Shown: piece after piece, positions 1 to 64,000 of the stretch | Numbering within the stretch: position 1 is the stretch's first letter | Layout: each line of letters starts with the position of its first letter | Source: Acutalibacteraceae bacterium | GTDB taxonomy: Bacteria > Bacillota > Clostridia > Oscillospirales > Acutalibacteraceae | DNA: 64,000 bases | Direction: 5' to 3' | NCBI GenBank assembly: GCA_045656145.1 | Contig: JAZOQP010000037.1 | Span: forward strand, 13,257-77,256 | Translations under genes and position numbers: made by a program | Notes under the pieces: model-generated | Databases searched by the model: none | What the model saw: only the letters and a program-made list of their open reading frames with translations | Told to the model about the DNA's origin: nothing

Positions 1-87
1 AGGAATAACCGCCGCAATTATAGCGCCGGGCCAATTATTTTTAAGAATCGCAAGAGCCGTTGTTTTAACCGCTTTTGTGTGAAGCAC
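1..87 (-). CDS. 5' end of an unidentified membrane-protein gene running off the window (partial)
   Basis: GTG at 85-87 (minus strand) lies 7 nt after GGAAGGTGA. The frame stays open to the window edge and translates VLHTKAVKTTALAILKNNWPGAIIAAVIP, which is hydrophobic. Only 29 codons are visible. Confidence 0.3.
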   Translation of the reverse strand, partial: MLHTKAVKTTALAILKNNWPGAIIAAVIP

Positions 88-103
88 CGCTTTTCACCTT
101 CCT

Positions 104-2440
104 TTAAAGAATTTTAAGTTTTGCATAGTTTGCCATTAATTTCTTAATGCCAACGCCTTTAAAATTAATTTCAAGCATACTATCATCCGCCATAGGCTTA
201 ACCGATAAGATAACCCCTTCTCCAAATGTTCTATGCTCAACATCCAAACCTACTTTATATTGTGATTTAGCCGCACCAGATGAGTTTGATTTAACGCTAA
301 CTGAATATTTAGGTTCGTTAAATAAAACCCTGCCGCCGCCACTAAATGATGGCATAGCGCTTCCGCCGCCAGAAACCACATATAGGTCTTCCGGAATTTC
401 CTTTAAAAATCTCGATACTGCGTTTCTCCCCGTTGAGCCGAATAGCATACGGGTTGAGGCATTGGTAAGTGTTAGGGAGCGCTTAGCTCTTGTTATTGCA
501 ACATAGGCTAGTCGCCTTTCCTCTTCAATATCCTCGGGTCCGCCATAAATTGATTGATTACCGGGGAAGATTCCCTCCTCCATACCGGCTAAATAAACCT
601 TTTCAAATTCGAGTCCCTTTGCGGAATGAATTGTCATTAAAATGACCCTATCTTCGCTACTATCCATCGAATCTATATCGCTGAAGAGTGCAATTTCCTC
701 TAAAAATTCCGATAGTGTTGGCTCCTCATTTTCACTCTCATACTGAGCAATGCTCGAGGCTAATTCCCTTATATTATCCACTCGGTCCTGCTCGGTAGGG
801 CCTAATGAATAAAGATACTGCATATATCCGGTTTTTGCGGCAGTTAGTTCAAACAACTCATTAAGGGTTACCGTTCCCGCAGATTCGCGAAGTTCCTCGA
901 TTATATCGCAAAATTCCTTGAGTTTTCCAGCCGCGCGAGAAAGCATCGGATAATCACTGGCTGTTTTAAAAACCTCGAACAAGGAAAGACCTAACGAATT
1001 GGCAATTTCCTGAGCATTATTAACGGTTGTGTCGCCAATAGAGCGCTTAGGCTCATTAACAATTCTTTTAAGCCTTAAATCATCATAGGGGTTATTAATA
1101 ACCGCGAGATACGCCAAAATATCCTTGATTTCTTTTCTTTCAAAGAACTTCATTCCACCTATAACTCTATATGGCACGCTACTTCTCGCAAATGCATTTT
1201 CAATAGCATTCGACTGCGCATTCATTCTGTATAGCACGGCGTGATCGGAAAACTTGGCGCCCGCCGCTACGCTATCAAGAATATTATCGACGATATATTT
1301 TGCCTCAACCCTTTCATCCCCACCTGTGAAAACGGCAAGTGGCGAGCCATTGCCCTTATCGGTCCAAAGAGTTTTGGTTTTTCTACCCGTGTTATTTTTT
1401 ATAACCGCATTTGCGGCATTTAAAATATTACCCGTTGAGCGATAGTTTTGCTCCAAACGAATAACGCGGCAGTTTTCATATTCATCCTCGAAATTTAGGA
1501 TGTTTTCAATTGTGGCTCCACGGAAACGGTAAATACTCTGGTCATCATCGCCCACAACACATATATTTTTGTTGTTTTCGGATAAAAGACTAACCAAGAC
1601 ATACTGAGCATAGTTTGTGTCCTGATACTCATCCACCATTACATACTTAAAGCGATTTTGATAATAATTTAAAATATCGCCGTTTTGCTTTAGGAGTTTA
1701 ACGGTATTATAAATCATATCGTCAAAATCCATAGCATCATTATTAATTAAGGTTGCCTGATACTTTTTATATAAAGAAGCCACCTTTTGCATTCTGAAAT
1801 CGCTACCAATATTAGATGAAAACTCTTCGGGAGAAATAAGTTTATCCTTAGCCGAGGAAATCTCCTTTAAAACATATTTTACAGGCAGAATTTTATCATC
1901 TATATTATCCTGCTTCATAATTTCCTTTAAAACTTTTTTCTGGTCATCAGTATCATAAATAGTGAAATGCGAGGTATAGCCTATCTCCCCTGCATATCTT
2001 CTTAAAATTCTGCCGCAAATGGAATGGAATGTTCCCGCATGAACATCCGCCGCATCTTCGCCAAGCTTTAAAGCGATTCTGTTTTTTAGTTCCTCTGCCG
2101 CCTTATTGGTAAAGGTTATGGCTAAAATCTCATAAGGCCTTGCAGGGTTTACGCTAAGCGCATCAATATGTATGCTATCGGTTTTACCCGATAGATAATC
2201 ATTAATTTGCCCCACTTGCGCGCCGTTTAAATAGGGCTCTATATTACTTTTATAAGCGCTGCCGTATTTCACAAGGCAGGAAATTCGGTTTACAAGCACC
2301 GTTGTTTTTCCCGAACCTGCGCCCGCTAAAACAAGCACCGGACCGTTAATAGTGGTTACGGCTTCAAACTGCCTGTTATTCATAGCACCGAATTCTTTTT
2401 CGATAACTTTATCTCTCAAATCAATAAGATTTACTGACAT
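104..2440 (-). CDS. pcrA: ATP-dependent DNA helicase PcrA (UvrD/Rep superfamily 1)
   Basis: Walker A AGAGSGKTTVL, DEYQDTN (motif II), VGDDDQSIYRFRGA, QNYRS and TIHSAKGLEF are present. The ATG at 2438-2440 follows GGGAGA by 7 nt. The TTG at 2455 in the ORF track is probably an over-extension. Confidence 0.95.
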   Translation of the reverse strand: MSVNLIDLRDKVIEKEFGAMNNRQFEAVTTINGPVLVLAGAGSGKTTVLVNRISCLVKYGSAYKSNIEPYLNGAQVGQINDYLSGKTDSIHIDALSVNPARPYEILAITFTNKAAEELKNRIALKLGEDAADVHAGTFHSICGRILRRYAGEIGYTSHFTIYDTDDQKKVLKEIMKQDNIDDKILPVKYVLKEISSAKDKLISPEEFSSNIGSDFRMQKVASLYKKYQATLINNDAMDFDDMIYNTVKLLKQNGDILNYYQNRFKYVMVDEYQDTNYAQYVLVSLLSENNKNICVVGDDDQSIYRFRGATIENILNFEDEYENCRVIRLEQNYRSTGNILNAANAVIKNNTGRKTKTLWTDKGNGSPLAVFTGGDERVEAKYIVDNILDSVAAGAKFSDHAVLYRMNAQSNAIENAFARSSVPYRVIGGMKFFERKEIKDILAYLAVINNPYDDLRLKRIVNEPKRSIGDTTVNNAQEIANSLGLSLFEVFKTASDYPMLSRAAGKLKEFCDIIEELRESAGTVTLNELFELTAAKTGYMQYLYSLGPTEQDRVDNIRELASSIAQYESENEEPTLSEFLEEIALFSDIDSMDSSEDRVILMTIHSAKGLEFEKVYLAGMEEGIFPGNQSIYGGPEDIEEERRLAYVAITRAKRSLTLTNASTRMLFGSTGRNAVSRFLKEIPEDLYVVSGGGSAMPSFSGGGRVLFNEPKYSVSVKSNSSGAAKSQYKVGLDVEHRTFGEGVILSVKPMADDSMLEINFKGVGIKKLMANYAKLKIL

Positions 2441-2521
2441 TAAATAATCTCCCAATATAATTCTATACTTAATATTTTACATTAAATTTATGAATATATC
2501 AACAACTATTCTTTAATTTTT

Positions 2522-3457
2522 CTATATAATAAATAATTCTTTGCTATCTAACACAAAATCATATAAATTTACTTTCTTTATATCTAAGGAATTATAGGTT
2601 TTTAGATAATAAGTGCCCTTCCCTGTGTTAGCACAGCTTGAGTAAATTGTTTTATGGGTTTTGCCGTTTTTTAAAACAACGGCGCCATCAGGCACCGCAA
2701 CCGAGCCCAAAACAGCAAAAAACGCTGCAACCTTCTCCTCCTCGCCATCCCCCAAAACTGCATTTTCTCTTAAAAAAGCGGCTCTCACAAACCGGGACAT
2801 TGAAGAATAATCCCCGGGAAGCGAAAAAGCTCCCAAGCCATTTGAATAATTATTAAACTCGTTTTCTCCTGAAAAACCGTTTTTTTGAGGTTGATTCGAT
2901 AAATAAGAAAAATTGCTGAGATGAATTTTTTGCATTGGAAATTCGGGGGAATTAGTAAGCACTCCTAACTTATTTTCATAAATATTAAGTCCCCTGCCGG
3001 TTTGCTCTAAAACAAAGGAATTTTTCTTATCCGATAATAAAAAGTGAAGCGGAGTTGGAGGGAAATCAGAACTAAAGGAAAGAGCTGAAATTTTAAATTT
3101 TCTTATCTTTTCGGCGGCAAGATAGGCGTTATCGCAAAGCGATAAAAGATAGTTTATTATTTCAAAAGATGCTAAATACCCCTTACCCTTACCCATTACA
3201 TACTCCGCAAAAAAAGGAAAATTCAGCGCCGCGCAAGAAACCCCTTTTTCATTGGTAGCCTCAAAATATAAAGGATAATTATTGCTAACTATACCGCTTC
3301 CCATTATTGCATAATGCCTCTCTGCTATATCTCCGCAGGTAAAACTAATGGGGAAATCTCTCGGAGTTATAACAATTTTTGCATTGTAATCCATATCTAA
3401 ATCAAGATTTCTGCCAAAATAATTATAGCCGCAATTTAAATTTATAGCTGTACACAT
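2522..3457 (-). CDS. Choloylglycine hydrolase family protein (bile salt hydrolase / penicillin V acylase, Ntn hydrolase)
   Basis: Starting at the ATG at 3455-3457 gives M-C-T-A...FGRNLDLD. This is the Cys2 N-terminal nucleophile plus the FGRN.D motif typical of the family. The GTG extension in the track lies inside a terminator stem. Confidence 0.85.
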   Translation of the reverse strand: MCTAINLNCGYNYFGRNLDLDMDYNAKIVITPRDFPISFTCGDIAERHYAIMGSGIVSNNYPLYFEATNEKGVSCAALNFPFFAEYVMGKGKGYLASFEIINYLLSLCDNAYLAAEKIRKFKISALSFSSDFPPTPLHFLLSDKKNSFVLEQTGRGLNIYENKLGVLTNSPEFPMQKIHLSNFSYLSNQPQKNGFSGENEFNNYSNGLGAFSLPGDYSSMSRFVRAAFLRENAVLGDGEEEKVAAFFAVLGSVAVPDGAVVLKNGKTHKTIYSSCANTGKGTYYLKTYNSLDIKKVNLYDFVLDSKELFII

Positions 3458-3463
3458 AAAAAA

Positions 3464-3497
3464 CACCGCCTCTTTGATATTTTATCAAGAAGCGGTG
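3464..3497 (-). terminator. Rho-independent terminator of the riboswitch-controlled DUF4430/S-component operon
   Basis: Minus strand reads CACCGCTTCTTGAT-aaaat-ATCAAAGAGGCGGTG followed by TTTTTT. It sits directly after the S-component stop codon. Confidence 0.75.
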
Positions 3498-3503
3498 AAT
3501 TTA

Positions 3504-4025
3504 TTAATTTTTTACTGCCTTTTTTAAGGTTTTTATTAAGGGCGAAAAAGCTAGCAACACAAATAAAAAGTTTGCTGCACAATGGATAATATCATACGGT
3601 ATACCTGCTATTATCCAAGAAAGTCCACCCGAAAAACCAAGCGTTAAAAAATAAGGTGGCGAGCAAAGAGTGCCAAAAAAGAGTCCGAAAAATGCCGCTA
3701 TAATGGCATTAATAAATGGTGTGGCAAAACTCCTTGTGAGCATTACAACAATAACTAATATTGCCCACACATAAAGATACATAACATTCCATATACCAAA
3801 GCCAAAGAAAAGCATTTCTAAAGCCACATATATGTAAACACTATATAACGCGCGCCAACCAAAATATGTTGTTATAACCATTATTAAAAGTGTTACGGGC
3901 TCAACATTTGCAAGCGGAGCTAATACTAACTTGCCCACAAACATAAGCACCCCTAAAATGCTCAATAAAACATATTTAAAAAGTTGTTTTTTATGAAGCA
4001 AATCCGATTGTGTAAACTGCTTCAT
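3504..4025 (-). CDS. ECF-transporter substrate-specific (S) component-like membrane protein, putative corrinoid-specific (CbrT-like)
   Basis: About 173 aa with roughly 5-6 hydrophobic helices. It lies in an operon behind a cobalamin riboswitch and a DUF4430 gene. The start was chosen at ATG 4023-4025 (GGAGG 5 nt upstream), which overlaps the DUF4430 3' end by 35 nt. Confidence 0.6.
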   Translation of the reverse strand: MKQFTQSDLLHKKQLFKYVLLSILGVLMFVGKLVLAPLANVEPVTLLIMVITTYFGWRALYSVYIYVALEMLFFGFGIWNVMYLYVWAILVIVVMLTRSFATPFINAIIAAFFGLFFGTLCSPPYFLTLGFSGGLSWIIAGIPYDIIHCAANFLFVLLAFSPLIKTLKKAVKN

Positions 4026-4389
4026 AATTTCCTCCATCGGTAACGGGAATTTCATTCAATCCAACAGATGCCATTTCTTCACCCACATAGATTGCCCACC
4101 AAGCACCATCCTTATTATAATCTGCTGTGATGCCATTAATTGTGGTGTAATATCCGCTTGCATCATAGATGATAAGGTTTTCTTCTTCCAAAGCCTTCGC
4201 AAGATATTCCTCATCGGTTTTAATTGCGAATTCTTTCTCTGCCTTTGCCTCATCAACTATAGTGAATGTAATGCTCTTGCTTCCTTGTTCGGTTTCGGGT
4301 CTTGTTAAAAAGTAAGCCCCTACCGCCACAGCAATAACGAGCACAAGAGCAACCGCCGCTATCACCGCGCCTTTTGTTTTTTTGGACAT
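3991..4389 (-). CDS. DUF4430-like secreted/anchored protein (transcobalamin-like beta domain), putative corrinoid binder
   Basis: N-terminal signal anchor (AVIAAVALVLVIAVAVGAYF) followed by a domain of about 95 aa ending ...DGAWWAIYVGEEMASVGLNEIPVTDGGNYEAVY. AAGGAGG RBS. It is the first gene after a cobalamin riboswitch. Confidence 0.6.
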   Translation of the reverse strand: MSKKTKGAVIAAVALVLVIAVAVGAYFLTRPETEQGSKSITFTIVDEAKAEKEFAIKTDEEYLAKALEEENLIIYDASGYYTTINGITADYNKDGAWWAIYVGEEMASVGLNEIPVTDGGNYEAVYTIGFAS

Positions 4390-4469
4390 AAAAAAGTCCT
4401 CCTTATATGGTATTACTAAATAGCCGATACAAAGAGGATACTATACTTTATTTTAACTTCGTATACCGC

Positions 4470-4680
4470 CAAAGATAAACCTTCATACAGCAACCAATTA
4501 CTCGTGGTGCTTTGTACCTGCACTGTAAAGCAAGTCTTCCGACTTAGAGTCAACGCACCGCTTTGCCTTCCCAATTTCTCAGTGGCTTAAATAAAACGGC
4601 GCTCATCATCACGGCGACGAGTTCGTTGGGGATTTTCACCCATATTCCTTATTAAACCGCTCATTACAAGCAGTACTTCA
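4470..4680 (-). promoter_or_regulatory. Cobalamin (AdoCbl) riboswitch
   Basis: The minus strand contains AAGGAAUAUGGGUGAAAAUCCCC (plus 4629-4640 = GGATTTTCACC) and GCCACUG...GGGAAGGC (plus 4580-4586 = CAGTGGC). It also has a B12-box-like AAGUCGGAAGACUUGC (plus 4530-4545). These occur in the canonical order, between a consensus promoter and the DUF4430 RBS. Confidence 0.8.
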
Positions 4681-4691
4681 CAGCCTTTATT

Positions 4692-4720
4692 TAGCAGTAA
4701 TATTTTATCATTAAAGGGAG
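4692..4720 (-). promoter_or_regulatory. Sigma-A-type promoter driving the riboswitch leader
   Basis: Minus strand TTGACA (4715-4720), 17-nt spacer, TAAAAT (4692-4697). It overlaps the 3' end of the upstream ABC ATPase gene. Confidence 0.55.
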
Positions 4721-5274
4721 TCTATGTCAAGCACCGTGGTGTTAAGCAAGGAAGCATCCTTCTCATTATGTGATACACAAATTAAGATTTTTCCTGCTGT
4801 TTTTTCGTTTATAAAACGGGCGGCTTTTTCTATATTTTCGGTGTCAAGACCCGTAAAAGCCTCATCTAAAATATAAATATCGGCCTCAATTGATAACGCC
4901 CTCGCAATAGCCACTCTTCTTGCCATTCCACCCGAAAGCTCGGCGGGATAGAGATTTACCGCTTCAAAAAGGCCTAATTTATCAAGCGAATCTAAAACAA
5001 TTTCTTCATCTGCAAACAAAGTCAGATTTTCTTTTACTGTTTTGAAAGGCAAAAGCCTATCCTCTTGGAAAACAACCGAAACCTTAGCGCCATTTAGGTT
5101 TATTTCGCCTTCATTTGCCTTTTCCAAGCCTAAAATTAAACGCAAAAGCGTTGTTTTCCCAACTCCCGATTCTCCGCGCAATATAATACGCTCACCTTTG
5201 TTTACCTTTAAATTAAGGTTATTAAAAATTTTATTTTCTCCATAGGAAAAGGAAAGATTTTTAATTTCTATCAA
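4711..5274 (-). CDS. ABC transporter ATP-binding protein (NitT/TauT-like importer, compact NBD)
   Basis: Walker A GESGVGKTT, Q-loop FQEDRLLP, signature LSGGMARRV, Walker B IYILDEAFTGLD and H-loop SHN are present. The likely start is TTG 5272-5274 after GGAAGGAGAG, overlapping the permease stop as TTGA. Confidence 0.85.
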   Translation of the reverse strand: MIEIKNLSFSYGENKIFNNLNLKVNKGERIILRGESGVGKTTLLRLILGLEKANEGEINLNGAKVSVVFQEDRLLPFKTVKENLTLFADEEIVLDSLDKLGLFEAVNLYPAELSGGMARRVAIARALSIEADIYILDEAFTGLDTENIEKAARFINEKTAGKILICVSHNEKDASLLNTTVLDIDSL

Positions 5275-6020
5275 AATTTTCTCTCCTTCCAAAATATTTT
5301 CAAAATATTTTCCAAAATTAAGCTTAAAATTATAACGGTGAAGGTAACAGCAAAAACCTGCTCATAATCAATTGATTGCTTAGCTCCCGATAAGAGCGCA
5401 CCAAGGCTTCCAGAGGGGTTGCAAATAACCTCTGCCGCAATGCCCGATTTCCAAGCAATTCCAAGGCCTGTTAAAGCCGCTTCGCGAAGAAATGGCATAA
5501 CAGAGGGTATTTTAATGTTTTTTAGAATTCCCAAGGAATTCATTCCAAAAACTAAAGCCATCTCAACATTCTTTTTATCAACGCTTGATAATCCCGCATC
5601 AATATGGCTTTTTATAATGGGGAAAACCATTAAAAATGAAATGAACGGCGGCAAAACCGATGTGGGCACCCAAAGCCACGCCACCACTATAAATGCCGCA
5701 ACAGGCACCGAACGAATAATATGAAATATAGGCGCAGAAAAATGCTTAAAAAGGCCTGAATATGCCGCTAAAACACCGCACACACTACCCAGCACCAATG
5801 CCGATAAAAAGCCTGCAGCAATATGCAAAAGCGATGTTCCAACAGCGCTCCAAAACAAAGGCTTTGATAAATTTTCTATAAAAGCCTCCAGAGTATCAAG
5901 CGGTAGCGGTATTTTCAAAAGCAAATTCCTATTTGCCAAAGCACCCAAAAAGTGCCACACTAAAACCCATATTAAAACAGAGCCTGCCACTAGGGCAGGC
6001 TTTTTAAGTTTATTTTTCAT
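5271..6020 (-). CDS. ABC transporter permease (NitT/TauT / BPD_transp_1-like)
   Basis: Multi-pass hydrophobic protein placed between the SBP and ATPase genes. The start was chosen at ATG 6018-6020 (MKNKLKKPALVAG), which removes the overlap with the SBP gene. Confidence 0.8.
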   Translation of the reverse strand: MKNKLKKPALVAGSVLIWVLVWHFLGALANRNLLLKIPLPLDTLEAFIENLSKPLFWSAVGTSLLHIAAGFLSALVLGSVCGVLAAYSGLFKHFSAPIFHIIRSVPVAAFIVVAWLWVPTSVLPPFISFLMVFPIIKSHIDAGLSSVDKKNVEMALVFGMNSLGILKNIKIPSVMPFLREAALTGLGIAWKSGIAAEVICNPSGSLGALLSGAKQSIDYEQVFAVTFTVIILSLILENILKIFWKERKF

Positions 6021-6999
6021 ACCAAAAATCTTCTCCCGGAAGTTTTCCGCCAACTGATTTTGCATCGGCTGAGAACATAACATTTAAGAAGCCTGATAAT
6101 TTAGTTTTCATATCATTTCCGTCAATATAGCAAAGGCCAACATAAGGTAAAGCGGCTTTTGCAACGGCGGCTTTTGCAACAATAGCATACTTTTCGCAAA
6201 GATTAGCAGTTGTTTCGGCTTCATTCTGAGCCTTTTCGATAGAAGCTTTATAATCTACTAAAAAGTTTTCTACTGCTTTGGGATTTGCCTCTAAAAACTC
6301 GGTTCTAACAATTACGCAACCCTGCATTAAAGCACTCTCGTTATCAATTTTCTCCCACTCTTCAGTAAGATTTAAAGCAAGTTTAGAGCCCGCATATTTC
6401 ATAGTAATAGAGGTGGCTACCGGCTGAGGAGAAATAATAACTGCTTCAGGCTCAGTTGCCCAAACGCCAACAAGCTCAGTACCTTCTGCTTTGTATTCAA
6501 TTTGAAGATCTGTATCCTTATTAATACCGTTTTTCTCCAAAATGTAATTGATGATATATTCGGGGTTAGAACCCTGACCTGTTGCATACACCTTTTTACC
6601 CTTAAGGTCTGCAATAGAAGCAATTTCGGTGCCCTTATTTGTAACAACATATAAAACACCGAGGGTGTTTACGGCCAAAACCTTAACGCCGCCATTAGTC
6701 TTATTATAAAGAGTTGCGGCAAGGTTAGTGGGAACGGCGGCAATATCGGCTTCCTTATTGGAAATCTTAGAAACGATTTCGGTAGGAGCAGCTACGGCCG
6801 AAAATTTATAATTTTCTTTTCCTCCGCCATTTGCTGCAAATTCCATTAAATTAACAGCGCCAATACCCGTGGGGCCTGTTAGAACAAAAACATTAATATC
6901 TGTTTTTGCTTCTTCTACTTTAGGCGGTTCGGCTGTACCACACGCACAAACCGAAAACATAAGCAAAACTGCTAAGAATAAACTTACTACTTTTTTCAT
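6010..6999 (-). CDS. ABC transporter substrate-binding lipoprotein (NMT1/THI5- or TauA-like)
   Basis: Lipoprotein signal MKKVVSLFLAVLLMFSVCAC-G. ATG 6997-6999 follows AGGTGA by 5 nt. It heads a three-gene SBP-permease-ATPase operon. Confidence 0.75.
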   Translation of the reverse strand: MKKVVSLFLAVLLMFSVCACGTAEPPKVEEAKTDINVFVLTGPTGIGAVNLMEFAANGGGKENYKFSAVAAPTEIVSKISNKEADIAAVPTNLAATLYNKTNGGVKVLAVNTLGVLYVVTNKGTEIASIADLKGKKVYATGQGSNPEYIINYILEKNGINKDTDLQIEYKAEGTELVGVWATEPEAVIISPQPVATSITMKYAGSKLALNLTEEWEKIDNESALMQGCVIVRTEFLEANPKAVENFLVDYKASIEKAQNEAETTANLCEKYAIVAKAAVAKAALPYVGLCYIDGNDMKTKLSGFLNVMFSADAKSVGGKLPGEDFWYEK

Positions 7000-7035
7000 T
7001 TTGATCACCTGATTGCTAAAATTTTAACTATATTT

Positions 7036-7064
7036 AGTTTATACCTTTTTTTTCGCTTTGTCAA
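7036..7064 (-). promoter_or_regulatory. Putative promoter of the ABC importer operon
   Basis: Minus strand TTGACA (7059-7064), 17 nt, TAAACT (7036-7041). Confidence 0.45.
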
Positions 7065-7163
7065 TAAATAAGGATACAAATATTTTAATAATTTTGAATT
7101 TTATTATAGTAATTTTAGGTAACCTGTGATATATTAAAAGAAAGATTTTAAGGAGGGCAAAAA

Positions 7164-7539
7164 ATGACAATCAAAAAAAGAAAAGACTCTTTTTTCGGAC
7201 TCCATTTTGATTTCCACGCTAAACTAGAAAATGATAACTGTGTTCTTGGCGAAAATCTTAAAGAAGAGGATATAAGAACTATTTGCCGCGAGGTAAAGCC
7301 TGATTTTATCCAAATTGACTGCAAGGGACATCCCGGTTTTGCTTCATATCCATCGAAGCTTGGCAACGCTATGCCGAATTTCAAAAAAGATACCCTAGCC
7401 CTCTGGCGAAAGGTTACCGAAGAAGAAGGCAATTTGGCAACCTGAAGGTAAGGAACTCGAAATTTTAGAAGAAAACGGCGTTTATAAAATTAAACTCCCG
7501 GCCCTTCATATTCACGAAATTGTTGAACTCGAGTTTTAA
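7164..7539 (+). pseudogene. Remnant of a glycoside-hydrolase-like (TIM-barrel) gene: N-terminal ~90 codons joined out of frame to the last ~31 codons
   Basis: A good RBS (AAGGAGGG) precedes an ORF beginning MTIKKRKDSFFGLHFDFHAKLEN...IQIDCKGHPGFASYPS and ending at TGA 7443-7445. The +1 frame continues from 7444 as EGKELEILEENGVYKIKLPALHIHEIVELEF* up to a terminator. This looks like an internal deletion of a much larger gene. Confidence 0.55.
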
Positions 7540-7543
7540 AAAC

Positions 7544-7574
7544 AAACCCCGTAGTGAATTACACTACGGGGTTT
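7544..7574. terminator. Bidirectional rho-independent terminator between convergent genes
   Basis: AAACCCCGTAGTG-aatta-CACTACGGGGTTT, flanked by A and T runs. It lies between the remnant (+) and the ROK-like gene (-). Confidence 0.8.
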
Positions 7575-7582
7575 AAAATTTA

Positions 7583-8959
7583 CTATTTAATTTCAGGAAG
7601 ACTTGCCGCCGCTACCGACTGACCAACTCTTCTTGCCTTTTCATCGGGAATATGAAGTTTGCATTTTTTGCTGAGTTCCGGAAACTCGGTATCTATAACC
7701 TCCTGAGCCTTGCTGAGAAGGATTTCTCCACCCTCTCCCGAGGTTACACGACCCATAATGAGAACATGTTTAATATCATAAAATTCGCTATAATATGCAA
7801 TTGTATAACCAAAGTATACACCGATAGTAGCATATATATCCTTAGCTCTATCATCGCCCTCTTTCATAAGAGCCTGCACAACCTTTAGTTTTTCGGCGGG
7901 AGAAAGGCTCTCCTCAAGCTCAATGCCGGCTTTGGGCGCTAATTTTATAACGGCATCCTGTGAGAAATATTTGCAGCCAACGCCATAATCGCCCGACCAT
8001 TCATCAACCATTGCGCCATCGTTATAATCGGCAGGAGCGAAGGCAAGTTCATTAAGCCAACCTGTGATATTGCCGTCTAAATCAACATAACCTGCCGCTT
8101 CGGAAGTGCCCATAGCAATACCGAGAATTCCTGTATCCTCAAGGCTCATAGCGCCCGCTAAAGCCGTAACATCGCCATCATTAGCAACGGTTAAAGGAAT
8201 ATTTTCGCCAATTTCACGAGCAACATCAATATAAATATTTTTAACGGTTTTCTCATAATCTTCTTCGCTTACCTTCTGGAAGAGAGATGCCATCATAGCC
8301 TGATTATCAACATAAATACCGGCACTTGAAACACCAATAGCATCAACGCGCGGCATATGAGAAGCGGCGGTTTTCATAGCCTCAAGAATTCCGTTATAGT
8401 GATACATAGGATCAGCTGTGATTTTAGGGAACCAAACAACCTCTTCACTATAAACGCTCTCGCCATTAATAACGGCGCTAACCTTTCTATCCGAACCGCC
8501 TGCATCAAAACCAATGCGGCAACCATCTAAATGGCGTCCAAGCGGAGCTGCTGAAGAAACATTTTTAGGAGCATCCTCGAATTTTACATTCTCAACCACA
8601 AATTCTTCTTGATAAACCTTAGACATGGTAACAGCATCATATTCGAGTCTGCCGCCAACACGGAAGGTATCCTTAATATAATCGGCAATAAGGGAGCTTC
8701 CCGCAATTATAATCTTATAACCGCCAACTGCCCAAAGAAGAGTTTTAACAATTCTCTCAACAAACTTAAAGTTCTCTTCATCATGGCCTGTGCCATCCTT
8801 AAAAACGCGGGTTTTATAGGTTTCGGTGTAACCCTTATTTCTAACAACTCCTATAATGATATCCTGGCCATCCTCTTTTGTTGCCTCGCGCATTTCACGA
8901 ACAGCAAGCGACATAGGCTGAAATTCAGGCTCTAATTTTGCAATAATTTTAGCATTCAT
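7583..8959 (-). CDS. ROK/ASKHA-fold sugar-kinase-like protein with ~140-aa N-terminal extension
   Basis: Contains GFDAGGSD (phosphate-1), ANDGDVTALAG and GIAMGTSEAAGYV motifs. GGAGGAG RBS. It overlaps the nagA 3' end by 11 nt. The ROK zinc motif CxCGxxGCxE is reduced to GVGCKY. Confidence 0.65.
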   Translation of the reverse strand: MNAKIIAKLEPEFQPMSLAVREMREATKEDGQDIIIGVVRNKGYTETYKTRVFKDGTGHDEENFKFVERIVKTLLWAVGGYKIIIAGSSLIADYIKDTFRVGGRLEYDAVTMSKVYQEEFVVENVKFEDAPKNVSSAAPLGRHLDGCRIGFDAGGSDRKVSAVINGESVYSEEVVWFPKITADPMYHYNGILEAMKTAASHMPRVDAIGVSSAGIYVDNQAMMASLFQKVSEEDYEKTVKNIYIDVAREIGENIPLTVANDGDVTALAGAMSLEDTGILGIAMGTSEAAGYVDLDGNITGWLNELAFAPADYNDGAMVDEWSGDYGVGCKYFSQDAVIKLAPKAGIELEESLSPAEKLKVVQALMKEGDDRAKDIYATIGVYFGYTIAYYSEFYDIKHVLIMGRVTSGEGGEILLSKAQEVIDTEFPELSKKCKLHIPDEKARRVGQSVAAASLPEIK

Positions 8960-10097
8960 ATTTAATTTCTCCTCCGATTATTGTTTTCATAACATTAAAT
9001 TCCTCATCCGCAATGATTATATCGGCATCCTTGCCAACTTCCAAAGAACCCTTTTTATCTGCAACGCCGATAGCATTTGCGGGGTTTAATGAAGCACCAT
9101 TTACACACTCATAAAGCGGGATATTCGAATTTTTATAAACATTGTTTACACCCTTGTTAAGACCTAAAACACTTCCTGCAACGGTGCCATCCTCAAGGCG
9201 ACAAACTATATCGCGGTAAACAATTTTATTTCCACCCAAGGTGTATTCCCCAAAGGGTAAACCGCCCGCAGGCAAGCAATCGGTTATAAACACAAGGTTT
9301 CTTCCCTTAAGTTTCCAAAGAATATCATAAAACGCGGGAGAAACATGGAATGTATCGGCGATAAGCTCGGTTGTAACACAGCTATCCAAAGCGGCGGTTA
9401 CAACACCCGGGGCTCTGTGAGATAAAGGTGTCATAGCATTAAATAAGTGTGTTACATGCTTCACACCTGCCGCAACACCCGCCTTAGCAGTTTCATAATC
9501 GGCTGAGGTATGACCCATCGATACAACCACATCGGTATCCCTTACCATCTCGCGAATGGCAGCAAAATCCTCAGTATCGGTTTCGGGGGCAAGTGTTATT
9601 ATCTTAATAATATCGGCATACTCTTTAACAAACTTTGCATCAGGCTTTAAGATGAATTTCGGGTCCTGAGCGCCCTTTTTGGCTTCACTTATAAACGGAC
9701 CCTCGGCATGAACACCTAAAATCTGCGAGCCATCCCAATTTTTGCTCTCTTCTTTTAAATCTCTGCAAACTTCAAGCGCCTTTTTAATAACCTCCATAGA
9801 AACGGTCATTGTGGTTGGAAGATAACCGGTTACACCGTTTTTAAGAAGGCCTTTTGATATAACGCGAATGCTCTGCTCTTCCCCATCGCAAACATCTTTT
9901 CCTAAATATCCATGGATATGAATATCAATAAGACCTGGGGCAACAAAATTTCCCTTTGCATCAATAATCTCGACATCCTTGGGTAAATTTTTTGCATCAA
10001 TAACGCCCTCGATTTTATCGGTATAAAGTAAAGCCGCGTTTTCAACAACTCGGTCTTTAAGAATTATTTTACCATTAATTATAGCTTTCATAAACAT
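8949..10097 (-). CDS. nagA: N-acetylglucosamine-6-phosphate deacetylase
   Basis: Amidohydrolase HxH (IDIHIHGY), about 380 aa, with typical NagA blocks (GVHAEGPF, HLFNAM, TDC). ATG 10095-10097 lies 6 nt after AGGAG. Confidence 0.9.
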   Translation of the reverse strand: MFMKAIINGKIILKDRVVENAALLYTDKIEGVIDAKNLPKDVEIIDAKGNFVAPGLIDIHIHGYLGKDVCDGEEQSIRVISKGLLKNGVTGYLPTTMTVSMEVIKKALEVCRDLKEESKNWDGSQILGVHAEGPFISEAKKGAQDPKFILKPDAKFVKEYADIIKIITLAPETDTEDFAAIREMVRDTDVVVSMGHTSADYETAKAGVAAGVKHVTHLFNAMTPLSHRAPGVVTAALDSCVTTELIADTFHVSPAFYDILWKLKGRNLVFITDCLPAGGLPFGEYTLGGNKIVYRDIVCRLEDGTVAGSVLGLNKGVNNVYKNSNIPLYECVNGASLNPANAIGVADKKGSLEVGKDADIIIADEEFNVMKTIIGGEIKYEC

Positions 10098-10139
10098 TGT
10101 CAACTCCTGTTTACATTATATCAAAAAAACCGCTTTAAA

Positions 10140-11378
10140 TCAATGTTTTTGCGACTTAAATTCTAACATTTCGCCATTTTTTCTGTAAATATTCGGCGAA
10201 ACGCCATAAAGCGCTTTGAATTTATTCCTGAAGAAACTCTCATTATCATAACCCACAACCTTGATGATTTCCTGAACCGAAAATCTTGTTCCCAAAAGCA
10301 TCTTGGCTGCAAGCTCGCAGCGCTTTTCCTGAAGGAGTTTTATAAAGGAAATTCCAAGCGTTGTTTTTATAAGCTCCCCTGTGTAAACCTCGCTATAGCC
10401 TAAAAATTTAGATAATTCCTTAATATTAGCCGACTGAATATTGTTTTCAATATATTCATTAACCTTTCTCTGCAAGCGGAGAGTGCGGTCATTCTCCTCG
10501 GAAACACATTCCTCTAATGCATTTATATTTGCAATTACCTGCTTTTCAGAGGGAATTTCGGTTATTCTTGCATTCGTTGCCGCGGCGGAAGAATAGCGAA
10601 GGGTAAGATTTATTGGCCTCTCCCTTGATATATTTGAAATGAAATAACCAACAAAGGCCTCGGCGCAAATCCTTGGAGCATTTTGAGAAAAGGTAAAAGA
10701 TGGTTGAAAAATTGTTTCATTCTTTGCAATATACAAATACCCGCTGCTATCAAAATTAATCACAACGCGCAGATTAGGATATTTAGATTTAAAAAATTTA
10801 ACTATATCATCCTTTTCGCTCAGGTCATACATCGCCTTTACCTGCTGCCTGCTTAGGAAAAGATAATCGGCCTTTTCAAAATATTGCGGATTTTTTCCTA
10901 GCGCAAAATAAAACACCTTAACGCCCTTTAGTTTTGCGCGATCGATTAAATATTTGAAATTGCTGAGCGAATTATCAACAATTATGTAATCGGCTTGAGA
11001 AAGGCGAGCTAAAACTGTATCTATAAATTCCTTGCTGATTTCACTTGCCACACCCGAAGAAAAAAACCTTTTAATATTGCCTAAATTATCCTTAAAGTTC
11101 ATGTGATAAGCAGTGCTTCCCTCAACCATTCTTATATAGGTTGTGTCGACGCCTATGGAAGAAAGCTTTTGAGATAAAATTTGCCCATCATTTCCAATAT
11201 AACCCGCATGATAAATATGAGAAGCTCCCGAGCGCGCAAGCGCCAAGGAAATGCCATAGCCTCTTCCGCCGGGAGTTACATTTGAAGAAGAAATGGGTAT
11301 GTTATTTTCAGAGAAATTTAAACTATTAACCGAAAAAATGCGCTCAATAAAAAGCGGTGCGAAATTAATAATTTTCAT
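10140..11378 (-). CDS. Fusion regulator: PfkB/ribokinase-like (probably catalytically dead) sensor domain + AraC/XylS HTH domain
   Basis: The N-terminus has the PfkB signature-1-like TPGGRGYGISLALARSGA...GYIGNDG. The signature-2 position reads RICAEAFVGYF instead of TGAGDAFVGAF. The C-terminal ~100 aa is a classic AraC HTH (GYSEVYTGELIK...FFRNKFKALYGVSPNIYR). Confidence 0.75.
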   Translation of the reverse strand: MKIINFAPLFIERIFSVNSLNFSENNIPISSSNVTPGGRGYGISLALARSGASHIYHAGYIGNDGQILSQKLSSIGVDTTYIRMVEGSTAYHMNFKDNLGNIKRFFSSGVASEISKEFIDTVLARLSQADYIIVDNSLSNFKYLIDRAKLKGVKVFYFALGKNPQYFEKADYLFLSRQQVKAMYDLSEKDDIVKFFKSKYPNLRVVINFDSSGYLYIAKNETIFQPSFTFSQNAPRICAEAFVGYFISNISRERPINLTLRYSSAAATNARITEIPSEKQVIANINALEECVSEENDRTLRLQRKVNEYIENNIQSANIKELSKFLGYSEVYTGELIKTTLGISFIKLLQEKRCELAAKMLLGTRFSVQEIIKVVGYDNESFFRNKFKALYGVSPNIYRKNGEMLEFKSQKH

Positions 11379-11414
11379 AGATTTATCCCTTTTTCAAGAT
11401 TTATTACTTTTTAA

Positions 11415-11443
11415 ATTGTAAGGGATAAAAAATGGTTTGTCAA
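11415..11443 (-). promoter_or_regulatory. Near-consensus promoter of the PfkB-AraC regulator / nagA / ROK operon
   Basis: Minus strand TTGACA (11438-11443), 17 nt, TACAAT (11415-11420). Confidence 0.55.
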
Positions 11444-11519
11444 TAGAAAACCTTAAAATAGAGTGTAAAAACACAACGAAAAACAATATTGCCTTATTAA
11501 ATAAAATAAATGGCCGATA

Positions 11520-11802
11520 TTATGATGAGGTGCCGTAACGAAGTTTGGTTTTGGAACTAAAAAATTCTCCACATCTTGCCGAAAAGCCTTGAAATACGCT
11601 AGTATTCCTGCATTTTTCGTCTTCGATATAAAGAATTTTTTTAAAAGTTACAAAACTGCAACGCACTTTAAAATGAAAATTTAGGATGGAAGTCACGACA
11701 AAAACGCGCAGTAATGCTAACGCATACTGCGCGTTTTCAACAAAGAATGCCGCCTAAATTTCGCATTTTAAAGCAATGCTTCGTTATGACTCCTCATCAT
11801 AA
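11520..11802. repeat. 283-bp intergenic element built of nested inverted repeats (three-way-junction-like fold); MITE-like, inverton-like or structured RNA
   Basis: The outer 24-bp inverted repeat is TTATGATGAGGTGCCGTAACGAAG (11520-11543) against CTTCGTTATGACTCCTCATCATAA (11779-11802), matching 21/24. Inner stems are 11560-11588/11612-11640, 11658-11685/11753-11779, and a perfect 13-bp hairpin AAAACGCGCAGTA/TACTGCGCGTTTT (11700-11737). Confidence 0.6.
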
Positions 11803-11826
11803 CACAGACTCTTAAAATTTTCAAAC

Positions 11827-11859
11827 AAAAAAAGACTTGGGTTGCCCCAAGTCTTTTTT
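11827..11859. terminator. Rho-independent (bidirectional) terminator of the giant gene
   Basis: A7-AGACTTGGG-ttgc-CCCAAGTCT-T6, 7 nt after the stop codon at 11866. Confidence 0.85.
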
Positions 11860-11865
11860 AGTTAA

Positions 11866-14800
11866 TTATTTTGCGATTAAGATACCGCCAATTGCGATTT
11901 CGCCACCGCTTACAACTTCAACCTTAACTGTATGAGTACCATTCTTAAGGTTTTCAACGAGCGGTAATTCGCGACAGTCGCCACCCTTGAAGGTCTTTTC
12001 AACAGTTTCTTTGCCATCGATTGTGGCCTTGAAGGTAACTGTGCCGGGCGCATTCTCAAGGTTAGATAAGAATAAGCCTAAGGAGTTACCGGTGAAGGTG
12101 TAGGTAAATGAGCTGCCAGCAGAGCCGAAGAATTCTTCTTCAACGAATGTAGTGAAGGTGTTGTCCCTTACTTCGAAGCCATTTACGTTAGCAATTCTAT
12201 CAACTGTTACGATTTCGGTAAGAGTTGCCTGATTGCTTACGAGGTCGGTTGTGGGAACTTCATGCTTAACTAAACCTGCAGGAGCCTCAGCTGTGAGGAG
12301 AACATCAAGAGATTGAGCAACCTCAATAGCATAAATCTCATATGCATCAGCATTCGGATGAACGATATCCTCTGAATAATCGCTCCACTGCTTGCCTGTT
12401 TCAGCCATATCCTTAGCTAGAGCAGCACCTACATCGATAGTAGGAATGCCATAGTGCTCAGCAACAGCCTTGTGAGCAGCCTTGTTATCCCAATCAGCGC
12501 CACCAATATGGCCTTCATCAGTGATGAATACTATCACGATATCCATATAAGGATTAACTTCGCGAAGTTTCTTAATGATACCTTCCATATAGAGAGCAGA
12601 CTGAGTTTTGCTTAGACCTGCATAAACATCATTGATAGAGAACTCAACGAATACAAGGTCTAAATCGTTCTTAAGGAGCTGTTCGTTCATTCTGAAGAAG
12701 CCCCATGAAGAACCCGTGCCGCCCCAAGCAGCGTTGGTTTCGGTGATAAGAGAACCTGTAGCTGCAGCCTTTTCGGTAAGGTATGCAGTTGTGAGAGCTC
12801 TCCAAGATTGTGTAGATGCATCATCGGCACCTGTACCTGCGGTTACGGAACCGCCTAGGTAACCAACATTGATATTTTCGCCATTCTTGAGCTTATAGTT
12901 TGTATTGGCAAGATTATCAATTTCCTCTACACCGCCCCAGGTGCTGAGTGTACGCGCTGAAGCGTACACAGAGCCTGCGGTTGCTTTTGTTACAAGTGAA
13001 CCTGTCTTATCGAAGAGTTTTATGAACTGCTTGCCTTCGTAAGACTTGTTGTTTACAGTAAACTTCTCGTTGTTAGCTACAACATAGATGTTGTTTCTGA
13101 ACTCAGGCTCGCCGCCCTCGTTAGAAGCAGATACACCGAGTGCAGAGTTTACAGCGCTATCGAAAATGTTATTTTCAATTACGAATGTGCTATCGCCGTT
13201 TTCATCAAGAATGGTGTGGTTACCATAGGTGTTGCCGCCCTTGATGTGAGATGCAACGCCCTTATCAGGACGATATGCAAGACCCCACATTTCGTTATCG
13301 GCTGTACCACCTGCTCTTCTACAGATGTTATCTGAGAAGCTGATGTTCTGCATCTTAGCATAATCATAAGTTTCGATAGTTGCGCTATCCTCCATGTCAA
13401 CGCTCATAAAGTACTCGAAGTTATAAACGTTATCGGTAAGGAGGTTGTTGCTAATATTGATATCCTTATAAAGGATGTAATCGGTAGTGATATCTTCATA
13501 ACCACCGTTATTGCGACGAACATTGAACTGGAATGTTACAGCAGCATCGTATACCTGATAGATATAGCAGTTTTCAACTACCATATTTTCACAACCGCCC
13601 CAGATTTCGATACCGTTACCAAGACGAGTGTATGAACCGTGTGCGGAGCTGTTATATACACCTTCATCGCCCTGACGAGCGCCGCCGATCCAACCGATTT
13701 CAAGACCGTCAGCCTTGAAGTTCTGGTGTCCTGTGAAAGGATTGGTTGTGTTAGAAGCATCGACATGAGCTTCTGATACGGAAATACCGAAGTTACCATA
13801 TCTAATTTCAAGGTTCTGGAATGAGATGTTGCTCATAGAGTCATCGCAATCGAATGAGTTGCCTGTGTTGGGCTGTGCATAAAGCACTGCGCCGGAATTC
13901 TGAATTTCAACATGAGCGAAATCAGTTAAGTTCTTGCCCTCAGGTAAGAGAACATAAACCATTTTGTTATTGTAATCGAAGAAGAAGTCGTAAGCCTCAA
14001 CCATATCGTCGAGTGAAGCATCATAACGATAGTTTTCTTCTGCCTTGAACCACTTCTTATCAGCAGCGATTACATTCTGCTCAGCCTCATCTTCTACGAA
14101 GAAGATGGAACCGAAGTCTAACTTAGTAGCGCCCCAAAGTTCGCTATTTGTAAGGTTGATGCTCCAGAGTTCAGTTCCTTCAGGAGCTGTGAACTTATCT
14201 AAGCGGAGACCTGCCTGCTTAGTATCGTTAGCATCAATCTGGAAGTAATCAATCTTCTGAGCACTAATTCTTGAATCGGTAAGAGCATCCCAAGAACCGT
14301 AAACCTTCGGCTTAGCGCCTGTGCCGTAAGCACCGATTGAAATGTCTTTACCCATCAATACGCTCTCACGGAAGGTGTCGCCACGCTTAAGAAGAATTGC
14401 AACAGTCTTGCTCGGGTTGTTATCCTTATAGGTCTTAGCCTTGCTCATAGCGTAATTTAAGGTCTTATAAGGACTAGACTTAGTACCTGCATAGTATGAG
14501 TCAGCACCGCTGTTTGATACATAGTAAACCTTATTGGCAGTAAGTGTATCAGGATTGTTCTTAATCTTCTCATACATCTCAGCCTCAGCTAAATCGATAG
14601 CCTGAGTATCGTTAGAAGGCTTGAAGGTGTTTGCATTTGAAGTGTTATAAACAATTGTACCGTCCTTAGTTTCAAATACGGTAGTTGCGGTGAAGAATTC
14701 ATTGCCCCATGTAGCCCAATCGAAGTTGGTTACATTAACTGTAATGAAGTACTTAGAGATATCGGCGAATGAGGTTGGGTCGTAAACAACTGTGCCCTGT

Positions 14801-17800
14801 TCACCGGTAATCTTCTTGTAAACTGTATCGGTTGTAAAGCCTGCAACCTTGCCATCGCTTCTTTCAAGTGTGAAGCCTACGCGGTTGTACTTAGTTGTAT
14901 CAACGGTAGATACAAGGCGGAGGTCGAAGGAGTTATCCTTACGCTGCTTTCCATTTACAACTCTTTCAAATGTATCAGCCGGGTCAGTAATCTGCCACTT
15001 AACTGAGAATACTTCATTTGAAACGAACTTAGCATAAGCCTTGCCCGATTTAACAGAAGGATCAAGAGTTTCGGTGCAGTTAGCATCGGTGTACCAACCT
15101 GCGAATACCTTGCCATAAGGTGCATCCGGTGCGGTGTAGGGTTCGCCACGATACTTAGAAATATCTTCGAATTCCTGAACCTTAACGCTGTTGTTATCGG
15201 CCTTGAACTGATCATAGTAAGCAAGTTCTGCATCGGTAAATGTAATCTGAACTTCAACGAAATCGTAAGAAATCATTGCAAGTGCGCCACCACCGAAGCC
15301 GATTGTACCGCCTTCAGAAATTAACGAATCATCTACTCTGTTAATATCATAAGCTACATCCTTAGAAGCGCCGTCTGCAGTAGAGATATTAGCGCCGGAA
15401 GGTGAATGAGTGATGGTTATTGCATCAGAGTAATCAGCCTTAGAAGCATAGGTAATAGAACCGTTTTCAGCACCCGATACAGTATAGGTTGCATACCAAC
15501 CCTGGAACTGTGTGGGAGCGAAGTTCTCGCCTGCAGGAGTTGTGATGTTACGTATCTCGCGGATATATCCGTTAGAGTTATTGTTCTTGTTAACACGTAC
15601 CCATGTTGCAGGTGCACCGGAGTTACCAACACGAACCATCTGGTTAAAGTTGTTACCAATGGTGCCATCTTCATTAATCTTTAATCTTGTGTAGTTGTAA
15701 TAGAAGTTAGCATTGTTGGCCTGCGGGATTAGGTAGGTATTTAAGGTGATATCCGAGAACTTGGATAACTTAATACCTGAAGCAGAATCAGGTCTTACAT
15801 ACATTGCCCAACCTGTGCTGTTACCATTAGTAGCGGTCATACCACGCATAACGTAACCATCAGCAGAAATAGACTTGTTGAAACCAAGCTTAATTTCGCT
15901 ATCGGCATAGCCTGAAGATAACGACTTACCATACCATTCACTAGCATCGGTAAATACATAGTTGCCATCAGCTGCAATCTCAAGGTCGTTGAGAGAGAAC
16001 TTATGATAGTAAATAGTGTATTCGCCCTTAGAATCGGCAATAGTAATGTAAATGTTTACGCTGTTACCGAGGGAATCGGTAGCGGTTAAGGTTGCATAAC
16101 CTGAAGAGTAAGCAATAACTGCTCTATCAACAGTATCAAGAACAACATAAGCGTTTTCATCAGATAATGACCAAGTAGCAGTTGCGCCATCGATTAACAC
16201 GCCGTTATCAGCGGTTAATGTAAGGAGCTTAAGGTCAAGAGTCTGACCAACATTCATCGGGATAGCAGGTTTAGTGCTATCGATGATGTTAACCTTTACA
16301 GAATTATTCTTAATGTTCTGCTTTAAGGTTTCATCAATAGTGATGATTGCCTTGAAGTTAGAAACGTTGATATTTCTTGCATCAGAATCAGTATAGAAAC
16401 CTGCTGTACCGCCCTTCTGAAGAGCCTTAGGAATCGGATAGCCTGAAAGATCTTTATAAGATGTGCGAACATCGGTTGGGTCAGCATGGCTTACTGTCTT
16501 AAAGCTAACAGCTGCGTTTGCACCATTAACTGTTGTGCGATAGGTGTATGTCTGACCTTCATTGTTAATGATGAAATCATTACCATTCTGGTCTTTAAGC
16601 ATAATGTGTCTATCGCTATCCTGACGAACACCTGAATAGAAGAGTCTCATCCAGGAAGCATTGTTCGGAGCAGCACTATTTGATGCATACGGGAATACAC
16701 CGAAGAATAGACCTGAATCGGTTGAATCGTAAGCATCATTATCGCCGAGGTCAACTCTTAAGATTGAACCAAAGAGTCTTCCAACAACACCGTTTACAAC
16801 GCCTGTAAATTCGGTTGTAATATCGGCAAATCTTGAAATCATCTTGCCTGAAGCAGAGTCTTCTCTTAGATAGAATGCAGCAGCAGATGCAGCATTACCA
16901 TAAATACCATGTGCATTAATTGTGAGGGAACTTGAGAAGGTTGTTGCCCATTCGCTTTCCTCAGTGAATGCGCCGCCTGATAAATCAAGGCCTGAGAAGG
17001 TATGGTCATAGATTACATATTCGCCGTTTTCATCAGCTGTTACAAGATAATAATCAGCTGAAAGATCACCATTAGAAACAGTAAGTGTTGCAACACCTTC
17101 GCCAAGCATTGTAACGGTCTTAGTAACGTTATCAACAGAAGCGAGAGAGTTGTTAACCGAGAAGGTTAAATCGCTGCCCTTGCCTAAGATACCATTTTCG
17201 TTAAGCTCGAAATAGATATTTGTAAGGTCAAGCTTGTAGTTAACCTCCATAGGCATTGCGGGAGCTGAATACTTCATTGTGTATACGCCCTGAAGCTTAG
17301 TTGAGTTCTTCTCAACAAGAGCCTTCTGAGCCTCGGTAGGAGTAATGTAAGCGCGGATAGCTCTTACACCACCACGGCACTGGTTATCAATGTGGAAACC
17401 AATTGTACCGGCATCGGTTTCGGTGAGAGCTGCATTTTGCGCATCGGTAAGAGTGAATACTGCAGTGTTGAGTTCACCTGCAGGTTCTTTACCCTGAAGT
17501 GTAGCAGTAACGGTGTTACCGATTACAGAAAGGGTTTGTGTGCTAACTGCTGGTTTGTTGTTATTATTACTTGGATTATAGAACTTAAAGTTCTGCGGAA
17601 CAGTAGGAACTGTCATACCATCATCAGGTCTTACATACTCTAAGTTTTTAGTAGAAATATCAAGGGTAAAAGCAGTGTTATCGCCGCCACCCTGGATTCT
17701 CCAGAGAGAAGCTACACGGTTTACAGGAATAGTTCTAATCTCCTCATAAGCGCCGGTATCATAGTCGTAATTATAACCATATTTACCAGACCAAGGAGTA

Positions 17801-20800
17801 TCGTAACCATCGTACTGCCATTCATTATCGCCATACCAATCAAATATTTCTGGATCTCCATTGGATTCGAATGCAAGCTCGCCATCGCCATCTAAATCCA
17901 TATAATCAATAGGATTAATCTGTAAACGAGCAATAGGACCAACAGAGCCACGGCCTGATGAACCATAAGTAGTAGTTGATACAGCATCAGCCTCAACGAT
18001 AATATCACGGAAGGAGGTTACCAACTTACCGCTTTCGCTATTAGGATCGAGGAAGATAGTACCTGCACCCCAGTCGCCAAGCCAGAAGCCTTCTGCATTA
18101 GCTAAATCTTCAGTATACATGGCAACTATAGCTTTGTGGGATTCACTCCAACGAACGTTACTGTAAGAAGGACGAGATTCATCATAAACAGCATCGGACA
18201 TCCATTCACTATCCTTAGTGAAGAAGTATTCGCCGTAGCCGTTATACTCAAAGTCTTCAGATGAGAATTCTTTGTTGTAAATCTCAATCTTAGTATCTTT
18301 TTCTAATGCATAAACATAGAAGGTTGCGGTGTAATCGCCTGCAGTAGCAGTGATCGGATATAAATAGTCAGCTGTGAAGAGAGTGATGGTCTTATCGTTA
18401 TCACTAACAACAACGCCACCCTTTTCGCCTTCATAAGACCAAGTGATGTTCTTACCCTGAACAGCCTTGCCACCATCGAACTCGAAATAGAGCTCTTTGA
18501 GGTTAAGCACGGTGTTAACGCTCATCGGTAAAGCAGGATTGTTTGCAGGGATAACGCTGATATTTTCAGCAGTTGCCTTTAATTTAGCGAATAAATCGGT
18601 ATCGATATCAATTGTTACCTTGAAGTACTTAATATAAGCACGACCGATATTGTAAGAATACCAACCAACTGTACCTGCACCGGTTACAGCGCGAGCAGCA
18701 GCTACCTTAGAAGGATCAGAAGTGGTATCTTCGCTTAACTGGTAAACCTTGGTGTAATTTGCATCATCTCTATTCTTCTGCCAAACAGTTAAGTCATTGC
18801 CCTTGAAGGTCATCTTAGTGTTAACAGAGAATGTGCTCGGATTGTAACCAAAGCTTGAAGCACCGGCATAAGCATTGCCGCCGGAATAAATTATGGATGA
18901 ATTTGAGCTTGAGTAGAATAAGCCTTGAATACCTAAATAGGTATCGTTCTTATTGCTTAGAACACTACCCTTAACATTATATCTACCATAAATGTTGTAG
19001 TAAGTATCGTATCTGTCGCCCCATGAAAGCTGCAAGCTTGTTGCCTGAGTTTCAATGGTGTAATCAGCGAAGTTTGATACTAGCTTGCCATAAGCAGAAT
19101 CGGGGTTAAGTAATGCATAAGTATTGGTGTTGCCTGCAGAAAGGGAGATACCCTTCGAAGAATCATATGCAATTGAAGCATTACCTGATTCATTATATGC
19201 AATCCATGTGTCATTCTCACCGAAGTAGGTGGGAGTACCGGCCGCAATACCACTCTTTGTATCGGAAGATGAGAAGATATAGTTCATAAGAACATGCTGA
19301 TTATTTTCATCAGGTGTAATTACATATAATGTCTTCTCTTCGCCGCCGAATGAAGCGGTGATATCATATCTGCCTGCGGCAAATAATGTAATAGTATCGG
19401 TATCGTTATCAACTACAACTGAGTTATTGTTAGATGACCACTCAATAGAAGCACCTGAGAATACCTTGCCTGAATTGAATTCAAAGAAGATATCAGAAAC
19501 GCTAATCTTGGTTCCTGCTTCCATCGGGATAACAGGGTTGCCAGACTTAACAATTGTTAAATCAGAATTGATTTCGGGCTTCGAGAAGGTAGCAATTTCT
19601 TCATCAGTAAACTGAATTGTTACCTTAATATCTTTGAATACTAAACGAGTGTTATAGTCAGAAAGAGAGAGAGTACCAGCCTTGGTATCGCCAATCTTAG
19701 AAACCTGAGTATCATTTAATGTGATAGGAGCCTTAGCGCCATTCTTATAGATTTCAATGTTATCGCCAATAAGGCTTACTCTATAAGAATAGAATGTGTT
19801 TACAGCTGTATTCTTAGTGTCGTAGGTATAGAGGTTTTCAGTGCCTGAAACATTAAGTCTTGCCCAGTCAACACTCTGGCCACCCATACCGTTAAATCCA
19901 CCACCTGCATAGGTAGTAGCACCGGTAAGAGTTTCATTGTTTTCCCAGTTCATACGACCTACAAGTGAGAAGTCGTAAGATTTATCAGCAGCACCGAAGC
20001 TTGTTGAGAAAGCAATGTTAGCATCGATAATAACATCACGGAAAGATGATACTAATTTACCTGCATCACTAGAGGGCTTTAATACATAGCCGCAATAGAG
20101 GGCACCACCTGTTTGAACACCGCCGATAGAGTTCCAAGCTAAGTCGCCGGCACCGGAAACAAGTGTCCAATCACTATCAGCTACAAAGTTCTTAGTTGAA
20201 GTATCAACATCAGCCTCGGAGAAAGCGTGATAGTAGATTTCTCTTTGGTTATTAGAATCGGGTTCTAAAACATAGAATATCTTTTCTTCGCCATTAAATT
20301 CAGCGGTTACGGTGTAGATATCGCTGCCTAGAAGAGCAATAGCCTTATCAGCATCGGCTACCATTACACCGCCTGTTGTGTCTGTAGTAGACCAGGTAAT
20401 GTTCTTACCAAGAGCTACAGCGCCTGAATCGAAAGCAAAGAAGATATCAGAAACGTTAACCTTTTTACCAATAGTCATCGGAATAGCGGGCTTGGAAGCC
20501 GGAACGATAACTAGATCGGTTGTGATTGCGGGGTTAGAGAATTTAGCAATTTCTTCTTCTGTAAAGGAAATGCTTACCTTAATATACTGCATGTAAGCAC
20601 GACCGATATTGTAAGAATACCAACCAACTGTACCTGCACCGGTTACGCCGCGAGCAGCTGCTAACTTGGAAGCATCAGACTTGGTGTCTTCATTCATTTC
20701 ATATACCTTTGTATATTCAGAAGCACCCTTATTCTTCTGCCATGCAGTTAAATTGCTGCCCTCAACCTTAACCTTGGTATCAATAGCGTTGATAGCAGGA

Positions 20801-23800
20801 TCATATCCAAATCCTGAGCCTGCAGATAGTTTGCCGTTATTGCTATACTCAGCATAACCATAAGCAGTGGAGCAGAAGCAGCCTGCGAAACCTAAATAGG
20901 TATCATTAGCGGTGTTAATCTTCTCTCCTGCCATGTTATATCTGAGATAGTAAGTAAAGGTAGAATCTGAACGCTCATTCCAGTTAGGAGTCCAGTTAGA
21001 AGCGGAAGATTCAATTGTATAATCAGCAAAGCTTGATACTAGCTGACCATACGGAGATTCGGGGTTTAATAATGCATAAGAGTTAGTGTTTGCTGCAGAA
21101 AGGGATAAGCCCTTAGAAGCATCGAATGCGAATGAAGAAGCACTTGCAGAATAAGCTATCCATGTGTCGTCCTTACCAAAATAGGTAGGTGTGTCAGCAG
21201 GAATGCCTGTTAGAACATCATCTGCTGAGAAGGTATAGTTCATAAGAACATACTCATTGCTGCTATCGGGTTCTAATACATAGAATGTAGCTACATCATC
21301 GCCTAAAGTCGCGGTTAAAGGAAGAATGCTATTTGAAAGTAAAGCAATGGTCTTTTCGGTATCTTCAACGATAAGACCGCCTGTTTCATCGGTTGTAGAC
21401 CAAGTAATATTCTTACCAAGAGCTACCTTGCCTGAGGGGAACTGGAAGTAAATATCAGAGATATTAATCTTCTTACCAACAGTCATAGGAATAGCGGGTT
21501 TAGTGTTAGATACAACGAAGAGTTCGCTTGAAGCATCCTTAATAGCTTTAACAAGGTCTTCAGCAAATGCGATAGAAACCTTAGCATAGCCTAAAGGAGC
21601 GCGGTAGTTTTGACCTGAGAAAATACCAATTGTACCGCCCTTAGTATTGTTAAGAGCTTCCTGCTGGTCAGCAGTTAAATCCTGAGTTGTTTCAACAAAG
21701 CCTGCGCCTGTGTTGATGAAGGTTCTCATCGAGTTACCGATTAATTCAACCTTAACGGTTGAGAAAGCCTTCTGAGGAATGGTTAAGCCGAGGTCGGTAG
21801 AAGGACCGCCTACACCGTTTACCGAGTAAGAAATGTCGGTGTACTGGTTATACTGGTTAGAGCCTTCATTATTGGTTCTTGTGTAAGTAACTATTACATA
21901 AGACTCTCTGCCATCGGCAACGGTGTTATTAACAAAGTTTACTCTTGCAAGAGGACCTGCTATTTCGTTACCGCTCCAGTTAAAGTTACTGGGAAGAGCA
22001 TAGTTTACTTCAACGATTACGTTGCTAAACTGTGATACTAATTTACCACTTTCAGAATCGGGTCTTAAATAGAAGTAATCGGAAATGTTACCATAGTTAC
22101 CAATACCTGTTACACCATTATAAGATGTGCCGAGAGCGGATGCATCGGTATGGGTCCATTCGCTTTCTTCGGTGAACTGACCATCAACAAGGTCATTTTC
22201 AGAGAAGGTGTGGCTATAGATAACCTTTGTGTTATCGGCATCGGGCTCTAGAACATAGAAGTCCTTCTTCTCGCCCTTATATTCAGCTGTAATGGTGTAG
22301 ATGCCTGAAGCTGTTAATAAAACAGTTGTGCCCTCCACTGCAACTGCGCCGGAAGTATCAGCTGTTGACCAAGTAATATCCTTACCTGAAGCCACAAGGC
22401 CTGAATCAAAACCGAAGTAGATGTTTGATAAATCAGCCGTGGTCTTAGCAGCCATAGGAATAGCAGGGCTATCGGCTGAAACTAAAACTATATCAGAAAT
22501 GAGGTGATCATAAGCTGAAAGTTCATCAGCTGTGAACACTAATGTTACCTTAATATCTTTAAATACAAGACGGGTGTTATAGTCGGAAAGTGAAATGGTA
22601 CCGGTCTTGGTATCGCCTATCTTAGCCAACTGGTCATCACTTAAGGTGATGGGAGCTTCAACGCCATTCTTAGCAATCTTAATATCGTTGCCAATAAGGC
22701 TTACTCTGTAGCTATAGAAGGTATTGGTTGTTGTGTTCTTAGTATCATAAGTATAGAGGTTTTCAGTGCCTGAAACATTAAGTCTTGCCCAGTCAACAGT
22801 TTGACCGCCCGCACCGTTGAAGCCACCGCCTGCATAGGTGCTACCGTTAACACGACCAACGAGTGAGAAGTCAAAGGTCTTATCAGCTGCACCGAAGTTA
22901 GTTGAGAAGGCAATGTTTGCATCAATAATAACATCGCGGAAGGATGATACTAATTTACCAGCTTCGCTTTCGGGCTTTAATTGATAGCCGCAGTATAAAG
23001 CATTACCTGTCTGAACACCGCCGATAGAGTTCCAAGCTAAATTGCCTGCACCGCTAGTAAGTGTCCAAGCGCTATCGGCAACGAAATCGCCTGTAGCTGT
23101 ATCAACTTCTGACTCAGAGAATGCATGATAGTAAAGTTCTTTTGTTCCATCAGAATTGGGTTCAATAATATAAATTGTCTTAGGAGCATCAGCCTTTGCA
23201 TAAGCTGCGGTAATTTTATAGATACCGGGGGCGAACATTGTAACAGTTTTTGCTGTGTTATCAACTGCAACGCCTGTTTCCTCAGTAGACCAGGTGATGT
23301 CTGCACCGCGAGCTACTGCTCCGTTATCAAATTCAAAATAGATAGAGGATAAGTCAAGTTTCTTACCTGCTGTTAGAGGAATAGCAGGCTTGGAGGCTTC
23401 AACTATTAAAAGGTCGGATAAATATGCATCCATTACAGCGGCCTCTGCAGTAAGGTCGATAGTAACGGTAATAGATTTATTGTATTGACGAGACTGCTCG
23501 GCATTATCAATAGCAATAGTACCCTTAAGGTTAGCAATATCTTCGCCTTCACGAGCAACGCCATCATAAAGAACGGTGTATTCGCTCTGAGTTGCTAGCT
23601 TGATAGCATAAGTAATATTGTTACCATTAAAGGTTACTCTTACATTATTATCGGCTGTTGCGGTAGCAAAGGTCTTATCAGAAATCACTGTTCCCTCTCC
23701 GCCTGATACAACTGTAGAAAATGAAGTATAAGTAAAGTTGTTACCACCGGGGAGCTGAACACCTGCAAACTTTTCATCCTTAAGAACGAAGTTGTTTGAG

Positions 23801-24669
23801 GTTCCGTTATAGGTAGCGTTGATAAGAGAATACTTACCTAAAAGATAGAAATATCTTGAATTGGATGTTGCAGCATATCTGCCTGAATAGGTAAAGTCGA
23901 TAGTATAGTCTGCAAAAGCAGAAACTAATTTACCGCCCTTGGTTTCAGGCTTAAGATACATATAAGCTGCAGCATTGGTTGCAATACCAAGACCCTTGCC
24001 ATCTGTATATGTCCAGCTATTCTGTTGGGTAATCCAGTCAGGATTGGTATAGGTGAACTCTACGCCATCAGCTGTTGTATATGTTTTACCATAATACTTA
24101 GCATGAGCAGTATTGAACAATGCCCAATCGCTTGCAGGGTTACCTGCTACGTGAGTACTCTTATGAGCCGATAATGAACTGCTTGTTTCATCATTCGGGT
24201 TAGTAGACGGAGTATAGTTTACGCCATCAATAACCAAAGGCTCAATAGTTTTTAAATCATCAGCAGAGAAAGTGTAGTCATAAATAACTGCGCTACCGTT
24301 TGCTGCCGGTTCAATTATGTAAATAGTTTTTGTTTCGCCGTTTGCTGTGGCTTCGATAGCATAGATATCGGAACCTGCTACATCAACGGTCTTAGCGGTA
24401 TCATCAACACGTACACCGCCTGAAGTATCGGTTGTTGACCATGTGATATTAGCGCCGTTATAGGTGTCTCCACCAAACTGCACGTCAATCTTAGTAAGGT
24501 CGATAACCGTGCCCTGCTTTGCAGGAATTACGGGCTTATTGTTAACCACTGTGTAAACTGCAGCGTCAGCAAAAGCCGTGAAAGCTACTGAAAGCATTGA
24601 AACAAGCATTGCCACTGCAAGCAATACTGATAATGCTTTTTTGGTAACTCTCTTAATCGAGTTGTTCAT
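11866..24669 (-). CDS. Giant (4,267 aa) secreted modular protein: signal peptide, 9 x [Big_2-like Ig + LamG/DUF1080-like lectin fold], Flg_new-like repeat, beta-sandwich, right-handed beta-helix, SGNH/GDSL esterase, C-terminal beta-sandwich
   Basis: A single uninterrupted ORF with AGGAGG 8 nt before the ATG. The signal peptide is KKALSVLLAVAMLVSMLSVAFTAFA-DA. Nine modules open with a K-P-A-I-P-M..G....S.IYF.F......G..ITWST motif. See the sub-features below for the catalytic domains. Confidence 0.9.
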   Translation of the reverse strand: MNNSIKRVTKKALSVLLAVAMLVSMLSVAFTAFADAAVYTVVNNKPVIPAKQGTVIDLTKIDVQFGGDTYNGANITWSTTDTSGGVRVDDTAKTVDVAGSDIYAIEATANGETKTIYIIEPAANGSAVIYDYTFSADDLKTIEPLVIDGVNYTPSTNPNDETSSSLSAHKSTHVAGNPASDWALFNTAHAKYYGKTYTTADGVEFTYTNPDWITQQNSWTYTDGKGLGIATNAAAYMYLKPETKGGKLVSAFADYTIDFTYSGRYAATSNSRYFYLLGKYSLINATYNGTSNNFVLKDEKFAGVQLPGGNNFTYTSFSTVVSGGEGTVISDKTFATATADNNVRVTFNGNNITYAIKLATQSEYTVLYDGVAREGEDIANLKGTIAIDNAEQSRQYNKSITVTIDLTAEAAVMDAYLSDLLIVEASKPAIPLTAGKKLDLSSIYFEFDNGAVARGADITWSTEETGVAVDNTAKTVTMFAPGIYKITAAYAKADAPKTIYIIEPNSDGTKELYYHAFSESEVDTATGDFVADSAWTLTSGAGNLAWNSIGGVQTGNALYCGYQLKPESEAGKLVSSFRDVIIDANIAFSTNFGAADKTFDFSLVGRVNGSTYAGGGFNGAGGQTVDWARLNVSGTENLYTYDTKNTTTNTFYSYRVSLIGNDIKIAKNGVEAPITLSDDQLAKIGDTKTGTISLSDYNTRLVFKDIKVTLVFTADELSAYDHLISDIVLVSADSPAIPMAAKTTADLSNIYFGFDSGLVASGKDITWSTADTSGAVAVEGTTVLLTASGIYTITAEYKGEKKDFYVLEPDADNTKVIYSHTFSENDLVDGQFTEESEWTHTDASALGTSYNGVTGIGNYGNISDYFYLRPDSESGKLVSQFSNVIVEVNYALPSNFNWSGNEIAGPLARVNFVNNTVADGRESYVIVTYTRTNNEGSNQYNQYTDISYSVNGVGGPSTDLGLTIPQKAFSTVKVELIGNSMRTFINTGAGFVETTQDLTADQQEALNNTKGGTIGIFSGQNYRAPLGYAKVSIAFAEDLVKAIKDASSELFVVSNTKPAIPMTVGKKINISDIYFQFPSGKVALGKNITWSTTDETGGLIVEDTEKTIALLSNSILPLTATLGDDVATFYVLEPDSSNEYVLMNYTFSADDVLTGIPADTPTYFGKDDTWIAYSASASSFAFDASKGLSLSAANTNSYALLNPESPYGQLVSSFADYTIESSASNWTPNWNERSDSTFTYYLRYNMAGEKINTANDTYLGFAGCFCSTAYGYAEYSNNGKLSAGSGFGYDPAINAIDTKVKVEGSNLTAWQKNKGASEYTKVYEMNEDTKSDASKLAAARGVTGAGTVGWYSYNIGRAYMQYIKVSISFTEEEIAKFSNPAITTDLVIVPASKPAIPMTIGKKVNVSDIFFAFDSGAVALGKNITWSTTDTTGGVMVADADKAIALLGSDIYTVTAEFNGEEKIFYVLEPDSNNQREIYYHAFSEADVDTSTKNFVADSDWTLVSGAGDLAWNSIGGVQTGGALYCGYVLKPSSDAGKLVSSFRDVIIDANIAFSTSFGAADKSYDFSLVGRMNWENNETLTGATTYAGGGFNGMGGQSVDWARLNVSGTENLYTYDTKNTAVNTFYSYRVSLIGDNIEIYKNGAKAPITLNDTQVSKIGDTKAGTLSLSDYNTRLVFKDIKVTIQFTDEEIATFSKPEINSDLTIVKSGNPVIPMEAGTKISVSDIFFEFNSGKVFSGASIEWSSNNNSVVVDNDTDTITLFAAGRYDITASFGGEEKTLYVITPDENNQHVLMNYIFSSSDTKSGIAAGTPTYFGENDTWIAYNESGNASIAYDSSKGISLSAGNTNTYALLNPDSAYGKLVSNFADYTIETQATSLQLSWGDRYDTYYNIYGRYNVKGSVLSNKNDTYLGIQGLFYSSSNSSIIYSGGNAYAGASSFGYNPSTFSVNTKMTFKGNDLTVWQKNRDDANYTKVYQLSEDTTSDPSKVAAARAVTGAGTVGWYSYNIGRAYIKYFKVTIDIDTDLFAKLKATAENISVIPANNPALPMSVNTVLNLKELYFEFDGGKAVQGKNITWSYEGEKGGVVVSDNDKTITLFTADYLYPITATAGDYTATFYVYALEKDTKIEIYNKEFSSEDFEYNGYGEYFFTKDSEWMSDAVYDESRPSYSNVRWSESHKAIVAMYTEDLANAEGFWLGDWGAGTIFLDPNSESGKLVTSFRDIIVEADAVSTTTYGSSGRGSVGPIARLQINPIDYMDLDGDGELAFESNGDPEIFDWYGDNEWQYDGYDTPWSGKYGYNYDYDTGAYEEIRTIPVNRVASLWRIQGGGDNTAFTLDISTKNLEYVRPDDGMTVPTVPQNFKFYNPSNNNNKPAVSTQTLSVIGNTVTATLQGKEPAGELNTAVFTLTDAQNAALTETDAGTIGFHIDNQCRGGVRAIRAYITPTEAQKALVEKNSTKLQGVYTMKYSAPAMPMEVNYKLDLTNIYFELNENGILGKGSDLTFSVNNSLASVDNVTKTVTMLGEGVATLTVSNGDLSADYYLVTADENGEYVIYDHTFSGLDLSGGAFTEESEWATTFSSSLTINAHGIYGNAASAAAFYLREDSASGKMISRFADITTEFTGVVNGVVGRLFGSILRVDLGDNDAYDSTDSGLFFGVFPYASNSAAPNNASWMRLFYSGVRQDSDRHIMLKDQNGNDFIINNEGQTYTYRTTVNGANAAVSFKTVSHADPTDVRTSYKDLSGYPIPKALQKGGTAGFYTDSDARNINVSNFKAIITIDETLKQNIKNNSVKVNIIDSTKPAIPMNVGQTLDLKLLTLTADNGVLIDGATATWSLSDENAYVVLDTVDRAVIAYSSGYATLTATDSLGNSVNIYITIADSKGEYTIYYHKFSLNDLEIAADGNYVFTDASEWYGKSLSSGYADSEIKLGFNKSISADGYVMRGMTATNGNSTGWAMYVRPDSASGIKLSKFSDITLNTYLIPQANNANFYYNYTRLKINEDGTIGNNFNQMVRVGNSGAPATWVRVNKNNNSNGYIREIRNITTPAGENFAPTQFQGWYATYTVSGAENGSITYASKADYSDAITITHSPSGANISTADGASKDVAYDINRVDDSLISEGGTIGFGGGALAMISYDFVEVQITFTDAELAYYDQFKADNNSVKVQEFEDISKYRGEPYTAPDAPYGKVFAGWYTDANCTETLDPSVKSGKAYAKFVSNEVFSVKWQITDPADTFERVVNGKQRKDNSFDLRLVSTVDTTKYNRVGFTLERSDGKVAGFTTDTVYKKITGEQGTVVYDPTSFADISKYFITVNVTNFDWATWGNEFFTATTVFETKDGTIVYNTSNANTFKPSNDTQAIDLAEAEMYEKIKNNPDTLTANKVYYVSNSGADSYYAGTKSSPYKTLNYAMSKAKTYKDNNPSKTVAILLKRGDTFRESVLMGKDISIGAYGTGAKPKVYGSWDALTDSRISAQKIDYFQIDANDTKQAGLRLDKFTAPEGTELWSINLTNSELWGATKLDFGSIFFVEDEAEQNVIAADKKWFKAEENYRYDASLDDMVEAYDFFFDYNNKMVYVLLPEGKNLTDFAHVEIQNSGAVLYAQPNTGNSFDCDDSMSNISFQNLEIRYGNFGISVSEAHVDASNTTNPFTGHQNFKADGLEIGWIGGARQGDEGVYNSSAHGSYTRLGNGIEIWGGCENMVVENCYIYQVYDAAVTFQFNVRRNNGGYEDITTDYILYKDINISNNLLTDNVYNFEYFMSVDMEDSATIETYDYAKMQNISFSDNICRRAGGTADNEMWGLAYRPDKGVASHIKGGNTYGNHTILDENGDSTFVIENNIFDSAVNSALGVSASNEGGEPEFRNNIYVVANNEKFTVNNKSYEGKQFIKLFDKTGSLVTKATAGSVYASARTLSTWGGVEEIDNLANTNYKLKNGENINVGYLGGSVTAGTGADDASTQSWRALTTAYLTEKAAATGSLITETNAAWGGTGSSWGFFRMNEQLLKNDLDLVFVEFSINDVYAGLSKTQSALYMEGIIKKLREVNPYMDIVIVFITDEGHIGGADWDNKAAHKAVAEHYGIPTIDVGAALAKDMAETGKQWSDYSEDIVHPNADAYEIYAIEVAQSLDVLLTAEAPAGLVKHEVPTTDLVSNQATLTEIVTVDRIANVNGFEVRDNTFTTFVEEEFFGSAGSSFTYTFTGNSLGLFLSNLENAPGTVTFKATIDGKETVEKTFKGGDCRELPLVENLKNGTHTVKVEVVSGGEIAIGGILIAK
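12300..12880 (-). other. SGNH/GDSL-type hydrolase (esterase) domain of the giant protein
   Basis: Block I is VGYLGGSVTAGTG (Ser nucleophile), block II AAWGGTGS, block III VFVEFSINDV and block V DIVHPN (Asp/His). The order and spacing are typical of SGNH carbohydrate esterases. Confidence 0.75.
12950..14530 (-). other. Right-handed parallel beta-helix (pectate-lyase-fold) domain of the giant protein
   Basis: It starts VYYVSNSGADSYYAGTKSSPYKTLNYAMSKAK...ILLKRGDTFRES...GAYGTGAKPKVYGS. Later coils read NLEIRYGNFGISV, GIEIWGGCENMVVENCYIYQVYDAAVTFQ, INISNNLLTDNVYNFEYF and IENNIFD. It is clearly paralogous to the two lipoproteins at 34796-37970. Confidence 0.75.
15035..15200 (-). other. Listeria-Bacteroides (Flg_new)-like repeat within the giant protein
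   Basis: YRGEPYTAPDAPYGKVFAGWYTDANCTETLDPSVKSGKAYAKFV matches the F.GWYTD....F......YAKW pattern of that repeat family. Confidence 0.55.
15235..24545 (-). repeat. Array of nine ~310-425-aa Ig+lectin-like modules inside the giant gene
   Basis: On the minus strand the modules begin near 24540, 23395, 22475, 21505, 20495, 19540, 18545, 17270 and 16275. Each ends with a G-T-[IV]-G.......[FIV].[VI]..[IF] strand pair like the C-terminus of DUF1080/LamG domains. Examples are GGTIGIFSGQNYRAPLGYAKVSIAF and AGTVGWYSYNIGRAYMQYIKVSISF. Confidence 0.75.
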
Positions 24670-24710
24670 AAATTTATCCTCCTAATTATGATTAATTACG
24701 ATTTTTGTTT

Positions 24711-24881
24711 TTAACCCCAAGGATTATTGGGATTGCCTGTGCCATCACCGAAGCCATCGCCTGAATCAACTTCGGTATCAATGCCGCCGCCATCAGGTTC
24801 CACTTTCAATGATGTTACGATAACATCTTCAGAAAGGAATTTTACTATTTCCAATTCCGGTGTTACGTACAAACTTTTCAT
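24711..24881 (-). CDS. 56-aa acidic, Gly/Asp-rich small protein co-transcribed with the giant gene
   Basis: ATG 24879-24881 follows GGAGGTAGAGG. The product is MKSLYVTPELEIVKFLSEDVIVTSLKVEPDGGGIDTEVDSGDGFGDGTGNPNNPWG. No terminator lies in the 41-nt gap before the giant gene's RBS. Confidence 0.65.
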   Translation of the reverse strand: MKSLYVTPELEIVKFLSEDVIVTSLKVEPDGGGIDTEVDSGDGFGDGTGNPNNPWG

Positions 24882-24918
24882 TTCCTCTACCTCCAAAACT
24901 AAATAATGTTACAGTGTT

Positions 24919-24947
24919 ATCATATCATACCCTATTTTACCTTGCAA
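24919..24947 (-). promoter_or_regulatory. Putative promoter of the small-peptide/giant-gene transcription unit
   Basis: Minus strand TTGCAA (24942-24947), 17 nt, TATGAT (24919-24924), about 35 nt upstream of the peptide ATG. Confidence 0.4.
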
Positions 24948-25086
24948 GCAATAGATTTTCTCTTTAATGTTTCCCCTTTTTTTAGTGCCTAAAAGCAGTA
25001 CTATTTTAAGGTTTCAAAAAATATAGTTTTAGACCTTTTAACAAAAACTGTAAACCCTTTTGATATTAATTATTGAAATAATGCAA

Positions 25087-25117
25087 AAGGCAGAGTGGCT
25101 TTACTCCACCCTGCCTT
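25087..25117 (-). terminator. Probable terminator of the poly-Asn gene
   Basis: AAGGCAGAGTGG-ctttact-CCACCCTGCCTT (11/12 bp), 20 nt after the stop codon. The minus-strand T tract is short (TTTT). Confidence 0.5.
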
Positions 25118-25136
25118 TATATTATATATGTATTAA

Positions 25137-26057
25137 TTATCCGTTTAATCCGCCCATACTGTTTCCGATGGAATCATTAACAGGCTCTTCTTCCTCTTGA
25201 CCGCCGCCCTGGTTTCCACCTTGGTTATCGCCGGTATTATCATTGTTATCGTCGTTGCTGTTGTCGTTGTTGTTATTGTCGTTGTTATCGTTGTTATCGT
25301 TGTTATCGTTACTATTATCGTTGTTATTGTTGTTATCGCTGTTATTGTTGTCGTTATTATTATTGTTGTTATCGTTGTTATTATTATCGTTGTTATTATT
25401 GTTATTATTGTCGTTATTGTTGTTATTATCGTTGCTATTATCGTTGTTATTGTCGTTATCGCTGTTATTATCGTTGCTATTATCGTTGTTATTGTTGTTA
25501 TCGCTGTTATTGTTGTCGTTATTGTTGTTATTATTGTTGTTATTATCGTTGTTATTATTGTTGTTATTATTGTTGTTGTTATTATTGTTGTTGTTATTAT
25601 TGTTGTTATTATTATTATTGTTATTGTTATTGTTATTATTATTATTGTTGTTATTATTGTTATTATTATTGTTATTGTTATTATTGTTATTATTGTTATT
25701 ATTGTTATTATTGTTGTTATTGTTGTCGTCATTATCAGAGAAAAGGTCATCGAAATCATTGCCCTGATTATTGCCGCCCAGATTATTACTTCCTTCTTCG
25801 CCGCCATCAATTATGCCATTGGAATTAGGCTTATTGCTTTCGGAATTACCGTTACCACTACCGCTGCCATCAGGAGTAGTGCTTTCTCCGCCGTTATTAT
25901 CGGGGAGCTCGGTACCGTTATCGGTGCCCTGCTCTATCTGAGAGTTACTACCCGCGGTTTCTCCCGCACCATTAGGGTTACATGTTGCAAGAATTATTGC
26001 AACGGCTAAAGCTACAACAACTATAGGAATTAAGATAAATAATGTCTTTTTATTCAT
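25137..26057 (-). CDS. Membrane-anchored (possibly lipoprotein) intrinsically disordered Asn/Asp/Gly/Ser-rich protein with ~59-residue homo-Asn tract
   Basis: AAGGTGGTG RBS. The N-terminus is MNKKTLFILIPIVVVALAVAIILATC. The rest is low complexity: NGAGETAGSNS..., then uninterrupted AAT/AAC codons at 25548-25724, then (D/S)N(n) repeats, ending GGNQGGGQEEEEPVNDSIGNSMGGLNG. Confidence 0.7.
   Translation of the reverse strand: MNKKTLFILIPIVVVALAVAIILATCNPNGAGETAGSNSQIEQGTDNGTELPDNNGGESTTPDGSGSGNGNSESNKPNSNGIIDGGEEGSNNLGGNNQGNDFDDLFSDNDDNNNNNNNNNNNNNNNNNNNNNNNNNNNNNNNNNNNNNNNNNNNNNNNNNNNNNNNNNNNDNNNNNNNNNDNNNSDNNNNNDNSNDNNSDNDNNNDNSNDNNNNNDNNNNNNNDNNNNDNNNNNNDNNNSDNNNNNDNSNDNNDNNDNNDNNNNDNSNDDNNDNTGDNQGGNQGGGQEEEEPVNDSIGNSMGGLNG
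25240..25735. repeat. Cryptic trinucleotide (AAY)n / (GAY-AAY) low-complexity tract
   Basis: The plus strand is almost exclusively (A/G)TT triplets with occasional ATC/GTC/GCT. It produces open frames in several phases on both strands. Confidence 0.9.
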
Positions 26058-26077
26058 ACGAACACCACCTTAAATTT

Positions 26078-26106
26078 AGTATACAATATATTCCTTAATA
26101 AATCAA
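26078..26106 (-). promoter_or_regulatory. Putative promoter of the poly-Asn gene
   Basis: Minus strand TTGATT (26101-26106), 17 nt, TATACT (26078-26083). Confidence 0.45.
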
Positions 26107-26128
26107 GAAGATAATTTTAACAAAACCC

Positions 26129-26157
26129 TTGACAAATGGCTCCAAATACCTTATTAT
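26129..26157 (+). promoter_or_regulatory. Putative promoter of tRNA-Leu
   Basis: TTGACA (26129-26134), 17 nt, TATTAT (26152-26157), 22 nt upstream of the tRNA 5' end. Confidence 0.5.
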
Positions 26158-26179
26158 ATTTAAGTGCTAAATTTAATAT

Positions 26180-26266
26180 GCCGCTGTGGTGGAATAGGCA
26201 GACACAAGGGACTTAAAATCCCTCGGGGGCGACTCCGTACCGGTTCAAGTCCGGTCAGCGGCACCA
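26180..26266 (+). tRNA. tRNA-Leu (anticodon UAA), class II with long variable arm, CCA encoded
   Basis: Acceptor stem GCCGCTG/CAGCGGC. Anticodon stem-loop AGGGA-CTTAAAA-TCCCT (anticodon TAA). Long variable arm, T-arm CCGGTTCAAGTCCGG, and 3' ACCA. Confidence 0.9.
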
Positions 26267-26299
26267 AAAATCCCGTTCACGAAAGTGAATGGGATTTTT
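26267..26299 (+). terminator. Rho-independent terminator after tRNA-Leu
   Basis: AAAATCCCGTTCAC-gaaa-GTGAATGGGATTTT followed by T. Confidence 0.75.
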
Positions 26300-26443
26300 A
26301 CTTTTTACTTCTTATCTCTTCACTATTACATCAAAATTAAACTTTGCACCTTTTTATTCAAGCTGATATACCAAAACAATTTAACAGCATATACTAATAC
26401 TGGGCATATAGAAACCATAAAATATGAAAGTTATTGATACGCT

Positions 26444-26608
26444 ATGAATTCGTTAGAACTAACAACCGCAATAACTGCGCTTGCCAATACCATTGCTTGC
26501 AACCTCTCGATTGATGAAATGGCTCTTTTAGCAAGCATTCTCGTTCAGTTGGGCGACACCCTCGCCACAATTGCGGCAAGAGAAAATTTATGCATAGATA
26601 AAAAATAA
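26444..26608 (+). CDS. 54-aa small Cys-containing protein (not in the ORF track; resembles a small-protein family common in Clostridia, recalled as DUF6774-like)
   Basis: The ATG-to-TAA ORF gives MNSLELTTAITALANTIACNLSIDEMALLASILVQLGDTLATIAARENLCIDKK. It ends immediately before a strong terminator. The RBS is weak or absent. Confidence 0.5.
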   Translation: MNSLELTTAITALANTIACNLSIDEMALLASILVQLGDTLATIAARENLCIDKK

Positions 26609-26646
26609 CCGAGGTCTGATTTAAAATATCAGACCTCGGTTTATTT
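26609..26646. terminator. Bidirectional terminator
   Basis: CCGAGGTCTGAT-ttaaaat-ATCAGACCTCGG followed by TTTATTTA. It lies between convergent genes. Confidence 0.8.
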
Positions 26647-26654
26647 ATCGCTTA

Positions 26655-27383
26655 CTAATCTCTTCCTCCGAAGTTTAAATTAAAACCATCCGAGTTATTT
26701 GATGATGGCTGAGGTAAATAAGGAATAAGGCGCTCAGCTGTATTAATAATCGGCATAGACTGAATATACACTTTACCGGGGCCTGTAATTCGGGTGTTGA
26801 AAACACCTTCTCCGCCAAACAAAATATTTTTAAAGCCCCTAACGGTTTCAATATCCATGCTGCAACTTTCGCTCATTGCCGCAAGGTAACCTGTATCAAC
26901 AATTATGCTCTCCCCTACGCCTAAGGTGTATTCCTTGCAATAGCCATCGATTTCAATGAAGGCGGTGCCTTCGCCCGAAATCTTTTGCATAATGAATCCT
27001 TCTCCGCCAAACAAACCTCTGCCTAGAGATTTTTGGAAAAACACGGATAAATCTAAACCCTTCTCCATTGCTAAGAAGCCTGATTTTTGAACAATAATGC
27101 CGTTACCCAATGTTACTTCAAAAGGAATTATAGAGCCGGGGAAAGATGAAGCAAAAGCAATCATTCCGCTGCTACCCTGCGGGGTATATTCATTCATAAA
27201 TATGGAATCTCCCGAAAGAAGCCTACCAAGTGCCTTTTTAATTCCACCGCCGCTATTGGTTTGCATCTGCATATTGGGGCTCATCCAACTCATTGCGCCA
27301 CTTTGAGTGCAAAGGGATTGACCCACTTCGGGATAACAAATAACAACCGGTAAATTGCCACCTTCAATTTCATATTTAATCAT
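26655..27383 (-). CDS. TIGR00266 / AIM24 (DUF124) family protein
   Basis: MIKYEIEGGNLPVV...LCTQSGAMSWMSPNMQM...GGEGFIMQKISGEG.AFIE...GGEGVFNTRITGPGKVYIQSMP is a typical AIM24-family pattern. Confidence 0.8.
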   Translation of the reverse strand: MIKYEIEGGNLPVVICYPEVGQSLCTQSGAMSWMSPNMQMQTNSGGGIKKALGRLLSGDSIFMNEYTPQGSSGMIAFASSFPGSIIPFEVTLGNGIIVQKSGFLAMEKGLDLSVFFQKSLGRGLFGGEGFIMQKISGEGTAFIEIDGYCKEYTLGVGESIIVDTGYLAAMSESCSMDIETVRGFKNILFGGEGVFNTRITGPGKVYIQSMPIINTAERLIPYLPQPSSNNSDGFNLNFGGRD

Positions 27384-27419
27384 AACTTCCCCTCCAATTA
27401 TATAAGTTGTAAATTTATC

Positions 27420-27812
27420 TTATTTCACAGTTTCATAAGGCCAGCTGATAATTCCGCCAAATTCTTTAACATTGGTATATCCCATATCGGCAAGAGCCTG
27501 CGCAACTTTTTTACTTCGATTACCGCTTCGGCAATAAACCAAAATTAATTTATCCTTGTTTGGAAACATTTGCGGTGCTAGTTCCTTAACATTCTCCTCT
27601 TGAAGAACAATAGCATTTTTAATATGACCCGATTCAAATTCCTCGGGAGTTCTGGCATCAACTATTATATAATCCTTCTCGGTATCTATAATCTGCTTGG
27701 CTTCCTGAGGGGTAATTTGAGTATATTCAATCTTTTCTTCCTTACAAGATGATAAACAAAAAAGAGAAAGACAAACAAAAAGCACCGAAATCATTCCTTT
27801 TAATATTTTCAT
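27420..27812 (-). CDS. Rhodanese-domain lipoprotein (sulfurtransferase-like)
   Basis: Signal and lipobox LFCLSS-C. Rhodanese core IIVDARTPEEFESGHIKNAI...LVYCRSGNRS with the active-site Cys. Confidence 0.85.
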   Translation of the reverse strand: MKILKGMISVLFVCLSLFCLSSCKEEKIEYTQITPQEAKQIIDTEKDYIIVDARTPEEFESGHIKNAIVLQEENVKELAPQMFPNKDKLILVYCRSGNRSKKVAQALADMGYTNVKEFGGIISWPYETVK

Positions 27813-27920
27813 AAACCTACTCCTTAAATTTCTTTATTAAATTATATCACTTTTTTAAAGGTTATACAATAGCAATTCATAAAGAAATGGAATTAACATA
27901 TAAATAATTAAGGTGGTATA

Positions 27921-28448
27921 ATGAAAAACAAACTCTTATTTTGGCAAACCGCAGGATTTATTTTCACTAGTGTTATGGGCACCCTTTTGCACTTTCTATA
28001 TGAATGGAGCAATAATTCCATTCTTATAGCACCCTTTTCGGCGGTTAATGAATCGATTTTTGAGCATATGAAACTGCTTTATTTCCCGCTACTTATCTTT
28101 TCTATTATTCAATATAAATTCATAGGAAGGTATTTCGAAAACTTTTGGTATGCAAAACTTATTGGAACAACCTTAGGCCTGTTGATTATCCCTACGCTGT
28201 TTTACACATACACCGGTGCTTTTGGGGTTATGAAGGATTGGTTTAATATTACAATTTTCTTTATTGCCGCCGCCATTACCTATTATACCGAAACCAAAAT
28301 ATTAAAAAGTAGAAAATGTTCTCTTCCTTCTGCCATTTCACTTTTTATTCTCATTTTAATTGGAATTGTTTTTATTGTTCTTACCTTTTCCCCTCCAAAA
28401 TTGCCTCTTTTTATAGATCCCATCACAAAGCTTTACGGAATAATATAA
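27921..28448 (+). CDS. Integral membrane protein (DUF6512-like by recollection)
   Basis: AAGGTGG RBS. About 5 TM helices and the motif LLHFLYEWSNNS...FSAVNESIFEHMKLLYFP. Confidence 0.6.
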   Translation: MKNKLLFWQTAGFIFTSVMGTLLHFLYEWSNNSILIAPFSAVNESIFEHMKLLYFPLLIFSIIQYKFIGRYFENFWYAKLIGTTLGLLIIPTLFYTYTGAFGVMKDWFNITIFFIAAAITYYTETKILKSRKCSLPSAISLFILILIGIVFIVLTFSPPKLPLFIDPITKLYGII

Positions 28449-28449
28449 A

Positions 28450-28482
28450 AACCCGAGTTGTATTAAAATACAACTCGGGTTT
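28450..28482. terminator. Bidirectional terminator
   Basis: AACCCGAGTTGTA-ttaaaa-TACAACTCGGGTT flanked by A and T runs. It lies between convergent genes. Confidence 0.85.
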
Positions 28483-28486
28483 TGTT

Positions 28487-29953
28487 TTAATTAAATTTAA
28501 ATGAATAAAGGTCTGCATCCTTTAAATAGAACTTAAGTCTAATAGGCTTACCTTCAAGTTCCTTTAGTTCCTTTTGGAATACTGCGGGTCTGCCTACTGT
28601 ATCGCCAAACATTTCGCAGGTTTTATAGCCTTCAATTTCATTACCATCTTCATCGCAAACGGTAATAATCAAAGTGCCCATGGCGCCTGTTTCAAAGTTA
28701 AGCTCTAATTCGCTTCCCTCAAAGGTAAAAGGCTTTGTTAAAACTTCGCCGCCTGTATATTTAGAATACCAGGAAACAAAACCATCAAGGCGCACTGTAT
28801 AGCGACGCCAATTAACCTTATCGGTGCGATAGTTTTCAATTGCTAAGAAAGAAAGTTCATTTGGAGCGTTCTCAACATCGCTTTCGGTTTCATAAAGACC
28901 GCGTGCTACAGAGCCATCGCCATACCACCAGCGATATTCTCCATACGGCTTTAAGTAAGCTTCATCCCAACGCTTAAAACTTGTACCATCTCGTGAAGTC
29001 ATAAGTAAAGTATCGGTAAAGGCTGTGCCGCCTCGACCTGTTCCCTCGATAACGAATTCGCGCATATCCCATTGAGGCATATGCTTTAGGTTATCCATAC
29101 TGTCCCAACGCTCATTGTAGCGCATAGGCATAGCAATATACATATCCTTAGCTCTTTCATATTTCACGGTTTGGCTGGTGTAAAGCTGCATAACCTCTTT
29201 GCCTTCTTCATAATCTATCTCGCCGTGAATATCAAAGGTTTTAAAATCGGTTGTAGTTGCAGTTCTAACTTCACGAATAATATTATTAGATTTGTTTACA
29301 ACATCGAAATCCTCTGCCTCGGCATTTTTGGTGCGCTCACCGCGATAATAGATTCGATATTTATTTATATCCTTATCCCAAAAGGCAATATTATAACTAT
29401 CGAATGAGCCTGGGAGGTCGAGTCGGCCGCGAGGCTCAAAATCAATACCATTAGGGCTTACGAACATATAAAGTCCGTGAGGGCCATCATCCTGCGGATA
29501 ACCTTCGCCGCCCCCCATAGCAAAACCCTTGAATTTTTCTTCAGGCGGACAATTAGGATTTTCATCATAGCAAACCGCTAAATTATCACGGTTTTCATTA
29601 AAGAAAATATTGTTATGAAGCTTACCGTTAAAGATATGCTTATCAACCCATTTTTTCTTAAAATGCTTACCATCTAAACTTTCATAAACGGTATATGTTG
29701 ATGGGAAAACCTTACCCCAGCAGTTACCCGGACACAAAAGACTGTTGGCGCTTCTCTGCCAAAAATAGTATCTATCGCCTACCTTTGCCACGGTGCCATA
29801 GCTATTATGTATACCATCCCATTGGCTATCACAAACAATGGCTAGATCGCGAGGGGTTGGCTTATGCATACGGATTTCTACATTTTCTTGCTTTTCAAGA
29901 AGAAAATCATCCCAGCAAAGCATTCGGTTATTCTTTAATTCATAAACTCCCAT
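28487..29953 (-). CDS. Cytoplasmic protein of unknown function, glycosidase-like (propeller-like N-domain + C-terminal beta-sandwich) by eye
   Basis: ATG 29951-29953 lies 7 nt after AGGAGA. No signal peptide. The C-terminal ~110 aa (VRLDGFVSW...GEVLTKPFTFEGSELELNFETGAMGTLIITVCDEDGNEIEGY...GKPIRLKFYLKDADLYSFKF) resembles accessory beta-sandwiches of GH32/GH43-type enzymes. It is the last gene of the BNR operon. Confidence 0.4.
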   Translation of the reverse strand: MGVYELKNNRMLCWDDFLLEKQENVEIRMHKPTPRDLAIVCDSQWDGIHNSYGTVAKVGDRYYFWQRSANSLLCPGNCWGKVFPSTYTVYESLDGKHFKKKWVDKHIFNGKLHNNIFFNENRDNLAVCYDENPNCPPEEKFKGFAMGGGEGYPQDDGPHGLYMFVSPNGIDFEPRGRLDLPGSFDSYNIAFWDKDINKYRIYYRGERTKNAEAEDFDVVNKSNNIIREVRTATTTDFKTFDIHGEIDYEEGKEVMQLYTSQTVKYERAKDMYIAMPMRYNERWDSMDNLKHMPQWDMREFVIEGTGRGGTAFTDTLLMTSRDGTSFKRWDEAYLKPYGEYRWWYGDGSVARGLYETESDVENAPNELSFLAIENYRTDKVNWRRYTVRLDGFVSWYSKYTGGEVLTKPFTFEGSELELNFETGAMGTLIITVCDEDGNEIEGYKTCEMFGDTVGRPAVFQKELKELEGKPIRLKFYLKDADLYSFKFN

Positions 29954-29967
29954 TTTCAATTCTCCTT

Positions 29968-30981
29968 TTATCTTTTATCAAAAAGCCTTGCGGCATTGTT
30001 ATAGAAAAGGTCTTCTATTTGGTTCTCGTTAAGCTCGGCTAAAATGCAGGCCTGGCGGGTAGCCATTAGGTTTTCGGTAGCAATAAGCCAACTTTTAAGG
30101 GTGGTAGAGGAAGCGAAATTATCTAAATCATTCTGATATATCCAATAAAAACTATCGGCTAAGGATATAGCTTTTCCTCTGCCGCGGCAAACCATATAGT
30201 CGCTTCCCCACATACATTTTTGAAGCCCTGCTTTGCGCATAATCTGGAACATTGCGGGAGATTCGCAAACGGCGGAAAAATCAAACCAAACATTATCTAA
30301 TGCCGCTACCTTATGCACATTTTCAAGTGCTGTCCAAGAAGCAAAGGAGCGTGCTGCATGGGCTAAAATAAGAGTGGCATCGGGATGTTTTTTTGCCATT
30401 TCGATTATGTATTTACTGTTACCTTCATCAGCTAAAGCCAAATCTTTTACCATATGAAGCGTTATAACCATTTTGTGTTTATTAGCAACCTCCCAAACTG
30501 ATTCAGGAAGATATTCACCAATATCCGAGTGCCAAGTTACTTCTTTAGGCCCATAAACGTGATAACACTTAAAGCCCCTGATATTAGGATGCTGAGCAAT
30601 GCGCTTTTCTAAATCTTCAACCGTATCGGTTGGACTTACAATAATTTCACCAACATTAAGATTATCCTTATTTAACTGGTCGATTAAAAATTTATCGCAT
30701 CTTTTAAAATTCTCTCGAAAATTGGGTTTGCCATCAATATCAGGATAGCCAATTATATTTGCTCGCCAAACTTTTGGAGAACATAAAAGGTCATTCATTT
30801 CAGCTCTATATTTTTCAAGGGTTAATTCAAGATTATTTTCAAGGGGTGAAGTTAAAGCTCTTGCGGAATTAGAATTAAAAAGATGAATATGGGTATCAAA
30901 AATTTTATCAGGCAAAAAGTCCTTTAAAATTTTTATAGCCTCGTAATCGTGCTCTGTATAAACCATATCCTTGCCTAACAT
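29968..30981 (-). CDS. Amidohydrolase-2 family metal-dependent hydrolase (TIM barrel)
   Basis: HxH motif FDTHIHLF near the N-terminus, later LILAHAARS and WGSDYMV (metal-binding Asp). GGAGGAA RBS lies within the upstream gene's 3' end. Confidence 0.7.
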   Translation of the reverse strand: MLGKDMVYTEHDYEAIKILKDFLPDKIFDTHIHLFNSNSARALTSPLENNLELTLEKYRAEMNDLLCSPKVWRANIIGYPDIDGKPNFRENFKRCDKFLIDQLNKDNLNVGEIIVSPTDTVEDLEKRIAQHPNIRGFKCYHVYGPKEVTWHSDIGEYLPESVWEVANKHKMVITLHMVKDLALADEGNSKYIIEMAKKHPDATLILAHAARSFASWTALENVHKVAALDNVWFDFSAVCESPAMFQIMRKAGLQKCMWGSDYMVCRGRGKAISLADSFYWIYQNDLDNFASSTTLKSWLIATENLMATRQACILAELNENQIEDLFYNNAARLFDKR

Positions 30982-30985
30982 ATCA

Positions 30986-32104
30986 TTATTCCTCCACTAC
31001 AACTAAATTAAAGTCGGTTCTGTGGGTGGAAGGTCCTGCATAAAAATAAGCGCCAATAGTGTTATCACTAAGTCTTATAATAAATGGGTGGCCAACATTG
31101 AATTTACCCATTTCCGCCCAAACATCATTCATACCTGCATTTTGCTTGCCTTTGGTGTTGCTTCCGAAATCATAAACGGTTAGAGCATCTTCCCAGGTTT
31201 TACCGTTATCAAAACTTTTAGCAAGCTTAATAATGGGGGCTGAATCGCGATTGATATAAATGGTTATTAAACTTCCATCTTTACCGTTTATAACATTACC
31301 CGGCTGGCCTACTAATCCTGTATCGATAAGCTCGCCAAAGGTTCTACCGCCATCCTTACTATCGGTATAATGGATGTTTATATAATCTCCCTTAGTTCTA
31401 TCAAATGTCCAGAAAATATCAGCAACGGTGCCATCTTCTAAAACATCTAATCGCTGGTCCCAATAATAAATATCGGGATTATTGGTAATTATAACCTCAT
31501 CGCCCCAAGTATAACCACCATCGTTTGAATAAACAGCGCAACTATTATGTACCCAATATTTAGTTTCATAATAATGCTTATTAACCTCAAACTGAATACC
31601 AATTCTTCCATCCTTAGTTTTAAAAGGAGCACCTGTTAAAGGGAGTGGTGCATCATAAAAGGTTTTAACCTGAACTCGCTCTAACTGCGACCAAGTTTTA
31701 CCCATATCTTTAGAATGGGAAACGAGAATATAGGTTTCCTTTAAACCTTCAGTTTCTTCATTGTAATAAGGTAGGTCTTCGAGGGTTGCATCTACTGCAT
31801 TTAAAACTGCAATAAGATTATCCTCCGCTTCTTCAATAATATAACCTGTGCGAAGGGTGGTTTCCTTGCCATCAACAATCGGGGGCTTAAACCATTCGGC
31901 TATATCGCTCCAGGTTTTACCACCATCTTTCGACACGCAAAAACCTACATGATCGGTTTTGTTATCGGGAATTTTTCTTGCCGCCGCCTTGAAAGAAGCA
32001 ATGAGAGTGCCATCACTTAAAAGGCACATTGAAGGAAACGAACAGCTTGTGTATTTAGGAGTGTTTTCACCTGAATATACTGTTATTTTATCTATTATTT
32101 TCAT
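30986..32104 (-). CDS. BNR/Asp-box repeat six-bladed propeller protein (sialidase-fold), no signal peptide
   Basis: Five Asp boxes: SKDGGKTW, SKDMGKTW, SNDGGYTW, SKDGGRTF and SFDNGKTW. The position of the sialidase FRIP motif reads SFPSM, so there is no Arg. Confidence 0.75.
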   Translation of the reverse strand: MKIIDKITVYSGENTPKYTSCSFPSMCLLSDGTLIASFKAAARKIPDNKTDHVGFCVSKDGGKTWSDIAEWFKPPIVDGKETTLRTGYIIEEAEDNLIAVLNAVDATLEDLPYYNEETEGLKETYILVSHSKDMGKTWSQLERVQVKTFYDAPLPLTGAPFKTKDGRIGIQFEVNKHYYETKYWVHNSCAVYSNDGGYTWGDEVIITNNPDIYYWDQRLDVLEDGTVADIFWTFDRTKGDYINIHYTDSKDGGRTFGELIDTGLVGQPGNVINGKDGSLITIYINRDSAPIIKLAKSFDNGKTWEDALTVYDFGSNTKGKQNAGMNDVWAEMGKFNVGHPFIIRLSDNTIGAYFYAGPSTHRTDFNLVVVEE

Positions 32105-32136
32105 AGTTTTTACCTGCCTTTCAACTATCTACCCAA

Positions 32137-32165
32137 ACTTTAACACAATTAGTATTCTTTGTCAA
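32137..32165 (-). promoter_or_regulatory. Promoter of the BNR/amidohydrolase/unknown operon
   Basis: Minus strand TTGACA (32160-32165), 17 nt, TAAAGT (32137-32142) with an upstream TGt (extended -10). Confidence 0.5.
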
Positions 32166-32179
32166 TAAAAAACATAAAA

Positions 32180-32220
32180 AAACAAACGGAAATTGTAAAA
32201 TTATCAATTTCCGTTTGTTT
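32180..32220 (-). terminator. Rho-independent terminator after rubredoxin
   Basis: AAACAAACGGAAATT-11 nt-AATTTCCGTTTGTTT followed by T6 on the minus strand. Confidence 0.85.
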
Positions 32221-32223
32221 GCT

Positions 32224-32382
32224 TTATTCAGCTTTTGAAAAATTTGATTTATCTACTCCGCAAAGCGGGCAAACAAAATCATCCGGAAGGTCTTCAAACT
32301 TGGTTCCTGCCGCAATTCCATTGTCAGCATCGCCTAAAGCTTCATCGTACTCCCAACCACATACATCGCAAACGTATTTCAT
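32224..32382 (-). CDS. Rubredoxin (52 aa; missing from the ORF track, which shows only an antisense ORF here)
   Basis: [61 protein letters not shown] carries the two CxxCG knuckles. Confidence 0.95.
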
Positions 32383-32399
32383 AAAATAACCTCCTAAAT

Positions 32400-33557
32400 T
32401 TATTTGCTCAATTCTTCACTTAAAGCTATTAATTGAGCTTCACTATCGGCATTTATCGCCGATAGAATTTTAACATTGTTTTCGGTAAATTTTAAATCCT
32501 TTGAATTAGCAAGCATATCCTTCATGGTTTTAGTTGCCATTGGCGCCCAAGTGCCATTTTCAATAAATGCCACCATTCTGTTTTTAAAACCGCGCTCGGT
32601 TAGGTTTAAAATGAACTCCCTCATAAACGGAAAAACTCCGCCGTTATAGGTAGTTGTTGCAAAAACTATCTTGCTGAATTTAAAAGCATCCTCCACGGCC
32701 TCTGCCATATCGCATCTTGCTAAATCGGCTACAGCTACCTTCACATTTCTATTTTCCAAAAACGAGGCTAATTTTTCCACCGCTTTTTTAGTATTCCCAT
32801 AAACCGATGTATATGCAATTAAAACGCCTTCTTCTTCGGGAGTATAGGAAGACCAGATGTCATACAGGTTTACATAATACTCTATGTTTTTATCCAATAC
32901 CGGACCGTGAAGAGGACAAATTTTATTAATTTTTAATGCCGACGCCTTTTTAAGCAGACTTTGAACCTGTGCTCCGTATTTACCAACGATACCTATATAA
33001 TATCGCCTTGCTTCGCAGGCCCATTCTTCCTCTATATCCAATGAGCCGAATTTACCAAAAGCATCGGCCGAAAAGAGAATTTTCTCATAAGAATCATAGC
33101 TTAAAATAACTTCGGGCCAATGCACCATTGGAGCCGATATGAATTTAAGATTATGCTTTCCTAATTCGAGGGTGTCGCCTTCACCTACCACTATTCTTTT
33201 TTTATTAAAATCGGTGCCAAAAAAGTTTTGCATCATTGAAAAAGCCTTTGCCGATGCCACTAGTTTAGCATTAGGATATTTATTCACAAAGTCTATAACA
33301 CTTGCCGAATGGTCAGGCTCCATATGATGAACCACTAAATAATCAGGAGTTTTGCCATCTAACTCGTTTTGGAGATTTCTAAGCCATTCATCCGAAAAGT
33401 TTTTATCAACCGCATCCATAACGGCTATTTTTTCATCAATTATCACATAGGAATTATATGAAATACCCTCGGGCACTATATACATACCCTCAAATAAATC
33501 AATTTTTCTGTCGTTAACACCTATATATTTTACAGAATCGGTTATTTTAACTATCAT
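32400..33557 (-). CDS. fprA: Flavodiiron protein (FprA-type O2/NO reductase: metallo-beta-lactamase-like + flavodoxin domains)
   Basis: Diiron motif HHMEPDHS, a C-terminal flavodoxin-like domain ([12 protein letters not shown]), and a family-typical start [27 protein letters not shown] 33555-33557 overlaps the upstream TGA (ATGA). Confidence 0.85.
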
Positions 33558-34135
33558 ACTATAAATTCCTTTACAACATTGCATAATATTCCAAGCGCCG
33601 CTGAAATCAATATTAATACTATTGTGGACATTTTCTTTTTGGTTATCCATTTATAACCATAAAATACAACACATAAAAGCGCAAAAATGATAAACGGTAT
33701 TGCGGCAAATGAGAATTCATTTATCGATACATAACCTACCGCCTTTGCCAAAAGAACAAGACCTGTTGATAAAATAAGCGAAACAATAACGGGTTTCACG
33801 CCCTTAATAAAACTCTTGAAAAACTTATTTTCGGTTAAGTTTCTTAGAATTGCGGCTATTATTAAAATTATTATAAATGAGGGTAAAACAACTCCAAGCG
33901 TTGCCACCGCACTGCCTAAAATTCCACCCTGCGCTGAACCAATATAGGTTGCCATATTAATTGCAACGGGGCCCGGAGTTGACTCACACACACCTAAAAA
34001 GGAATAAAACTGCGATTCATTAAGCCAATTGTATTTTAAAACCGTTTCTTCAATAAGGGGAATCATTGCAAAGCCGCCGCCAAATGTGAAAAGGCCTATC
34101 TTAAAAAATTCAAAAAATAACAATAAATAAATCAT
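33554..34135 (-). CDS. chrA: Chromate transporter (CHR) family protein, short-chain half 2
   Basis: FKIGLFTFGGGFAMIPLIEE...ESTPGPVAINMATYIG matches the CHR signature. ATGA overlap with half 1. Confidence 0.85.
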   Translation of the reverse strand: MIYLLLFFEFFKIGLFTFGGGFAMIPLIEETVLKYNWLNESQFYSFLGVCESTPGPVAINMATYIGSAQGGILGSAVATLGVVLPSFIIILIIAAILRNLTENKFFKSFIKGVKPVIVSLILSTGLVLLAKAVGYVSINEFSFAAIPFIIFALLCVVFYGYKWITKKKMSTIVLILISAALGILCNVVKEFIV

Positions 34136-34692
34136 TTCTTTTCCCCCTTAACTGAAGGCAAAGCATAGGCGAAAATTCCTATAACCCCACCTATTAGAAT
34201 GAAGAAAATAGAACTGAAATTTATAGAGAATATTTGGAAAACGAGTAAAAGGCTTAAAACAATAAAAAAGGTTAAAAGCGGCAACACCTTTTTTTCAAGC
34301 TTTTTAAACATATCAATTCCCGCCTTTGTGATAAGAAAGGCCACAGCGCTCTTAATTCCAACAAATGCATAGGCTACATATTTATTAGCCATAAATTTAT
34401 CGAGCACTAAAGAAATTAAATAGATTATTATAAAGGATGGCAAAACAACGCCTAAAGTTGCGAAGACACTCCCCAAAACTCCCTTTTTCTTAAAACCTAT
34501 ATAGGTTGCCATATTAATAGCAATAGGTCCGGGGGTTGATTCGGAGACGGCAATAATTTCAATGAAATCATCTTCACTTATCCAACCATATTTCAAAACA
34601 ACCAATTCTCTTATATTGGCTATCATTGCATAGCCGCCGCCAAAGGTAATAAGGCCAATTTTAAAGAATGTTAAAAATAACTTCCAGAGCAT
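34132..34692 (-). CDS. chrA: Chromate transporter (CHR) family protein, short-chain half 1
   Basis: FKIGLITFGGGYAMIANIRE...ESTPGPIAINMATYIG. AAGGAGGAG RBS. Confidence 0.85.
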   Translation of the reverse strand: MLWKLFLTFFKIGLITFGGGYAMIANIRELVVLKYGWISEDDFIEIIAVSESTPGPIAINMATYIGFKKKGVLGSVFATLGVVLPSFIIIYLISLVLDKFMANKYVAYAFVGIKSAVAFLITKAGIDMFKKLEKKVLPLLTFFIVLSLLLVFQIFSINFSSIFFILIGGVIGIFAYALPSVKGEKK

Positions 34693-34721
34693 TTTTCTCC
34701 TCCTTTTTTATTTATAAAAAT

Positions 34722-34732
34722 ATTATATCACA
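34722..34732 (-). promoter_or_regulatory. Extended -10 promoter element upstream of the chrA-chrA-fprA-rubredoxin operon
   Basis: The minus strand reads TGaTATAAT about 30 nt upstream of the RBS. The -35 is poor. Confidence 0.4.
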
Positions 34733-34762
34733 GTTTTTTAAAAAAAGCATTAAAATTTAAAA

Positions 34763-34791
34763 AACTCTGCCTTAAAATTTAAGGCAGAGTT
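34763..34791 (-). terminator. Terminator after the beta-helix lipoprotein pair
   Basis: AACTCTGCCTT-aaaattt-AAGGCAGAGTT, followed by T-rich sequence on the minus strand. Confidence 0.8.
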
Positions 34792-34795
34792 AATT

Positions 34796-36394
34796 TTAAT
34801 AATCCACAAGTTTAAAGGTGTTTCCGGAAGCAGTAAAATAAGAGTTTATAGCCTCCAAATAATTACCATCCAAGGTTGCACCACCAAAAATTCTAGCTCT
34901 TTCGTGCTGAAGAAATTGATTATTCTTTAAAATCATATTATTTTTATTGTTTTCGGGCGAAGAAATGCCTAAAACCCTGCCTCTTGAGCGGTCGAAAATA
35001 TTATTTTCAATATAAAGCGGTTTTACATGGATATTGGTAAATTCGCCCTTCTCATTTTGTCCGCCCGAAGCATCATATTTAAAGGTTGCGTAAACGTTTT
35101 TATCGGGTCTATCCAAGCTTCCCCAACCCCAACCTGTATAACGGGTAATATTATTTCGAATATACACATCGTTATAGGTAAATGTTCCATTAGGGGAATT
35201 CTTTTGCTCATTAACATCCCTTAAAGAGAATGCCTCGAAATCATAGGTGTTAAATTCAAGAAGATTATCTTCATAATGAATATTGGTATAATTTGTTGCG
35301 GAAATTTGCTCGGAATCGGGGTCAGTTTTAGTGGGGCCCTGATGAGTTAGTGCCGCATCATAAGCCTGGAAGAAATAGTTATCGTGAATATTAATATCCA
35401 CAGCCACACTCCAAAACTCAACCGCATTACCAAGCGATACGCTAGTTCCCAAATGCAAATCTCGTCCGCCGCAATAACCCATAATGCAACCCTCAATTTC
35501 CATTCCGTAAACAGGACCCAAAGTTCCAAGGAAATGAACGCCTGTATACATTAAGCAAAGGTTTTGAATTTTAACATCTTTGAGGGTTTTGCCGCCACCT
35601 GTCATAAGGGAATAGCCATCAACAATTTCAATATTATGATAAATTTCGCCGGGATTTCCATCCGGACTATAGATGGTTAATCTTTTACCCAAATAAACAT
35701 TCAAGGGTCTTCCCTTTATTCTGTTCATAGACTGCACAGGACGACCTATAAATTCACCGTTATTGAATATTATATTAGAATAGTCGCCGGTAATTCCGGT
35801 GTATTCATATACATCCTCTTCAATTTCAACCCATTTATATGCCTTGCCATCACGCGAGCCATAAATCCTTGGTTTAACGCCCTCGCCATAGGCCGCATAG
35901 GTAACACCGGGCATTAATTTTATTTGGCCTCTGAAGATATCTCCTCTGCGGAAAAGCACGGCATCTCCTGGTTTTAAATCCAACCTAAAAGAACTATAGG
36001 TGCTTTTTGCGGTTTCGGGGGTAAGACCATCGTTTTTATCGTCTCCCTCGTTTGAAAGATAATAGGTGGTACCCTCTACCTTTACATCATCGGGATAATT
36101 TTCTATCTTCTCTAGTCTTTCATCTGCCTTTTTTGTAACTTCTAAAACAGCAGGGTCATCCGATTCTATTTTAGCATTTGTTACATTTCGGTAAAAAAGG
36201 CCCATAACAACAGGATTTCTAACGGTTTTTTGGGTAACAAATGTATCTTTATATTGATAATTCTCTACACTTTCTGTTGGCCCTTTTGAAGCCTCATTAT
36301 TTTCATTCTCATTTTGTTTTTGAGGCTCGCCACCACAGGCAGCGAGTGTGAAAATAAGAGAAACGCAAAGAATTAAACTTATAATTCTCCTCAT
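34796..36394 (-). CDS. Right-handed beta-helix lipoprotein, paralog B
   Basis: Lipobox IFTLAA-CGG. GTTYYLSNEGDDKNDGLTPETAKSTY...KPGDAVLFRRGDIFRGQIKL...YGEGVKPRIYGS, then beta-helix coils (NIHDNYFFQAYDAALTHQ, YIRNNITRYTGWGWG, YIENNIFDRS). The start was taken at ATG 36392-36394. Confidence 0.8.
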   Translation of the reverse strand: MRRIISLILCVSLIFTLAACGGEPQKQNENENNEASKGPTESVENYQYKDTFVTQKTVRNPVVMGLFYRNVTNAKIESDDPAVLEVTKKADERLEKIENYPDDVKVEGTTYYLSNEGDDKNDGLTPETAKSTYSSFRLDLKPGDAVLFRRGDIFRGQIKLMPGVTYAAYGEGVKPRIYGSRDGKAYKWVEIEEDVYEYTGITGDYSNIIFNNGEFIGRPVQSMNRIKGRPLNVYLGKRLTIYSPDGNPGEIYHNIEIVDGYSLMTGGGKTLKDVKIQNLCLMYTGVHFLGTLGPVYGMEIEGCIMGYCGGRDLHLGTSVSLGNAVEFWSVAVDINIHDNYFFQAYDAALTHQGPTKTDPDSEQISATNYTNIHYEDNLLEFNTYDFEAFSLRDVNEQKNSPNGTFTYNDVYIRNNITRYTGWGWGSLDRPDKNVYATFKYDASGGQNEKGEFTNIHVKPLYIENNIFDRSRGRVLGISSPENNKNNMILKNNQFLQHERARIFGGATLDGNYLEAINSYFTASGNTFKLVDY

Positions 36395-36395
36395 A

Positions 36396-37970
36396 TTATC
36401 TTGCAACCTCAATAAATGTATTTCCGGAAGCAGTATAGTGAGAATTAATATAGCTCATATAATCATCTTTTAAGGTAAGACCACCCGCAATTTTAGCATT
36501 CTTCGGCTGAACAAACTGATTGTTATTCAAAATCATATTAGCCTTATTAAATTCAGGGGTAGAAATTCCTAAAACGCTTTTTCTTGAACGGTCAAAGATA
36601 TTGTTTTCAATATAAAGAGGTTTAACATGGAGGTTGGTAAATTTACCATTTTCATCCTGCTCGCCCTCGGCATCATATTTAAATACGGTGTAAACATTTT
36701 TATCAGGTCTATCAAGGCTTCCCCATCCCCAACCTGTATAACGGGTAATATTACCTCTTATATAAACATCGTTATATGTAAATGTACCATTGGGAGACTT
36801 CTTTTGCATTGCTACGCTTCGACAAGAGAATGCCTCGAAATCATAGGTGTTAAATTCGCAGAGGTTATCCTCATAATGAATATTTGTATAGTTGGTTGCT
36901 CTTACCTGCTCGCTATCAGGGTTAACCGAAGTGGGTCCTTGGTGAGTTAAAGCGGCATCGAATGCCTGGAAGAAATAGTTATCGTGAATATTGATGTCCA
37001 CTGCTACGCTCCAAAACTCAACGCAGTTGCCAAGCGATGTTGCTGCAGCGCCCCTATATAAATCTCTACCTCCGCAGTAACCCATTATACAGCCCTCAAT
37101 TTCCATTCCGTAAACGGGGCCTAATGTGCCTAAGAAATGAACACCTGTGTACATCATGCAAAGATTTTGAAGCTTTATATTCTTTAAAGCCTTGCCGTTA
37201 CCTACCATAAGGCAATAGCCATCAACAATTTCAATATTGTGGAAAATTTCTCCCGGGTTACCATCCGGACTATAAATAGTTAAACGAGAGCCCAAGAAAA
37301 CATTTAAAGCCTTTTTCTTAAGATTTGCTCTTGTCTGAACAGGGCGACCTATATATTCGCCGTTATTGAAGATAATATTGGAATAATCGCCTGTGATACC
37401 TGTGTATTCATAAATATCAGGGTCGCTTGTTGCTACCCATTCTCTTTCAAGACCATCTCTTGAACCATAAAGGCGTGGCTTAACGCCTTCTCCGTAAGCA
37501 CCATAGGTAACACCTGAAACAAGGCCTATCTGACCGCGGAAAATATCTCCTCTGCGGAAAAGAACAGCATCGCCCTCTTTTATCTCAAAGCGGATTGCAT
37601 CATAATCTTTTTTTGCGGTTTCGGGGGTTGTGCCATCAGCCTTATTATCTCCCTCATTGGAGAGATAATAGGTTGTGCCTTCAACCTTCACATTATCGGG
37701 GTAATCCTCGATTTCCTTAAGCTTTGCATCTGCTTTTTTATCGATTTCCAATATAACAGGGTCATCTGAAGTGATTTTAGCACCTGTTACGTTTCTGTAA
37801 AAGAGTCCCATAACAACAGGATTATTGGGATCCTTTTCGGTGATATATGTATCTTTATATACATACCCTTCTGCCTCAGGTTCCTTTACATCGGCAGGGG
37901 TTTTGCCACCACAGGCGGCAAGGGAAAAAATCATGCATAGGACAAGTAAAATGCTAATAATTCTTTTCAT
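36396..37970 (-). CDS. Right-handed beta-helix lipoprotein, paralog A
   Basis: Lipobox IFSLAA-CGG. About 75-80% identical by eye to the downstream paralog over the whole mature length. ATG 37968-37970 lies 8 nt after AAGGAAG. Confidence 0.8.
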   Translation of the reverse strand: MKRIISILLVLCMIFSLAACGGKTPADVKEPEAEGYVYKDTYITEKDPNNPVVMGLFYRNVTGAKITSDDPVILEIDKKADAKLKEIEDYPDNVKVEGTTYYLSNEGDNKADGTTPETAKKDYDAIRFEIKEGDAVLFRRGDIFRGQIGLVSGVTYGAYGEGVKPRLYGSRDGLEREWVATSDPDIYEYTGITGDYSNIIFNNGEYIGRPVQTRANLKKKALNVFLGSRLTIYSPDGNPGEIFHNIEIVDGYCLMVGNGKALKNIKLQNLCMMYTGVHFLGTLGPVYGMEIEGCIMGYCGGRDLYRGAAATSLGNCVEFWSVAVDINIHDNYFFQAFDAALTHQGPTSVNPDSEQVRATNYTNIHYEDNLCEFNTYDFEAFSCRSVAMQKKSPNGTFTYNDVYIRGNITRYTGWGWGSLDRPDKNVYTVFKYDAEGEQDENGKFTNLHVKPLYIENNIFDRSRKSVLGISTPEFNKANMILNNNQFVQPKNAKIAGGLTLKDDYMSYINSHYTASGNTFIEVAR

Positions 37971-38019
37971 AAAAAACACTTCCTTTTTTTGAATTTTAAT
38001 TCAAGTGCATTTTAACATA

Positions 38020-38054
38020 TAAAAGCCATAAAATCAATAGATTTTATGGCTTTT
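38020..38054 (-). terminator. Terminator after ldhA
   Basis: AAAAGCCATAAAATC-aatag-ATTTTATGGCTTTT. Confidence 0.8.
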
Positions 38055-38056
38055 TG

Positions 38057-39031
38057 CTAAAATGATATTATATTTTCACATTTACCCGTTTTTAATATTT
38101 CAAAAATGTTTTTTGTTGTGGTTTCAGCGATGTTTTGAAGCGCCTCTTTGGTTAAAAATGCCTGGTGTGAAGTTACTATAACATTTGGCATACTAATAAG
38201 GCGCGCCAAGGTATCATCATCAACAATGTGTCCCGAAAAGTCTTCAAAAAAGAAATCTGATTCTTCTTCGTAAACATCTAAACAAGCTCCGCCGACCTTT
38301 CTTTCCTTAATACCTGCAAGAAGAGCTTCGGCATCGATTAAGGCTCCGCGAGAGGTGTTAAGAATCATAACACCCTTTTTCATCTTCTCAATAGATTCTT
38401 CATCTATTATATGATAGGTTTCACGGTTTAGCGGGCAATGAAGAGATATAATATCGCTTCTTTTAAAAATCTCATCAAGAGAAACATACTGAACATCTAT
38501 TTCGCTGTTCGGATATTTATCATAGGCTATAACATTCATTTTAAAGCCTTTGCAAATATCGATGAACACCCTTCCAATTTTACCTGTTCCTATTACACCT
38601 ACGGTTTTATTATATAAATCAAAACCCGTTAGTCCCGCAAGGCTGAAATTAAAATCCTTGGTTCTGATATATGCCTTATGCACCCTTCTTATAGAGGTTA
38701 AAAGCATTGCCATAGCATGCTCGGCAACGGCATAGGGAGAATATGCGGGAACATGCACAACAGGAATTCTTCCCTTTAGCGCCTTAAAATCCACATTATT
38801 ATAACCTGCGCAACGAAGAGCAATAACCTTAATATCCATACGGCAAAGTTCTTCTATTACTTCGGCAGATAAAGTATCATTTACAAAAACGCAAACTCCA
38901 TCCGCTCCCTCGGCCAAACGCACGGTATCGATATTAAGCTTAGTTTCAAAAAATTTAAATTTTAAATCACTCTCTATGCTGTTAAAAGATTCTATATCAT
39001 AACTTTTTGCATCAAAAAACGCTATCTTCAT
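38057..39031 (-). CDS. ldhA: D-lactate dehydrogenase / D-isomer-specific 2-hydroxyacid dehydrogenase
   Basis: MKIAFFDAKSYD..., NAD-binding fingerprint GVIGTGKIGRV, and catalytic-region motifs (NTSRG, TSHQAFLT). GGTGGAGG RBS before ATG 39029-39031. Confidence 0.85.
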   Translation of the reverse strand: MKIAFFDAKSYDIESFNSIESDLKFKFFETKLNIDTVRLAEGADGVCVFVNDTLSAEVIEELCRMDIKVIALRCAGYNNVDFKALKGRIPVVHVPAYSPYAVAEHAMAMLLTSIRRVHKAYIRTKDFNFSLAGLTGFDLYNKTVGVIGTGKIGRVFIDICKGFKMNVIAYDKYPNSEIDVQYVSLDEIFKRSDIISLHCPLNRETYHIIDEESIEKMKKGVMILNTSRGALIDAEALLAGIKERKVGGACLDVYEEESDFFFEDFSGHIVDDDTLARLISMPNVIVTSHQAFLTKEALQNIAETTTKNIFEILKTGKCENIISF

Positions 39032-39060
39032 AAAATCGCCTCCACCTTTAATATGTGTAA

Positions 39061-39089
39061 AAAATGCCGAGATTTTCACTCGGCATTTT
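39061..39089 (-). terminator. Terminator after the phosphoribosyltransferase gene
   Basis: AAAATGCCGAG-attttca-CTCGGCATTTT plus a T run on the minus strand. Confidence 0.75.
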
Positions 39090-39092
39090 AAT

Positions 39093-39632
39093 TTATTTAA
39101 AAAATAGTGGTAACGGCTCTAAGAAAATAATGTCTTTTCTATTTGCAGCATCACCTTCGGCTAAAACTGCCGCGGTAGCAACCTCTATACCGCCTGCCGC
39201 TTCTACTAATTTTCTAACCGCAATAAGCGATTCGCCCGTGCTTATAACATCATCAACAATAAGCACCCTTTTACCCTTAATTAATGCGGCTTCATCGGAG
39301 CCTAAATAAAGGGTTTGAACGCGGTCTGTAGTGATTGAGCGAACCTCAACCTTTACAGGATCTCCCAAATAAACCTTCTTGCCCTTTCTTGCCACAATAT
39401 AGGGTTTACCCGATTGTCTTGACATTTCATAAGCCAAAGGAATGCTTTTAGCCTCGGGAGTTAAAATAAAATCGAATTCGGGCACCTTTTTAAGAAGTTC
39501 TTCTGATGCCGCAATCGTTACTTCGGTATCTCCAAAAAGAATAAATGCAGCAATATCAAGATTTTCATTAACTGCAAAACGCTTTAATTTTCTGTCTTTC
39601 CCTGCGATTGTAATATCATAAAATTCTGACAT
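39093..39632 (-). CDS. Phosphoribosyltransferase family protein (purine/adenine PRT-like)
   Basis: PRPP-binding motif VLIVDDVISTGESL. 179 aa. Confidence 0.75.
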   Translation of the reverse strand: MSEFYDITIAGKDRKLKRFAVNENLDIAAFILFGDTEVTIAASEELLKKVPEFDFILTPEAKSIPLAYEMSRQSGKPYIVARKGKKVYLGDPVKVEVRSITTDRVQTLYLGSDEAALIKGKRVLIVDDVISTGESLIAVRKLVEAAGGIEVATAAVLAEGDAANRKDIIFLEPLPLFFK

Positions 39633-39652
39633 ATTATTACCCTCTTTCTTTT

Positions 39653-39994
39653 TTAACCGGGAGGCCAGGCAAGATTTCTTCTGGCGAGCAAATGGAAATG
39701 AATATGGCCAACGGTTTGGCCTCCATCCTCTCCGCAGTTATTCACAACGCGAAAACCTTTTTCCAAATTTTCTTGCTCTGCAATTTTGGCAACCGCCTCA
39801 AAAACCTTGGCTATTAAAAAGCTGTTCTTTTCGTTTATTTCTTTTGCCGATGCAATATGCTCTTTAGGAATTATTACCGCATGGAAAGGAGCCTGCGGAG
39901 CAATATCTAAAAAAGCATAAATAAATTCATCTTCATAAACCTTTTGGCTTGGAATATCTCCTGCCGCTATTTTACAAAATAAGCAGTCGTTCAT
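39653..39994 (-). CDS. HIT (histidine triad) family nucleotide hydrolase
   Basis: CLFCKI...N.G...GQTVGHIHFHLL (HxHxHxx). Confidence 0.9.
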   Translation of the reverse strand: MNDCLFCKIAAGDIPSQKVYEDEFIYAFLDIAPQAPFHAVIIPKEHIASAKEINEKNSFLIAKVFEAVAKIAEQENLEKGFRVVNNCGEDGGQTVGHIHFHLLARRNLAWPPG

Positions 39995-39995
39995 A

Positions 39996-42623
39996 TTATT
40001 TTCCTACCTTTTCATTAAGGATGGTTTTCACAATGCTTAATGCTTCTTCGGTTTTATTAGCATCCTTACCGCCGGCCATAGCAATATCGGGGCGTCCTCC
40101 GCCGTTACCGCCTGTAACCTTAGCAACAGCCGATACTATTTCGCCTGCCTTAACACCCTTTGCTACAGCATTTTTGCCTGCAGCTGCACAGAATGTGAGC
40201 TTATCACCTGCTTTTGCCGCTAAAACGATAACTGCATTTTCATTATCATTCTTAACCTTTTCGCAAATAGAACGAATTTCATCCGCTGCGGAATTTTCAA
40301 GCGCTGCGGTTGTGAGTTCAAGTCCACCGATTTCCTCGGCATTTTTAAGAATTTCATCAAGTTTCATAAAGGCAAGGCGGCTTTCAAGAGTTTCCAAAGC
40401 CTTTTCCTTTTCCTTAAGGTCATTCATCACTACTGCGGCGCGCTTAGCAATATCATTAGCATTGGCAACCTTTAGTGTGGCAGCAGTTTCATTGATTAAA
40501 TCTTGCTTTTCATAAATGTAATCCAAGATATTTGCGCCTGTTACCGCTTCAATTCTGCGAACACCTGCGGCAACACTTGATTCGCTCACAATTTTAAATG
40601 CTCCGATTTCGCCTGTGTTACCAACATGGGTACCACCGCAGAATTCAACCGATTCATTCTCAATCTTAACAACGCGAACTGTCTCGCCATATTTTTCGCC
40701 GAAAAGTGCCATAGCGCCAAGTTTTTTGGCTTCAGCAAGCGGCATTTCGCGGTTATCAACAACTAAAGCGGAAAGAATAACCTCATTTACAATTTTCTCA
40801 ACCTTTTGGATTTCCTCTAAGCTAAGTCCTGAGAAATGAGTGAAGTCAAAGCGGGTAACCTTTTCATTTACCATGCTTCCTGCCTGCTCAACATGGGTGC
40901 CGAGCACCTTGCGAAGAGCCGCCTGAAGAAGATGGGCTGCGGTGTGTGAACGCTTTATTGCCTTGCGGCGAGCAATGTTAATTTCGGCATTTGCCTTTGA
41001 ATTAACCGAAACGCTTCCCTTTTCTACCTTACCATAATGTAAAAATAAATTATCGGCAGTTTTCTTGGTATCAACAACGTTTATTTCAAAATCTTCGCCG
41101 ATTATCTTACCACTATCTCCAACCTGACCGCCGCTTTCGGCATAGAAAGGAGTTTTATTTAAAACGATAATTACATTCTCGTTTTCGGTAGCTACCGCTT
41201 TATGCTCATTATCGCTAACAATATCGAGAATTTCTGCTTTACAGGTGTAATCCGTATAGCCTACAAACTCAGTAGCGCCAATTCCCTCAAAGGCAATGCC
41301 ATCACTCTTCCAACTTTCAGCATCAGCAGCCTTTCTTCCCTTACGAGCCTTTTCTCTTTGCTCTTGCATAAGTTCATTAAATCTATCCTCATCAAGAGTC
41401 ATATTATTTTCATTTAAAATATCTTTGGTTAAATCAAGCGGGAAGCCATAGGTATCATAAAGTTTGAATGCATCCTCGCCCGATAGAGAGCCACCCTCTT
41501 TAGTGAGTGAAGAAAGAATGGCTAAGCCTTGGTCAATGGTCTTAGAGAAGGCAGCCTCTTCGAAGGAAATAACCTTTTTAATAAGCTCTTCCTTTTCAAC
41601 AAGTTCAGGATAACCCGCCTTATTTTGCTCAATAACTGTATCAACGAGAATGCTTAAAAATGCACCCTCAATGCCGATTAACTTTCCGTGTCTTGCGGCT
41701 CTGCGGATAAGACGACGAAGAACATAACCTCTGCCCTCATTTGAAGGAATAATGCCATCGCTAATCATAAATGTTGATGCTCTTGCGTGGTCGGTTATAG
41801 CGCGGATGGAAATATCGGTATTCTTATCATTACCATAGGTTTTACCCGATAATTCGCAAACCTTTGCAAGAATGTTTTTAACGGTATCAACCTCGAACAT
41901 ATTATCAACATCCTGCATAACGCAAGCAAGACGCTCAAGTCCCATACCTGTATCAATATTTTTATGCTCAAGCTCGGTATAGGTGCCATCGCCCATATTG
42001 TTAAACTGAGAGAAAACATTGTTCCAGATTTCCATATATCTATCGCAATCACAACCGGGTTTACAATCAGCGCTTCCGCAACCGTATTTTTCGCCGCGGT
42101 CGAAATAAATTTCACTGCAAGGACCGCAAGGACCTGTTCCATGCTCCCAGAAGTTATCTGCCTTGCCAAGCTTTACAATGTGTTCCTCTTTAACGCCGAT
42201 TTTATCGCGCCAAATAGCATAGGCCTCATCATCCTCTTCATAAACCGATGGCCATAAAAGGTCTGCCGGAATTTCTAATTCCTTTGTTAAAAATTCCCAA
42301 GCCCACTCTATTGCCTGCTCTTTGAAATAATCTCCAAAAGAGAAGTTGCCGAGCATTTCAAAATATGTGCCATGGCGAGCAGTGTGGCCAACACGCTCAA
42401 GGTCAGGCGTACGGATACATTTTTGACAGGTTGTAACCCTATTTTTTGGTGGCACAACCTCGCCTGTGAAATATTTTTTCATAGGCGCCATACCTGAGTT
42501 TATAAGCAAAAGAGATTTATCTCCTTGAGGCACAAGGGAAAAACTGCCTAAACGCAAATGCCCTTTAGATTCAAAGAAGGATAAATATTTCTCTCTTAAA
42601 TCGTTTAAAGAAGTCCACTTCAT
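39996..42623 (-). CDS. alaS: Alanine--tRNA ligase
   Basis: MKWTSLNDLREKYLSFFESKGH..., class II motifs, the editing-domain HTAAHLL...CGGTHV, and a C-terminal DHHA1-like tail. AAGGTGA RBS before ATG 42621-42623. Confidence 0.97.
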   Translation of the reverse strand: MKWTSLNDLREKYLSFFESKGHLRLGSFSLVPQGDKSLLLINSGMAPMKKYFTGEVVPPKNRVTTCQKCIRTPDLERVGHTARHGTYFEMLGNFSFGDYFKEQAIEWAWEFLTKELEIPADLLWPSVYEEDDEAYAIWRDKIGVKEEHIVKLGKADNFWEHGTGPCGPCSEIYFDRGEKYGCGSADCKPGCDCDRYMEIWNNVFSQFNNMGDGTYTELEHKNIDTGMGLERLACVMQDVDNMFEVDTVKNILAKVCELSGKTYGNDKNTDISIRAITDHARASTFMISDGIIPSNEGRGYVLRRLIRRAARHGKLIGIEGAFLSILVDTVIEQNKAGYPELVEKEELIKKVISFEEAAFSKTIDQGLAILSSLTKEGGSLSGEDAFKLYDTYGFPLDLTKDILNENNMTLDEDRFNELMQEQREKARKGRKAADAESWKSDGIAFEGIGATEFVGYTDYTCKAEILDIVSDNEHKAVATENENVIIVLNKTPFYAESGGQVGDSGKIIGEDFEINVVDTKKTADNLFLHYGKVEKGSVSVNSKANAEINIARRKAIKRSHTAAHLLQAALRKVLGTHVEQAGSMVNEKVTRFDFTHFSGLSLEEIQKVEKIVNEVILSALVVDNREMPLAEAKKLGAMALFGEKYGETVRVVKIENESVEFCGGTHVGNTGEIGAFKIVSESSVAAGVRRIEAVTGANILDYIYEKQDLINETAATLKVANANDIAKRAAVVMNDLKEKEKALETLESRLAFMKLDEILKNAEEIGGLELTTAALENSAADEIRSICEKVKNDNENAVIVLAAKAGDKLTFCAAAGKNAVAKGVKAGEIVSAVAKVTGGNGGGRPDIAMAGGKDANKTEEALSIVKTILNEKVGK

Positions 42624-42660
42624 TTTTATCACCTTTGCAATCAAAATTAAATACCAAATA

Positions 42661-42689
42661 ATTATATTACCAAATTAAAAATTTGTCAA
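42661..42689 (-). promoter_or_regulatory. Perfect-consensus sigma-A promoter of alaS
   Basis: Minus strand TTGACA (42684-42689), 17 nt, TATAAT (42661-42666). The leader is only about 30 nt. Confidence 0.6.
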
Positions 42690-42701
42690 ATAACCCAAAG
42701 G

Positions 42702-43286
42702 TTATATAGATTCCTCAATTATCTGCCTTAACCTGTCCACACCTACGCCGCTAAGCGCCGATACGGGCAAAATCTCGGTATTTTCAGGAATAATTCCTTT
42801 GAGTTCTTCCCTTATACCGCAAAACCTTTCATTAAACTCGGTTTTGTTGAGTTTATCACATTTTGTGAGCACCACCATATAAGGAATTTTGAAATGATTT
42901 AAAAATTCAAGCATTGATAAATCAAATTCGCCAACCTTATGGCGCATATCTATAAGCTGAAAAACCATCGGGATATTGCGATGCGTTCTAAAATACCCCT
43001 CCATAAGCGTTGCCCAACGCTCTTTTTCGCGATAATCAACCTTTGCATATCCATAACCCGGAAGGTCAACAACCCTTACCAAATCAAGTTTATAAAAATT
43101 AATTGTAACCGTTTTGCCGGGTTTTCCGCTAACCCTTGCCAAAGCTTTTCGGCCAAGAGTTTTATTAATAAGCGAAGATTTACCAACATTCGATTTGCCT
43201 GCAAAACAAATTTCAGGCAAAGAAGATTCCGGCAACTGTTCCGGCAAGCCATAAGCCGCCTCAAATACGGCACTGTTAAAATTCAT
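42702..43286 (-). CDS. engB: Ribosome-biogenesis GTPase EngB/YsxC/YihA
   Basis: G1 GKSNVGKSSLIN, G3 DLPGYG, G4 TKCDK. 194 aa. Confidence 0.92.
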   Translation of the reverse strand: MNFNSAVFEAAYGLPEQLPESSLPEICFAGKSNVGKSSLINKTLGRKALARVSGKPGKTVTINFYKLDLVRVVDLPGYGYAKVDYREKERWATLMEGYFRTHRNIPMVFQLIDMRHKVGEFDLSMLEFLNHFKIPYMVVLTKCDKLNKTEFNERFCGIREELKGIIPENTEILPVSALSGVGVDRLRQIIEESI

Positions 43287-43287
43287 A

Positions 43288-44436
43288 TTATTTCTCCATT
43301 ACAACTTTGTAAGCTATTTCAGCAAGTTTTTCTCTATCGGTTACCGATACTCCCGCACCCGAAAAAGTGTTCTGGCGGATATCTATTTCATCCTTATACA
43401 TAAACTGCGCCCAAACACAAGCTGCAAGATATTTTCCCTTCTCTGATAAATGGCTTACCTCGTCGGCATATAAGGATGTTCTTTTGCCATAATCATTGCT
43501 GAAATCTCCGCTCTCTTTGGCAATTTGGATAGCCTCGCCAACGGCAACTATCGGAACACCGCCTATGCGTTTTGCAGCCTCATTAAAGCACTCTTCAACC
43601 TTTGTGAACTGATCTCTTCCAATATTCTTTGCAGGATATGCTCCAAGATTTCTTCTCCAGCAAAGCGACCATGTTTGATGAATCATAAACTGAGCCTGAG
43701 GCTGATGCTTTTTAACGATTTCCCAAAGCGGCACCAACTTTTCATAGGTGCTGATATCATCCATTTTTACCGAATGTCCTTGGAAGGTTATGTAATCATA
43801 TTTATCCCCCTCCAACACCGATTTTGATGTTACGGACTCGGTTGTCATCTGATAACCGTTTTTATACACCTGAAAAACAGCCTCATCATTTTTATAGAAA
43901 TTATAATGCTCTTCCAAAGTGCAACCCGGATAATGAAGAACCGTGATTTCGAGATTTCCGCCAAAGTCCGCCACCATTTGAGAAACATATTGAGCCGAAT
44001 TGAGTGCAAAGCTATGGCCTATCATTAAAACCTTTTTAAGCTCTTTATTTTGTATCATTTTCTTCTCGTTAGTTACGCTATTATCAGGTTGGCTGGACTC
44101 ACTTGAAGTATCCGCAGGTTCACTTGGAGTGTCCGCAGGCTCACTTGGAGTGTCCGTAGGTTCACTTGGAGTATCTGCAGGTTCACTCGGAGTATCTGTA
44201 GACTCGCCGGGAGTCTTATCAGGCTCACTTGGAGTTTCTACCTGCTCATTCGGAGTATCCGTAGGCTCACTTGAAGCATTTGTAGAATTTTCTTCGGCAT
44301 TGTTTTCCTCATTAACATTAAGACCCTGCGAAGTTTCATTTTGCGGTGCAGTTTCTTGGCTTGTGCCACAACCAACTGCAACACCCATAACAAGACAAAC
44401 CGCAAGAAGCAATGAAATAATCTTTTTGAAATTCAT
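43288..44436 (-). CDS. Lipoprotein with (D/S)TPSEP(A/T) tandem-repeat linker and DUF4886/SGNH-like C-terminal domain
   Basis: Lipobox VAVG-CG. The linker is PTDTPNEQVETPSEPDKTPGESTDTPSEPADTPSEPTDTPSEPADTPSEPADTSSESS. The domain then starts VLMIGHSFALNS.... Confidence 0.65.
   Translation of the reverse strand: MNFKKIISLLLAVCLVMGVAVGCGTSQETAPQNETSQGLNVNEENNAEENSTNASSEPTDTPNEQVETPSEPDKTPGESTDTPSEPADTPSEPTDTPSEPADTPSEPADTSSESSQPDNSVTNEKKMIQNKELKKVLMIGHSFALNSAQYVSQMVADFGGNLEITVLHYPGCTLEEHYNFYKNDEAVFQVYKNGYQMTTESVTSKSVLEGDKYDYITFQGHSVKMDDISTYEKLVPLWEIVKKHQPQAQFMIHQTWSLCWRRNLGAYPAKNIGRDQFTKVEECFNEAAKRIGGVPIVAVGEAIQIAKESGDFSNDYGKRTSLYADEVSHLSEKGKYLAACVWAQFMYKDEIDIRQNTFSGAGVSVTDREKLAEIAYKVVMEK
44099..44277. 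repeat. ~8 tandem copies of a 21-bp unit (TCACTTGGAGTGTCCGCAGGC and variants) encoding the TPSEPAD linker
   Basis: Direct reading shows consecutive 21-nt units starting at 44099, 44120, 44141, 44162, 44183, 44204, 44225 and 44246, with increasing divergence. Confidence 0.85.
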
Positions 44437-44448
44437 AAATTTTCTCCT

Positions 44449-46854
44449 TTACTGCCTTACTGCATTTTGAGTAGACTCGGTTTTCAAAGTGTTTTCTCTC
44501 TTTTGTATTTTATGTGTTTTTATTCCCACAATAGCAGATTTTATTATATCATTAACCGTGCCTACGGGGACAAATTCGATATTCTCTCTACAAGCAGCAT
44601 CTATTTCATCGAGGTCAGGTTTATTATCCTCAGGGATAAACACCTTTTTAACCCCTCCTCTATATGCCGCCATACTCTTTTCTTTTAGTCCGCCTATTTT
44701 GAGCACTCGTCCACGAATGGTAACCTCGCCCGTCATAGCGATGTCGCGATGAACAGGAAGACCTGTTAGAGCCGAAACCAAGGCTACAACTATAGTAACA
44801 CCTGCGGATGGGCCATCTTTTGGAACGGCGGCTTCGGTGGCATGGATATGTATATCCTGTTTTGTATAGAATGAAGGAGAGATGCCAAATTCTTCGGCAT
44901 GGCAACGAACAAAGGTTACCGCCGCCTTAGCTGATTCCTGCATTACCTCTCCGAGAGAACCTGTTAAAACAAGCTTACCGCTACCCGAACACACAGCCAC
45001 TTCAAGCTGCATAATTTCTCCGCCAACGCGAGTCCAGGCAAGCCCGTTAACAACACCTATTTCATCCTCTTTTAAAATCTCTTCAGGGGAATAACGGTGT
45101 TTACCAAGCATTAATTCCAATGCTTTCGCATTAACGCTTATTTTTCCGCTCTCGCCCTCAACAATTTTCTTTGCACTCTTTCGGCATACCGCTGCAATTT
45201 CGCGTTCCAAACGTCTTACGCCTGATTCCCTTGTGTAATGGTCGATAAGGGAATAAATTGCAGAATCGGTAATATTGAAAATGTTTTTCTTGAGTCCGTG
45301 CATCTTCATCTGCTTGGAAACAAGATGGCGCTTGGCAATAGAGAATTTTTCTTCTCTTGTATAGCTTGAAAGTTCTATAACTTCCATTCTATCAAGCAAG
45401 GGCGCAGGAATAGTATCAACCGAGTTTGCGGTTGTTATAAAGAGAACCTTGCTTAAATCATAAGGCATATCCAAATAATGATCGGTAAAATTAGCGTTTT
45501 GCTCAGGGTCTAAAACCTCCAGCATAGCTGATGCTGGATCGCCCTTATAATCACTGCCCAATTTATCAATTTCATCAAGCAAGATTAATGGGTTAGACGA
45601 GCCCGATTGCTTTATCGCATTAATGATTTTGCCCGGCATTGCCGCAACATAGGTTCTTCTATGACCTCTTATTTCGGCTTCATCGCGAACTCCGCCCAAA
45701 GAAACCCTTTGAAAGCGCCTGCCCATACATTCGGCGATGGTTTTACCAATGCTTGTTTTACCAACACCGGGAGGCCCTACAAGGCAAATAATCTGACCCT
45801 TTATTTCGGGAGCCAAAAGATAAACCGATAACATTTCGAGAATTCTCGATTTTACCTTTTCCATACCAAAGAAGTCTCTATCAAGAATTTTCTTCGAAAG
45901 GGATATATCAATTTCATCCTTTGTATAGCAATTCCATGGAAGCTCAATGCAGGTATCAAGATATCCTCTGATAACTCCGCCATCATGCGAGCCTTGAGGA
46001 AGCTTAAATAATTTATTAAGCTCTTTATTTAGCTTCTCGCGAACCGATTCTTCACAGCAAAGTGATTTGATTTTTTCGCTATATTCGCTAAACTCATCCT
46101 CAGGAGAATCATCTCCATAAAGTTCAGAATTAATAGCCTTCATCTGCTCTTTTAAAAAATATTCGCGGTTATTATCGTCTATTTGCTCTCGCACTCTCTC
46201 GCCAAGTTCTCTATCAAGTTCTAAAACCTTGCGCTCCTTTTCAAGAAGAGCTATTAAAAGCACGGCGCGATTTTCTTCATTAAGTTCGGATAAAATATCT
46301 ATTTTATCGGTATAAGGACATCTTATATTATTAGCTATGTAATCGGTAATGTGTTCTAGGGTGTTGGCATTTGAATCGGCAACGGTTTTAATAATATCGG
46401 GCGCCATTTTAGGAATAAACTGACAATATGCGGCAAATTCCTCTTTAAGTCTTCTTATAAGCGCCTCGCGGTAAAACTCATCGCTTCCTCCTGCTTCGCG
46501 GCACTCTAAGGTTGAATAAACCCAAAGGTCTTTTTCTTCGCTTAGGTTTTCGCCCATTAAAACGGCCCTATATTTTGATTCAACAACTACCTTCACAGCA
46601 CCATCAGGCATTTTTAACATTTGGCTTATAAACGCCACGCAACCAACCGGTGCTAATCCGCTTTTTTCGGGATATGCATCCGCCATATCGGTTTGGGTTA
46701 TTAAAAACACATATCTATCCGAATCAAGAGCCGTTTTTAATGCGTTTAACGACTCTTTTCTGCCAACATCAAAGCCCGCTATTGTATCAGGGAAAGGAAC
46801 TATACCCCTTAAAACTATTGTTGGCAAAACCTTTTGCCTTAAATTATCTAACAT
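44449..46854 (-). CDS. lon: ATP-dependent Lon protease (LonA)
   Basis: N-terminal LON domain, AAA+ Walker A GPPGVGKTS, and protease active site PKDGPSAGVT. GGAGGA RBS. Confidence 0.97.
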   Translation of the reverse strand: MLDNLRQKVLPTIVLRGIVPFPDTIAGFDVGRKESLNALKTALDSDRYVFLITQTDMADAYPEKSGLAPVGCVAFISQMLKMPDGAVKVVVESKYRAVLMGENLSEEKDLWVYSTLECREAGGSDEFYREALIRRLKEEFAAYCQFIPKMAPDIIKTVADSNANTLEHITDYIANNIRCPYTDKIDILSELNEENRAVLLIALLEKERKVLELDRELGERVREQIDDNNREYFLKEQMKAINSELYGDDSPEDEFSEYSEKIKSLCCEESVREKLNKELNKLFKLPQGSHDGGVIRGYLDTCIELPWNCYTKDEIDISLSKKILDRDFFGMEKVKSRILEMLSVYLLAPEIKGQIICLVGPPGVGKTSIGKTIAECMGRRFQRVSLGGVRDEAEIRGHRRTYVAAMPGKIINAIKQSGSSNPLILLDEIDKLGSDYKGDPASAMLEVLDPEQNANFTDHYLDMPYDLSKVLFITTANSVDTIPAPLLDRMEVIELSSYTREEKFSIAKRHLVSKQMKMHGLKKNIFNITDSAIYSLIDHYTRESGVRRLEREIAAVCRKSAKKIVEGESGKISVNAKALELMLGKHRYSPEEILKEDEIGVVNGLAWTRVGGEIMQLEVAVCSGSGKLVLTGSLGEVMQESAKAAVTFVRCHAEEFGISPSFYTKQDIHIHATEAAVPKDGPSAGVTIVVALVSALTGLPVHRDIAMTGEVTIRGRVLKIGGLKEKSMAAYRGGVKKVFIPEDNKPDLDEIDAACRENIEFVPVGTVNDIIKSAIVGIKTHKIQKRENTLKTESTQNAVRQ

Positions 46855-46869
46855 TTTTTCCTCCGGAAA

Positions 46870-48582
46870 CTATCTTTTAAACTGTAAATTATAAAGTGAA
46901 GCGTATTCCCCATTTTGATTTATTAATTCATCATGGGTGCCGCTTTCAACAATTTTTCCATTTTCAACAACAGCTATACTATCGGCATTTTTAATGGTTG
47001 AAAGCCTATGCGCCACAACTATTGTTGTTCTGCCGAGGCAAAGCTCATCAAGAGCCTTTTGAATATATATTTCGGTTACATTATCAAGCGCGCTGGTTGC
47101 CTCATCAAGAATGAGTATTGGTGGATTTTTAAGAAACACCCTTGCAATGCTGAGCCTTTGCTTTTGACCACCCGAAAGCTTAACGCCTCTTTCTCCGATT
47201 ACCGTTTCATAACCCTCAGGAAGAGTCATAATATAATCATGGATATTAGCTCTTTTAGCCGCCGAGATAACCTCTTCATCGGTAGCTTCGGGTCTTCCAT
47301 AAAGAATATTCTCTTTAATGCTTGAATTAAAAAGATAAATATCTTGCTGAACTATACCAATATTTTTTCTTAAAGATGGAATGGAAATATCCGAAATATT
47401 AGTTCCATCTATTAAAATTTCGCCATCACTCACAGGATAAAAGCGCGGAATTAAATGGCAAACGGTGGTTTTTCCGCCACCCGAAGAGCCAACAAGCGCA
47501 AACTTTTTACCCTTTTCTATTTTTAAGGAGAAATCTTTTAAAACTTTATTTTCGCCATCATAACTGCTCCAAACATTACGGAACTCTATCTCGCCCGAAA
47601 TATCGTATTTATCTATGGCTGTTTCCTTATCCTTTTCGGGCTCTGCATCCATAATTTCAATAAACCTTTCAAAGCCCGTAACGCCATCCTGGAACTGCTC
47701 CATAAAGTTAATAAGGGTTGTAACGGGATTTAAAAACACACCAACAGATACAATAAATGCCGAATAATCGCCAAAACTAATTTGATTATGATAGAGGAAA
47801 ATGCCGCCGAAAATAAGAACAATAACATTGAAAACATCGGTTATAAAGGTTGTAAAGGAATGGAATCTACCCATAAGGTTATAGGCATCCTTCCTGGCAT
47901 TTAAAAATTCAACATTACCCTTTTCAAATTTTTCTTCCTCGGTTTTAGAATTGGTAAAAGCCTTGGTAACCCTGATTCCGCTGATACTGCTTTCAAGCGC
48001 AGCATTGATTTCGGCAAGCGACTGCCTGCTCTTTTTAAATGCATCCTTCATTTTAAGGCGCATTTTCGCCGCCATTATTGCCATTACGGGAATGCAAAGG
48101 AATATTATAAGGGCAAGCTTCCAATTTATTGTTGCTAAATAAATAAAAGAAGTAATAATCGAAATTGATGAAATTATTATATTTTCGGGTCCGTGATGCG
48201 CAAGCTCGCTAACCATCATCAAATCATTGGTCATTCGCGCCATTATCTTACCTGTTTCGTTGTTATCATAAAACTTATAAGGAAGAGTTTGAAGATGATT
48301 AAACATATCACTTCTCATCTGAGCTTGCATTCGGCTTCCCATTATATGTCCTTGATACTGAATGAAATACATAAGCAACATTCTGATAAAATAAATGGTT
48401 AGCAATAAAACGCCTGAGAAAACAATAAGATTATAGCGGCGGTCGGGAATGAAAACATTCAGCATATTTCTTGTTATAATCGGATAAATAATACCTATAA
48501 CCGAAATTGCAAGTGAAGCCGCCATATCAAGCGCAAATATTTTTTTATGAGGCTTATAATATTTTAAAAATCTTTTTAACAT
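46870..48582 (-). CDS. ABC exporter, fused permease/ATPase (MsbA/multidrug-type)
   Basis: Six-TM N-terminal domain, then GSSGGGKTT, LSGGQKQRLSIAR and ILILDEATSALD. Confidence 0.9.
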   Translation of the reverse strand: MLKRFLKYYKPHKKIFALDMAASLAISVIGIIYPIITRNMLNVFIPDRRYNLIVFSGVLLLTIYFIRMLLMYFIQYQGHIMGSRMQAQMRSDMFNHLQTLPYKFYDNNETGKIMARMTNDLMMVSELAHHGPENIIISSISIITSFIYLATINWKLALIIFLCIPVMAIMAAKMRLKMKDAFKKSRQSLAEINAALESSISGIRVTKAFTNSKTEEEKFEKGNVEFLNARKDAYNLMGRFHSFTTFITDVFNVIVLIFGGIFLYHNQISFGDYSAFIVSVGVFLNPVTTLINFMEQFQDGVTGFERFIEIMDAEPEKDKETAIDKYDISGEIEFRNVWSSYDGENKVLKDFSLKIEKGKKFALVGSSGGGKTTVCHLIPRFYPVSDGEILIDGTNISDISIPSLRKNIGIVQQDIYLFNSSIKENILYGRPEATDEEVISAAKRANIHDYIMTLPEGYETVIGERGVKLSGGQKQRLSIARVFLKNPPILILDEATSALDNVTEIYIQKALDELCLGRTTIVVAHRLSTIKNADSIAVVENGKIVESGTHDELINQNGEYASLYNLQFKR

Positions 48583-48586
48583 ATCT

Positions 48587-49147
48587 TTACCAAATAGCAG
48601 TATCTATCATACAAACGGCTATAAGCTGGTCATCTGTAATATAGAATCTGATTTCTCTAGAATCCTTTTTAAAAACTAATTTTTCGGTTGACTCCATCAT
48701 AAATGGCATAATGGTCATATCGGTAGAATCAACCTTCTCTTCGATAAACTCGGTTCCGCTAAAGGTGGATTTTATTTCATCGGGTGTAACAAAACTATTG
48801 CACTGAAATCCGAAAGCCTCCTTAATGCTTAACACCGCGGCAATACCGCTGCTTTTCTTTGATGAATTATAATAAGCAAATGCAGTTTGATTTAAAAAGT
48901 ATGGATGCTCTCCTGCCTCAACAAATGAGTAACCGGGCACCTCTTCATCCTGATGAGAATGCTCTTCTTTAACCTCAACGGTATCCACCGCTTGACCTAC
49001 TGCAATATCCATTTCAGGAATTTTGCCGCTATCTATCGCCTCAATTAAAACCGAATTATCCTTTGTTTCGGTCCCCTGCTCCTTGCCGCAAGCGGCAAAA
49101 CAAAACGCCAAAGCAACACATAAAAGTAAAGCAACTATTTTTTTCAT
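48587..49147 (-). CDS. Lipoprotein of unknown function
   Basis: Lipobox CFAA-CG. No recognisable motif. It is tightly packed between pncB (2-nt gap) and the ABC exporter (4-nt gap). Confidence 0.6.
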   Translation of the reverse strand: MKKIVALLLCVALAFCFAACGKEQGTETKDNSVLIEAIDSGKIPEMDIAVGQAVDTVEVKEEHSHQDEEVPGYSFVEAGEHPYFLNQTAFAYYNSSKKSSGIAAVLSIKEAFGFQCNSFVTPDEIKSTFSGTEFIEEKVDSTDMTIMPFMMESTEKLVFKKDSREIRFYITDDQLIAVCMIDTAIW

Positions 49148-49148
49148 T

Positions 49149-50603
49149 TTATTTTCCTTTCACAGAATGTTTATTAAGCAATTCGTTTCTCTGATTCCAA
49201 AGGTCCTCGGATAAATCAACATAGTAGGTATGCGGTTTTTCAAAACGCTTAACCTCATCCCAAAGGGTTTCAACCTGCTCGGCTCTATATTTTGAAATAT
49301 CGCGAACGCTCGGAGAAACATATACCTGTTTACCATTTTCAAATAACTTAACCTGCAATTTTTTAGCGGTAAAGTTTTCAACCACTTTGCGCTTCCAGGT
49401 ATGTACGGGGTCGAAAATCTCATAAGGCTTGGTATCATCGATTTTCTCGTGATTTAAGGTTATAACATCGGCTATTGCCTTGCCCGATTCGTTATCATAA
49501 AGTCGCCAAGGAATTTTAACGCCCGGAATTGTTATTTTAGCAATATTCTCACTGATTTTGATTCTTGGAGTTGTAACCCCATCCTTTTCAACTGCGGCAA
49601 GCTTATAAACACCGCCGAAAACCGATTCGGGCGAAGCAGTTATAAGTCTTTCGCCTACGCCGAAGGAATCAACCTGAGCCCCCTGCATAAGCATATCTCT
49701 GATTAAATATTCATCGAGTGAGTTCGAAACGCAAATCTTACAATCGGGATAACCTGCATCATCAAGCATTTTGCGAACTCTTTTTGTAAGATAAGTGATA
49801 TCTCCGCTATCAATTCTGATGCCAACAGGGCGTTTACCCATTGGAGCCAAGACCTCATCAAAAACCTTTATTGCATTAGGTATACCCGATTTTAAAACAT
49901 TATAGGTATCAACAAGCAAAACACAGCTATCGGGATAACGCTCGGCATAATTCTTAAATGCGGTATATTCATCCTCAAAAAGTTGTATCCAACTGTGAGC
50001 CATTGTGCCTGATGCCGAAACGCCGAAATCCTTTGCCGATTTAATGCAAGAGGTACCAACGCAACCGCCGATAACCGCGGCACGAGCGCCATAAACTGCA
50101 GCATCATAGCTATGCGCTCTGCGGGCGCCGAATTCCATAACCGCTCTGCCCTGAGCCGCGGTGGCAATTCGATTGGCCTTGGTTGCAATTAATGATTGAT
50201 GGTTAATTGTGAGTAACACCATTGTTTCAACCATAAATGCCTGAATTGCAGGACCCTTAACGGTAACTATTGGCTCATTTGGGAAGATGGGTGTTCCCTC
50301 GGGAATAGCCCACACATCACAAGTAAAGCGGAAGTTTTCCAAATAATCTATAAACTCATCCGAAAAAAGATTTAAAGATTTTAAATAAGCAATATCCTCG
50401 CTATCAAAATAAAGCTCATTAAAATATTCAATAAGCTGTTCAATGCCCGCCATAATAGCAAAACCGCCATTATCGGGAACGCGGCGAAAGAACATATCAA
50501 AATAGGTAATGGTATCCCTCATATCGCTGTTTAAAATACCATTAGCCATCGTCATTTCGTAAAGGTCCATTATCATGGTTAAATCTTTAAGGTCTTTGGT
50601 CAT
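49149..50603 (-). CDS. pncB: Nicotinate phosphoribosyltransferase
   Basis: 484 aa with LYEMTMANG..., FGARRAHS, GTSCIKSA..GTMAHSWIQ, and SGD...SN.LDE blocks typical of the NAPRTase family. Confidence 0.9.
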   Translation of the reverse strand: MTKDLKDLTMIMDLYEMTMANGILNSDMRDTITYFDMFFRRVPDNGGFAIMAGIEQLIEYFNELYFDSEDIAYLKSLNLFSDEFIDYLENFRFTCDVWAIPEGTPIFPNEPIVTVKGPAIQAFMVETMVLLTINHQSLIATKANRIATAAQGRAVMEFGARRAHSYDAAVYGARAAVIGGCVGTSCIKSAKDFGVSASGTMAHSWIQLFEDEYTAFKNYAERYPDSCVLLVDTYNVLKSGIPNAIKVFDEVLAPMGKRPVGIRIDSGDITYLTKRVRKMLDDAGYPDCKICVSNSLDEYLIRDMLMQGAQVDSFGVGERLITASPESVFGGVYKLAAVEKDGVTTPRIKISENIAKITIPGVKIPWRLYDNESGKAIADVITLNHEKIDDTKPYEIFDPVHTWKRKVVENFTAKKLQVKLFENGKQVYVSPSVRDISKYRAEQVETLWDEVKRFEKPHTYYVDLSEDLWNQRNELLNKHSVKGK

Positions 50604-50683
50604 TTAATACACTTCCCTAAAAAAATATATACTTACTTATATAATAATATAAAATAAAGATAAAGTCAAACAAAACACAATAA

Positions 50684-50719
50684 AAAACACCCGAAGAAAA
50701 TAAATTCTTCGGGTGTTTT
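50684..50719 (-). terminator. Terminator after groEL
   Basis: AAAACACCCGAAGAA-aataaa-TTCTTCGGGTGTTTT plus T6 on the minus strand. Confidence 0.85.
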
Positions 50720-50733
50720 AGTAAATTTAAGAA

Positions 50734-52374
<1,641 letters not shown>

Positions 52375-52381
52375 TCACTAA

Positions 52382-52666
52382 TTATTCTACAATAGCCAAA
52401 ATATCTGACTGACGAACAATGCTGAATTCTTCGCCATCAAGCTTTACTTCATTGCCTGCATATTTGCCAACAATTACTCGGTCGCCAACCTTTACATACA
52501 TCTTAACCTCGTTGCCATCAACGATACCACCGGGGCCCACTGCTACGACCTCAGCTATCTGAGGCTTTTCCTGAGCCGCAGCCGCAAGAATAATGCCGCT
52601 TTTGGTTGTTTCAGCAGCTTCTACCACCTTTGTTACAACTCTATCGGCTAAAGGTTTTATAGTCAT
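52382..52666 (-). CDS. groS: Co-chaperonin GroES
   Basis: MTIKPLADRVV....TKSGIILA..AQEKPQ.AEVVAVGPG. AGGAGG RBS before ATG 52664-52666. The upstream extension in the track is spurious. Confidence 0.97.
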   Translation of the reverse strand: MTIKPLADRVVTKVVEAAETTKSGIILAAAAQEKPQIAEVVAVGPGGIVDGNEVKMYVKVGDRVIVGKYAGNEVKLDGEEFSIVRQSDILAIVE

Positions 52667-52701
52667 AATAATACCTCCTAAATAAATATCATTTAATATA
52701 T

Positions 52702-52729
52702 ATTCTATCCAAATTTTAGTAAAAATCAA
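52702..52729 (-). promoter_or_regulatory. Putative groES-groEL promoter
   Basis: Minus strand TTGATT (52724-52729), 16 nt, TAGAAT (52702-52707). Confidence 0.35.
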
Positions 52730-52755
52730 GTATCTTTACCCAAATTTTTTATTTA

Positions 52756-53658
52756 TTAACAATTAGTTTCCACACCTGTTGGTACAACAAAGTTAAGCGC
52801 CTTTTTCACAACTTCAAATTTAATCTTTTTTCTATGTATCAGTTCGCCATCTAAATTAATCGGCATATCGATAGAACTCTCAATTTCCATTTCGGTGCAT
52901 CTGCCCATTTCGCAAATGTCAAGCCCCTCGTGATTACCATTTTCATAAACCTTAACAAGCCCCGGTATTCTCAGCTTTGAAACAGGTTTTATTATAACAT
53001 AATCGAGGGTTTCATCAAAGGGTGAAGCCTTTGGCGCCGCCTTAAAGCCGCCTCCATAAATTCCACCATTAGCGCAAACCGCAAAAAGATAATCCTTTTC
53101 AGGCGTTTTTTGGCCATCGATAGTAATACCGAGTTTAAGACCGATTTTCCCTAAAAATGTTTTAATAAGCGAAAGCTTATAAGCCATATTTCCGTTTATA
53201 AAAGGAATTCCTTTAAACGCCCTCATACCATCAGCAACAATGGCATCCATACCAACCGAGCAACAATTTATGCAGTAAAACTCATTGGCTTTAATAAGGT
53301 CGATTTTTCTTGCTTCGCCCTTTATTTGAGCCGCTATATCAAAGAACTTTTCTTTAGAAGTGAAGTTCTTTAAAAAATCGTTTGCGCTGCCGCAGGGAAC
53401 AACACCGAATTCGACATTATCATACCCTACAATGCCATTAACAACCTCAAAGCAGGTTCCTTCTCCACCGCAAGCAAAGAATCGGGTTTTCTCCCCCGTT
53501 TTTGCTATTTTTTCGGCAATTTCGGTGGCTTCTCCGCTTTTTTTAGTTATATAAATCTCATAATCCGCGCCATTTTCAAAATATTTCTTTATATCCCCTA
53601 TTATCTTTTCGCCGTTTCCCTTACCTGCAATGGGGTTAATTATAAAAACATATTTCAT
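52756..53658 (-). CDS. Diacylglycerol/lipid kinase family protein (YegS/BmrU/DagK-like)
   Basis: MKYVFIINPIAGKG... and ACGGEGT catalytic-domain motifs. The ATG at 53656-53658 lies 8 nt after GAGGG. Confidence 0.85.
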   Translation of the reverse strand: MKYVFIINPIAGKGNGEKIIGDIKKYFENGADYEIYITKKSGEATEIAEKIAKTGEKTRFFACGGEGTCFEVVNGIVGYDNVEFGVVPCGSANDFLKNFTSKEKFFDIAAQIKGEARKIDLIKANEFYCINCCSVGMDAIVADGMRAFKGIPFINGNMAYKLSLIKTFLGKIGLKLGITIDGQKTPEKDYLFAVCANGGIYGGGFKAAPKASPFDETLDYVIIKPVSKLRIPGLVKVYENGNHEGLDICEMGRCTEMEIESSIDMPINLDGELIHRKKIKFEVVKKALNFVVPTGVETNC

Positions 53659-53672
53659 TCCCATTTCCCTCT

Positions 53673-54788
53673 CTATTTAAAATACATAAATAGTTGGCAT
53701 TTTATCATTCCATTATATAATTTTCTACGCCTGTCGGCCTGTCTGCCAAACAAAATTTCGAACTCATCGTGAGGGCTTATAACATAATATTTTTTGCCGT
53801 CTTCCTTCTTAAAAACATTACCCATGGTTTTATAAATTTCTTCGGCGGCTTTTATATCAAGTAGTCTTTCACCATAGGGTGGGTTAGTAATTGTAAGTGT
53901 TCTGCCTTCGGGCAAAACAAAATCCTTAATATCTCGAACACTTGCCTTAACATACTTCTCAACGCCGATTTTCTTGGCATTGCTAAGGGTTAATTCAACA
54001 CAATTTTTATCAATATCGAAGCCCTGCGCCTCAAAATCTATATTGTGGCGAATAGCATCCATAGCCGCCATTCTCTCTTCTCGCCACACCTTATCGGGTA
54101 TAAGCGGGAACTTTTCCGCCGCAAAAAAACGGTTTAATCCCGGCGCTATATGAGCCGCATGCATAGCCGCTTCAATAAGAATTGTTCCCGAGCCGCAAAA
54201 GGGGTCAAACAGTTTTGTATCGGGATAAATTCTTGCGGTATCGCACATTGCTGCTGCCAAGGTTTCTTTAAGCGGCGCATCATTTGAAACTCGGCGGTAA
54301 CCTCTTTTATGAAGACCCTCGCCCGAAGTATCTATCATTAAGGTTACTTTATCCTTCATAATCGAAAAACGAATTTTATATTCGGCGCCCGTTTCTTTAA
54401 ACCAAGAAATGTTATACTTTGTTTTAAGCCTCTCAACTATCGCCTTTTTTATAATTGCCTGACAGTCAGGAATGCTGAAAAGTTGAGAATTAAGGCTATG
54501 CCCATTCACAGGAAAAGCATCATCACGGCCAATAAAATCCTCAAAAGGAAGCGCCTTTGTGCCTTCAAAAAGTTCGGTAAAGGTTGTGGCACGAAATTCG
54601 CCCATATTTATTAGTATGCGCTCGGCATACCTTGTATTAATATTAACCTTTGCAAGTGTGTTAAAGTCGCCCGAAAAAAGCACTCTGCCATTTTCTGCCG
54701 CAACATTTTCAACACCCATTCTTTTAAGTTCATCCGCTAAAATGCCCTCTATTCCAAAAAGGCAAGGGGCAACAAAATTAAGTTTCAT
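53673..54788 (-). CDS. THUMP-domain class I SAM-dependent RNA methyltransferase (RlmL/YpsC-like)
   Basis: N-terminal THUMP-like region, SAM motif I DPFCGSGTILIEAA and motif IV TNPPYGERL. Confidence 0.85.
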   Translation of the reverse strand: MKLNFVAPCLFGIEGILADELKRMGVENVAAENGRVLFSGDFNTLAKVNINTRYAERILINMGEFRATTFTELFEGTKALPFEDFIGRDDAFPVNGHSLNSQLFSIPDCQAIIKKAIVERLKTKYNISWFKETGAEYKIRFSIMKDKVTLMIDTSGEGLHKRGYRRVSNDAPLKETLAAAMCDTARIYPDTKLFDPFCGSGTILIEAAMHAAHIAPGLNRFFAAEKFPLIPDKVWREERMAAMDAIRHNIDFEAQGFDIDKNCVELTLSNAKKIGVEKYVKASVRDIKDFVLPEGRTLTITNPPYGERLLDIKAAEEIYKTMGNVFKKEDGKKYYVISPHDEFEILFGRQADRRRKLYNGMIKCQLFMYFK

Positions 54789-55634
54789 TTATATCTCCTT
54801 AGATTTATGCCTTGTTACATGGCATCCGATATTTACCGCCACGGGAAGCCCTGCAATATGTGTTGGCGCATATTCAATGTTAACCGCGAGAGCGGTGGTT
54901 TTGCCGCCAAATCCTTGAGGGCCAATGCCAAGTTTATTAATTTCCTCAAGCAGTTTGTTTTCCAAATCTGCATAGTATTTATTTTCATTTCTCTTATCGG
55001 TATCTCGGCAAAGAGCCTTTTTTGAAAGCAAAGCAGAGCTTTCAAAATCTCCACCTATTCCAACCCCAACAACTATTGGTGGACAAGGATTAGCACCCGC
55101 CTGTTTTACCGTTTCCAAAACAAAATCAATAACGCCTTTTTCAGAATCAAACGGGGTAAGCATTTTAAGTCTGCTCATGTTTTCACTGCCAAACCCTTTA
55201 GGTGCCACAGTTATATGAACCTTATCGCCCGGCACTATTTCGGTATGGATAACCGCTGGGGTGTTATCTTCGGTGTTTTTGCGGTTTATCGGGTCGTAAA
55301 CAATAGATTTTCTAAGAAGCCCCTCGGTGTACCCCTTAGCAACCCCCTTATTTACCGCCTCATAAATATCCCCGCCTACAAAATGAACATCCTGCCCTAT
55401 TTTAAGGAAAACAACGGCAAGACCTGTATCCTGACAAATCGGAATATCCATATTGCGCGCGGCATCTAAATTTCGGCAGAGCGAACACATTATATTTTTG
55501 GCAAGCTCTTTTTCCTCGTTTTGCGCGGCATTTTTTATTAACTTTACTGTGTTTTCAGGCAAAGTTTTATTTGCCTCAATAGATAACTCAGCCACCGCCT
55601 TAGTTATTTCGGCAACATCTATTTCCCTTACCAA
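54789..55634 (-). CDS. Fe-S type (class I) hydro-lyase alpha subunit: fumarate hydratase / L(+)-tartrate dehydratase alpha
   Basis: (M)VREIDVAEITKAV..., PICQDTG and GVGIGG blocks. The likely start is TTG 55632-55634, 5 nt after GGGGTGA. The TTG at 55655 in the track sits in the upstream terminator's T tract. Confidence 0.8.
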   Translation of the reverse strand: MVREIDVAEITKAVAELSIEANKTLPENTVKLIKNAAQNEEKELAKNIMCSLCRNLDAARNMDIPICQDTGLAVVFLKIGQDVHFVGGDIYEAVNKGVAKGYTEGLLRKSIVYDPINRKNTEDNTPAVIHTEIVPGDKVHITVAPKGFGSENMSRLKMLTPFDSEKGVIDFVLETVKQAGANPCPPIVVGVGIGGDFESSALLSKKALCRDTDKRNENKYYADLENKLLEEINKLGIGPQGFGGKTTALAVNIEYAPTHIAGLPVAVNIGCHVTRHKSKEI

Positions 55635-55653
55635 AAGTTTCACCCCTTTTTGC

Positions 55654-55680
55654 AAAAAAGGCAGACGAAAACGCCTGCCG
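55654..55680 (-). terminator. Terminator after the S1-domain gene
   Basis: The minus strand reads GGCAGGCG-tttt-CGTCTGCC followed by TTTTTT. Confidence 0.75.
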
Positions 55681-55688
55681 TAAAAAAT

Positions 55689-56150
55689 TTATCTTGCTCC
55701 CGAGCCGCGTTTGGTGCGCCTGGCTTCCGGATTTTTTCTCTTTAAATCAGAAAACTTTTCTTCGCTGGTTTGCTTAAAACGATTCATCATATCTTCAAAA
55801 GATTGCGGCTCATTTTTAGCGGCGGTCCAAACAAATGAACTATCAACCTTTTGAGGTTGACGCGGCGCCCCTGCTCTTGCGGGTCGCTTCGGCCTTTCAC
55901 TCTTTTCTTCCATTGCCGCTTTTTTAATACTTAGAGATATCTTACCATCATCCCCAATATTTAAAACCTTCATTTTAACCACGTCATTTTCTTTAACGTG
56001 GTCTCTGATTTCACTAACGAAGGTGGAAGCCACCTCAGAAATATGTACCATACCTGTTACAGAATCACCCAAATCAACAAAAACGCCAAAATTGGTGATA
56101 CCTGTAATTTTGCCTTCAACAATTTGTCCCACAGAAAGCTCCAACGCCAA
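55689..56150 (-). CDS. yabR: S1 RNA-binding domain protein (YabR-like)
   Basis: S1 fold VGQIVEGKITGITNFGVFVDLGDSVTGMVHISE plus a basic C-terminal tail. Its position after divIC matches the Bacillus yab cluster. Confidence 0.8.
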   Translation of the reverse strand: MALELSVGQIVEGKITGITNFGVFVDLGDSVTGMVHISEVASTFVSEIRDHVKENDVVKMKVLNIGDDGKISLSIKKAAMEEKSERPKRPARAGAPRQPQKVDSSFVWTAAKNEPQSFEDMMNRFKQTSEEKFSDLKRKNPEARRTKRGSGAR

Positions 56151-56173
56151 AAATCCCCCTTGAAACGAAAAAC

Positions 56174-56464
56174 CTAATTTCCGGAAATGTCAATATAAAC
56201 CTGTTCATCAGAATAAACGTATCCCAACCGCTCTCTTGCGGCCTTCTCGATGATTTCACTTTCATTTCCGTTTTCGAGTAAGGAAGTTAAATAATCAATC
56301 TGCGATAGTTTTTCGGCCTTAAGTTTTTCAAGCTCGGCCAATGAGTTCTGCTCTTCAACAAGGTTTGACCAAAGAGTGCATAAAGAGATAATCATATAAA
56401 TAGACATTGCTATTGCCGCAATTCGAAGTATAACACTGCCCTTTTTCTTTTGATTTCTTTTCAT
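56174..56464 (-). CDS. divIC: Septum formation initiator family protein (DivIC/FtsB)
   Basis: A single N-terminal TM segment, a coiled coil (LVEEQNSLAELEKLKAEK), and the ARERLGYV motif. Confidence 0.8.
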   Translation of the reverse strand: MKRNQKKKGSVILRIAAIAMSIYMIISLCTLWSNLVEEQNSLAELEKLKAEKLSQIDYLTSLLENGNESEIIEKAARERLGYVYSDEQVYIDISGN

Positions 56465-56505
56465 ACCTTTTGCACCTTTTTTATATTTTCTTTAGTATAC
56501 ACCAT

Positions 56506-56934
56506 TTAACCCTTTGCTTTCAAGGGCTTTTTTAAATATTTATAGCAATTTTGTAATTTTTTACAAAAAAATTTAAAAATAGCGGTTAAAAGATGTGCCA
56601 CCCATAAAACGCACCGCTTTATTACCTTGAAAAATGCCGCTATTATGCTGCTTAATATTTCGCTTAACGAAAAATAAAACAAGGCAAAGCCAATAAAAAT
56701 GCCGAGCAGCATATAAAACCTTATTTCGCCGTTTGTTAAGGCTAAAAGCAGAAAAAATGTGGCAAACGCGGTTATAACAAAAAACAGAATATCCTCTATA
56801 AAAACCACTATCGCATTATGGCGAAATCCCTTTCTAATAGCCTTGAAAAAGCAATAAAACACGCTATAGCCTATTCCAAAAAGAAATGCGGTAAAAAATG
56901 AAAATACCTGTTCGGAATTACTTATTTCCCACAT
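56506..56934 (-). CDS. yabQ: Spore cortex biosynthesis protein YabQ
   Basis: Multi-TM small protein directly after yabP. ATG 56932-56934 lies 4 nt after AGGTGA, which overlaps the yabP stop. Confidence 0.7.
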   Translation of the reverse strand: MWEISNSEQVFSFFTAFLFGIGYSVFYCFFKAIRKGFRHNAIVVFIEDILFFVITAFATFFLLLALTNGEIRFYMLLGIFIGFALFYFSLSEILSSIIAAFFKVIKRCVLWVAHLLTAIFKFFCKKLQNCYKYLKKPLKAKG

Positions 56935-56938
56935 TTTT

Positions 56939-57202
56939 TCACCTGAAAAGCCTTGAGAAAAAACCATCTTTAGTTTTTCCGTTATAAACCACGGCAACTA
57001 TATTTCCCGAAGCTGAAAGGTCGCCCGTTACATCGCTGAAATTGTTAATTTTAAGCCCTGTTCCGCGAAGGGTTATTTCTCCAAGCTCGGTGGCCGCATC
57101 AATCGTGTCATCCGAAAAAGATAACACCTCTTTTACACCTGTTAAATTAACTATATTTCGATTTTCTATAAAAAGATTATGCGAGGAATTTTGTTCATTC
57201 AT
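56939..57202 (-). CDS. yabP: Sporulation protein YabP
   Basis: HNLFIENRNIVNLTGVKEVLSFSDDTI...TLRGTGLKINNF is a typical YabP/YqfC-family pattern. Confidence 0.85.
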   Translation of the reverse strand: MNEQNSSHNLFIENRNIVNLTGVKEVLSFSDDTIDAATELGEITLRGTGLKINNFSDVTGDLSASGNIVAVVYNGKTKDGFFSRLFR

Positions 57203-57248
57203 AAAATATCACCCGTATAATCTATGCTTTTCTTTTTTTATTTATGAG

Positions 57249-57491
57249 TTACTGGACAATGCGGTAAAGATTTTCGCTTTCTTCCTTTTTAACCGTTTCT
57301 TTAACTTCCAAAACCTCTATTTTAACAATTCTTTGGCCGAAACTAATTTCTATTATATCGCCTTTTTTAACATCATAAGATGCTCTGGCAACCTTTCCGC
57401 CAACCGTTACTCTGCCCGCATCACAGGCCTCATTTGCAACGGTTCTTCTCTTTATTATTCTTGAAACTTTTAAATATTTATCAAGTCTCAT
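57249..57491 (-). CDS. yabO: S4-domain RNA-binding protein (YabO / heat-shock protein 15-like)
   Basis: MRLDKYLKVSRIIKRRTVANEACDAGRVTVGGK. ATG 57489-57491 follows GGAGG. The track's longer ORF would run through the hup terminator. Confidence 0.85.
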   Translation of the reverse strand: MRLDKYLKVSRIIKRRTVANEACDAGRVTVGGKVARASYDVKKGDIIEISFGQRIVKIEVLEVKETVKKEESENLYRIVQ

Positions 57492-57515
57492 AATGCCTCC
57501 AACTATTTCCAAAAC

Positions 57516-57546
57516 AAAAAAAGCCACCTTGAAAGGTGGCTTTTTA
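57516..57546 (-). terminator. Terminator after hup
   Basis: A7-GCCACC-ttgaaa-GGTGGC-T5; on the minus strand it is followed by T7. Confidence 0.75.
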
Positions 57547-57557
57547 AGTAAAATCAA

Positions 57558-57833
57558 TTATTTTGCAACAACGTCTTTTAATGCTCTGCCAGCCTTGAAT
57601 ACCGGAACCTTTGAAGCAGCGATTGTGATCTGCTCTTTTGTCTGAGGATTGATACCGGTTCTTGCAGCGCGCTCACGAACTTCGAATGTACCGAAACCTA
57701 CGAGCTGGATTTTGTTTCCTGCCTTAAGCTCTGCGCCTACGGTTTCGATAAGAGCTGCTAAAGCCTTGTCTGCATCAGCCTTTTTAATACCAGCCTTTTC
57801 TGCAATAGCTGCAACCAATTCTGTTTTGTTCAT
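57558..57833 (-). CDS. hup: DNA-binding protein HU
   Basis: [25 protein letters not shown]...[38 protein letters not shown]. Confidence 0.97.
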
Positions 57834-57884
57834 TTCGAGTTACCTCCAAGTTATTTATTTCTAACGGAAAAATCCGTTTGAATA

Positions 57885-58688
57885 CTATTTGTGCTTTATC
57901 TCATCCCAAAGCTTGTCTAATTCTTCGAGCGAAGCGGTTTTCATATCAATTCCGCGCTCTCTTGCCAAATTTTCAACCTTTTCAAAGCGGTTTATAAATT
58001 TATTTGTGGCGTGATTTAAAGCCTCTTCGCTATCTATTTTCAAAAATCGAGATACATTAACTGCCGAAAAAAGCAAATCGCCAAACTCATCAAACATCTC
58101 GGCGTTGCTGCCATTTTCAATTGCATTTTTAAGTTCCTTGGTTTCTTCCTCAATTTTTTCGAAGGCGCCTTTATAATCATCCCAATCAAAGCCGGCTTTT
58201 GCCGCCCTTTTTTGAACCTTTGCGGCGCGCATTAAAGCGGGGAAAGCATTCGGCACGCTCTTAAGCGTATCCGTGGCGCTTTGCTGAGATTTTTCCACCA
58301 TCTTTATCTTATCCCAATTGGATAAAACCTCGGCAGAATTTTCAACCTGAACATCTCCGAAAACATGCGGATGGCGAAGAATCATTTTTCTTGCCACCGT
58401 GTCAATAACATCGGAAATATCAAACTCTTTTTCTTCCTTAGCCATCTGCGAATGAAGAGCCACCTGCAAAAGAACATCTCCAAGCTCTTCGCATAAATCT
58501 GCGGAAGAAGACTTATCTATCGCATCAGCAACCTCATAAACCTCCTCAATAAAATCATTGCGGATAGACTTATGCGTTTGCTCTATATCCCAAGGGCATC
58601 CGCCCGGGGAACGAAGGATGCGAATAATTTCAATAAATTCATCGAAATTAAACTTGTCCTTTTTATCAACTATGTCTAAATGTACCAT
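57885..58688 (-). CDS. mazG: MazG nucleoside-triphosphate pyrophosphohydrolase (tandem MazG domains, YabN C-terminal-like)
   Basis: CPWDIEQTHKSIR, EEVYEV..AI, EELGDVLLQV and a second EE.KEL...EFGDLLFSAVN. Confidence 0.9.
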   Translation of the reverse strand: MVHLDIVDKKDKFNFDEFIEIIRILRSPGGCPWDIEQTHKSIRNDFIEEVYEVADAIDKSSSADLCEELGDVLLQVALHSQMAKEEKEFDISDVIDTVARKMILRHPHVFGDVQVENSAEVLSNWDKIKMVEKSQQSATDTLKSVPNAFPALMRAAKVQKRAAKAGFDWDDYKGAFEKIEEETKELKNAIENGSNAEMFDEFGDLLFSAVNVSRFLKIDSEEALNHATNKFINRFEKVENLARERGIDMKTASLEELDKLWDEIKHK

Positions 58689-58822
58689 ATTTTCTCCAAA
58701 AAATCAATAGAAATTGTTAAAATTTATGAAAATTCAATATTTTTAACAAATTTATACAGTGTTATTAGTGCTATTCGCAAAGAAAAAATGCGAATTTTTA
58801 TACAATTTTTGCCAATTTAAAA

Positions 58823-59509
58823 TTATGCTATTTTCTCTATAAGCTTTAAAATGCCGTTTATCAGCACATCTTCAGCCAAAATATTGAGCGCAGTATAGTC
58901 TCCTGCGGCATTATCTCCCGCATCATCGGATATTTTTCTAACGCTTGCAAATGGTACCGAATATGCATTCGCCACCGAAGCTATAGCCGCCGTTTCCATA
59001 TCGCAAGAAACTGCCGAAAAGTTTACTTTCAGAGTATTCCTTAGCGCATCATCACTCACAAAACGGTCGCCACTAACAGCGGTGCCCTTAACAGCGGCAG
59101 GAAAAATTTCATTTAAAAGCTTTAAAACCTCACTATTCGCCTCATAAATATATTCCTGACCGGGTTTTTCACAAAGCGCATAACCAAGACCTGTTAAATC
59201 GAAATCATGCTCTAAAAAGCGAGAAGGCAGGGTTATATCTTCCCTTCTTACTTTATCTATTCCGCCCGATAATCCGCAATTTAAAAGCAGTTCATACCCC
59301 TGCTCACATAAAGCCGCCGCTGCCGCCGCCGCATTAACCTTACCAATTCCTGAAAGCACAGCAGTAACCAAAGCAGAGCCAAAATTAAAGGTAACAGCCT
59401 GCCTTCCTGCAACGGTAGTTTTTTTAAACTTTAATTCCGATTCCTTTTTAATGAGTGGCAAAAACTCATCGGTATCGGCAATTATTATTCCAATTTTTTT
59501 AAATTCCAT
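58823..59509 (-). CDS. mtnN: Nucleoside phosphorylase family protein (5'-methylthioadenosine/S-adenosylhomocysteine nucleosidase-like)
   Basis: PNP_UDP_1-like: KIGIIIA..., GIGKVNAAAAAAAL, SCDMETAAIA. ATG 59507-59509 overlaps the upstream stop (TAATG). Confidence 0.65.
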   Translation of the reverse strand: MEFKKIGIIIADTDEFLPLIKKESELKFKKTTVAGRQAVTFNFGSALVTAVLSGIGKVNAAAAAAALCEQGYELLLNCGLSGGIDKVRREDITLPSRFLEHDFDLTGLGYALCEKPGQEYIYEANSEVLKLLNEIFPAAVKGTAVSGDRFVSDDALRNTLKVNFSAVSCDMETAAIASVANAYSVPFASVRKISDDAGDNAAGDYTALNILAEDVLINGILKLIEKIA

Positions 59510-59883
59510 TATTCTTCTTCCGTAAAAATTAATTTCTCTCCGCAAGCGCTGCAAAATACAGCCGATTCGCTAATCGACGCTGCGCAATTCGGGCAAAATC
59601 TGGTGCTTTTAATCTTTTCAATTTCGGCTTTTGCAATGCTAATAGCCTCTATCTCAGATTCAATTTCATTAATTAGCGCCTTGATTTCATCCGATACCTG
59701 TTCATCATCCTTATATGTTTCGAAAGTAATTCTTCCAAGGGCATTAAAGCTCTTATTAAGGCGGTTTTCCATGCTTGCAATATCATATTTTTGCTTGCCT
59801 ATAGCAACCGCTTCCTCGGTTTTGTTTTTTGCAATGTCAAAAACATTTTTTGCCTTTACTAAAACATCATCTAAAAAATCCAT
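59509..59883 (-). CDS. Zinc-ribbon domain protein with N-terminal coiled coil
   Basis: The C-terminus is FCPNCAASISESAVFCSACGEKL. The ATG at 59881-59883 lies 6 nt after AGGAGA. Confidence 0.7.
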   Translation of the reverse strand: MDFLDDVLVKAKNVFDIAKNKTEEAVAIGKQKYDIASMENRLNKSFNALGRITFETYKDDEQVSDEIKALINEIESEIEAISIAKAEIEKIKSTRFCPNCAASISESAVFCSACGEKLIFTEEE

Positions 59884-59916
59884 AAAAAATCTCCTTTTCA
59901 TGATTATTTTCTTTAT

Positions 59917-61380
59917 TTAAAGCGGATATTTTTGATAAAACTCTAAAATCTTTTCTTTCCTTTTTGCGAGCTCCTCAAAACCGCTTATATATTCATAAGG
60001 ATATTTATAATTGAATACTCTTTCAATTATTTTGCCGCTCGGTTCTCTAAGCTTTGTTACAGCCGAGGCACCGCAGCCTAAAATAGAATGGGTTTCATCC
60101 ATAATATAAATGTTATAATATCCTTCATAACCCTTTTTTGCATAACCCACATTTTCAAGGTTTCCAACAGTTTTACTCTGCCTATACATATAATACGGCA
60201 AAATTCCCTTATTTGTCAATTGCTCATAGGCATAATCAACCATGCATGAGGCTAATTCGCCAATTTCTTTTTCGGGAATTTCTCCGTTTATTGATAGATT
60301 TGAGGCGCGTTTAAAGGATAGAGAATGCACCGTTACATTTTCGGGGTCCATCTGAATAATCTCATCTATCGTATTTTTAAAGCTATCCAATGTATCGGTG
60401 GGAAGCCCTGCAATAACATCCATATTAATATTTTTAAAGCCGACAAGCCTTGCTAGTTCAAACGCTTTTCTTGTATCCGAACTTGTGTGGCGTCTGCCAA
60501 CAAAATCCAAAACATCATCATTCATAGTTTGAGGATTTATGCTTATTCTATCGGCTCCGCCTAAAAAAATCGCCTTTAATTTATCGCGGGTTAGGGTATC
60601 GGGTCTGCCCGCCTCAACCGTGTATTCAAGAACTCCCGATAAATCAAAGCTTTCCTTAACGGCTTGCATAAGTTCTTTAATCTCAATAGCCGAAAGAGTA
60701 GTGGGGGTGCCACCACCTATATAAATCGTTTCAAGCTTAAGGCCTATTTGCTGTGCTATCTTACCTGTAAGTTTAATTTCCTTTTTAAGATTTTCCAAAT
60801 AAAGAGGAATTAATTTTCTTGATTTTTCAACAGAATGAGAAACAAAGGAACAATATGAGCAACGGCTCGGGCAAAACGGAATTGAAATATAAAGACTAAA
60901 CGAAGAAGGTTTTGATAAAGCCACTACTTTTTCTTCGCTAACCGAAGTTAATTTGCAAAGGTTAATTTTCTTTTCCTTTACCCTTAGCTTTTCTTTAAAA
61001 TAGTTATCGGCAAATAAAGAGCCATTATCCCTTTTAAGCGCCGAATAAAGTTTTCCGGGGCGAACCCCTGTTAGAATACCCCAACTTGGAGAAAAGGAAT
61101 AAAGAGAACAAAAGCAATTATAAAGCGCAAGCGCCACAGCACGCTCGGCGCATTTCTCTTCTGTTTCGCCATCTTCCAATTCTATTTTCTCGGTATATTC
61201 GGCTTTTTCTTTGCCTATATTAAGCTCAGCCTTTGCAATTTCCCCGCAAAGTTCGGTAACTGCAAAAATTTCGCTTTCTTGCCTTTTATTCAGTATTTCT
61301 ATTTTTTCAAAAGGCAAAAATAAACGGCACAGCTTTTCGGTTTCATAATTAAATGAATGGCTTATATTACATAAATTCAT
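59917..61380 (-). CDS. hemZ: Radical SAM coproporphyrinogen-dehydrogenase-like protein HemZ
   Basis: CPSRCSYCSF (CxxxCxxC) about 170 aa from the N-terminus, and a HemN-like core (GGGTPT, RISINPQT). The length and N-terminal extension are typical of HemZ. Confidence 0.8.
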   Translation of the reverse strand: MNLCNISHSFNYETEKLCRLFLPFEKIEILNKRQESEIFAVTELCGEIAKAELNIGKEKAEYTEKIELEDGETEEKCAERAVALALYNCFCSLYSFSPSWGILTGVRPGKLYSALKRDNGSLFADNYFKEKLRVKEKKINLCKLTSVSEEKVVALSKPSSFSLYISIPFCPSRCSYCSFVSHSVEKSRKLIPLYLENLKKEIKLTGKIAQQIGLKLETIYIGGGTPTTLSAIEIKELMQAVKESFDLSGVLEYTVEAGRPDTLTRDKLKAIFLGGADRISINPQTMNDDVLDFVGRRHTSSDTRKAFELARLVGFKNINMDVIAGLPTDTLDSFKNTIDEIIQMDPENVTVHSLSFKRASNLSINGEIPEKEIGELASCMVDYAYEQLTNKGILPYYMYRQSKTVGNLENVGYAKKGYEGYYNIYIMDETHSILGCGASAVTKLREPSGKIIERVFNYKYPYEYISGFEELAKRKEKILEFYQKYPL

Positions 61381-61382
61381 AG

Positions 61383-62000
61383 TTAAAATCTCATATACTG
61401 ATTATTTTTTTGCTCACAAAACAGGGTTGTTTTTTGGTCATGCCCGGGATAAACCGTATAATCGGTTTTAATAAGCGATAACCTTTTAAGGCTTTTAATC
61501 ATTTCCATAACATTTGAAGTTGGAAAATCGGTGCGACCAATGGTACCTTTAAAAAAGGTATCTCCGCTAAACATAACATCATTTATTATATAGCAAACAG
61601 AACCCTTTGTATGCCCCGGGGTTTCAAGCACCTTTAGCGTATCCTCACCTAAATTAATGGTATCCCCCTCGCTTAAAAGCATATCGGCTAATAAAGAAAC
61701 CTGAATTCCTAAAATAAACGGAGAAAGATTATAATCAGGATTTTCTAAAATTTCCGCCTCGTTTTTGCCTATAACAATAGGGCAATTCCATATTTCCTTT
61801 ATCGCATTAACGCCTAAAATATGATCGGCGTGTCCATGTGTTAAAAGGATATATTTATAAGTTTTATCTTTGGTTTTACGGGCAAATTCCAATAACCTTT
61901 CATCCTTGTCTGCGGGGTCAATAATAAGGGCATAATCTCTTCCCAAAACGGTATAAGAATTAGTTTCCAATTCCCCAACAACAAAATGATTTATCTCCAT
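61383..62000 (-). CDS. MBL-fold metallo-hydrolase (hydroxyacylglutathione-hydrolase-like)
   Basis: THGHADH motif, GHT.G, and D...GR.D. ATG 61998-62000 follows GGAGG and overlaps the dtd stop (TAATG). Confidence 0.85.
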   Translation of the reverse strand: MEINHFVVGELETNSYTVLGRDYALIIDPADKDERLLEFARKTKDKTYKYILLTHGHADHILGVNAIKEIWNCPIVIGKNEAEILENPDYNLSPFILGIQVSLLADMLLSEGDTINLGEDTLKVLETPGHTKGSVCYIINDVMFSGDTFFKGTIGRTDFPTSNVMEMIKSLKRLSLIKTDYTVYPGHDQKTTLFCEQKNNQYMRF

Positions 62001-62455
62001 TACTTCCTCCAAATAGCAGTATCTAAAATAATGGTAACGGGGCCATTATTTAAAAGGCTTACCTTCATATCGCCGCCAAAAACGCCCTTTTCAACCTTGC
62101 TTACACCCTCAAGAGTTAATCTCTCGCAAAAGTATTCATACATACGGTTAGCCTCTTCAGGCTTCATTGCGTGAATGAATGAGGGGCGGTTACCCTTTTT
62201 AGTATCGGCGCACAAGGTAAAGTTAGAAATAACCAAGGCCTCTCCCTTAATATCTAAAAGGGATAAATTCATTTTATCATCATTATCGCGAAAAATTCTA
62301 AGGTTAGCCACCTTTTTGGCAAGAATCTCGGCGTCTTCATCTGTATCGGTTTCTTCAACACCCAAAAGCACCAAAAAGCCCTCGCCCACAATACCTTTTA
62401 TTTCATTATCTATTTCAACCTTGGAATTTAAAACTCTTTGAATTATAGCCTTCAT
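62000..62455 (-). CDS. dtd: D-aminoacyl-tRNA deacylase
   Basis: MKAIIQRV..., SNFTL and NNGPVTI blocks. 151 aa, downstream of relA as in Bacillus. Confidence 0.95.
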   Translation of the reverse strand: MKAIIQRVLNSKVEIDNEIKGIVGEGFLVLLGVEETDTDEDAEILAKKVANLRIFRDNDDKMNLSLLDIKGEALVISNFTLCADTKKGNRPSFIHAMKPEEANRMYEYFCERLTLEGVSKVEKGVFGGDMKVSLLNNGPVTIILDTAIWRK

Positions 62456-62463
62456 AAACTCTC

Positions 62464-64000
62464 CTATTTATTAATTCTTTCAACGCTGAAAACTCCTGAA
62501 AGTTTTTCAATATGGTTAATAATGTTTTTAAGATGGGTTAATCCCTCGGTGCTGACGGTTACATCAATAAGACAGTTTCCGCCCTTTAAAGGTCTTGCAT
62601 TAACATTATGAAGAGAAACATGCATATTATAAAGGGTTGTTGTAACCTCGGCTAAAAGGCCATCACGGTCAAGTCCCATAATCTGAAGCGAAGAAGTAAA
62701 CATTTTTGTTTTGCTTCCTGCGGCCCAATGAGCGTTTACCCATCTGCCCGGCTCATCCGCCTCGGTTATATCCTTTGGAACATTAATGCAATCTCTTTTA
62801 TGGATAGACACGCCATGTCCTCTTGTGATAAAGCCAATAATATCATCACCCGGAAGCGGCGCACAACATTTTGAAAATTTAATAAGGCAATCATGAAGTC
62901 CATCAACAATAACACCATCGGTTGAGGTTTTATGGTTAATGGGGATGATTTCGGGAGTTTCAGTCTTCGTTGCTGCTTTGCGAAGTTTTCCGTAATCATC
63001 CTTAATTCTCGGCATAATTTTAGATAGCAAAATTCCACCATAGCCGATAGCTGCATAAAATTCTTCGGAATCGGAAAATTTATATTTTTTAGCAATGTCC
63101 GAAATGAATTCTTCAAATTCATCATCGCTAAAGCTCATAAGATTTCGCTTAAATTCAGCCTCAATGCTTTCTTTTCCGTTTTCAATATTTTCAGCGCGTT
63201 TTTCCTTTTTAAACCAAGAGCGTATTTTAGCCTTAGCCTGATTTGTAACAGCAATGTTAAGCCAATCTCGGCTGGGGCCTCTGCCCGCTTGATTTGAGGT
63301 TAAAATTTCAATAATTTCGCCTGTATTTATAACGTGATTAATGGGAACTATTTTACCATCAACCTTAGCGCCAACCATCTTTATACCAACTGCAGTATGA
63401 ATAGCAAAGGCAAAATCTATAACGGTTGAGCCAACAGGCAGATTTATAACATCGCCTTTGGGTGTTACTGCAAAAACATCATCCTGCGCCAAATCAACCT
63501 TGATATTGCTGATGATTTCGGATGAATCTCCCGCCGTTGACTGATTTTCAAGAATCTGGCGCACCCAAGCGAGTTGCTCTTCCATCTTCTCTCTCTTATT
63601 TTCAATTCCAACCTTATATTTCCAATGCGCCGCGATACCATATTCGGCTGTGTGGTGCATTTCGGCAGTTCTTATCTGAATTTCAAAGGGAATACCCTCT
63701 CTGCCGATAACGGTTGTATGGAGTGATTGATAGCGGTTTGGTTTAGGCATAGAAATATAGTCCTTAAACCTGCCGGGAATAGGACGAAACATATCATGCA
63801 TAATGCCAAGAATATTATAACAATCAGGTATTGTATCGGTTATAATTCTAAGGGCGTAAATATCATAAATTTCATCAAAATCCTTGCCCTGAACAAACAT
63901 TTTTCTATAAATTCCGTGAATTGATTTAACTCTCGACTGAATAGAAATATTAACATTCGGAATAACAGTTCTTAGCCTCTCCTCAATTTTTCCGCTTATG
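62464..64000 (-). CDS. relA: (p)ppGpp synthetase/hydrolase RelA/SpoT (C-terminal ~510 codons; N-terminus beyond the window)
   Basis: The frame stays open upstream of the track's Met through 64000 (...SRVKSIHGIYRKMFVQGKDFDEIYDIYALRII). It contains the synthetase motif HTTVIG..G.PFEIQIRT..MH..AE.G.AAHW, a TGS domain, and a C-terminal ACT domain. Confidence 0.95.
   Translation of the reverse strand, partial: ISGKIEERLRTVIPNVNISIQSRVKSIHGIYRKMFVQGKDFDEIYDIYALRIITDTIPDCYNILGIMHDMFRPIPGRFKDYISMPKPNRYQSLHTTVIGREGIPFEIQIRTAEMHHTAEYGIAAHWKYKVGIENKREKMEEQLAWVRQILENQSTAGDSSEIISNIKVDLAQDDVFAVTPKGDVINLPVGSTVIDFAFAIHTAVGIKMVGAKVDGKIVPINHVINTGEIIEILTSNQAGRGPSRDWLNIAVTNQAKAKIRSWFKKEKRAENIENGKESIEAEFKRNLMSFSDDEFEEFISDIAKKYKFSDSEEFYAAIGYGGILLSKIMPRIKDDYGKLRKAATKTETPEIIPINHKTSTDGVIVDGLHDCLIKFSKCCAPLPGDDIIGFITRGHGVSIHKRDCINVPKDITEADEPGRWVNAHWAAGSKTKMFTSSLQIMGLDRDGLLAEVTTTLYNMHVSLHNVNARPLKGGNCLIDVTVSTEGLTHLKNIINHIEKLSGVFSVERINK

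Follow-up and report, generated by a model that had tools for sequence, protein, structure and literature searches.

A 4,267-residue exported protein from an Acutalibacteraceae bacterium combining nine Ig plus jelly-roll modules with a putative glycan-processing C-terminal end

A giant gene and its conserved neighbours

The window analyzed here (the whole stretch of 64,000 nucleotides of contig JAZOQP010000037.1) contains an uninterrupted 12.8-kb reading frame on the minus strand that opens with ATG, is preceded by an AGGAGG ribosome-binding site at a distance of 8 nt, and encodes a protein of 4,267 residues with a calculated mass of 463.5 kDa and a pI of 4.5. Strong hydrophobicity is confined to the signal at the N terminus (residues ∼8–34, ending ...AFA↓D). 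Both the single intact frame and the Sec signal peptide proposed in a preliminary description of the locus are borne out; the signal-peptide N terminus is also conserved across members of the wider family discussed below. The gene and the features around it are as follows:

10140..11378, minus strand: fusion of a PfkB-like sugar-kinase fold with an AraC HTH regulator, a conserved downstream neighbour in orthologous loci
11828..11859, no strand assigned: 14-bp hairpin with flanking A/T runs, bidirectional and terminator-like, directly past the giant-gene stop codon
11866..24669, minus strand: giant gene, 4,267 residues
24568..24669, minus strand: predicted Sec-type signal peptide, residues 1–34 (KRVTKK n-region, hydrophobic core, and AFA↓D cleavage motif, as read from the sequence)
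24711..24881, minus strand: conserved gene for a 56-residue acidic peptide (MKSLYVTPELEIVKFLSEDVIVTS...) that has its own ribosome-binding site and lies upstream of the giant gene at a distance of 41 nt
24919..24947, minus strand: TTGCAA-17-TG-TATGAT, a promoter-like site 5′ of the peptide gene (consensus match only)
25086..25118, minus strand: terminator-like hairpin 3′ of the lipoprotein gene, which sets that gene off from the transcription unit made up of the peptide and giant genes
25137..26057, minus strand: poly-Asn lipoprotein of 306 residues, starting with a signal and ILATC lipobox, continuing as a low-complexity linker, and carrying the conserved motif PVNDSIGNSMGGLN at its C terminus

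The giant frame is genuine rather than a product of assembly. DNA repeats within the gene reach at most 79% identity over at most 300 nt, which makes the collapse or expansion of repeats (the outcome that the preliminary description had named as fatal to its reading) very unlikely. Independent assemblies contain orthologues at 64%, 41%, and 38% identity that have the same genes downstream, and such syntenic orthologues carry different numbers of modules (6, 4, or at least 3). Contigs in public assemblies do very often terminate within genes of this family, and one orthologue (L001, at 3x coverage) contains an in-frame stop; however, with nine modules that all differ from one another, a 12.8-kb frame free of interruptions, repeats no more similar than stated above, and intact orthologues of 3,280 and 2,470 residues, it is highly improbable that the gene is a product of misassembly or a decaying pseudogene. 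The exact protein is a singleton in the public protein collection. When the whole protein and each module were searched against Pfam and NCBIfam, only SGNH and CE2_N scored above threshold, and residues 35–3920 have zero model coverage. A literature search found no paper describing the domain architecture of the protein, in agreement with the initial view that this combination and order of domains is undescribed.

The poly-Asn neighbour is a lipoprotein whose two ends are conserved, and the lipoprotein, an acidic peptide of 42–56 residues, and the giant gene together form a cassette conserved in at least five lineages; the peptide and lipoprotein were not found beside members of the array family that have other heads (L007–L009). 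The giant gene would be co-transcribed with the acidic peptide gene and adjoins the gene for the lipoprotein with its disordered linker. No Pfam or NCBIfam match was obtained for the peptide, and there are no maturation genes nearby; its Y..P.L motif resembles lasso-peptide leaders, and a RiPP-precursor reading was considered for this reason. Sporulation genes adjoin one homologue of the cassette (L010). The immediate neighbours of the giant gene (the PfkB/AraC fusion, amidohydrolases, and an NMT1-type binding protein) do not form a classical polysaccharide-utilisation locus.

The nine-module array

Nine modules, which begin at residues 40, 422, 729, 1052, 1388, 1706, 2039, 2465, and 2795 and bear the Ig and jelly-roll motifs by which they were first recognized, make up 73% of the protein and are 21%–69% identical to one another:

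23407..24552, minus strand: module 1, residues 40–421, Big_2-type Ig and ConA-like jelly roll, the module including an insertion of ∼70 residues
22486..23406, minus strand: module 2, residues 422–728, 69% identical to module 5
21517..22485, minus strand: module 3, residues 729–1051, the module modelled with AF2 (Ig pLDDT >93, whole-model pTM 0.82)
20509..21516, minus strand: module 4, residues 1052–1387, 50% identical to module 6
19555..20508, minus strand: module 5, residues 1388–1705
18556..19554, minus strand: module 6, residues 1706–2038
17278..18555, minus strand: module 7, residues 2039–2464, jelly roll with large insertions
16288..17277, minus strand: module 8, residues 2465–2794
15220..16287, minus strand: module 9, residues 2795–3150

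Although the giant protein itself has no direct Pfam match to Big_2 (PF02368), a profile built from the modules matches canonical Big_2 arrays (P0040, P0052, and P0055) with E values of 5e-36 to 1e-26 over profile positions ∼10–90, and one family member matches Big_2 directly (E = 4e-4). By these profile comparisons, the Ig domains are Big_2 homologues, as proposed at the outset. A Foldseek search with the AF2 model of the jelly roll returned 223 PDB matches at E ≤ 1e-3, the best of them to ERGIC-53 and legume lectins (E = 1e-7, probability 1.0, TMt 0.5–0.6), and Pfam gave weak, sub-threshold matches to DUF1080 (PF06439) in two of the nine modules. The jelly roll is thus predicted to have a ConA-like lectin fold, in keeping with its original description as LamG/DUF1080-like, and we take the terminal G-T-(I/V)-G ... 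hydrophobic strand of the modules to resemble the DUF1080 C terminus. The modules share this ConA-like beta-sandwich with L-type and legume lectins and with LamG/DUF1080 domains, but are only about 10% identical to them, and the known sugar- and Ca-binding residues cannot be mapped onto the modules. The nine jelly rolls have no invariant polar residue in common, and no shared polar site can be defined, so that a role as spacer fits as well as one as lectins of differing specificities. A search of PDB sequences with the module profile gave zero matches. Relatives of the modules were missed entirely by a word-indexed homologue search and required an exhaustive profile search, which found the Big_2+ConA unit (with a ConA-like part of 220–330 residues) in about 111 clusters at E ≤ 1e-10 among 1.84 billion representatives.

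After cleavage of the signal peptide, the free N-terminal three quarters of the protein would consist of nine such units, the two halves of each being mutually fixed in orientation, as the AF2 model suggests. The array would then be a long, non-catalytic device that either reaches out and binds at many points or serves as a spacer.

The C-terminal quarter

Following the array are a linker domain, a beta-helix, and a two-domain esterase unit; two further copies of the beta-helix are encoded elsewhere in the window:

14602..15189, minus strand: c1 linker domain, residues 3161–3356, with an InlB-B-repeat-like segment (FAGWY, 3189) and a beta-sandwich
13045..14601, minus strand: right-handed parallel beta-helix, residues 3357–3875, a putative glycan-cleaving domain (AF2, Foldseek, and profile)
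12280..12909, minus strand: SGNH esterase, residues 3921–4130 (Pfam Lipase_GDSL_2, 1.2e-19; RiCE17 alignment)
11869..12279, minus strand: C-terminal beta-sandwich, residues 4131–4267, CE2_N-like (Pfam CE2_N, 4.5e-8)
34796..36394, minus strand: stand-alone lipoprotein paralogue of the beta-helix, with a LAAC lipobox, 29% identical to the giant-protein head
36396..37970, minus strand: second, tandem lipoprotein paralogue, 74% identical to the first and 31% to the giant-protein head

The c1 domain is mobile: secreted S8 peptidases as well as NlpC/P60 and DUF4886 proteins carry it at their termini, and c1-domain relatives (in Lachnospira, Ruminococcus, and Bacteroidaceae MAGs) were all that a contig scan with the giant-protein head retrieved. 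The FAGWY motif from which a Listeria-Bacteroides repeat had been called is present, but the family assignment itself depends on a weak InlB B-repeat match (E = 0.03).

The AF2 model of the beta-helix (mean pLDDT 85.4, pTM 0.84) and the Foldseek matches to it place the domain in the pectate-lyase-fold superfamily. The helix foreseen in the preliminary description is therefore retained, but it is closer to the GH136, GH141, and GH120 helices than to pectate lyases. The best fold matches in the PDB are GH141 BT1002 (5MQP, 6e-9) and GH120 XylC (3VST, 1e-8), both at probability 1.0 and with TM-scores that are low (0.27–0.34), in part because the query is multi-domain; neither has a sequence-level counterpart, since a beta-helix family profile found no PDB sequence match to GH141 or GH120 at E ≤ 10. 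The only sequence-profile match is to structures of GH136 lacto-N-biosidases (2e-15 to 1e-7), and the N-terminal cap motif YYVS..G.D.NDG....P.KT......L..GD.VLL.RG..F....AYG.G.KP is common to the giant-protein helix and GH136 (5GQC, 7V6I, and 7V6M). In GH136, the catalytic acid/base and nucleophile are a pair of Asp residues spaced seven apart (D568/D575 in ErLnb136; PMC7335108). In a profile alignment to 5GQC that is unreliable in this region, the corresponding Asp-x6-Asp pair falls on non-conserved positions of the helix, and the LnbY-type helical partner domain of GH136 (about 220 residues) is absent from the giant protein and its neighbours, the 56-residue peptide being unlike it in both size and sequence. 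We therefore rejected membership in GH136, with low confidence as regards the Asp pair, for which the alignment is the only evidence; lacking the pair, the helix might also be a lyase or a purely binding domain. About 15 polar residues are invariant over 16 beta-helix homologues, including D3518, E3588, D3708, T3712, Q3714, E3752, and R3800. D3708 and E3752 lie 44 residues apart on neighbouring rungs, and the catalytic D523 and D564 of GH141 lie 41 residues apart (PMC10154630); conserved acidic residues about one rung apart are thus a feature of both helices, and the invariant pair suggests a glycoside-hydrolase-type cleft. The domain would best be described as an unclassified family, distantly GH136-like in sequence and GH141/GH120-like in fold. 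Elsewhere it sits behind lipoprotein signals, SLH domains, and dockerins, and this, together with the two lipoproteins in the window (the first of which, at 34796..36394, retains 14 of the 15 family-invariant residues checked), points to an extracellular working domain.

The esterase domain scores 72 bits against Lipase_GDSL_2 (PF13472; cutoff 32.9), and the Ser/Asp/His layout noted initially is intact: S3941 (in GGSVT, 3939), the Gly of WGGTGS (∼3984), N4013 (in SIND, 4011), and D4101 and H4104 (in DIVHPN; DIVHP at 4101) are all in place. With blocks I, II, III, and V present, which supply the catalytic Ser, the Gly and Asn of the oxyanion hole, and the Asp-x-x-His, the domain is assigned by its motifs to the SGNH/GDSL hydrolase superfamily. 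Its best solved relative is the Roseburia intestinalis acetyl-mannan esterase RiCE17 (PDB: 6HFZ/6HH9; 2.4e-12 to 6HFZ), to which all four motif blocks align, including the unusual LGGS(I/V)T block I and the GGT.S, EFS(I/V)ND, and D..HPN blocks, and on this alignment the esterase appears closest to CE17. The order of the SGNH domain and the C-terminal sandwich is also the same, with the sequence alignment covering the SGNH half only; in RiCE17, the sandwich has been described as a substrate clamp (PMC10154613). However, RiCE17 is a free enzyme of 378 residues, whereas the giant-protein unit is the last 9% of 4,267 residues; the RiCE17 sandwich is a CBM35, whereas the terminal sandwich of the giant protein, anticipated in the preliminary description and located in the same place, scores as CE2_N; and the specificity of RiCE17 for 2-O-acetyl-mannose is not transferable. 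In enzymes of family CE2, the CE2_N jelly roll comes first and the SGNH domain, which often uses a Ser-His dyad, forms the C-terminal part. Membership in CE2 was rejected: the CE2_N-like domain comes after rather than before the SGNH domain, and the triad Asp is present.

Family, orientation, and proposed function

The array is the N-terminal feature of roughly 100 or more unannotated protein clusters with differing C termini, among which the other heads are GH3+GH78, AXE1, GDPD, and metallophosphoesterase domains; in 9 of the 21 family members scanned, it is combined with BspA-type LRR_5 repeats, a C-terminal TM anchor, and an acidic tail. Loci of other members contain AraC regulators, GH42/GH39 genes, and sugar ABC permeases. 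The one named relative is from Oscillospiraceae/Ruminococcaceae, and there are dockerin and BspA neighbours; taken together with the sporulation genes noted above, these point to an endospore-forming Clostridium, probably Oscillospiraceae/Ruminococcaceae-like and living in a gut or rumen. With the multimodular extracellular CAZymes and BspA-type surface proteins of Ruminococcaceae and Lachnospiraceae, the giant protein shares a signal peptide and long beta-sandwich arrays, and its family shares catalytic or LRR effector domains and AraC-linked loci. Those relatives are anchored by dockerins, SLH domains, lipids, or C-terminal TM helices, whereas the giant protein has none of these, and its Big_2+ConA repeat unit is without a Pfam model.

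The lack of a recognizable anchor noted earlier stands: a sequence scan found neither an LPXTG motif at the C terminus nor a hydrophobic segment other than the signal, Pfam gave no SLH, dockerin, or cell-wall-binding (CWB) match, and none of the known Gram-positive anchors (LPXTG, SLH, dockerin, CWB, GW, or C-terminal TM) was detected by Pfam and the scan combined. The first picture of the protein as a lectin stalk with an enzyme head at its far end is, in contrast, an unlikely geometry: the N-terminal signal is cleavable and same-array paralogues are anchored by a C-terminal TM helix, which makes the array the distal, free end.

Our preferred reading, to which we give a probability of about 0.65, is that the protein is a Sec-exported, ∼460-kDa extracellular carbohydrate-active enzyme, with a binding or spacer array, a C-terminal glycanase/esterase end, and two gene partners. 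The C-terminal quarter (c1 linker, beta-helix, and CE17-like two-domain acetyl esterase composed of the SGNH domain and clamp sandwich) would be the working end, in which the esterase would first strip chain-blocking O-acetyl groups and the beta-helix would then cut the exposed polysaccharide. The size of the array (nearly three quarters of the protein) and the adhesin-like appearance of the LRR_5-containing, TM-anchored members could instead speak for a protein that is mainly an adhesin or surface fibre, attaching to host, plant, or microbial surfaces and using its enzymes as accessories, e.g., for local surface conditioning. We consider this unlikely, given that the head is the best-conserved part in the orthologue group (70.5% identity versus 64% for the array in the P0014 orthologue, and 45.6% versus 37.8% in the P0017 orthologue), that its catalytic motifs are intact, and that the giant protein does not have the anchor that an adhesin needs.

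The proposed enzyme would most probably act on an acetylated hemicellulose or pectin of plants; a polysaccharide from a microbial surface is a further possibility. A more specific form of the latter is that the target is a bacterial envelope polymer (the capsule of the organism itself or of a competitor, EPS, or an O-acetylated wall polysaccharide) and that the protein is a remodelling or antagonistic depolymerase similar to phage tailspikes with SGNH deacetylases. The beta-helix does match phage depolymerase-like helices in BFVD, a set of predicted viral protein structures (probability 1.0), and resembles tailspikes and a K1 capsule lyase, the c1 domain is common to NlpC/P60 wall hydrolases and S8 peptidases, and there are no obvious plant-glycan utilisation genes in the neighbourhood. 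However, the nearest esterase is the dietary-mannan CE17 enzyme, other family members are found in sugar-utilisation loci (GH and ABC genes) or have GH78/GH3 heads, and phage genes are absent nearby, all of which make an envelope target improbable. A prophage origin was likewise rejected, the gene context being devoid of phage genes.

How an extracellular enzyme of this kind would stay on the cell may be linked to its two conserved partners. The initial suspicion that the poly-Asn neighbour is a retention partner gains support from the conserved synteny, and on this basis we infer, weakly, that the lipoprotein may tether the giant enzyme, or that lipoprotein and peptide may retain it on the cell or aid its maturation. 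A bolder and rather doubtful extension is that the lipid-anchored lipoprotein (with its variable disordered linker and conserved 15-residue C-terminal motif), the 42–56-residue peptide, and the giant enzyme work together in Oscillospiraceae-like Clostridia as a non-covalent, three-part system for surface display or maturation that has not been described before, with the beta-helix as a new GH or lyase family and the Big_2+ConA unit as a new family of carbohydrate-binding modules.

Pfam and NCBIfam miss more than 90% of the giant protein. It nevertheless belongs to a coherent family of exoproteins of very large size from gut and rumen Clostridia, a family that is under-counted because its genes routinely break metagenome assemblies. 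If defined, the Big_2+ConA unit, the unclassified beta-helix (found also behind lipid, SLH, and dockerin anchors), and the CE17-like esterase would serve as annotation handles for a class of fibre- or glycan-processing machinery of uncultured Oscillospiraceae, and the conserved lipoprotein and peptide partners give a starting point for testing how giant enzymes that lack an anchor may be retained at the surface of Gram-positive bacteria.

The giant gene and its nine-module array

The giant protein is encoded by a single reading frame of 4,267 aa that opens behind a ribosome-binding site, as expected from the uninterrupted ORF of the preliminary description, and a strong 14-bp hairpin lies directly 3' of its stop codon.

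11866..24669, - strand: single giant ORF, 4,267 aa
8 nt 5' of the giant-gene ATG, - strand: ribosome-binding site AGGAGG
Residues to ~34 of the giant protein: signal peptide, ending AFA/D (sequence reading and hydrophobicity)

The protein has a calculated mass of 463.5 kDa and a calculated pI of 4.5, is rich in T, A, G, S, N, and D with just 11 Cys, and contains one strongly hydrophobic segment, the N-terminus. The best DNA repeats inside the gene extend over 300 nt at only 79% identity, so a collapse or expansion of repeats is very unlikely, and that the ORF is an assembly artefact is scarcely credible. The gene differs from its flanks in GC content (0.41-0.44 over 12000..24000 vs 0.36-0.40) and, despite lying on the same strand as its neighbors, in GC skew (near zero vs about -0.15), a deviation probably due to amino-acid composition.

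Motif anchoring combined with MAFFT located all nine modules (m1-m9) together with the Ig and jelly-roll motifs quoted for them earlier (KPAIPM...ITWST in the Ig domain, GKLVS.F.D in the jelly roll, and a terminal G-T-[IV]-G), with starts at aa 40, 422, 729, 1052, 1388, 1706, 2039, 2465, and 2795. Pairwise protein identities range from 21% to 69%, the closest pairs being modules 2 and 5 (69%) and modules 4 and 6 (50%); the same pairs, at spacings of ~2.9 kb and ~1.96 kb, respectively, share 71-79% DNA identity within 18553..23403, which points to old internal duplications. Module counts of 9, 6, 4, and at least 3 among orthologues, the window included, imply that module number shifts over evolutionary time.

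A profile of the modules matches, via its positions ~10-90, three database proteins (P0040, P0052, and P0055; 5e-36 to 1e-26) that are themselves canonical Big_2 arrays in Pfam (1e-67 to 1e-107), and by this transitivity the Ig part is related to Big_2, as had been proposed. In two of the nine modules, PF06439 (DUF1080, i.e., 3-keto-disaccharide hydrolase) gives a sub-threshold match (E = 0.0015). Modeled with AF2 from an alignment of the nine modules, module 3 reached a pTM of 0.82, with pLDDT >93 in the Ig part and less certainty in the jelly roll; this two-domain pTM suggests that Ig and jelly roll are held in a fixed arrangement within one unit. Searched against the PDB with Foldseek, the model gave 223 matches at E<=1e-3, headed by ERGIC-53 and legume lectins (target-normalized TM-score ~0.55, ~10% identity), from which the 220-330-aa jelly-roll part has a ConA-like lectin/glucanase fold, in keeping with the lectin-like reading. 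Across the nine modules there is no invariant polar residue, all invariant positions being P, G, S, T, Y, F, or W, so that catalysis by the modules appears unlikely and a shared binding site cannot be defined.

The C-terminal head

Pfam recognizes only Lipase_GDSL_2 (aa 3938-4112, 1.2e-19) and CE2_N (aa 4179-4257, 4.5e-8) in the giant protein, to which NCBIfam adds nothing useful. The last 367 aa match PDB 6HFZ at 2.4e-12, with all four SGNH blocks aligned, including an unusual block I, LGGS(I/V)T. This structure is RiCE17, a CE17 acetyl-mannan esterase in which a substrate-clamping CBM35 sits C-terminal to the SGNH domain (PMC10154613); the domain order of the giant protein is as in CE17 and the reverse of that in CE2. 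The catalytic motif residues S3941, N4013, D4101, and H4104 are in place, bearing out the intact SGNH layout claimed before, and the prediction that the C-terminal unit is a competent esterase is well supported by sequence. That the giant protein is an adhesin seems to us unlikely.

For the remainder of the head, AF2 was run on aa 3151-3900 with 23 trimmed homologues and gave a model of mean pLDDT 85.4 and pTM 0.84. Its N-terminal ~200 aa form c1, a beta-rich domain that also terminates secreted S8 peptidases, NlpC/P60, and DUF4886 proteins. It opens with the FAGWY segment that had been read as a Listeria-Bacteroides-type repeat; the segment is there, but its profile match to the InlB B-repeat is weak (E = 0.03). 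The expected right-handed beta-helix was recovered: the best PDB folds are GH141 BT_1002 (5mqp, 6e-9), GH120 XylC (3vst, 1e-8), and K1 capsule lyase, and in BFVD, which holds predicted viral protein structures, the model matches beta-helix tail proteins. A giant protein that depolymerizes bacterial envelope polymers is nevertheless a reading to which we give little weight.

The profile of the beta-helix family also matches structures of GH136 lacto-N-biosidases (7v6m, 2e-15; 7v6i, 9e-11; 5gqc, 1e-7), mainly through an N-terminal cap motif. Because the catalytic Asp-x6-Asp pair of GH136 (D568/D575 in ErLnb136; PMC7335108) aligns to non-conserved positions, the domain was kept out of that family. 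Sixteen beta-helix homologues have ~15 invariant polar residues in common (R3429, D3518, E3588, N3619, R3682, N3685, D3708, T3712, Q3714, N3742, E3752, N3781, R3800, N3834, and N3860). D3708 and E3752 are 44 residues, or about one rung, apart, a spacing comparable with that of D523/D564 in GH141 (PMC10154630), which is suggestive of a counterpart pair.

Relatives, display variants, and the cassette

With the head alone as query, a word-indexed search returned only 13 proteins, the best of which, P0001, is 41% identical over its full length. Its contig (L001) is syntenic with the window, carrying homologues of m7-m9, an in-frame stop, the head, the PfkB/AraC regulator, and an amidohydrolase; the stop (L001:3934-4041) is a single one in a contig of 3x coverage, and the orthologue is called as two genes. 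Two further orthologues are P0014 (64% identical, 6 modules), whose locus, L005, matches the window in its downstream genes, and P0017 (38% identical, 4 modules; locus L006). In both, judged by percent identity, the head has diverged less than the array (70.5% vs 64% and 45.6% vs 37.8%, respectively).

An exhaustive profile search of 1.84 billion representatives placed 270 clusters in the module family at E<=1e-3, 111 at <=1e-10, and 33 at <=1e-30; the only cluster member with a source name is an "acetylxylan esterase" from a Ruminococcaceae/Oscillospiraceae MAG. Many members are 2,000-3,700 aa long with 2 to ~7 modules, and they share the signal peptide and N-terminal array while differing at the C-terminus. 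BspA LRR_5 repeats occupy that position in 9 of 21 scanned members, followed, where tails were read, by a TM helix and an acidic tail; in P0016, P0018, P0019, P0025, P0027, and P0031 the tail is cytoplasmic behind one TM helix, and in P0025, P0027, and P0031 it consists of a long poly-Asp/Glu stretch (e.g., DDDDFDDDDF...), an unusual design for a C-terminal anchor. Elsewhere the C-terminus consists of GH3 plus a GH78 rhamnosidase (P0026), of metallophosphoesterase, AXE1, GDPD, ricin-B, or MBG_2 domains, or of the same beta-helix alone. At two of these loci there is an AraC regulator accompanied by GH42/GH39 genes, or there are sugar ABC permeases. Since anchors in this family, where present, are C-terminal, the array is the distal, free end, and we did not adopt the picture of a stalk with its head at the far end. 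The contigs of relatives mostly stop within the giant gene (ends of L010, L011, L012, L024, and L025), so that metagenome assemblies systematically truncate this family and underestimate its numbers.

The beta-helix also occurs with a lipoprotein signal (P0006), SLH domains (P0002 and P0011), or a dockerin (P0013), and the window encodes two stand-alone paralogues of this domain that have no match in Pfam:

34796..36394, - strand: beta-helix lipoprotein, ~530 aa, 14/15 invariant residues kept
36396..37970, - strand: tandem beta-helix lipoprotein, ~530 aa, 13/15 kept

These are 29-31% identical to the head and 74% to each other. Such contexts, with the two paralogues, are good evidence that the beta-helix is an extracellular working domain, displayed in more than one manner.

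Two small genes precede the giant gene and form a cassette with it; neither product has a match among Pfam/NCBIfam models.

24711..24881, - strand: acidic peptide gene, 56 aa, MKSLYVTPELEIVKFLSEDVIVTS..., own ribosome-binding site, 41 nt 5' of the giant gene (counterparts L005:189-359; L006:1188-1322; L010:10001-10138; L011:10001-10147; L024:6624-6752)
24919-24947, - strand: promoter-like site 5' of the peptide gene
25137..26057, - strand: poly-Asn lipoprotein gene, signal peptide and ILATC lipobox, own terminator hairpin 3' (counterparts L006:531-911; L010:8764-9249; L011:8688-9152; L024:5248-5754)

In all the orthologous loci seen, L005 included, the peptide gene adjoins the giant gene on its 5' side. 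In L010, L011/L012, and L024/L025 the order is lipoprotein, sometimes one intervening gene, peptide, and then a giant gene, in most cases truncated where the contig stops, whose product shares the signal peptide and Ig/jelly-roll modules of the window's giant protein; the small genes are absent from array-family loci with other heads (L007-L009). The lipoproteins (126-306 aa) are constant in their I[IV]LATC lipobox N-terminus and in the C-terminal ~15 aa, KP[IV]..DP[IL]G..[MV]GALN, joined by a linker of variable length and composition. That of L006 likewise begins with ILATC and has a matching C-terminal motif (PIVNDPVGNQMGALN vs PVNDSIGNSMGGLN), its linker being G/S/T/N-rich rather than poly-N as in the window. 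This synteny supports the earlier suggestion that the poly-Asn neighbor is linked to the giant protein, and we infer that it may serve as the anchor.

A profile search with the peptide found seven small proteins, those of L010, L011/L012, and L024/L025 among them, and the family (42-56 aa, no signal peptide) has the consensus MK.LY..PELEI[IV]KF...D[VI][IL].[TA][ST]; the L006 peptide retains MKGLYIAPELEIIKF..DDVIVTS. The database copy of the latter (P0184) has 66 aa against 44 aa for L006:1188-1322 because it reads two stops as Gln, apparently an artefact of genes having been called in that source under an alternative genetic code. More distant relatives (MK..Y..PELEI[IV]KF..EDVI.TS) occur at 11 metagenome loci (L013-L023, JGI/ENA contigs), none of which has an Ig/jelly-roll giant; where examined, their neighbors are secreted LRR_5, dockerin, or CBM6 proteins and low-complexity lipoproteins, in some loci with ECF sigma/anti-sigma-like pairs nearby. 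In Ruminococcaceae-like bacteria, this peptide family may accompany exoprotein genes in general.

Locus, mechanism, and novelty

The conserved downstream neighbors of the giant gene are a PfkB-AraC fusion, a candidate sugar-sensing regulator, and then an amidohydrolase.

10140..11378, - strand: PfkB (ribokinase-like) and AraC-type HTH fusion (counterparts L001:7763-8992, L005:10585-11823)
4512..4695, - strand: cobalamin riboswitch, 85.6 bits, upstream of small ORFs 3504..4389
26180..26266, + strand: tRNA-Leu(TAA), promoter-like site 26129-26157, terminator hairpin 26266-26299

The tRNA gene, which has the lipoprotein gene on one side and an AIM24-family gene on the other, lies on the opposite strand, and the ORFs on the other side of the riboswitch (4711..7008) include an NMT1/phosphonate-binding-type protein. 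The window also contains alaS, lon, and groEL at a GC content of ~39%, the L010 cassette homologue adjoins yabP, yabQ, divIC, and groES/EL, relatives bear dockerins and BspA repeats, and one of them is labeled Oscillospiraceae/Ruminococcaceae; we infer that the bacterium is a Clostridium of the gut or rumen that forms spores.

In the mechanism that we consider most likely, the giant protein would be exported via Sec with cleavage of its signal, and its nine Ig/ConA-like units would form a long, acidic, multivalent array that presumably reaches and binds, or acts as a spacer. At the other end, the CE17-like esterase would strip O-acetyl groups and the adjacent beta-helix, as a putative glycanase on a presumptive substrate, would cut the exposed chain. 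Retention could be through the lipoprotein (lipid anchor, wall-spanning disordered linker, and C-terminal docking motif), through c1, or through the array itself.

In kind, the giant protein belongs with the multimodular extracellular carbohydrate-active enzymes of Gram-positive fiber or glycan degraders. Its domain combination had been called undescribed, and we likewise found no description, in Pfam, NCBIfam, and the literature searched, of the repeating Ig/jelly-roll unit, of this family of beta-helices, of an array fused to a CE17-like esterase, of such a protein lacking any known anchor, or of the conserved lipoprotein and peptide partners. A minority reading is that these amount to a new display system together with new CAZy families, which, if true, would be the more interesting one.

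Follow-up and report, generated by a model that had tools for sequence, protein, structure and literature searches.

An uncultured gut Clostridia genome carries an unusual open reading frame on the minus strand at positions 25137-26057 of the window (the whole 64,000-nucleotide stretch of DNA that was analysed). It specifies 306 amino acids plus a stop codon. The product is half asparagine (156 of 306 residues, 51%) and contains an uninterrupted run of exactly 59 Asn. This product, here called the poly-Asn protein, consists of a predicted membrane anchor and a predicted disordered region only. We give a probability of roughly 0.5 to the reading that this is a real, monocistronic, lineage-specific gene for a disordered, anionic surface tether or spacer, a function suggested by analogy with other envelope proteins.

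Results

Anatomy of the poly-Asn gene and its product

The protein has a mass of 32.7 kDa and a calculated pI of about 4. It begins with MNKKT, followed by a hydrophobic signal anchor, LFILIPIVVVALAVAIILAT (residues 6-25, 25983-26042). Next comes a non-repetitive segment rich in G, S, N, E, T and D (residues 26-111, 25725-25982). The 59 consecutive Asn codons, 33 AAT and 26 AAC, encode residues 112-170 (25548-25724). They are followed by a D/N/S repeat region (residues 171-275, 25233-25547) and a C-terminal tail, GDNQGGNQGGGQEEEEPVNDSIGNSMGGLNG (residues 276-306, 25140-25232). All of these features lie on the minus strand.

The unit DNNNSDNNNNNDNSNDNN is present twice, at residues 181 and 236. 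A 47-nt exact DNA repeat, the longest within the gene, underlies the unit and encodes part of it. The two copies, at 25312-25358 and 25477-25523, are offset by 165 nt (55 codons). The initial annotation had described a low-complexity protein of more than 50% Asn with about 59 Asn codons, G/S/N/E/T-rich segments upstream, and a duplicated unit and GGNQGGGQEEEE tail downstream. All of these elements were recovered; the upstream segment proved to be rich in D as well, and everything past the anchor is of low complexity and predicted to be disordered.

Pfam gave no family match for the protein. The sole NCBIfam match was a spurious, low-complexity one, which scored 25 bits against a YSIRK lipase model with a cut-off of 650 bits. 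The protein contains no folded domain and no known wall-binding motif, and it has no domain for a tether to present. Two further reading frames across the repeat are likewise open; the Asn frame alone opens with a proper n-region and a 20-residue hydrophobic helix.

Membrane anchor and disorder

As a signal anchor we counted a short, positively charged N-terminus followed by a single hydrophobic helix about 20 residues long and lacking a signal-peptidase site. MNKKT is positively charged and precedes 20 hydrophobic residues, with a mean Kyte-Doolittle hydropathy of 3.3 over 19 residues. In the AF2 model, a helix at residues 6-26 is the sole secondary structure. By sequence, this is a type II (N-in/C-out) single-pass signal anchor with a predicted topology.

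A lipobox, [LVI][ASTVI][GAS]C, ends a short signal peptide and must have A, G or S at -1 (G+LPP / PROSITE PS51257-type). Cys26 of the poly-Asn protein is preceded by the non-canonical LAT, and LATC, with Thr at -1, fails both lipobox patterns tested. The h-region of 20 residues has the length of a transmembrane helix. These are not the features of a bacterial lipoprotein (Lgt/LspA substrate). Six other proteins in the window pass the lipobox pattern, with AAC, VGC, CAC or SSC (A, G or S at -1). The N-terminus had been described as a signal anchor or possible lipobox; the first description agrees with the sequence and the model, and the second fails at Thr -1. A signal anchor appears more likely than a lipoprotein.

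A region was considered intrinsically disordered when no stable structure was predicted, entropy was low and hydrophobic and aromatic residues were few. The pLDDT is below 50 for 262 of the 306 residues, and sequence entropy is 0 to 1.2 bits across residues 112-275. The predicted ectodomain of 280 residues is depleted of hydrophobic residues (12, and one Met). It contains 46 D+E versus 1 K+R, and the net charge is about -45. The whole protein has just three Lys and lacks Arg, so tryptic peptides would be few.

Codon structure of the Asn tract

In the remaining proteins of the window the Asn content is 6.1%, and the longest run in any other ORF of at least 150 aa is 4. A run of 59 is far beyond chance. 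AAT and AAC had been reported as irregularly mixed, and codon counting agrees: the longest pure stretches are 4 AAT and 3 AAC, and the order of the two codons is indistinguishable from random (runs test, z = 0.78). The 59 codons do not contain a single non-synonymous change, although 26 of them are AAC. A weak 9-codon periodicity was detected (z = 3.5), and TRF reported tandem periods of 9-42 with 73-79% matches.

Residues 171-275 are encoded by 74 AAY, 23 GAY, 7 AGY and 1 ACC codons. None of the 164 codons of residues 112-275 is more than one substitution away from AAY, and the seven Ser codons are all AGY. Since every non-Asn codon here is one base from AAY, the tract is apparently an expanded, partly decayed AAY array.

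Among two-fold codons, the C-ending share reaches 52% in the repeat part; it is 31% in the N-terminal part of the same gene and about 25% in other genes. Neighbouring genes range over 8-35%, and C-ending codons in them were also put at 17-35%. Because AAC codons are interspersed, the DNA is an interrupted repeat and should be relatively stable. The AAC enrichment is as expected for such a stabilised repeat. The codon scrambling could derive from a mixed seed unit instead of selection.

The tract had also been proposed to be highly length-unstable, possibly a contingency-type locus. The sequence weakens this proposal. No pure trinucleotide run is longer than 12 nt, AAC codons interrupt the array, and the repeat units all have lengths divisible by 3, so that slippage can alter length and cannot switch the gene on or off. 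The scrambled codons, the C-ending enrichment and the units of three argue against a slipping on/off contingency locus. Unlike a simple-sequence contingency locus, in which slippage of an uninterrupted tract shifts the frame or the promoter spacing, this one has pure runs of at most 4 codons and lies in the ORF and not in the promoter.

Expression signals and neighbouring genes

The gene had been credited with its own promoter and terminator, and a scan found candidates for both on the minus strand. The promoter-like site TTGATT-17-TATACT (26078-26106) has 9 of 12 consensus matches and is a consensus match only. A putative ribosome-binding site, GGTGGTG (26063-26069), was read from the sequence 5 nt upstream of the ATG. 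A predicted intrinsic terminator with a 13-bp stem, 7 GC pairs and a T-rich tail (TGCATTATTT, 25086-25118) begins 19 nt past the stop codon. Promoter-like site, ribosome-binding site, ATG, stop and terminator are in the right order and on the right strand. The promoter-like site of tRNA-Leu, TTGACA-17-TATTAT (26129-26157, plus strand), lies back to back with that of the poly-Asn gene.

The neighbours of the gene are tRNA-Leu, AIM24 and the peptide/giant esterase genes. tRNA-Leu was the only Rfam match across 24500-26700, and no chaperone or nucleator genes are near the poly-Asn gene. Attenuation of the downstream operon by a giant Asn-sensing leader peptide was considered and rejected: a leader would be much shorter than 306 codons, the terminator is of the simple intrinsic kind, no alternative pairing was noticed by eye, and a conserved promoter region belongs to the downstream peptide gene itself. 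A tRNA-linked genomic island was also rejected, as the gene is on the 5' side of tRNA-Leu and not at its 3' end, and no integrase was seen nearby.

Homologues, synteny and rarity

We used the non-repetitive N-terminal 111 aa, not the full-length protein, as the homology query, because poly-Asn words would fetch compositional look-alikes only. Within it, residues 26-111 are the only segment of the protein fit for homology searches. The query found no homologue in a word-indexed database of 5.8 billion proteins, by exhaustive phmmer against 1.84 billion representatives, or in JGI metagenome contigs or GTDB genomes. Exact-sequence look-ups returned no record of the poly-Asn protein, its AIM24 neighbour or the 61-aa peptide. 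None of these collections yielded a conspecific sequence. The unique N- and C-terminal segments have no paralogue in the window or in the fetched loci.

Synteny was followed from the neighbours. The 80 related loci reached through AIM24 contained neither an Asn-rich ORF nor anything homologous to the poly-Asn protein, the peptide or the giant protein; relatives whose AIM24 is 90% identical carry it in another gene context. In GTDB, a synteny search that started from the giant protein's N-terminus found nothing. One locus from a related species (L201) retains the peptide gene together with its promoter region, as well as the beginning of the giant gene. The poly-Asn gene is absent from L201, where unrelated non-coding DNA lies at its position, and homology to L201 begins within the 3' arm of the terminator, at window position 25098. 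The initial annotation had placed the poly-Asn gene immediately upstream of the peptide/giant-protein unit. The link is one of adjacency alone; L201 has the peptide and the giant-gene start without the poly-Asn gene.

By these searches the poly-Asn gene is a lineage-specific orphan. Because the 111 non-repetitive residues have no homologue, neither conservation nor purifying selection can be demonstrated, and without relatives to compare, nothing in the available sequences indicates that the 59-Asn run matters.

A complete scan of 185,579 species genomes yielded 67 stretches with at least 59 consecutive AAY codons. The majority consist of one codon only, (AAT)n or (AAC)n, and are either non-coding or located in suspect MAGs; about 6 mix the two codons within plausible ORFs. 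Asn runs of 30-81 recur in Firmicute envelope proteins, including PBPs, NlpC/P60 proteins and lipoproteins. In exported proteins of other Firmicutes the runs span 31-81; examples are C-terminal tails of class A PBPs (L115, L147), an NlpC/P60 protein (L097), an SLH protein (L132), lipoproteins (L088, L102, L112) and TM-helix-anchored N-rich proteins (L110, L131). The genes of the last two, both in other MAGs, end at contig ends inside their Asn tracts. Runs of this length had been called very unusual in bacteria and characteristic of eukaryotic prion-like or Q/N-rich domains. The genome scan supports their rarity. The second statement is weakened by the bacterial envelope runs and the N-rich disordered proteins catalogued in bacteria (PMC6400439). 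The 59-Asn run is rare at this length and is an extreme case of a habit already known in cell-envelope proteins.

Comparison with known systems

In the Gram-positive envelope, extracytoplasmic disordered regions such as those of B. subtilis PBP1 and RsgI work via disorder and composition, not exact sequence (PMC9732909). These regions, the tails or linkers of the PBPs, NlpC/P60 protein and lipoproteins listed above, and, by prediction, the poly-Asn protein are all anchored, outward-facing, polar or charged, and poor in hydrophobic residues. Mixed-codon poly-Asn runs of 31-81 sit in matching positions of those six proteins. In all of those proteins, however, the disorder is an appendage of an enzyme or signalling protein, whereas in the poly-Asn protein it is everything beyond the anchor. 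With only 5 predicted cytoplasmic residues, the poly-Asn protein cannot signal or catalyse alone.

The mycoplasma Vlp/Vsa proteins are true lipoproteins with near-perfect DNA repeats, whose in-frame gain and loss gives size variation. They are switched on and off via promoter tracts or site-specific inversion, and tail length is thought to set a steric shield. As in the poly-Asn protein, an anchor is followed by a chain that is almost wholly low-complexity repeats. Unlike Vlp/Vsa, the poly-Asn gene has a failed lipobox and scrambled repeats, and no switching element was seen. The SD-repeat stalks of staphylococcal Clf/Sdr proteins are acidic and wall-spanning, with a ligand-binding A domain and a C-terminal LPXTG. 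They share with the poly-Asn protein a long acidic, dipeptide-type low-complexity chain; in the latter, residues 171-275 show D/N/S alternation. The poly-Asn protein lacks the A domain and LPXTG and is N-terminally anchored, unlike SD-repeat proteins. Pfam, NCBIfam and the sequence itself revealed no LPXTG, SLH, dockerin or other wall-binding domain of the kind that marks a wall-anchored stalk. As for curli-type amyloid (CsgA), there was no Curlin_rpt match in Pfam and no csg-type neighbour.

Prion-like Q/N-rich composition (Michelitsch-Weissman type) is at least 30 Q+N per 80-residue window. The best 80-residue window of the poly-Asn protein, residues 112-191, contains about 76 Asn. Asn-rich prion-like domains and homorepeats are found in yeast, Dictyostelium and Plasmodium (PMC6400439, PMC13093961). 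They resemble the poly-Asn protein in runs tens of residues long, A+T-rich repeat expansion and predicted disorder. The eukaryotic examples are mostly cytoplasmic or nuclear and come from genomes whose whole proteome is biased, whereas the poly-Asn protein is a single, predicted-exported case.

GerG (CD0311) of C. difficile is about 30% Asn, species-specific and predicted to be prion-like, with disordered low-complexity repeats (PMC5241399). Its Asn-rich repeats drive spontaneous gel formation in vitro, their number differs between strains, and they are dispensable for GerG function (PMC5241399). Both proteins are species-restricted in Clostridia and have extreme Asn content and a disordered low-complexity region. 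The GerG repeats, however, are GMPNNMSNNMNSNM and Met/Pro-rich, whereas the poly-Asn protein has homo-Asn and D/N repeats. GerG is under sigma-E and acts in spore germination; the poly-Asn protein is membrane-anchored, far more acidic and without a non-repeat functional domain. It shows no similarity to CD0311, no family match and only one Met in the ectodomain, and does not belong to the GerG family.

Discussion

The analysis shows the sequence anatomy, the predicted anchor and disorder, the orphan status and the rarity; we infer expression, topology, mode of origin and function of the poly-Asn gene as follows. An uncleaved N-terminal signal anchor would insert the product so that 5 residues stay cytoplasmic and a single helix spans the membrane. 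The remaining 280 residues would form a disordered, strongly anionic, Asn-dominated chain outside a Gram-positive (Oscillospirales-like) cell. The low-complexity part may have arisen via in-frame AAY expansion, by slippage or unequal exchange of multi-codon units. Single A-to-G changes that turned Asn into Asp or Ser would then have led to partial decay and given the D/N/S region, which adjoins a still-pure 59-Asn core. The role of the chain would be passive and physical: a hydrated negative tether or brush in the wall zone or at the surface, possibly a spacer, cation-binding layer or shield. By analogy, the protein may be a stand-alone counterpart of the Asn-rich linkers and tails on PBPs, wall hydrolases and lipoproteins of other Firmicutes.

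A young proto-gene or effectively neutral ORF is unlikely but deserves serious weight. Here an AAY array would have expanded behind a short signal-anchor ORF or a fortuitous start, with no selected function, and the frame would stay open solely since AAY, GAY and AGY rarely mutate to stop codons. The orphan status in every homology search, the gene-less syntenic position in L201 and the resemblance of the D/N/S region to mutational decay all suit this reading, as do the two other frames open across the repeat, which make open frames cheap in this DNA. However, the predicted expression signals are complete and well placed, and the anchor is well formed by sequence and AF2. Residues 26-111 and 276-306 lack repeats, yet the frame stays open there and the composition is coherent. 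The excess of AAC over the genomic background is strong, and no non-synonymous change is seen in 59 codons even with 26 of them AAC. An assembly artefact, with the tract mis-joined or mis-sized, is hardly credible. Low-complexity DNA is a classic source of assembly errors, and related contigs are broken in or close to tracts of this kind (L202; L110, L131). Against this, the frame is intact over 921 nt, coherent predicted expression signals flank the ORF, and the tract is interior to a contig of about 88 kb. All exact repeats within the gene are shorter than 48 nt, which leaves a single path to any assembly with k above 47.

The remaining alternatives accept the gene and differ on what its repeats do. 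The 59-Asn core might stack as a polar zipper and so build fibres or a hydrogel at the surface, as a functional amyloid, prion-like protein or gel-former. The Q/N-rich composition is easily sufficient, GerG repeats gel in vitro, and Asn promotes amyloid formation, as cited in PMC6400439. We consider this reading quite unlikely, however, given a net charge of about -45 with acidic residues flanking the core, no beta structure in AF2, no curli-type repeat or family match, no chaperone or nucleator genes close by, and gel-forming repeats that are dispensable in GerG (PMC5241399). With 46 acidic residues and a single basic one, simple amyloid stacking seems improbable beyond the 59-Asn core. A size-variable, contingency-type surface locus, in which in-frame repeat gain or loss changes tail length between cells as in Vlp/Vsa, appears very unlikely. 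The coding region is tandemly repetitive by TRF and holds the 47-nt exact repeat, the product is predicted to be anchored and surface-exposed, and the genes cut at contig ends in L110 and L131 suggest that such tracts are troublesome and possibly heterogeneous. Yet the short pure runs and near-random codon order speak against it, the enriched interrupting AAC codons are a signature of stabilisation, and units of three make on/off switching impossible. Highly doubtful is a more elaborate version, a selected, stand-alone surface polymer whose DNA was codon-scrambled to keep the tract length constant. In it the 59-Asn cores of neighbouring chains, possibly with Ca2+/Mg2+ bridges through the D/N region, would form an extracellular gel or amyloid-like layer that might also retain the adjacent 4,267-aa secreted esterase at the cell surface. 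If true, a bacterium would here be using a prion-like homo-Asn domain outside the cell.

If the poly-Asn gene is not expressed, it is merely a repeat-expansion curiosity. Such genes are probably under-counted in MAG catalogues, because poly-Asn tracts break short-read assemblies, as the two similar genes cut at contig ends illustrate. The gene would also be a clean example of an in-frame codon array that was born, was stabilised by synonymous interruptions and then began to decay into D/N/S repeats. If expressed, the protein would be among the purest natural test cases for a homo-Asn chain outside the bacterial cell. Since it is an anchor plus a disordered region and nothing else, any phenotype would map directly to the low-complexity chain.

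Architecture of the poly-Asn gene and its product

The poly-Asn ORF (25137-26057, minus strand) encodes 306 amino acids, including 156 Asn (51%), 35 Asp, 28 Gly and 19 Ser. Its longest Asn run (25548-25724, minus strand) has exactly 59 codons, 33 AAT and 26 AAC. The unit DNNNSDNNNNNDNSNDNN is present twice, starting at residues 181 and 236; in the DNA this duplication is a 47-nt exact repeat (25312 and 25477), the longest of the gene. A ribosome-binding site, GGTGGTG, can be read 5 nt upstream of the ATG. A promoter-like site, TTGATT-17-TATACT, is located at 26106-26078, and a terminator with a 13-bp stem (25118-25086) begins 19 nt past the stop codon, all on the minus strand. Every detail observed in the initial annotation (59-Asn run, Asn content above 50%, duplicated unit, promoter-like site and terminator) was verified in the sequence.

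The divergent neighbor is a tRNA-Leu(TAA) gene (26180-26266, plus strand) with a near-consensus promoter-like site, TTGACA-17-TATTAT, on the same strand. The two promoter-like sites are back to back, about 20 nt apart (window 26078-26157). Three further frames are open across the repeat (25197-26009 and 25243-25767, plus strand; 25145-25810, minus strand), so gene callers could choose the wrong frame or strand. Their products would be poly-Val/Ile, poly-Leu/Ser and poly-Thr/Ile chains of 174-270 aa.

The protein starts with a positively charged segment, MNKKT (residues 1-5), followed by a 20-residue hydrophobic stretch (residues 6-25, mean hydropathy 3.3) and Cys26. Residues 26-111 are non-repetitive and rich in G/S/N/E/T/D. 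The 59 Asn occupy residues 112-170, D/N/S repeats residues 171-275, and a tail rich in G/Q/E residues 276-306. Beyond the anchor there are 46 D+E, one K+R and just 12 hydrophobic residues. The single-sequence AlphaFold2 model contained a single helix (residues 6-26), and pLDDT was below 50 for 262 of the 306 residues.

A possible lipobox (LATC) had been proposed near the N-terminus, but its Thr at -1 does not fit the pattern of Gram-positive lipoboxes. That pattern is found in six other proteins of the window, where -1 is always A, G or S and the h-region is shorter than in the poly-Asn protein. Because LATC fails a pattern that these six pass, the sequence is better read as a signal anchor, but the protein may be an atypical lipoprotein.

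Codon composition of the repeat

All 164 codons of residues 112-275 are AAY (133), GAY (23), AGY (7) or ACC (1), and each non-Asn codon is a single substitution from an Asn codon. Ser is encoded exclusively by AGY in this region and by TCN as well in the N-terminal segment. The region looks like an expanded AAY array that has partly decayed, chiefly through A-to-G changes. The irregular mixing of AAT and AAC was borne out, the order in the 59-codon core being near random (runs z = 0.78); a 9-codon autocorrelation was detected in the same order (z = 3.5). TRF found only imperfect periods in the gene (9-42 nt, 73-79% matches).

C-ending codons make up 84 of the 163 two-fold codons in the repeat part (52%), compared with 31% over the gene's first 111 codons and 8-35% in the genes around it. 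By arithmetic on codon counts, 52% is roughly 8 standard deviations from a 25% background. This pattern is compatible with protein-level selection for Asn or, alternatively, with inheritance of a mixed seed unit.

Rarity of long Asn runs

Across the window's remaining large ORFs, Asn accounts for 6.1% of residues, and no Asn run longer than 4 was found in other window ORFs of at least 150 aa. We scanned one genome per species from 185,579 prokaryotic species for AAY runs. At least 120 stretches of at least 30 consecutive AAY codons were found, and the complete scan for at least 59 codons gave 67. Most of these 67 were pure (AAT)n or (AAC)n arrays, either outside plausible ORFs or clustered in four MAGs where such contigs number in the dozens.

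About six mixed-codon runs of at least 59 codons lay within plausible ORFs, a minimum, since contigs from short reads are interrupted at Asn tracts. They come from a Clostridia PBP (locus L115, 81 Asn), a Bacilli secreted protein (L126, 62 Asn), Victivallales (L212), Bacteroidales (L242), Altarchaeum (L246) and a further locus, L251. With so few coding cases the feature is truly rare at such length, and the description "very unusual in bacteria" holds at 59 codons. At two more loci, L110 and L131, the contig is cut within the Asn run. Both truncated products are built like the poly-Asn protein: the N-terminus is short and charged, a single transmembrane helix follows, and an S/T/N-rich chain then leads into the poly-Asn tract. 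Genes combining an anchor with poly-Asn are probably under-represented in short-read MAGs.

Shorter runs of 30-50 Asn were recurrent in exported proteins, mostly of Firmicutes, among the matches listed. Asn runs were seen in class A PBPs (L115 and L147, in the C-terminal tail), in an NlpC/P60-SH3 hydrolase (L097), in an SLH protein (L132), in lipoproteins whose lipoboxes are canonical (L088, L102 and L112) and in planctomycete signal-peptide proteins (L096 and L160). The coding runs listed mix AAT and AAC, whereas non-coding arrays are pure. The class A PBPs, from gut Clostridia, carry 81 Asn (L115, 746-3709, minus strand) and 34 Asn (L147, 1053-3533, plus strand). These tails occupy the place of the B. 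subtilis PBP1 disordered region that guides this enzyme to wall gaps (PMC9732909).

Pure (AAT)n arrays, the longest with 438 codons, occur on dozens of contigs in the four GTDB representative MAGs, labelled Metamycoplasmataceae, Ekhidna, Hyphomicrobiales and Leptonemataceae (contig series CBDHHR, with L084, L087 and L090 among its loci; CBDHDT, with L100 and L141; CBDCEV; CBDHEM). Poly-I, poly-H, poly-L and poly-Y tracts are present there too. The tracts look like eukaryotic contamination or long-read artefact, not bacterial sequence.

Relatives and genomic context

The non-repetitive N-terminal 111 aa had no homologue in a 5.8-billion-protein database, among 1.84 billion representatives searched exhaustively with HMMER, in JGI metagenome contigs or in GTDB genomes. 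The neighboring AIM24 protein had its best GTDB matches, at 83% identity, in Acutalibacteraceae/Faecousia MAGs, which places the organism among uncultured animal-gut Oscillospirales. None of 80 AIM24-related loci contained an Asn-rich ORF or a homologue of the poly-Asn gene, the peptide or the giant protein. AIM24 proteins sharing 90% identity with that of the window (L203-L208) are abundant in metagenomes, one variant being on 207 contigs. Their genes have other neighbors, a TetR-type gene on one side and the gene of a very large LRR_5/Flg_new surface protein on the other.

The adjoining unit consists of a 61-aa peptide gene (24711-24896, minus strand; start probably at MKSLYVTPELEIVKF) and, downstream, the gene for a secreted 4,267-aa giant protein (11866-24669, minus strand) with repeated modules, a C-terminal GDSL esterase and a CE2 domain. 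Two other NCBI MAGs (L201 and L202) contain close relatives of the peptide, whose cluster representative P0001 is 93% identical. The peptide promoter region is also about 93% conserved in both, whereas the giant gene has just 73-79% nucleotide identity; conservation of the small peptide is thus far higher than that of its giant neighbor. The giant gene has 46% C-ending two-fold codons versus 17-35% in flanking genes, and its region a G+C of about 0.40-0.45 versus 0.36-0.40, which suggests high expression or foreign origin.

L201 (GCA_052836905.1) is homologous to the window over the giant-gene start, the peptide gene and its promoter region. Homology ends at window position 25098, within the 3' arm of the poly-Asn gene terminator. 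The 282 nt upstream, up to the contig end, are non-coding and unrelated to the window, with a different hairpin at their end. This segment (L201 1-282) has abundant CGATATAT-like motifs, its hairpin is a terminator of its own, and it matches Gut-1 RNA weakly and below threshold (23.9 bits versus a gathering score of 50, E = 0.11). The proposed link to the peptide/giant-protein unit is weakened, since L201 keeps the start of the unit without the poly-Asn gene, which is therefore not a conserved partner. The 3' arm and T-run left in L201 suggest that some gene with such a terminator predated the split. The L202 contig ends 188 nt upstream of the peptide gene and is uninformative on the poly-Asn gene.

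Discussion

We consider it probable that the poly-Asn gene and its architecture are real; the gene would be lineage-specific and its product an outward-facing, signal-anchored, disordered and polyanionic Asn chain. Such a chain might have a physical role in the wall zone as a hydrated tether, spacer or shield, a function proposed by analogy and rather doubtful. The protein would correspond, as a free-standing chain, to the Asn-rich linkers and tails on Firmicute envelope enzymes. In B. subtilis PBP1 and RsgI, extracytoplasmic disordered regions work through disorder and composition, not exact sequence (PMC9732909). For the combined reading (real gene, architecture and physical surface function) we estimate a probability of about 0.5.

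Among four rivals, a neutral proto-gene is the likeliest, though still unlikely. A size-variable surface locus, ranked third, seems improbable. The initial annotation expected a tract of highly unstable length, perhaps a contingency-type locus; slippage is less likely in interrupted repeats than in pure ones, and the repeat is interrupted. Its units are all multiples of three, so slippage may change length but never the reading frame, and both features contradict that expectation. An assembly artefact is the least likely rival and very improbable: the gene has no repeated k-mer of at least 48 nt and the tract lies deep within a contig of about 88 kb, which makes a collapse unlikely.

A gel or amyloid former ranks second and is quite unlikely. 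GerG of C. difficile offers a gel precedent within Clostridia: this species-specific protein of about 30% Asn gels via Asn-rich repeats. Those repeats are dispensable for GerG function (PMC5241399). The extreme negative charge of the poly-Asn protein also disfavors simple stacking outside the 59-Asn core. Taken together, the DNA contradicts the contingency, amyloid and giant-protein proposals or gives them no support.

Bacterial N-rich disordered proteins have been catalogued before (11,296 across 6,469 proteomes; PMC6400439), and low-complexity regions have been noted to build up in extracellular proteins (PMC8004648). Exported bacterial proteins with Asn-rich disordered segments are already known; what is exceptional here is the tract length. 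The poly-Asn protein is an extreme case of the Asn-rich disordered proteins that bacteria export.
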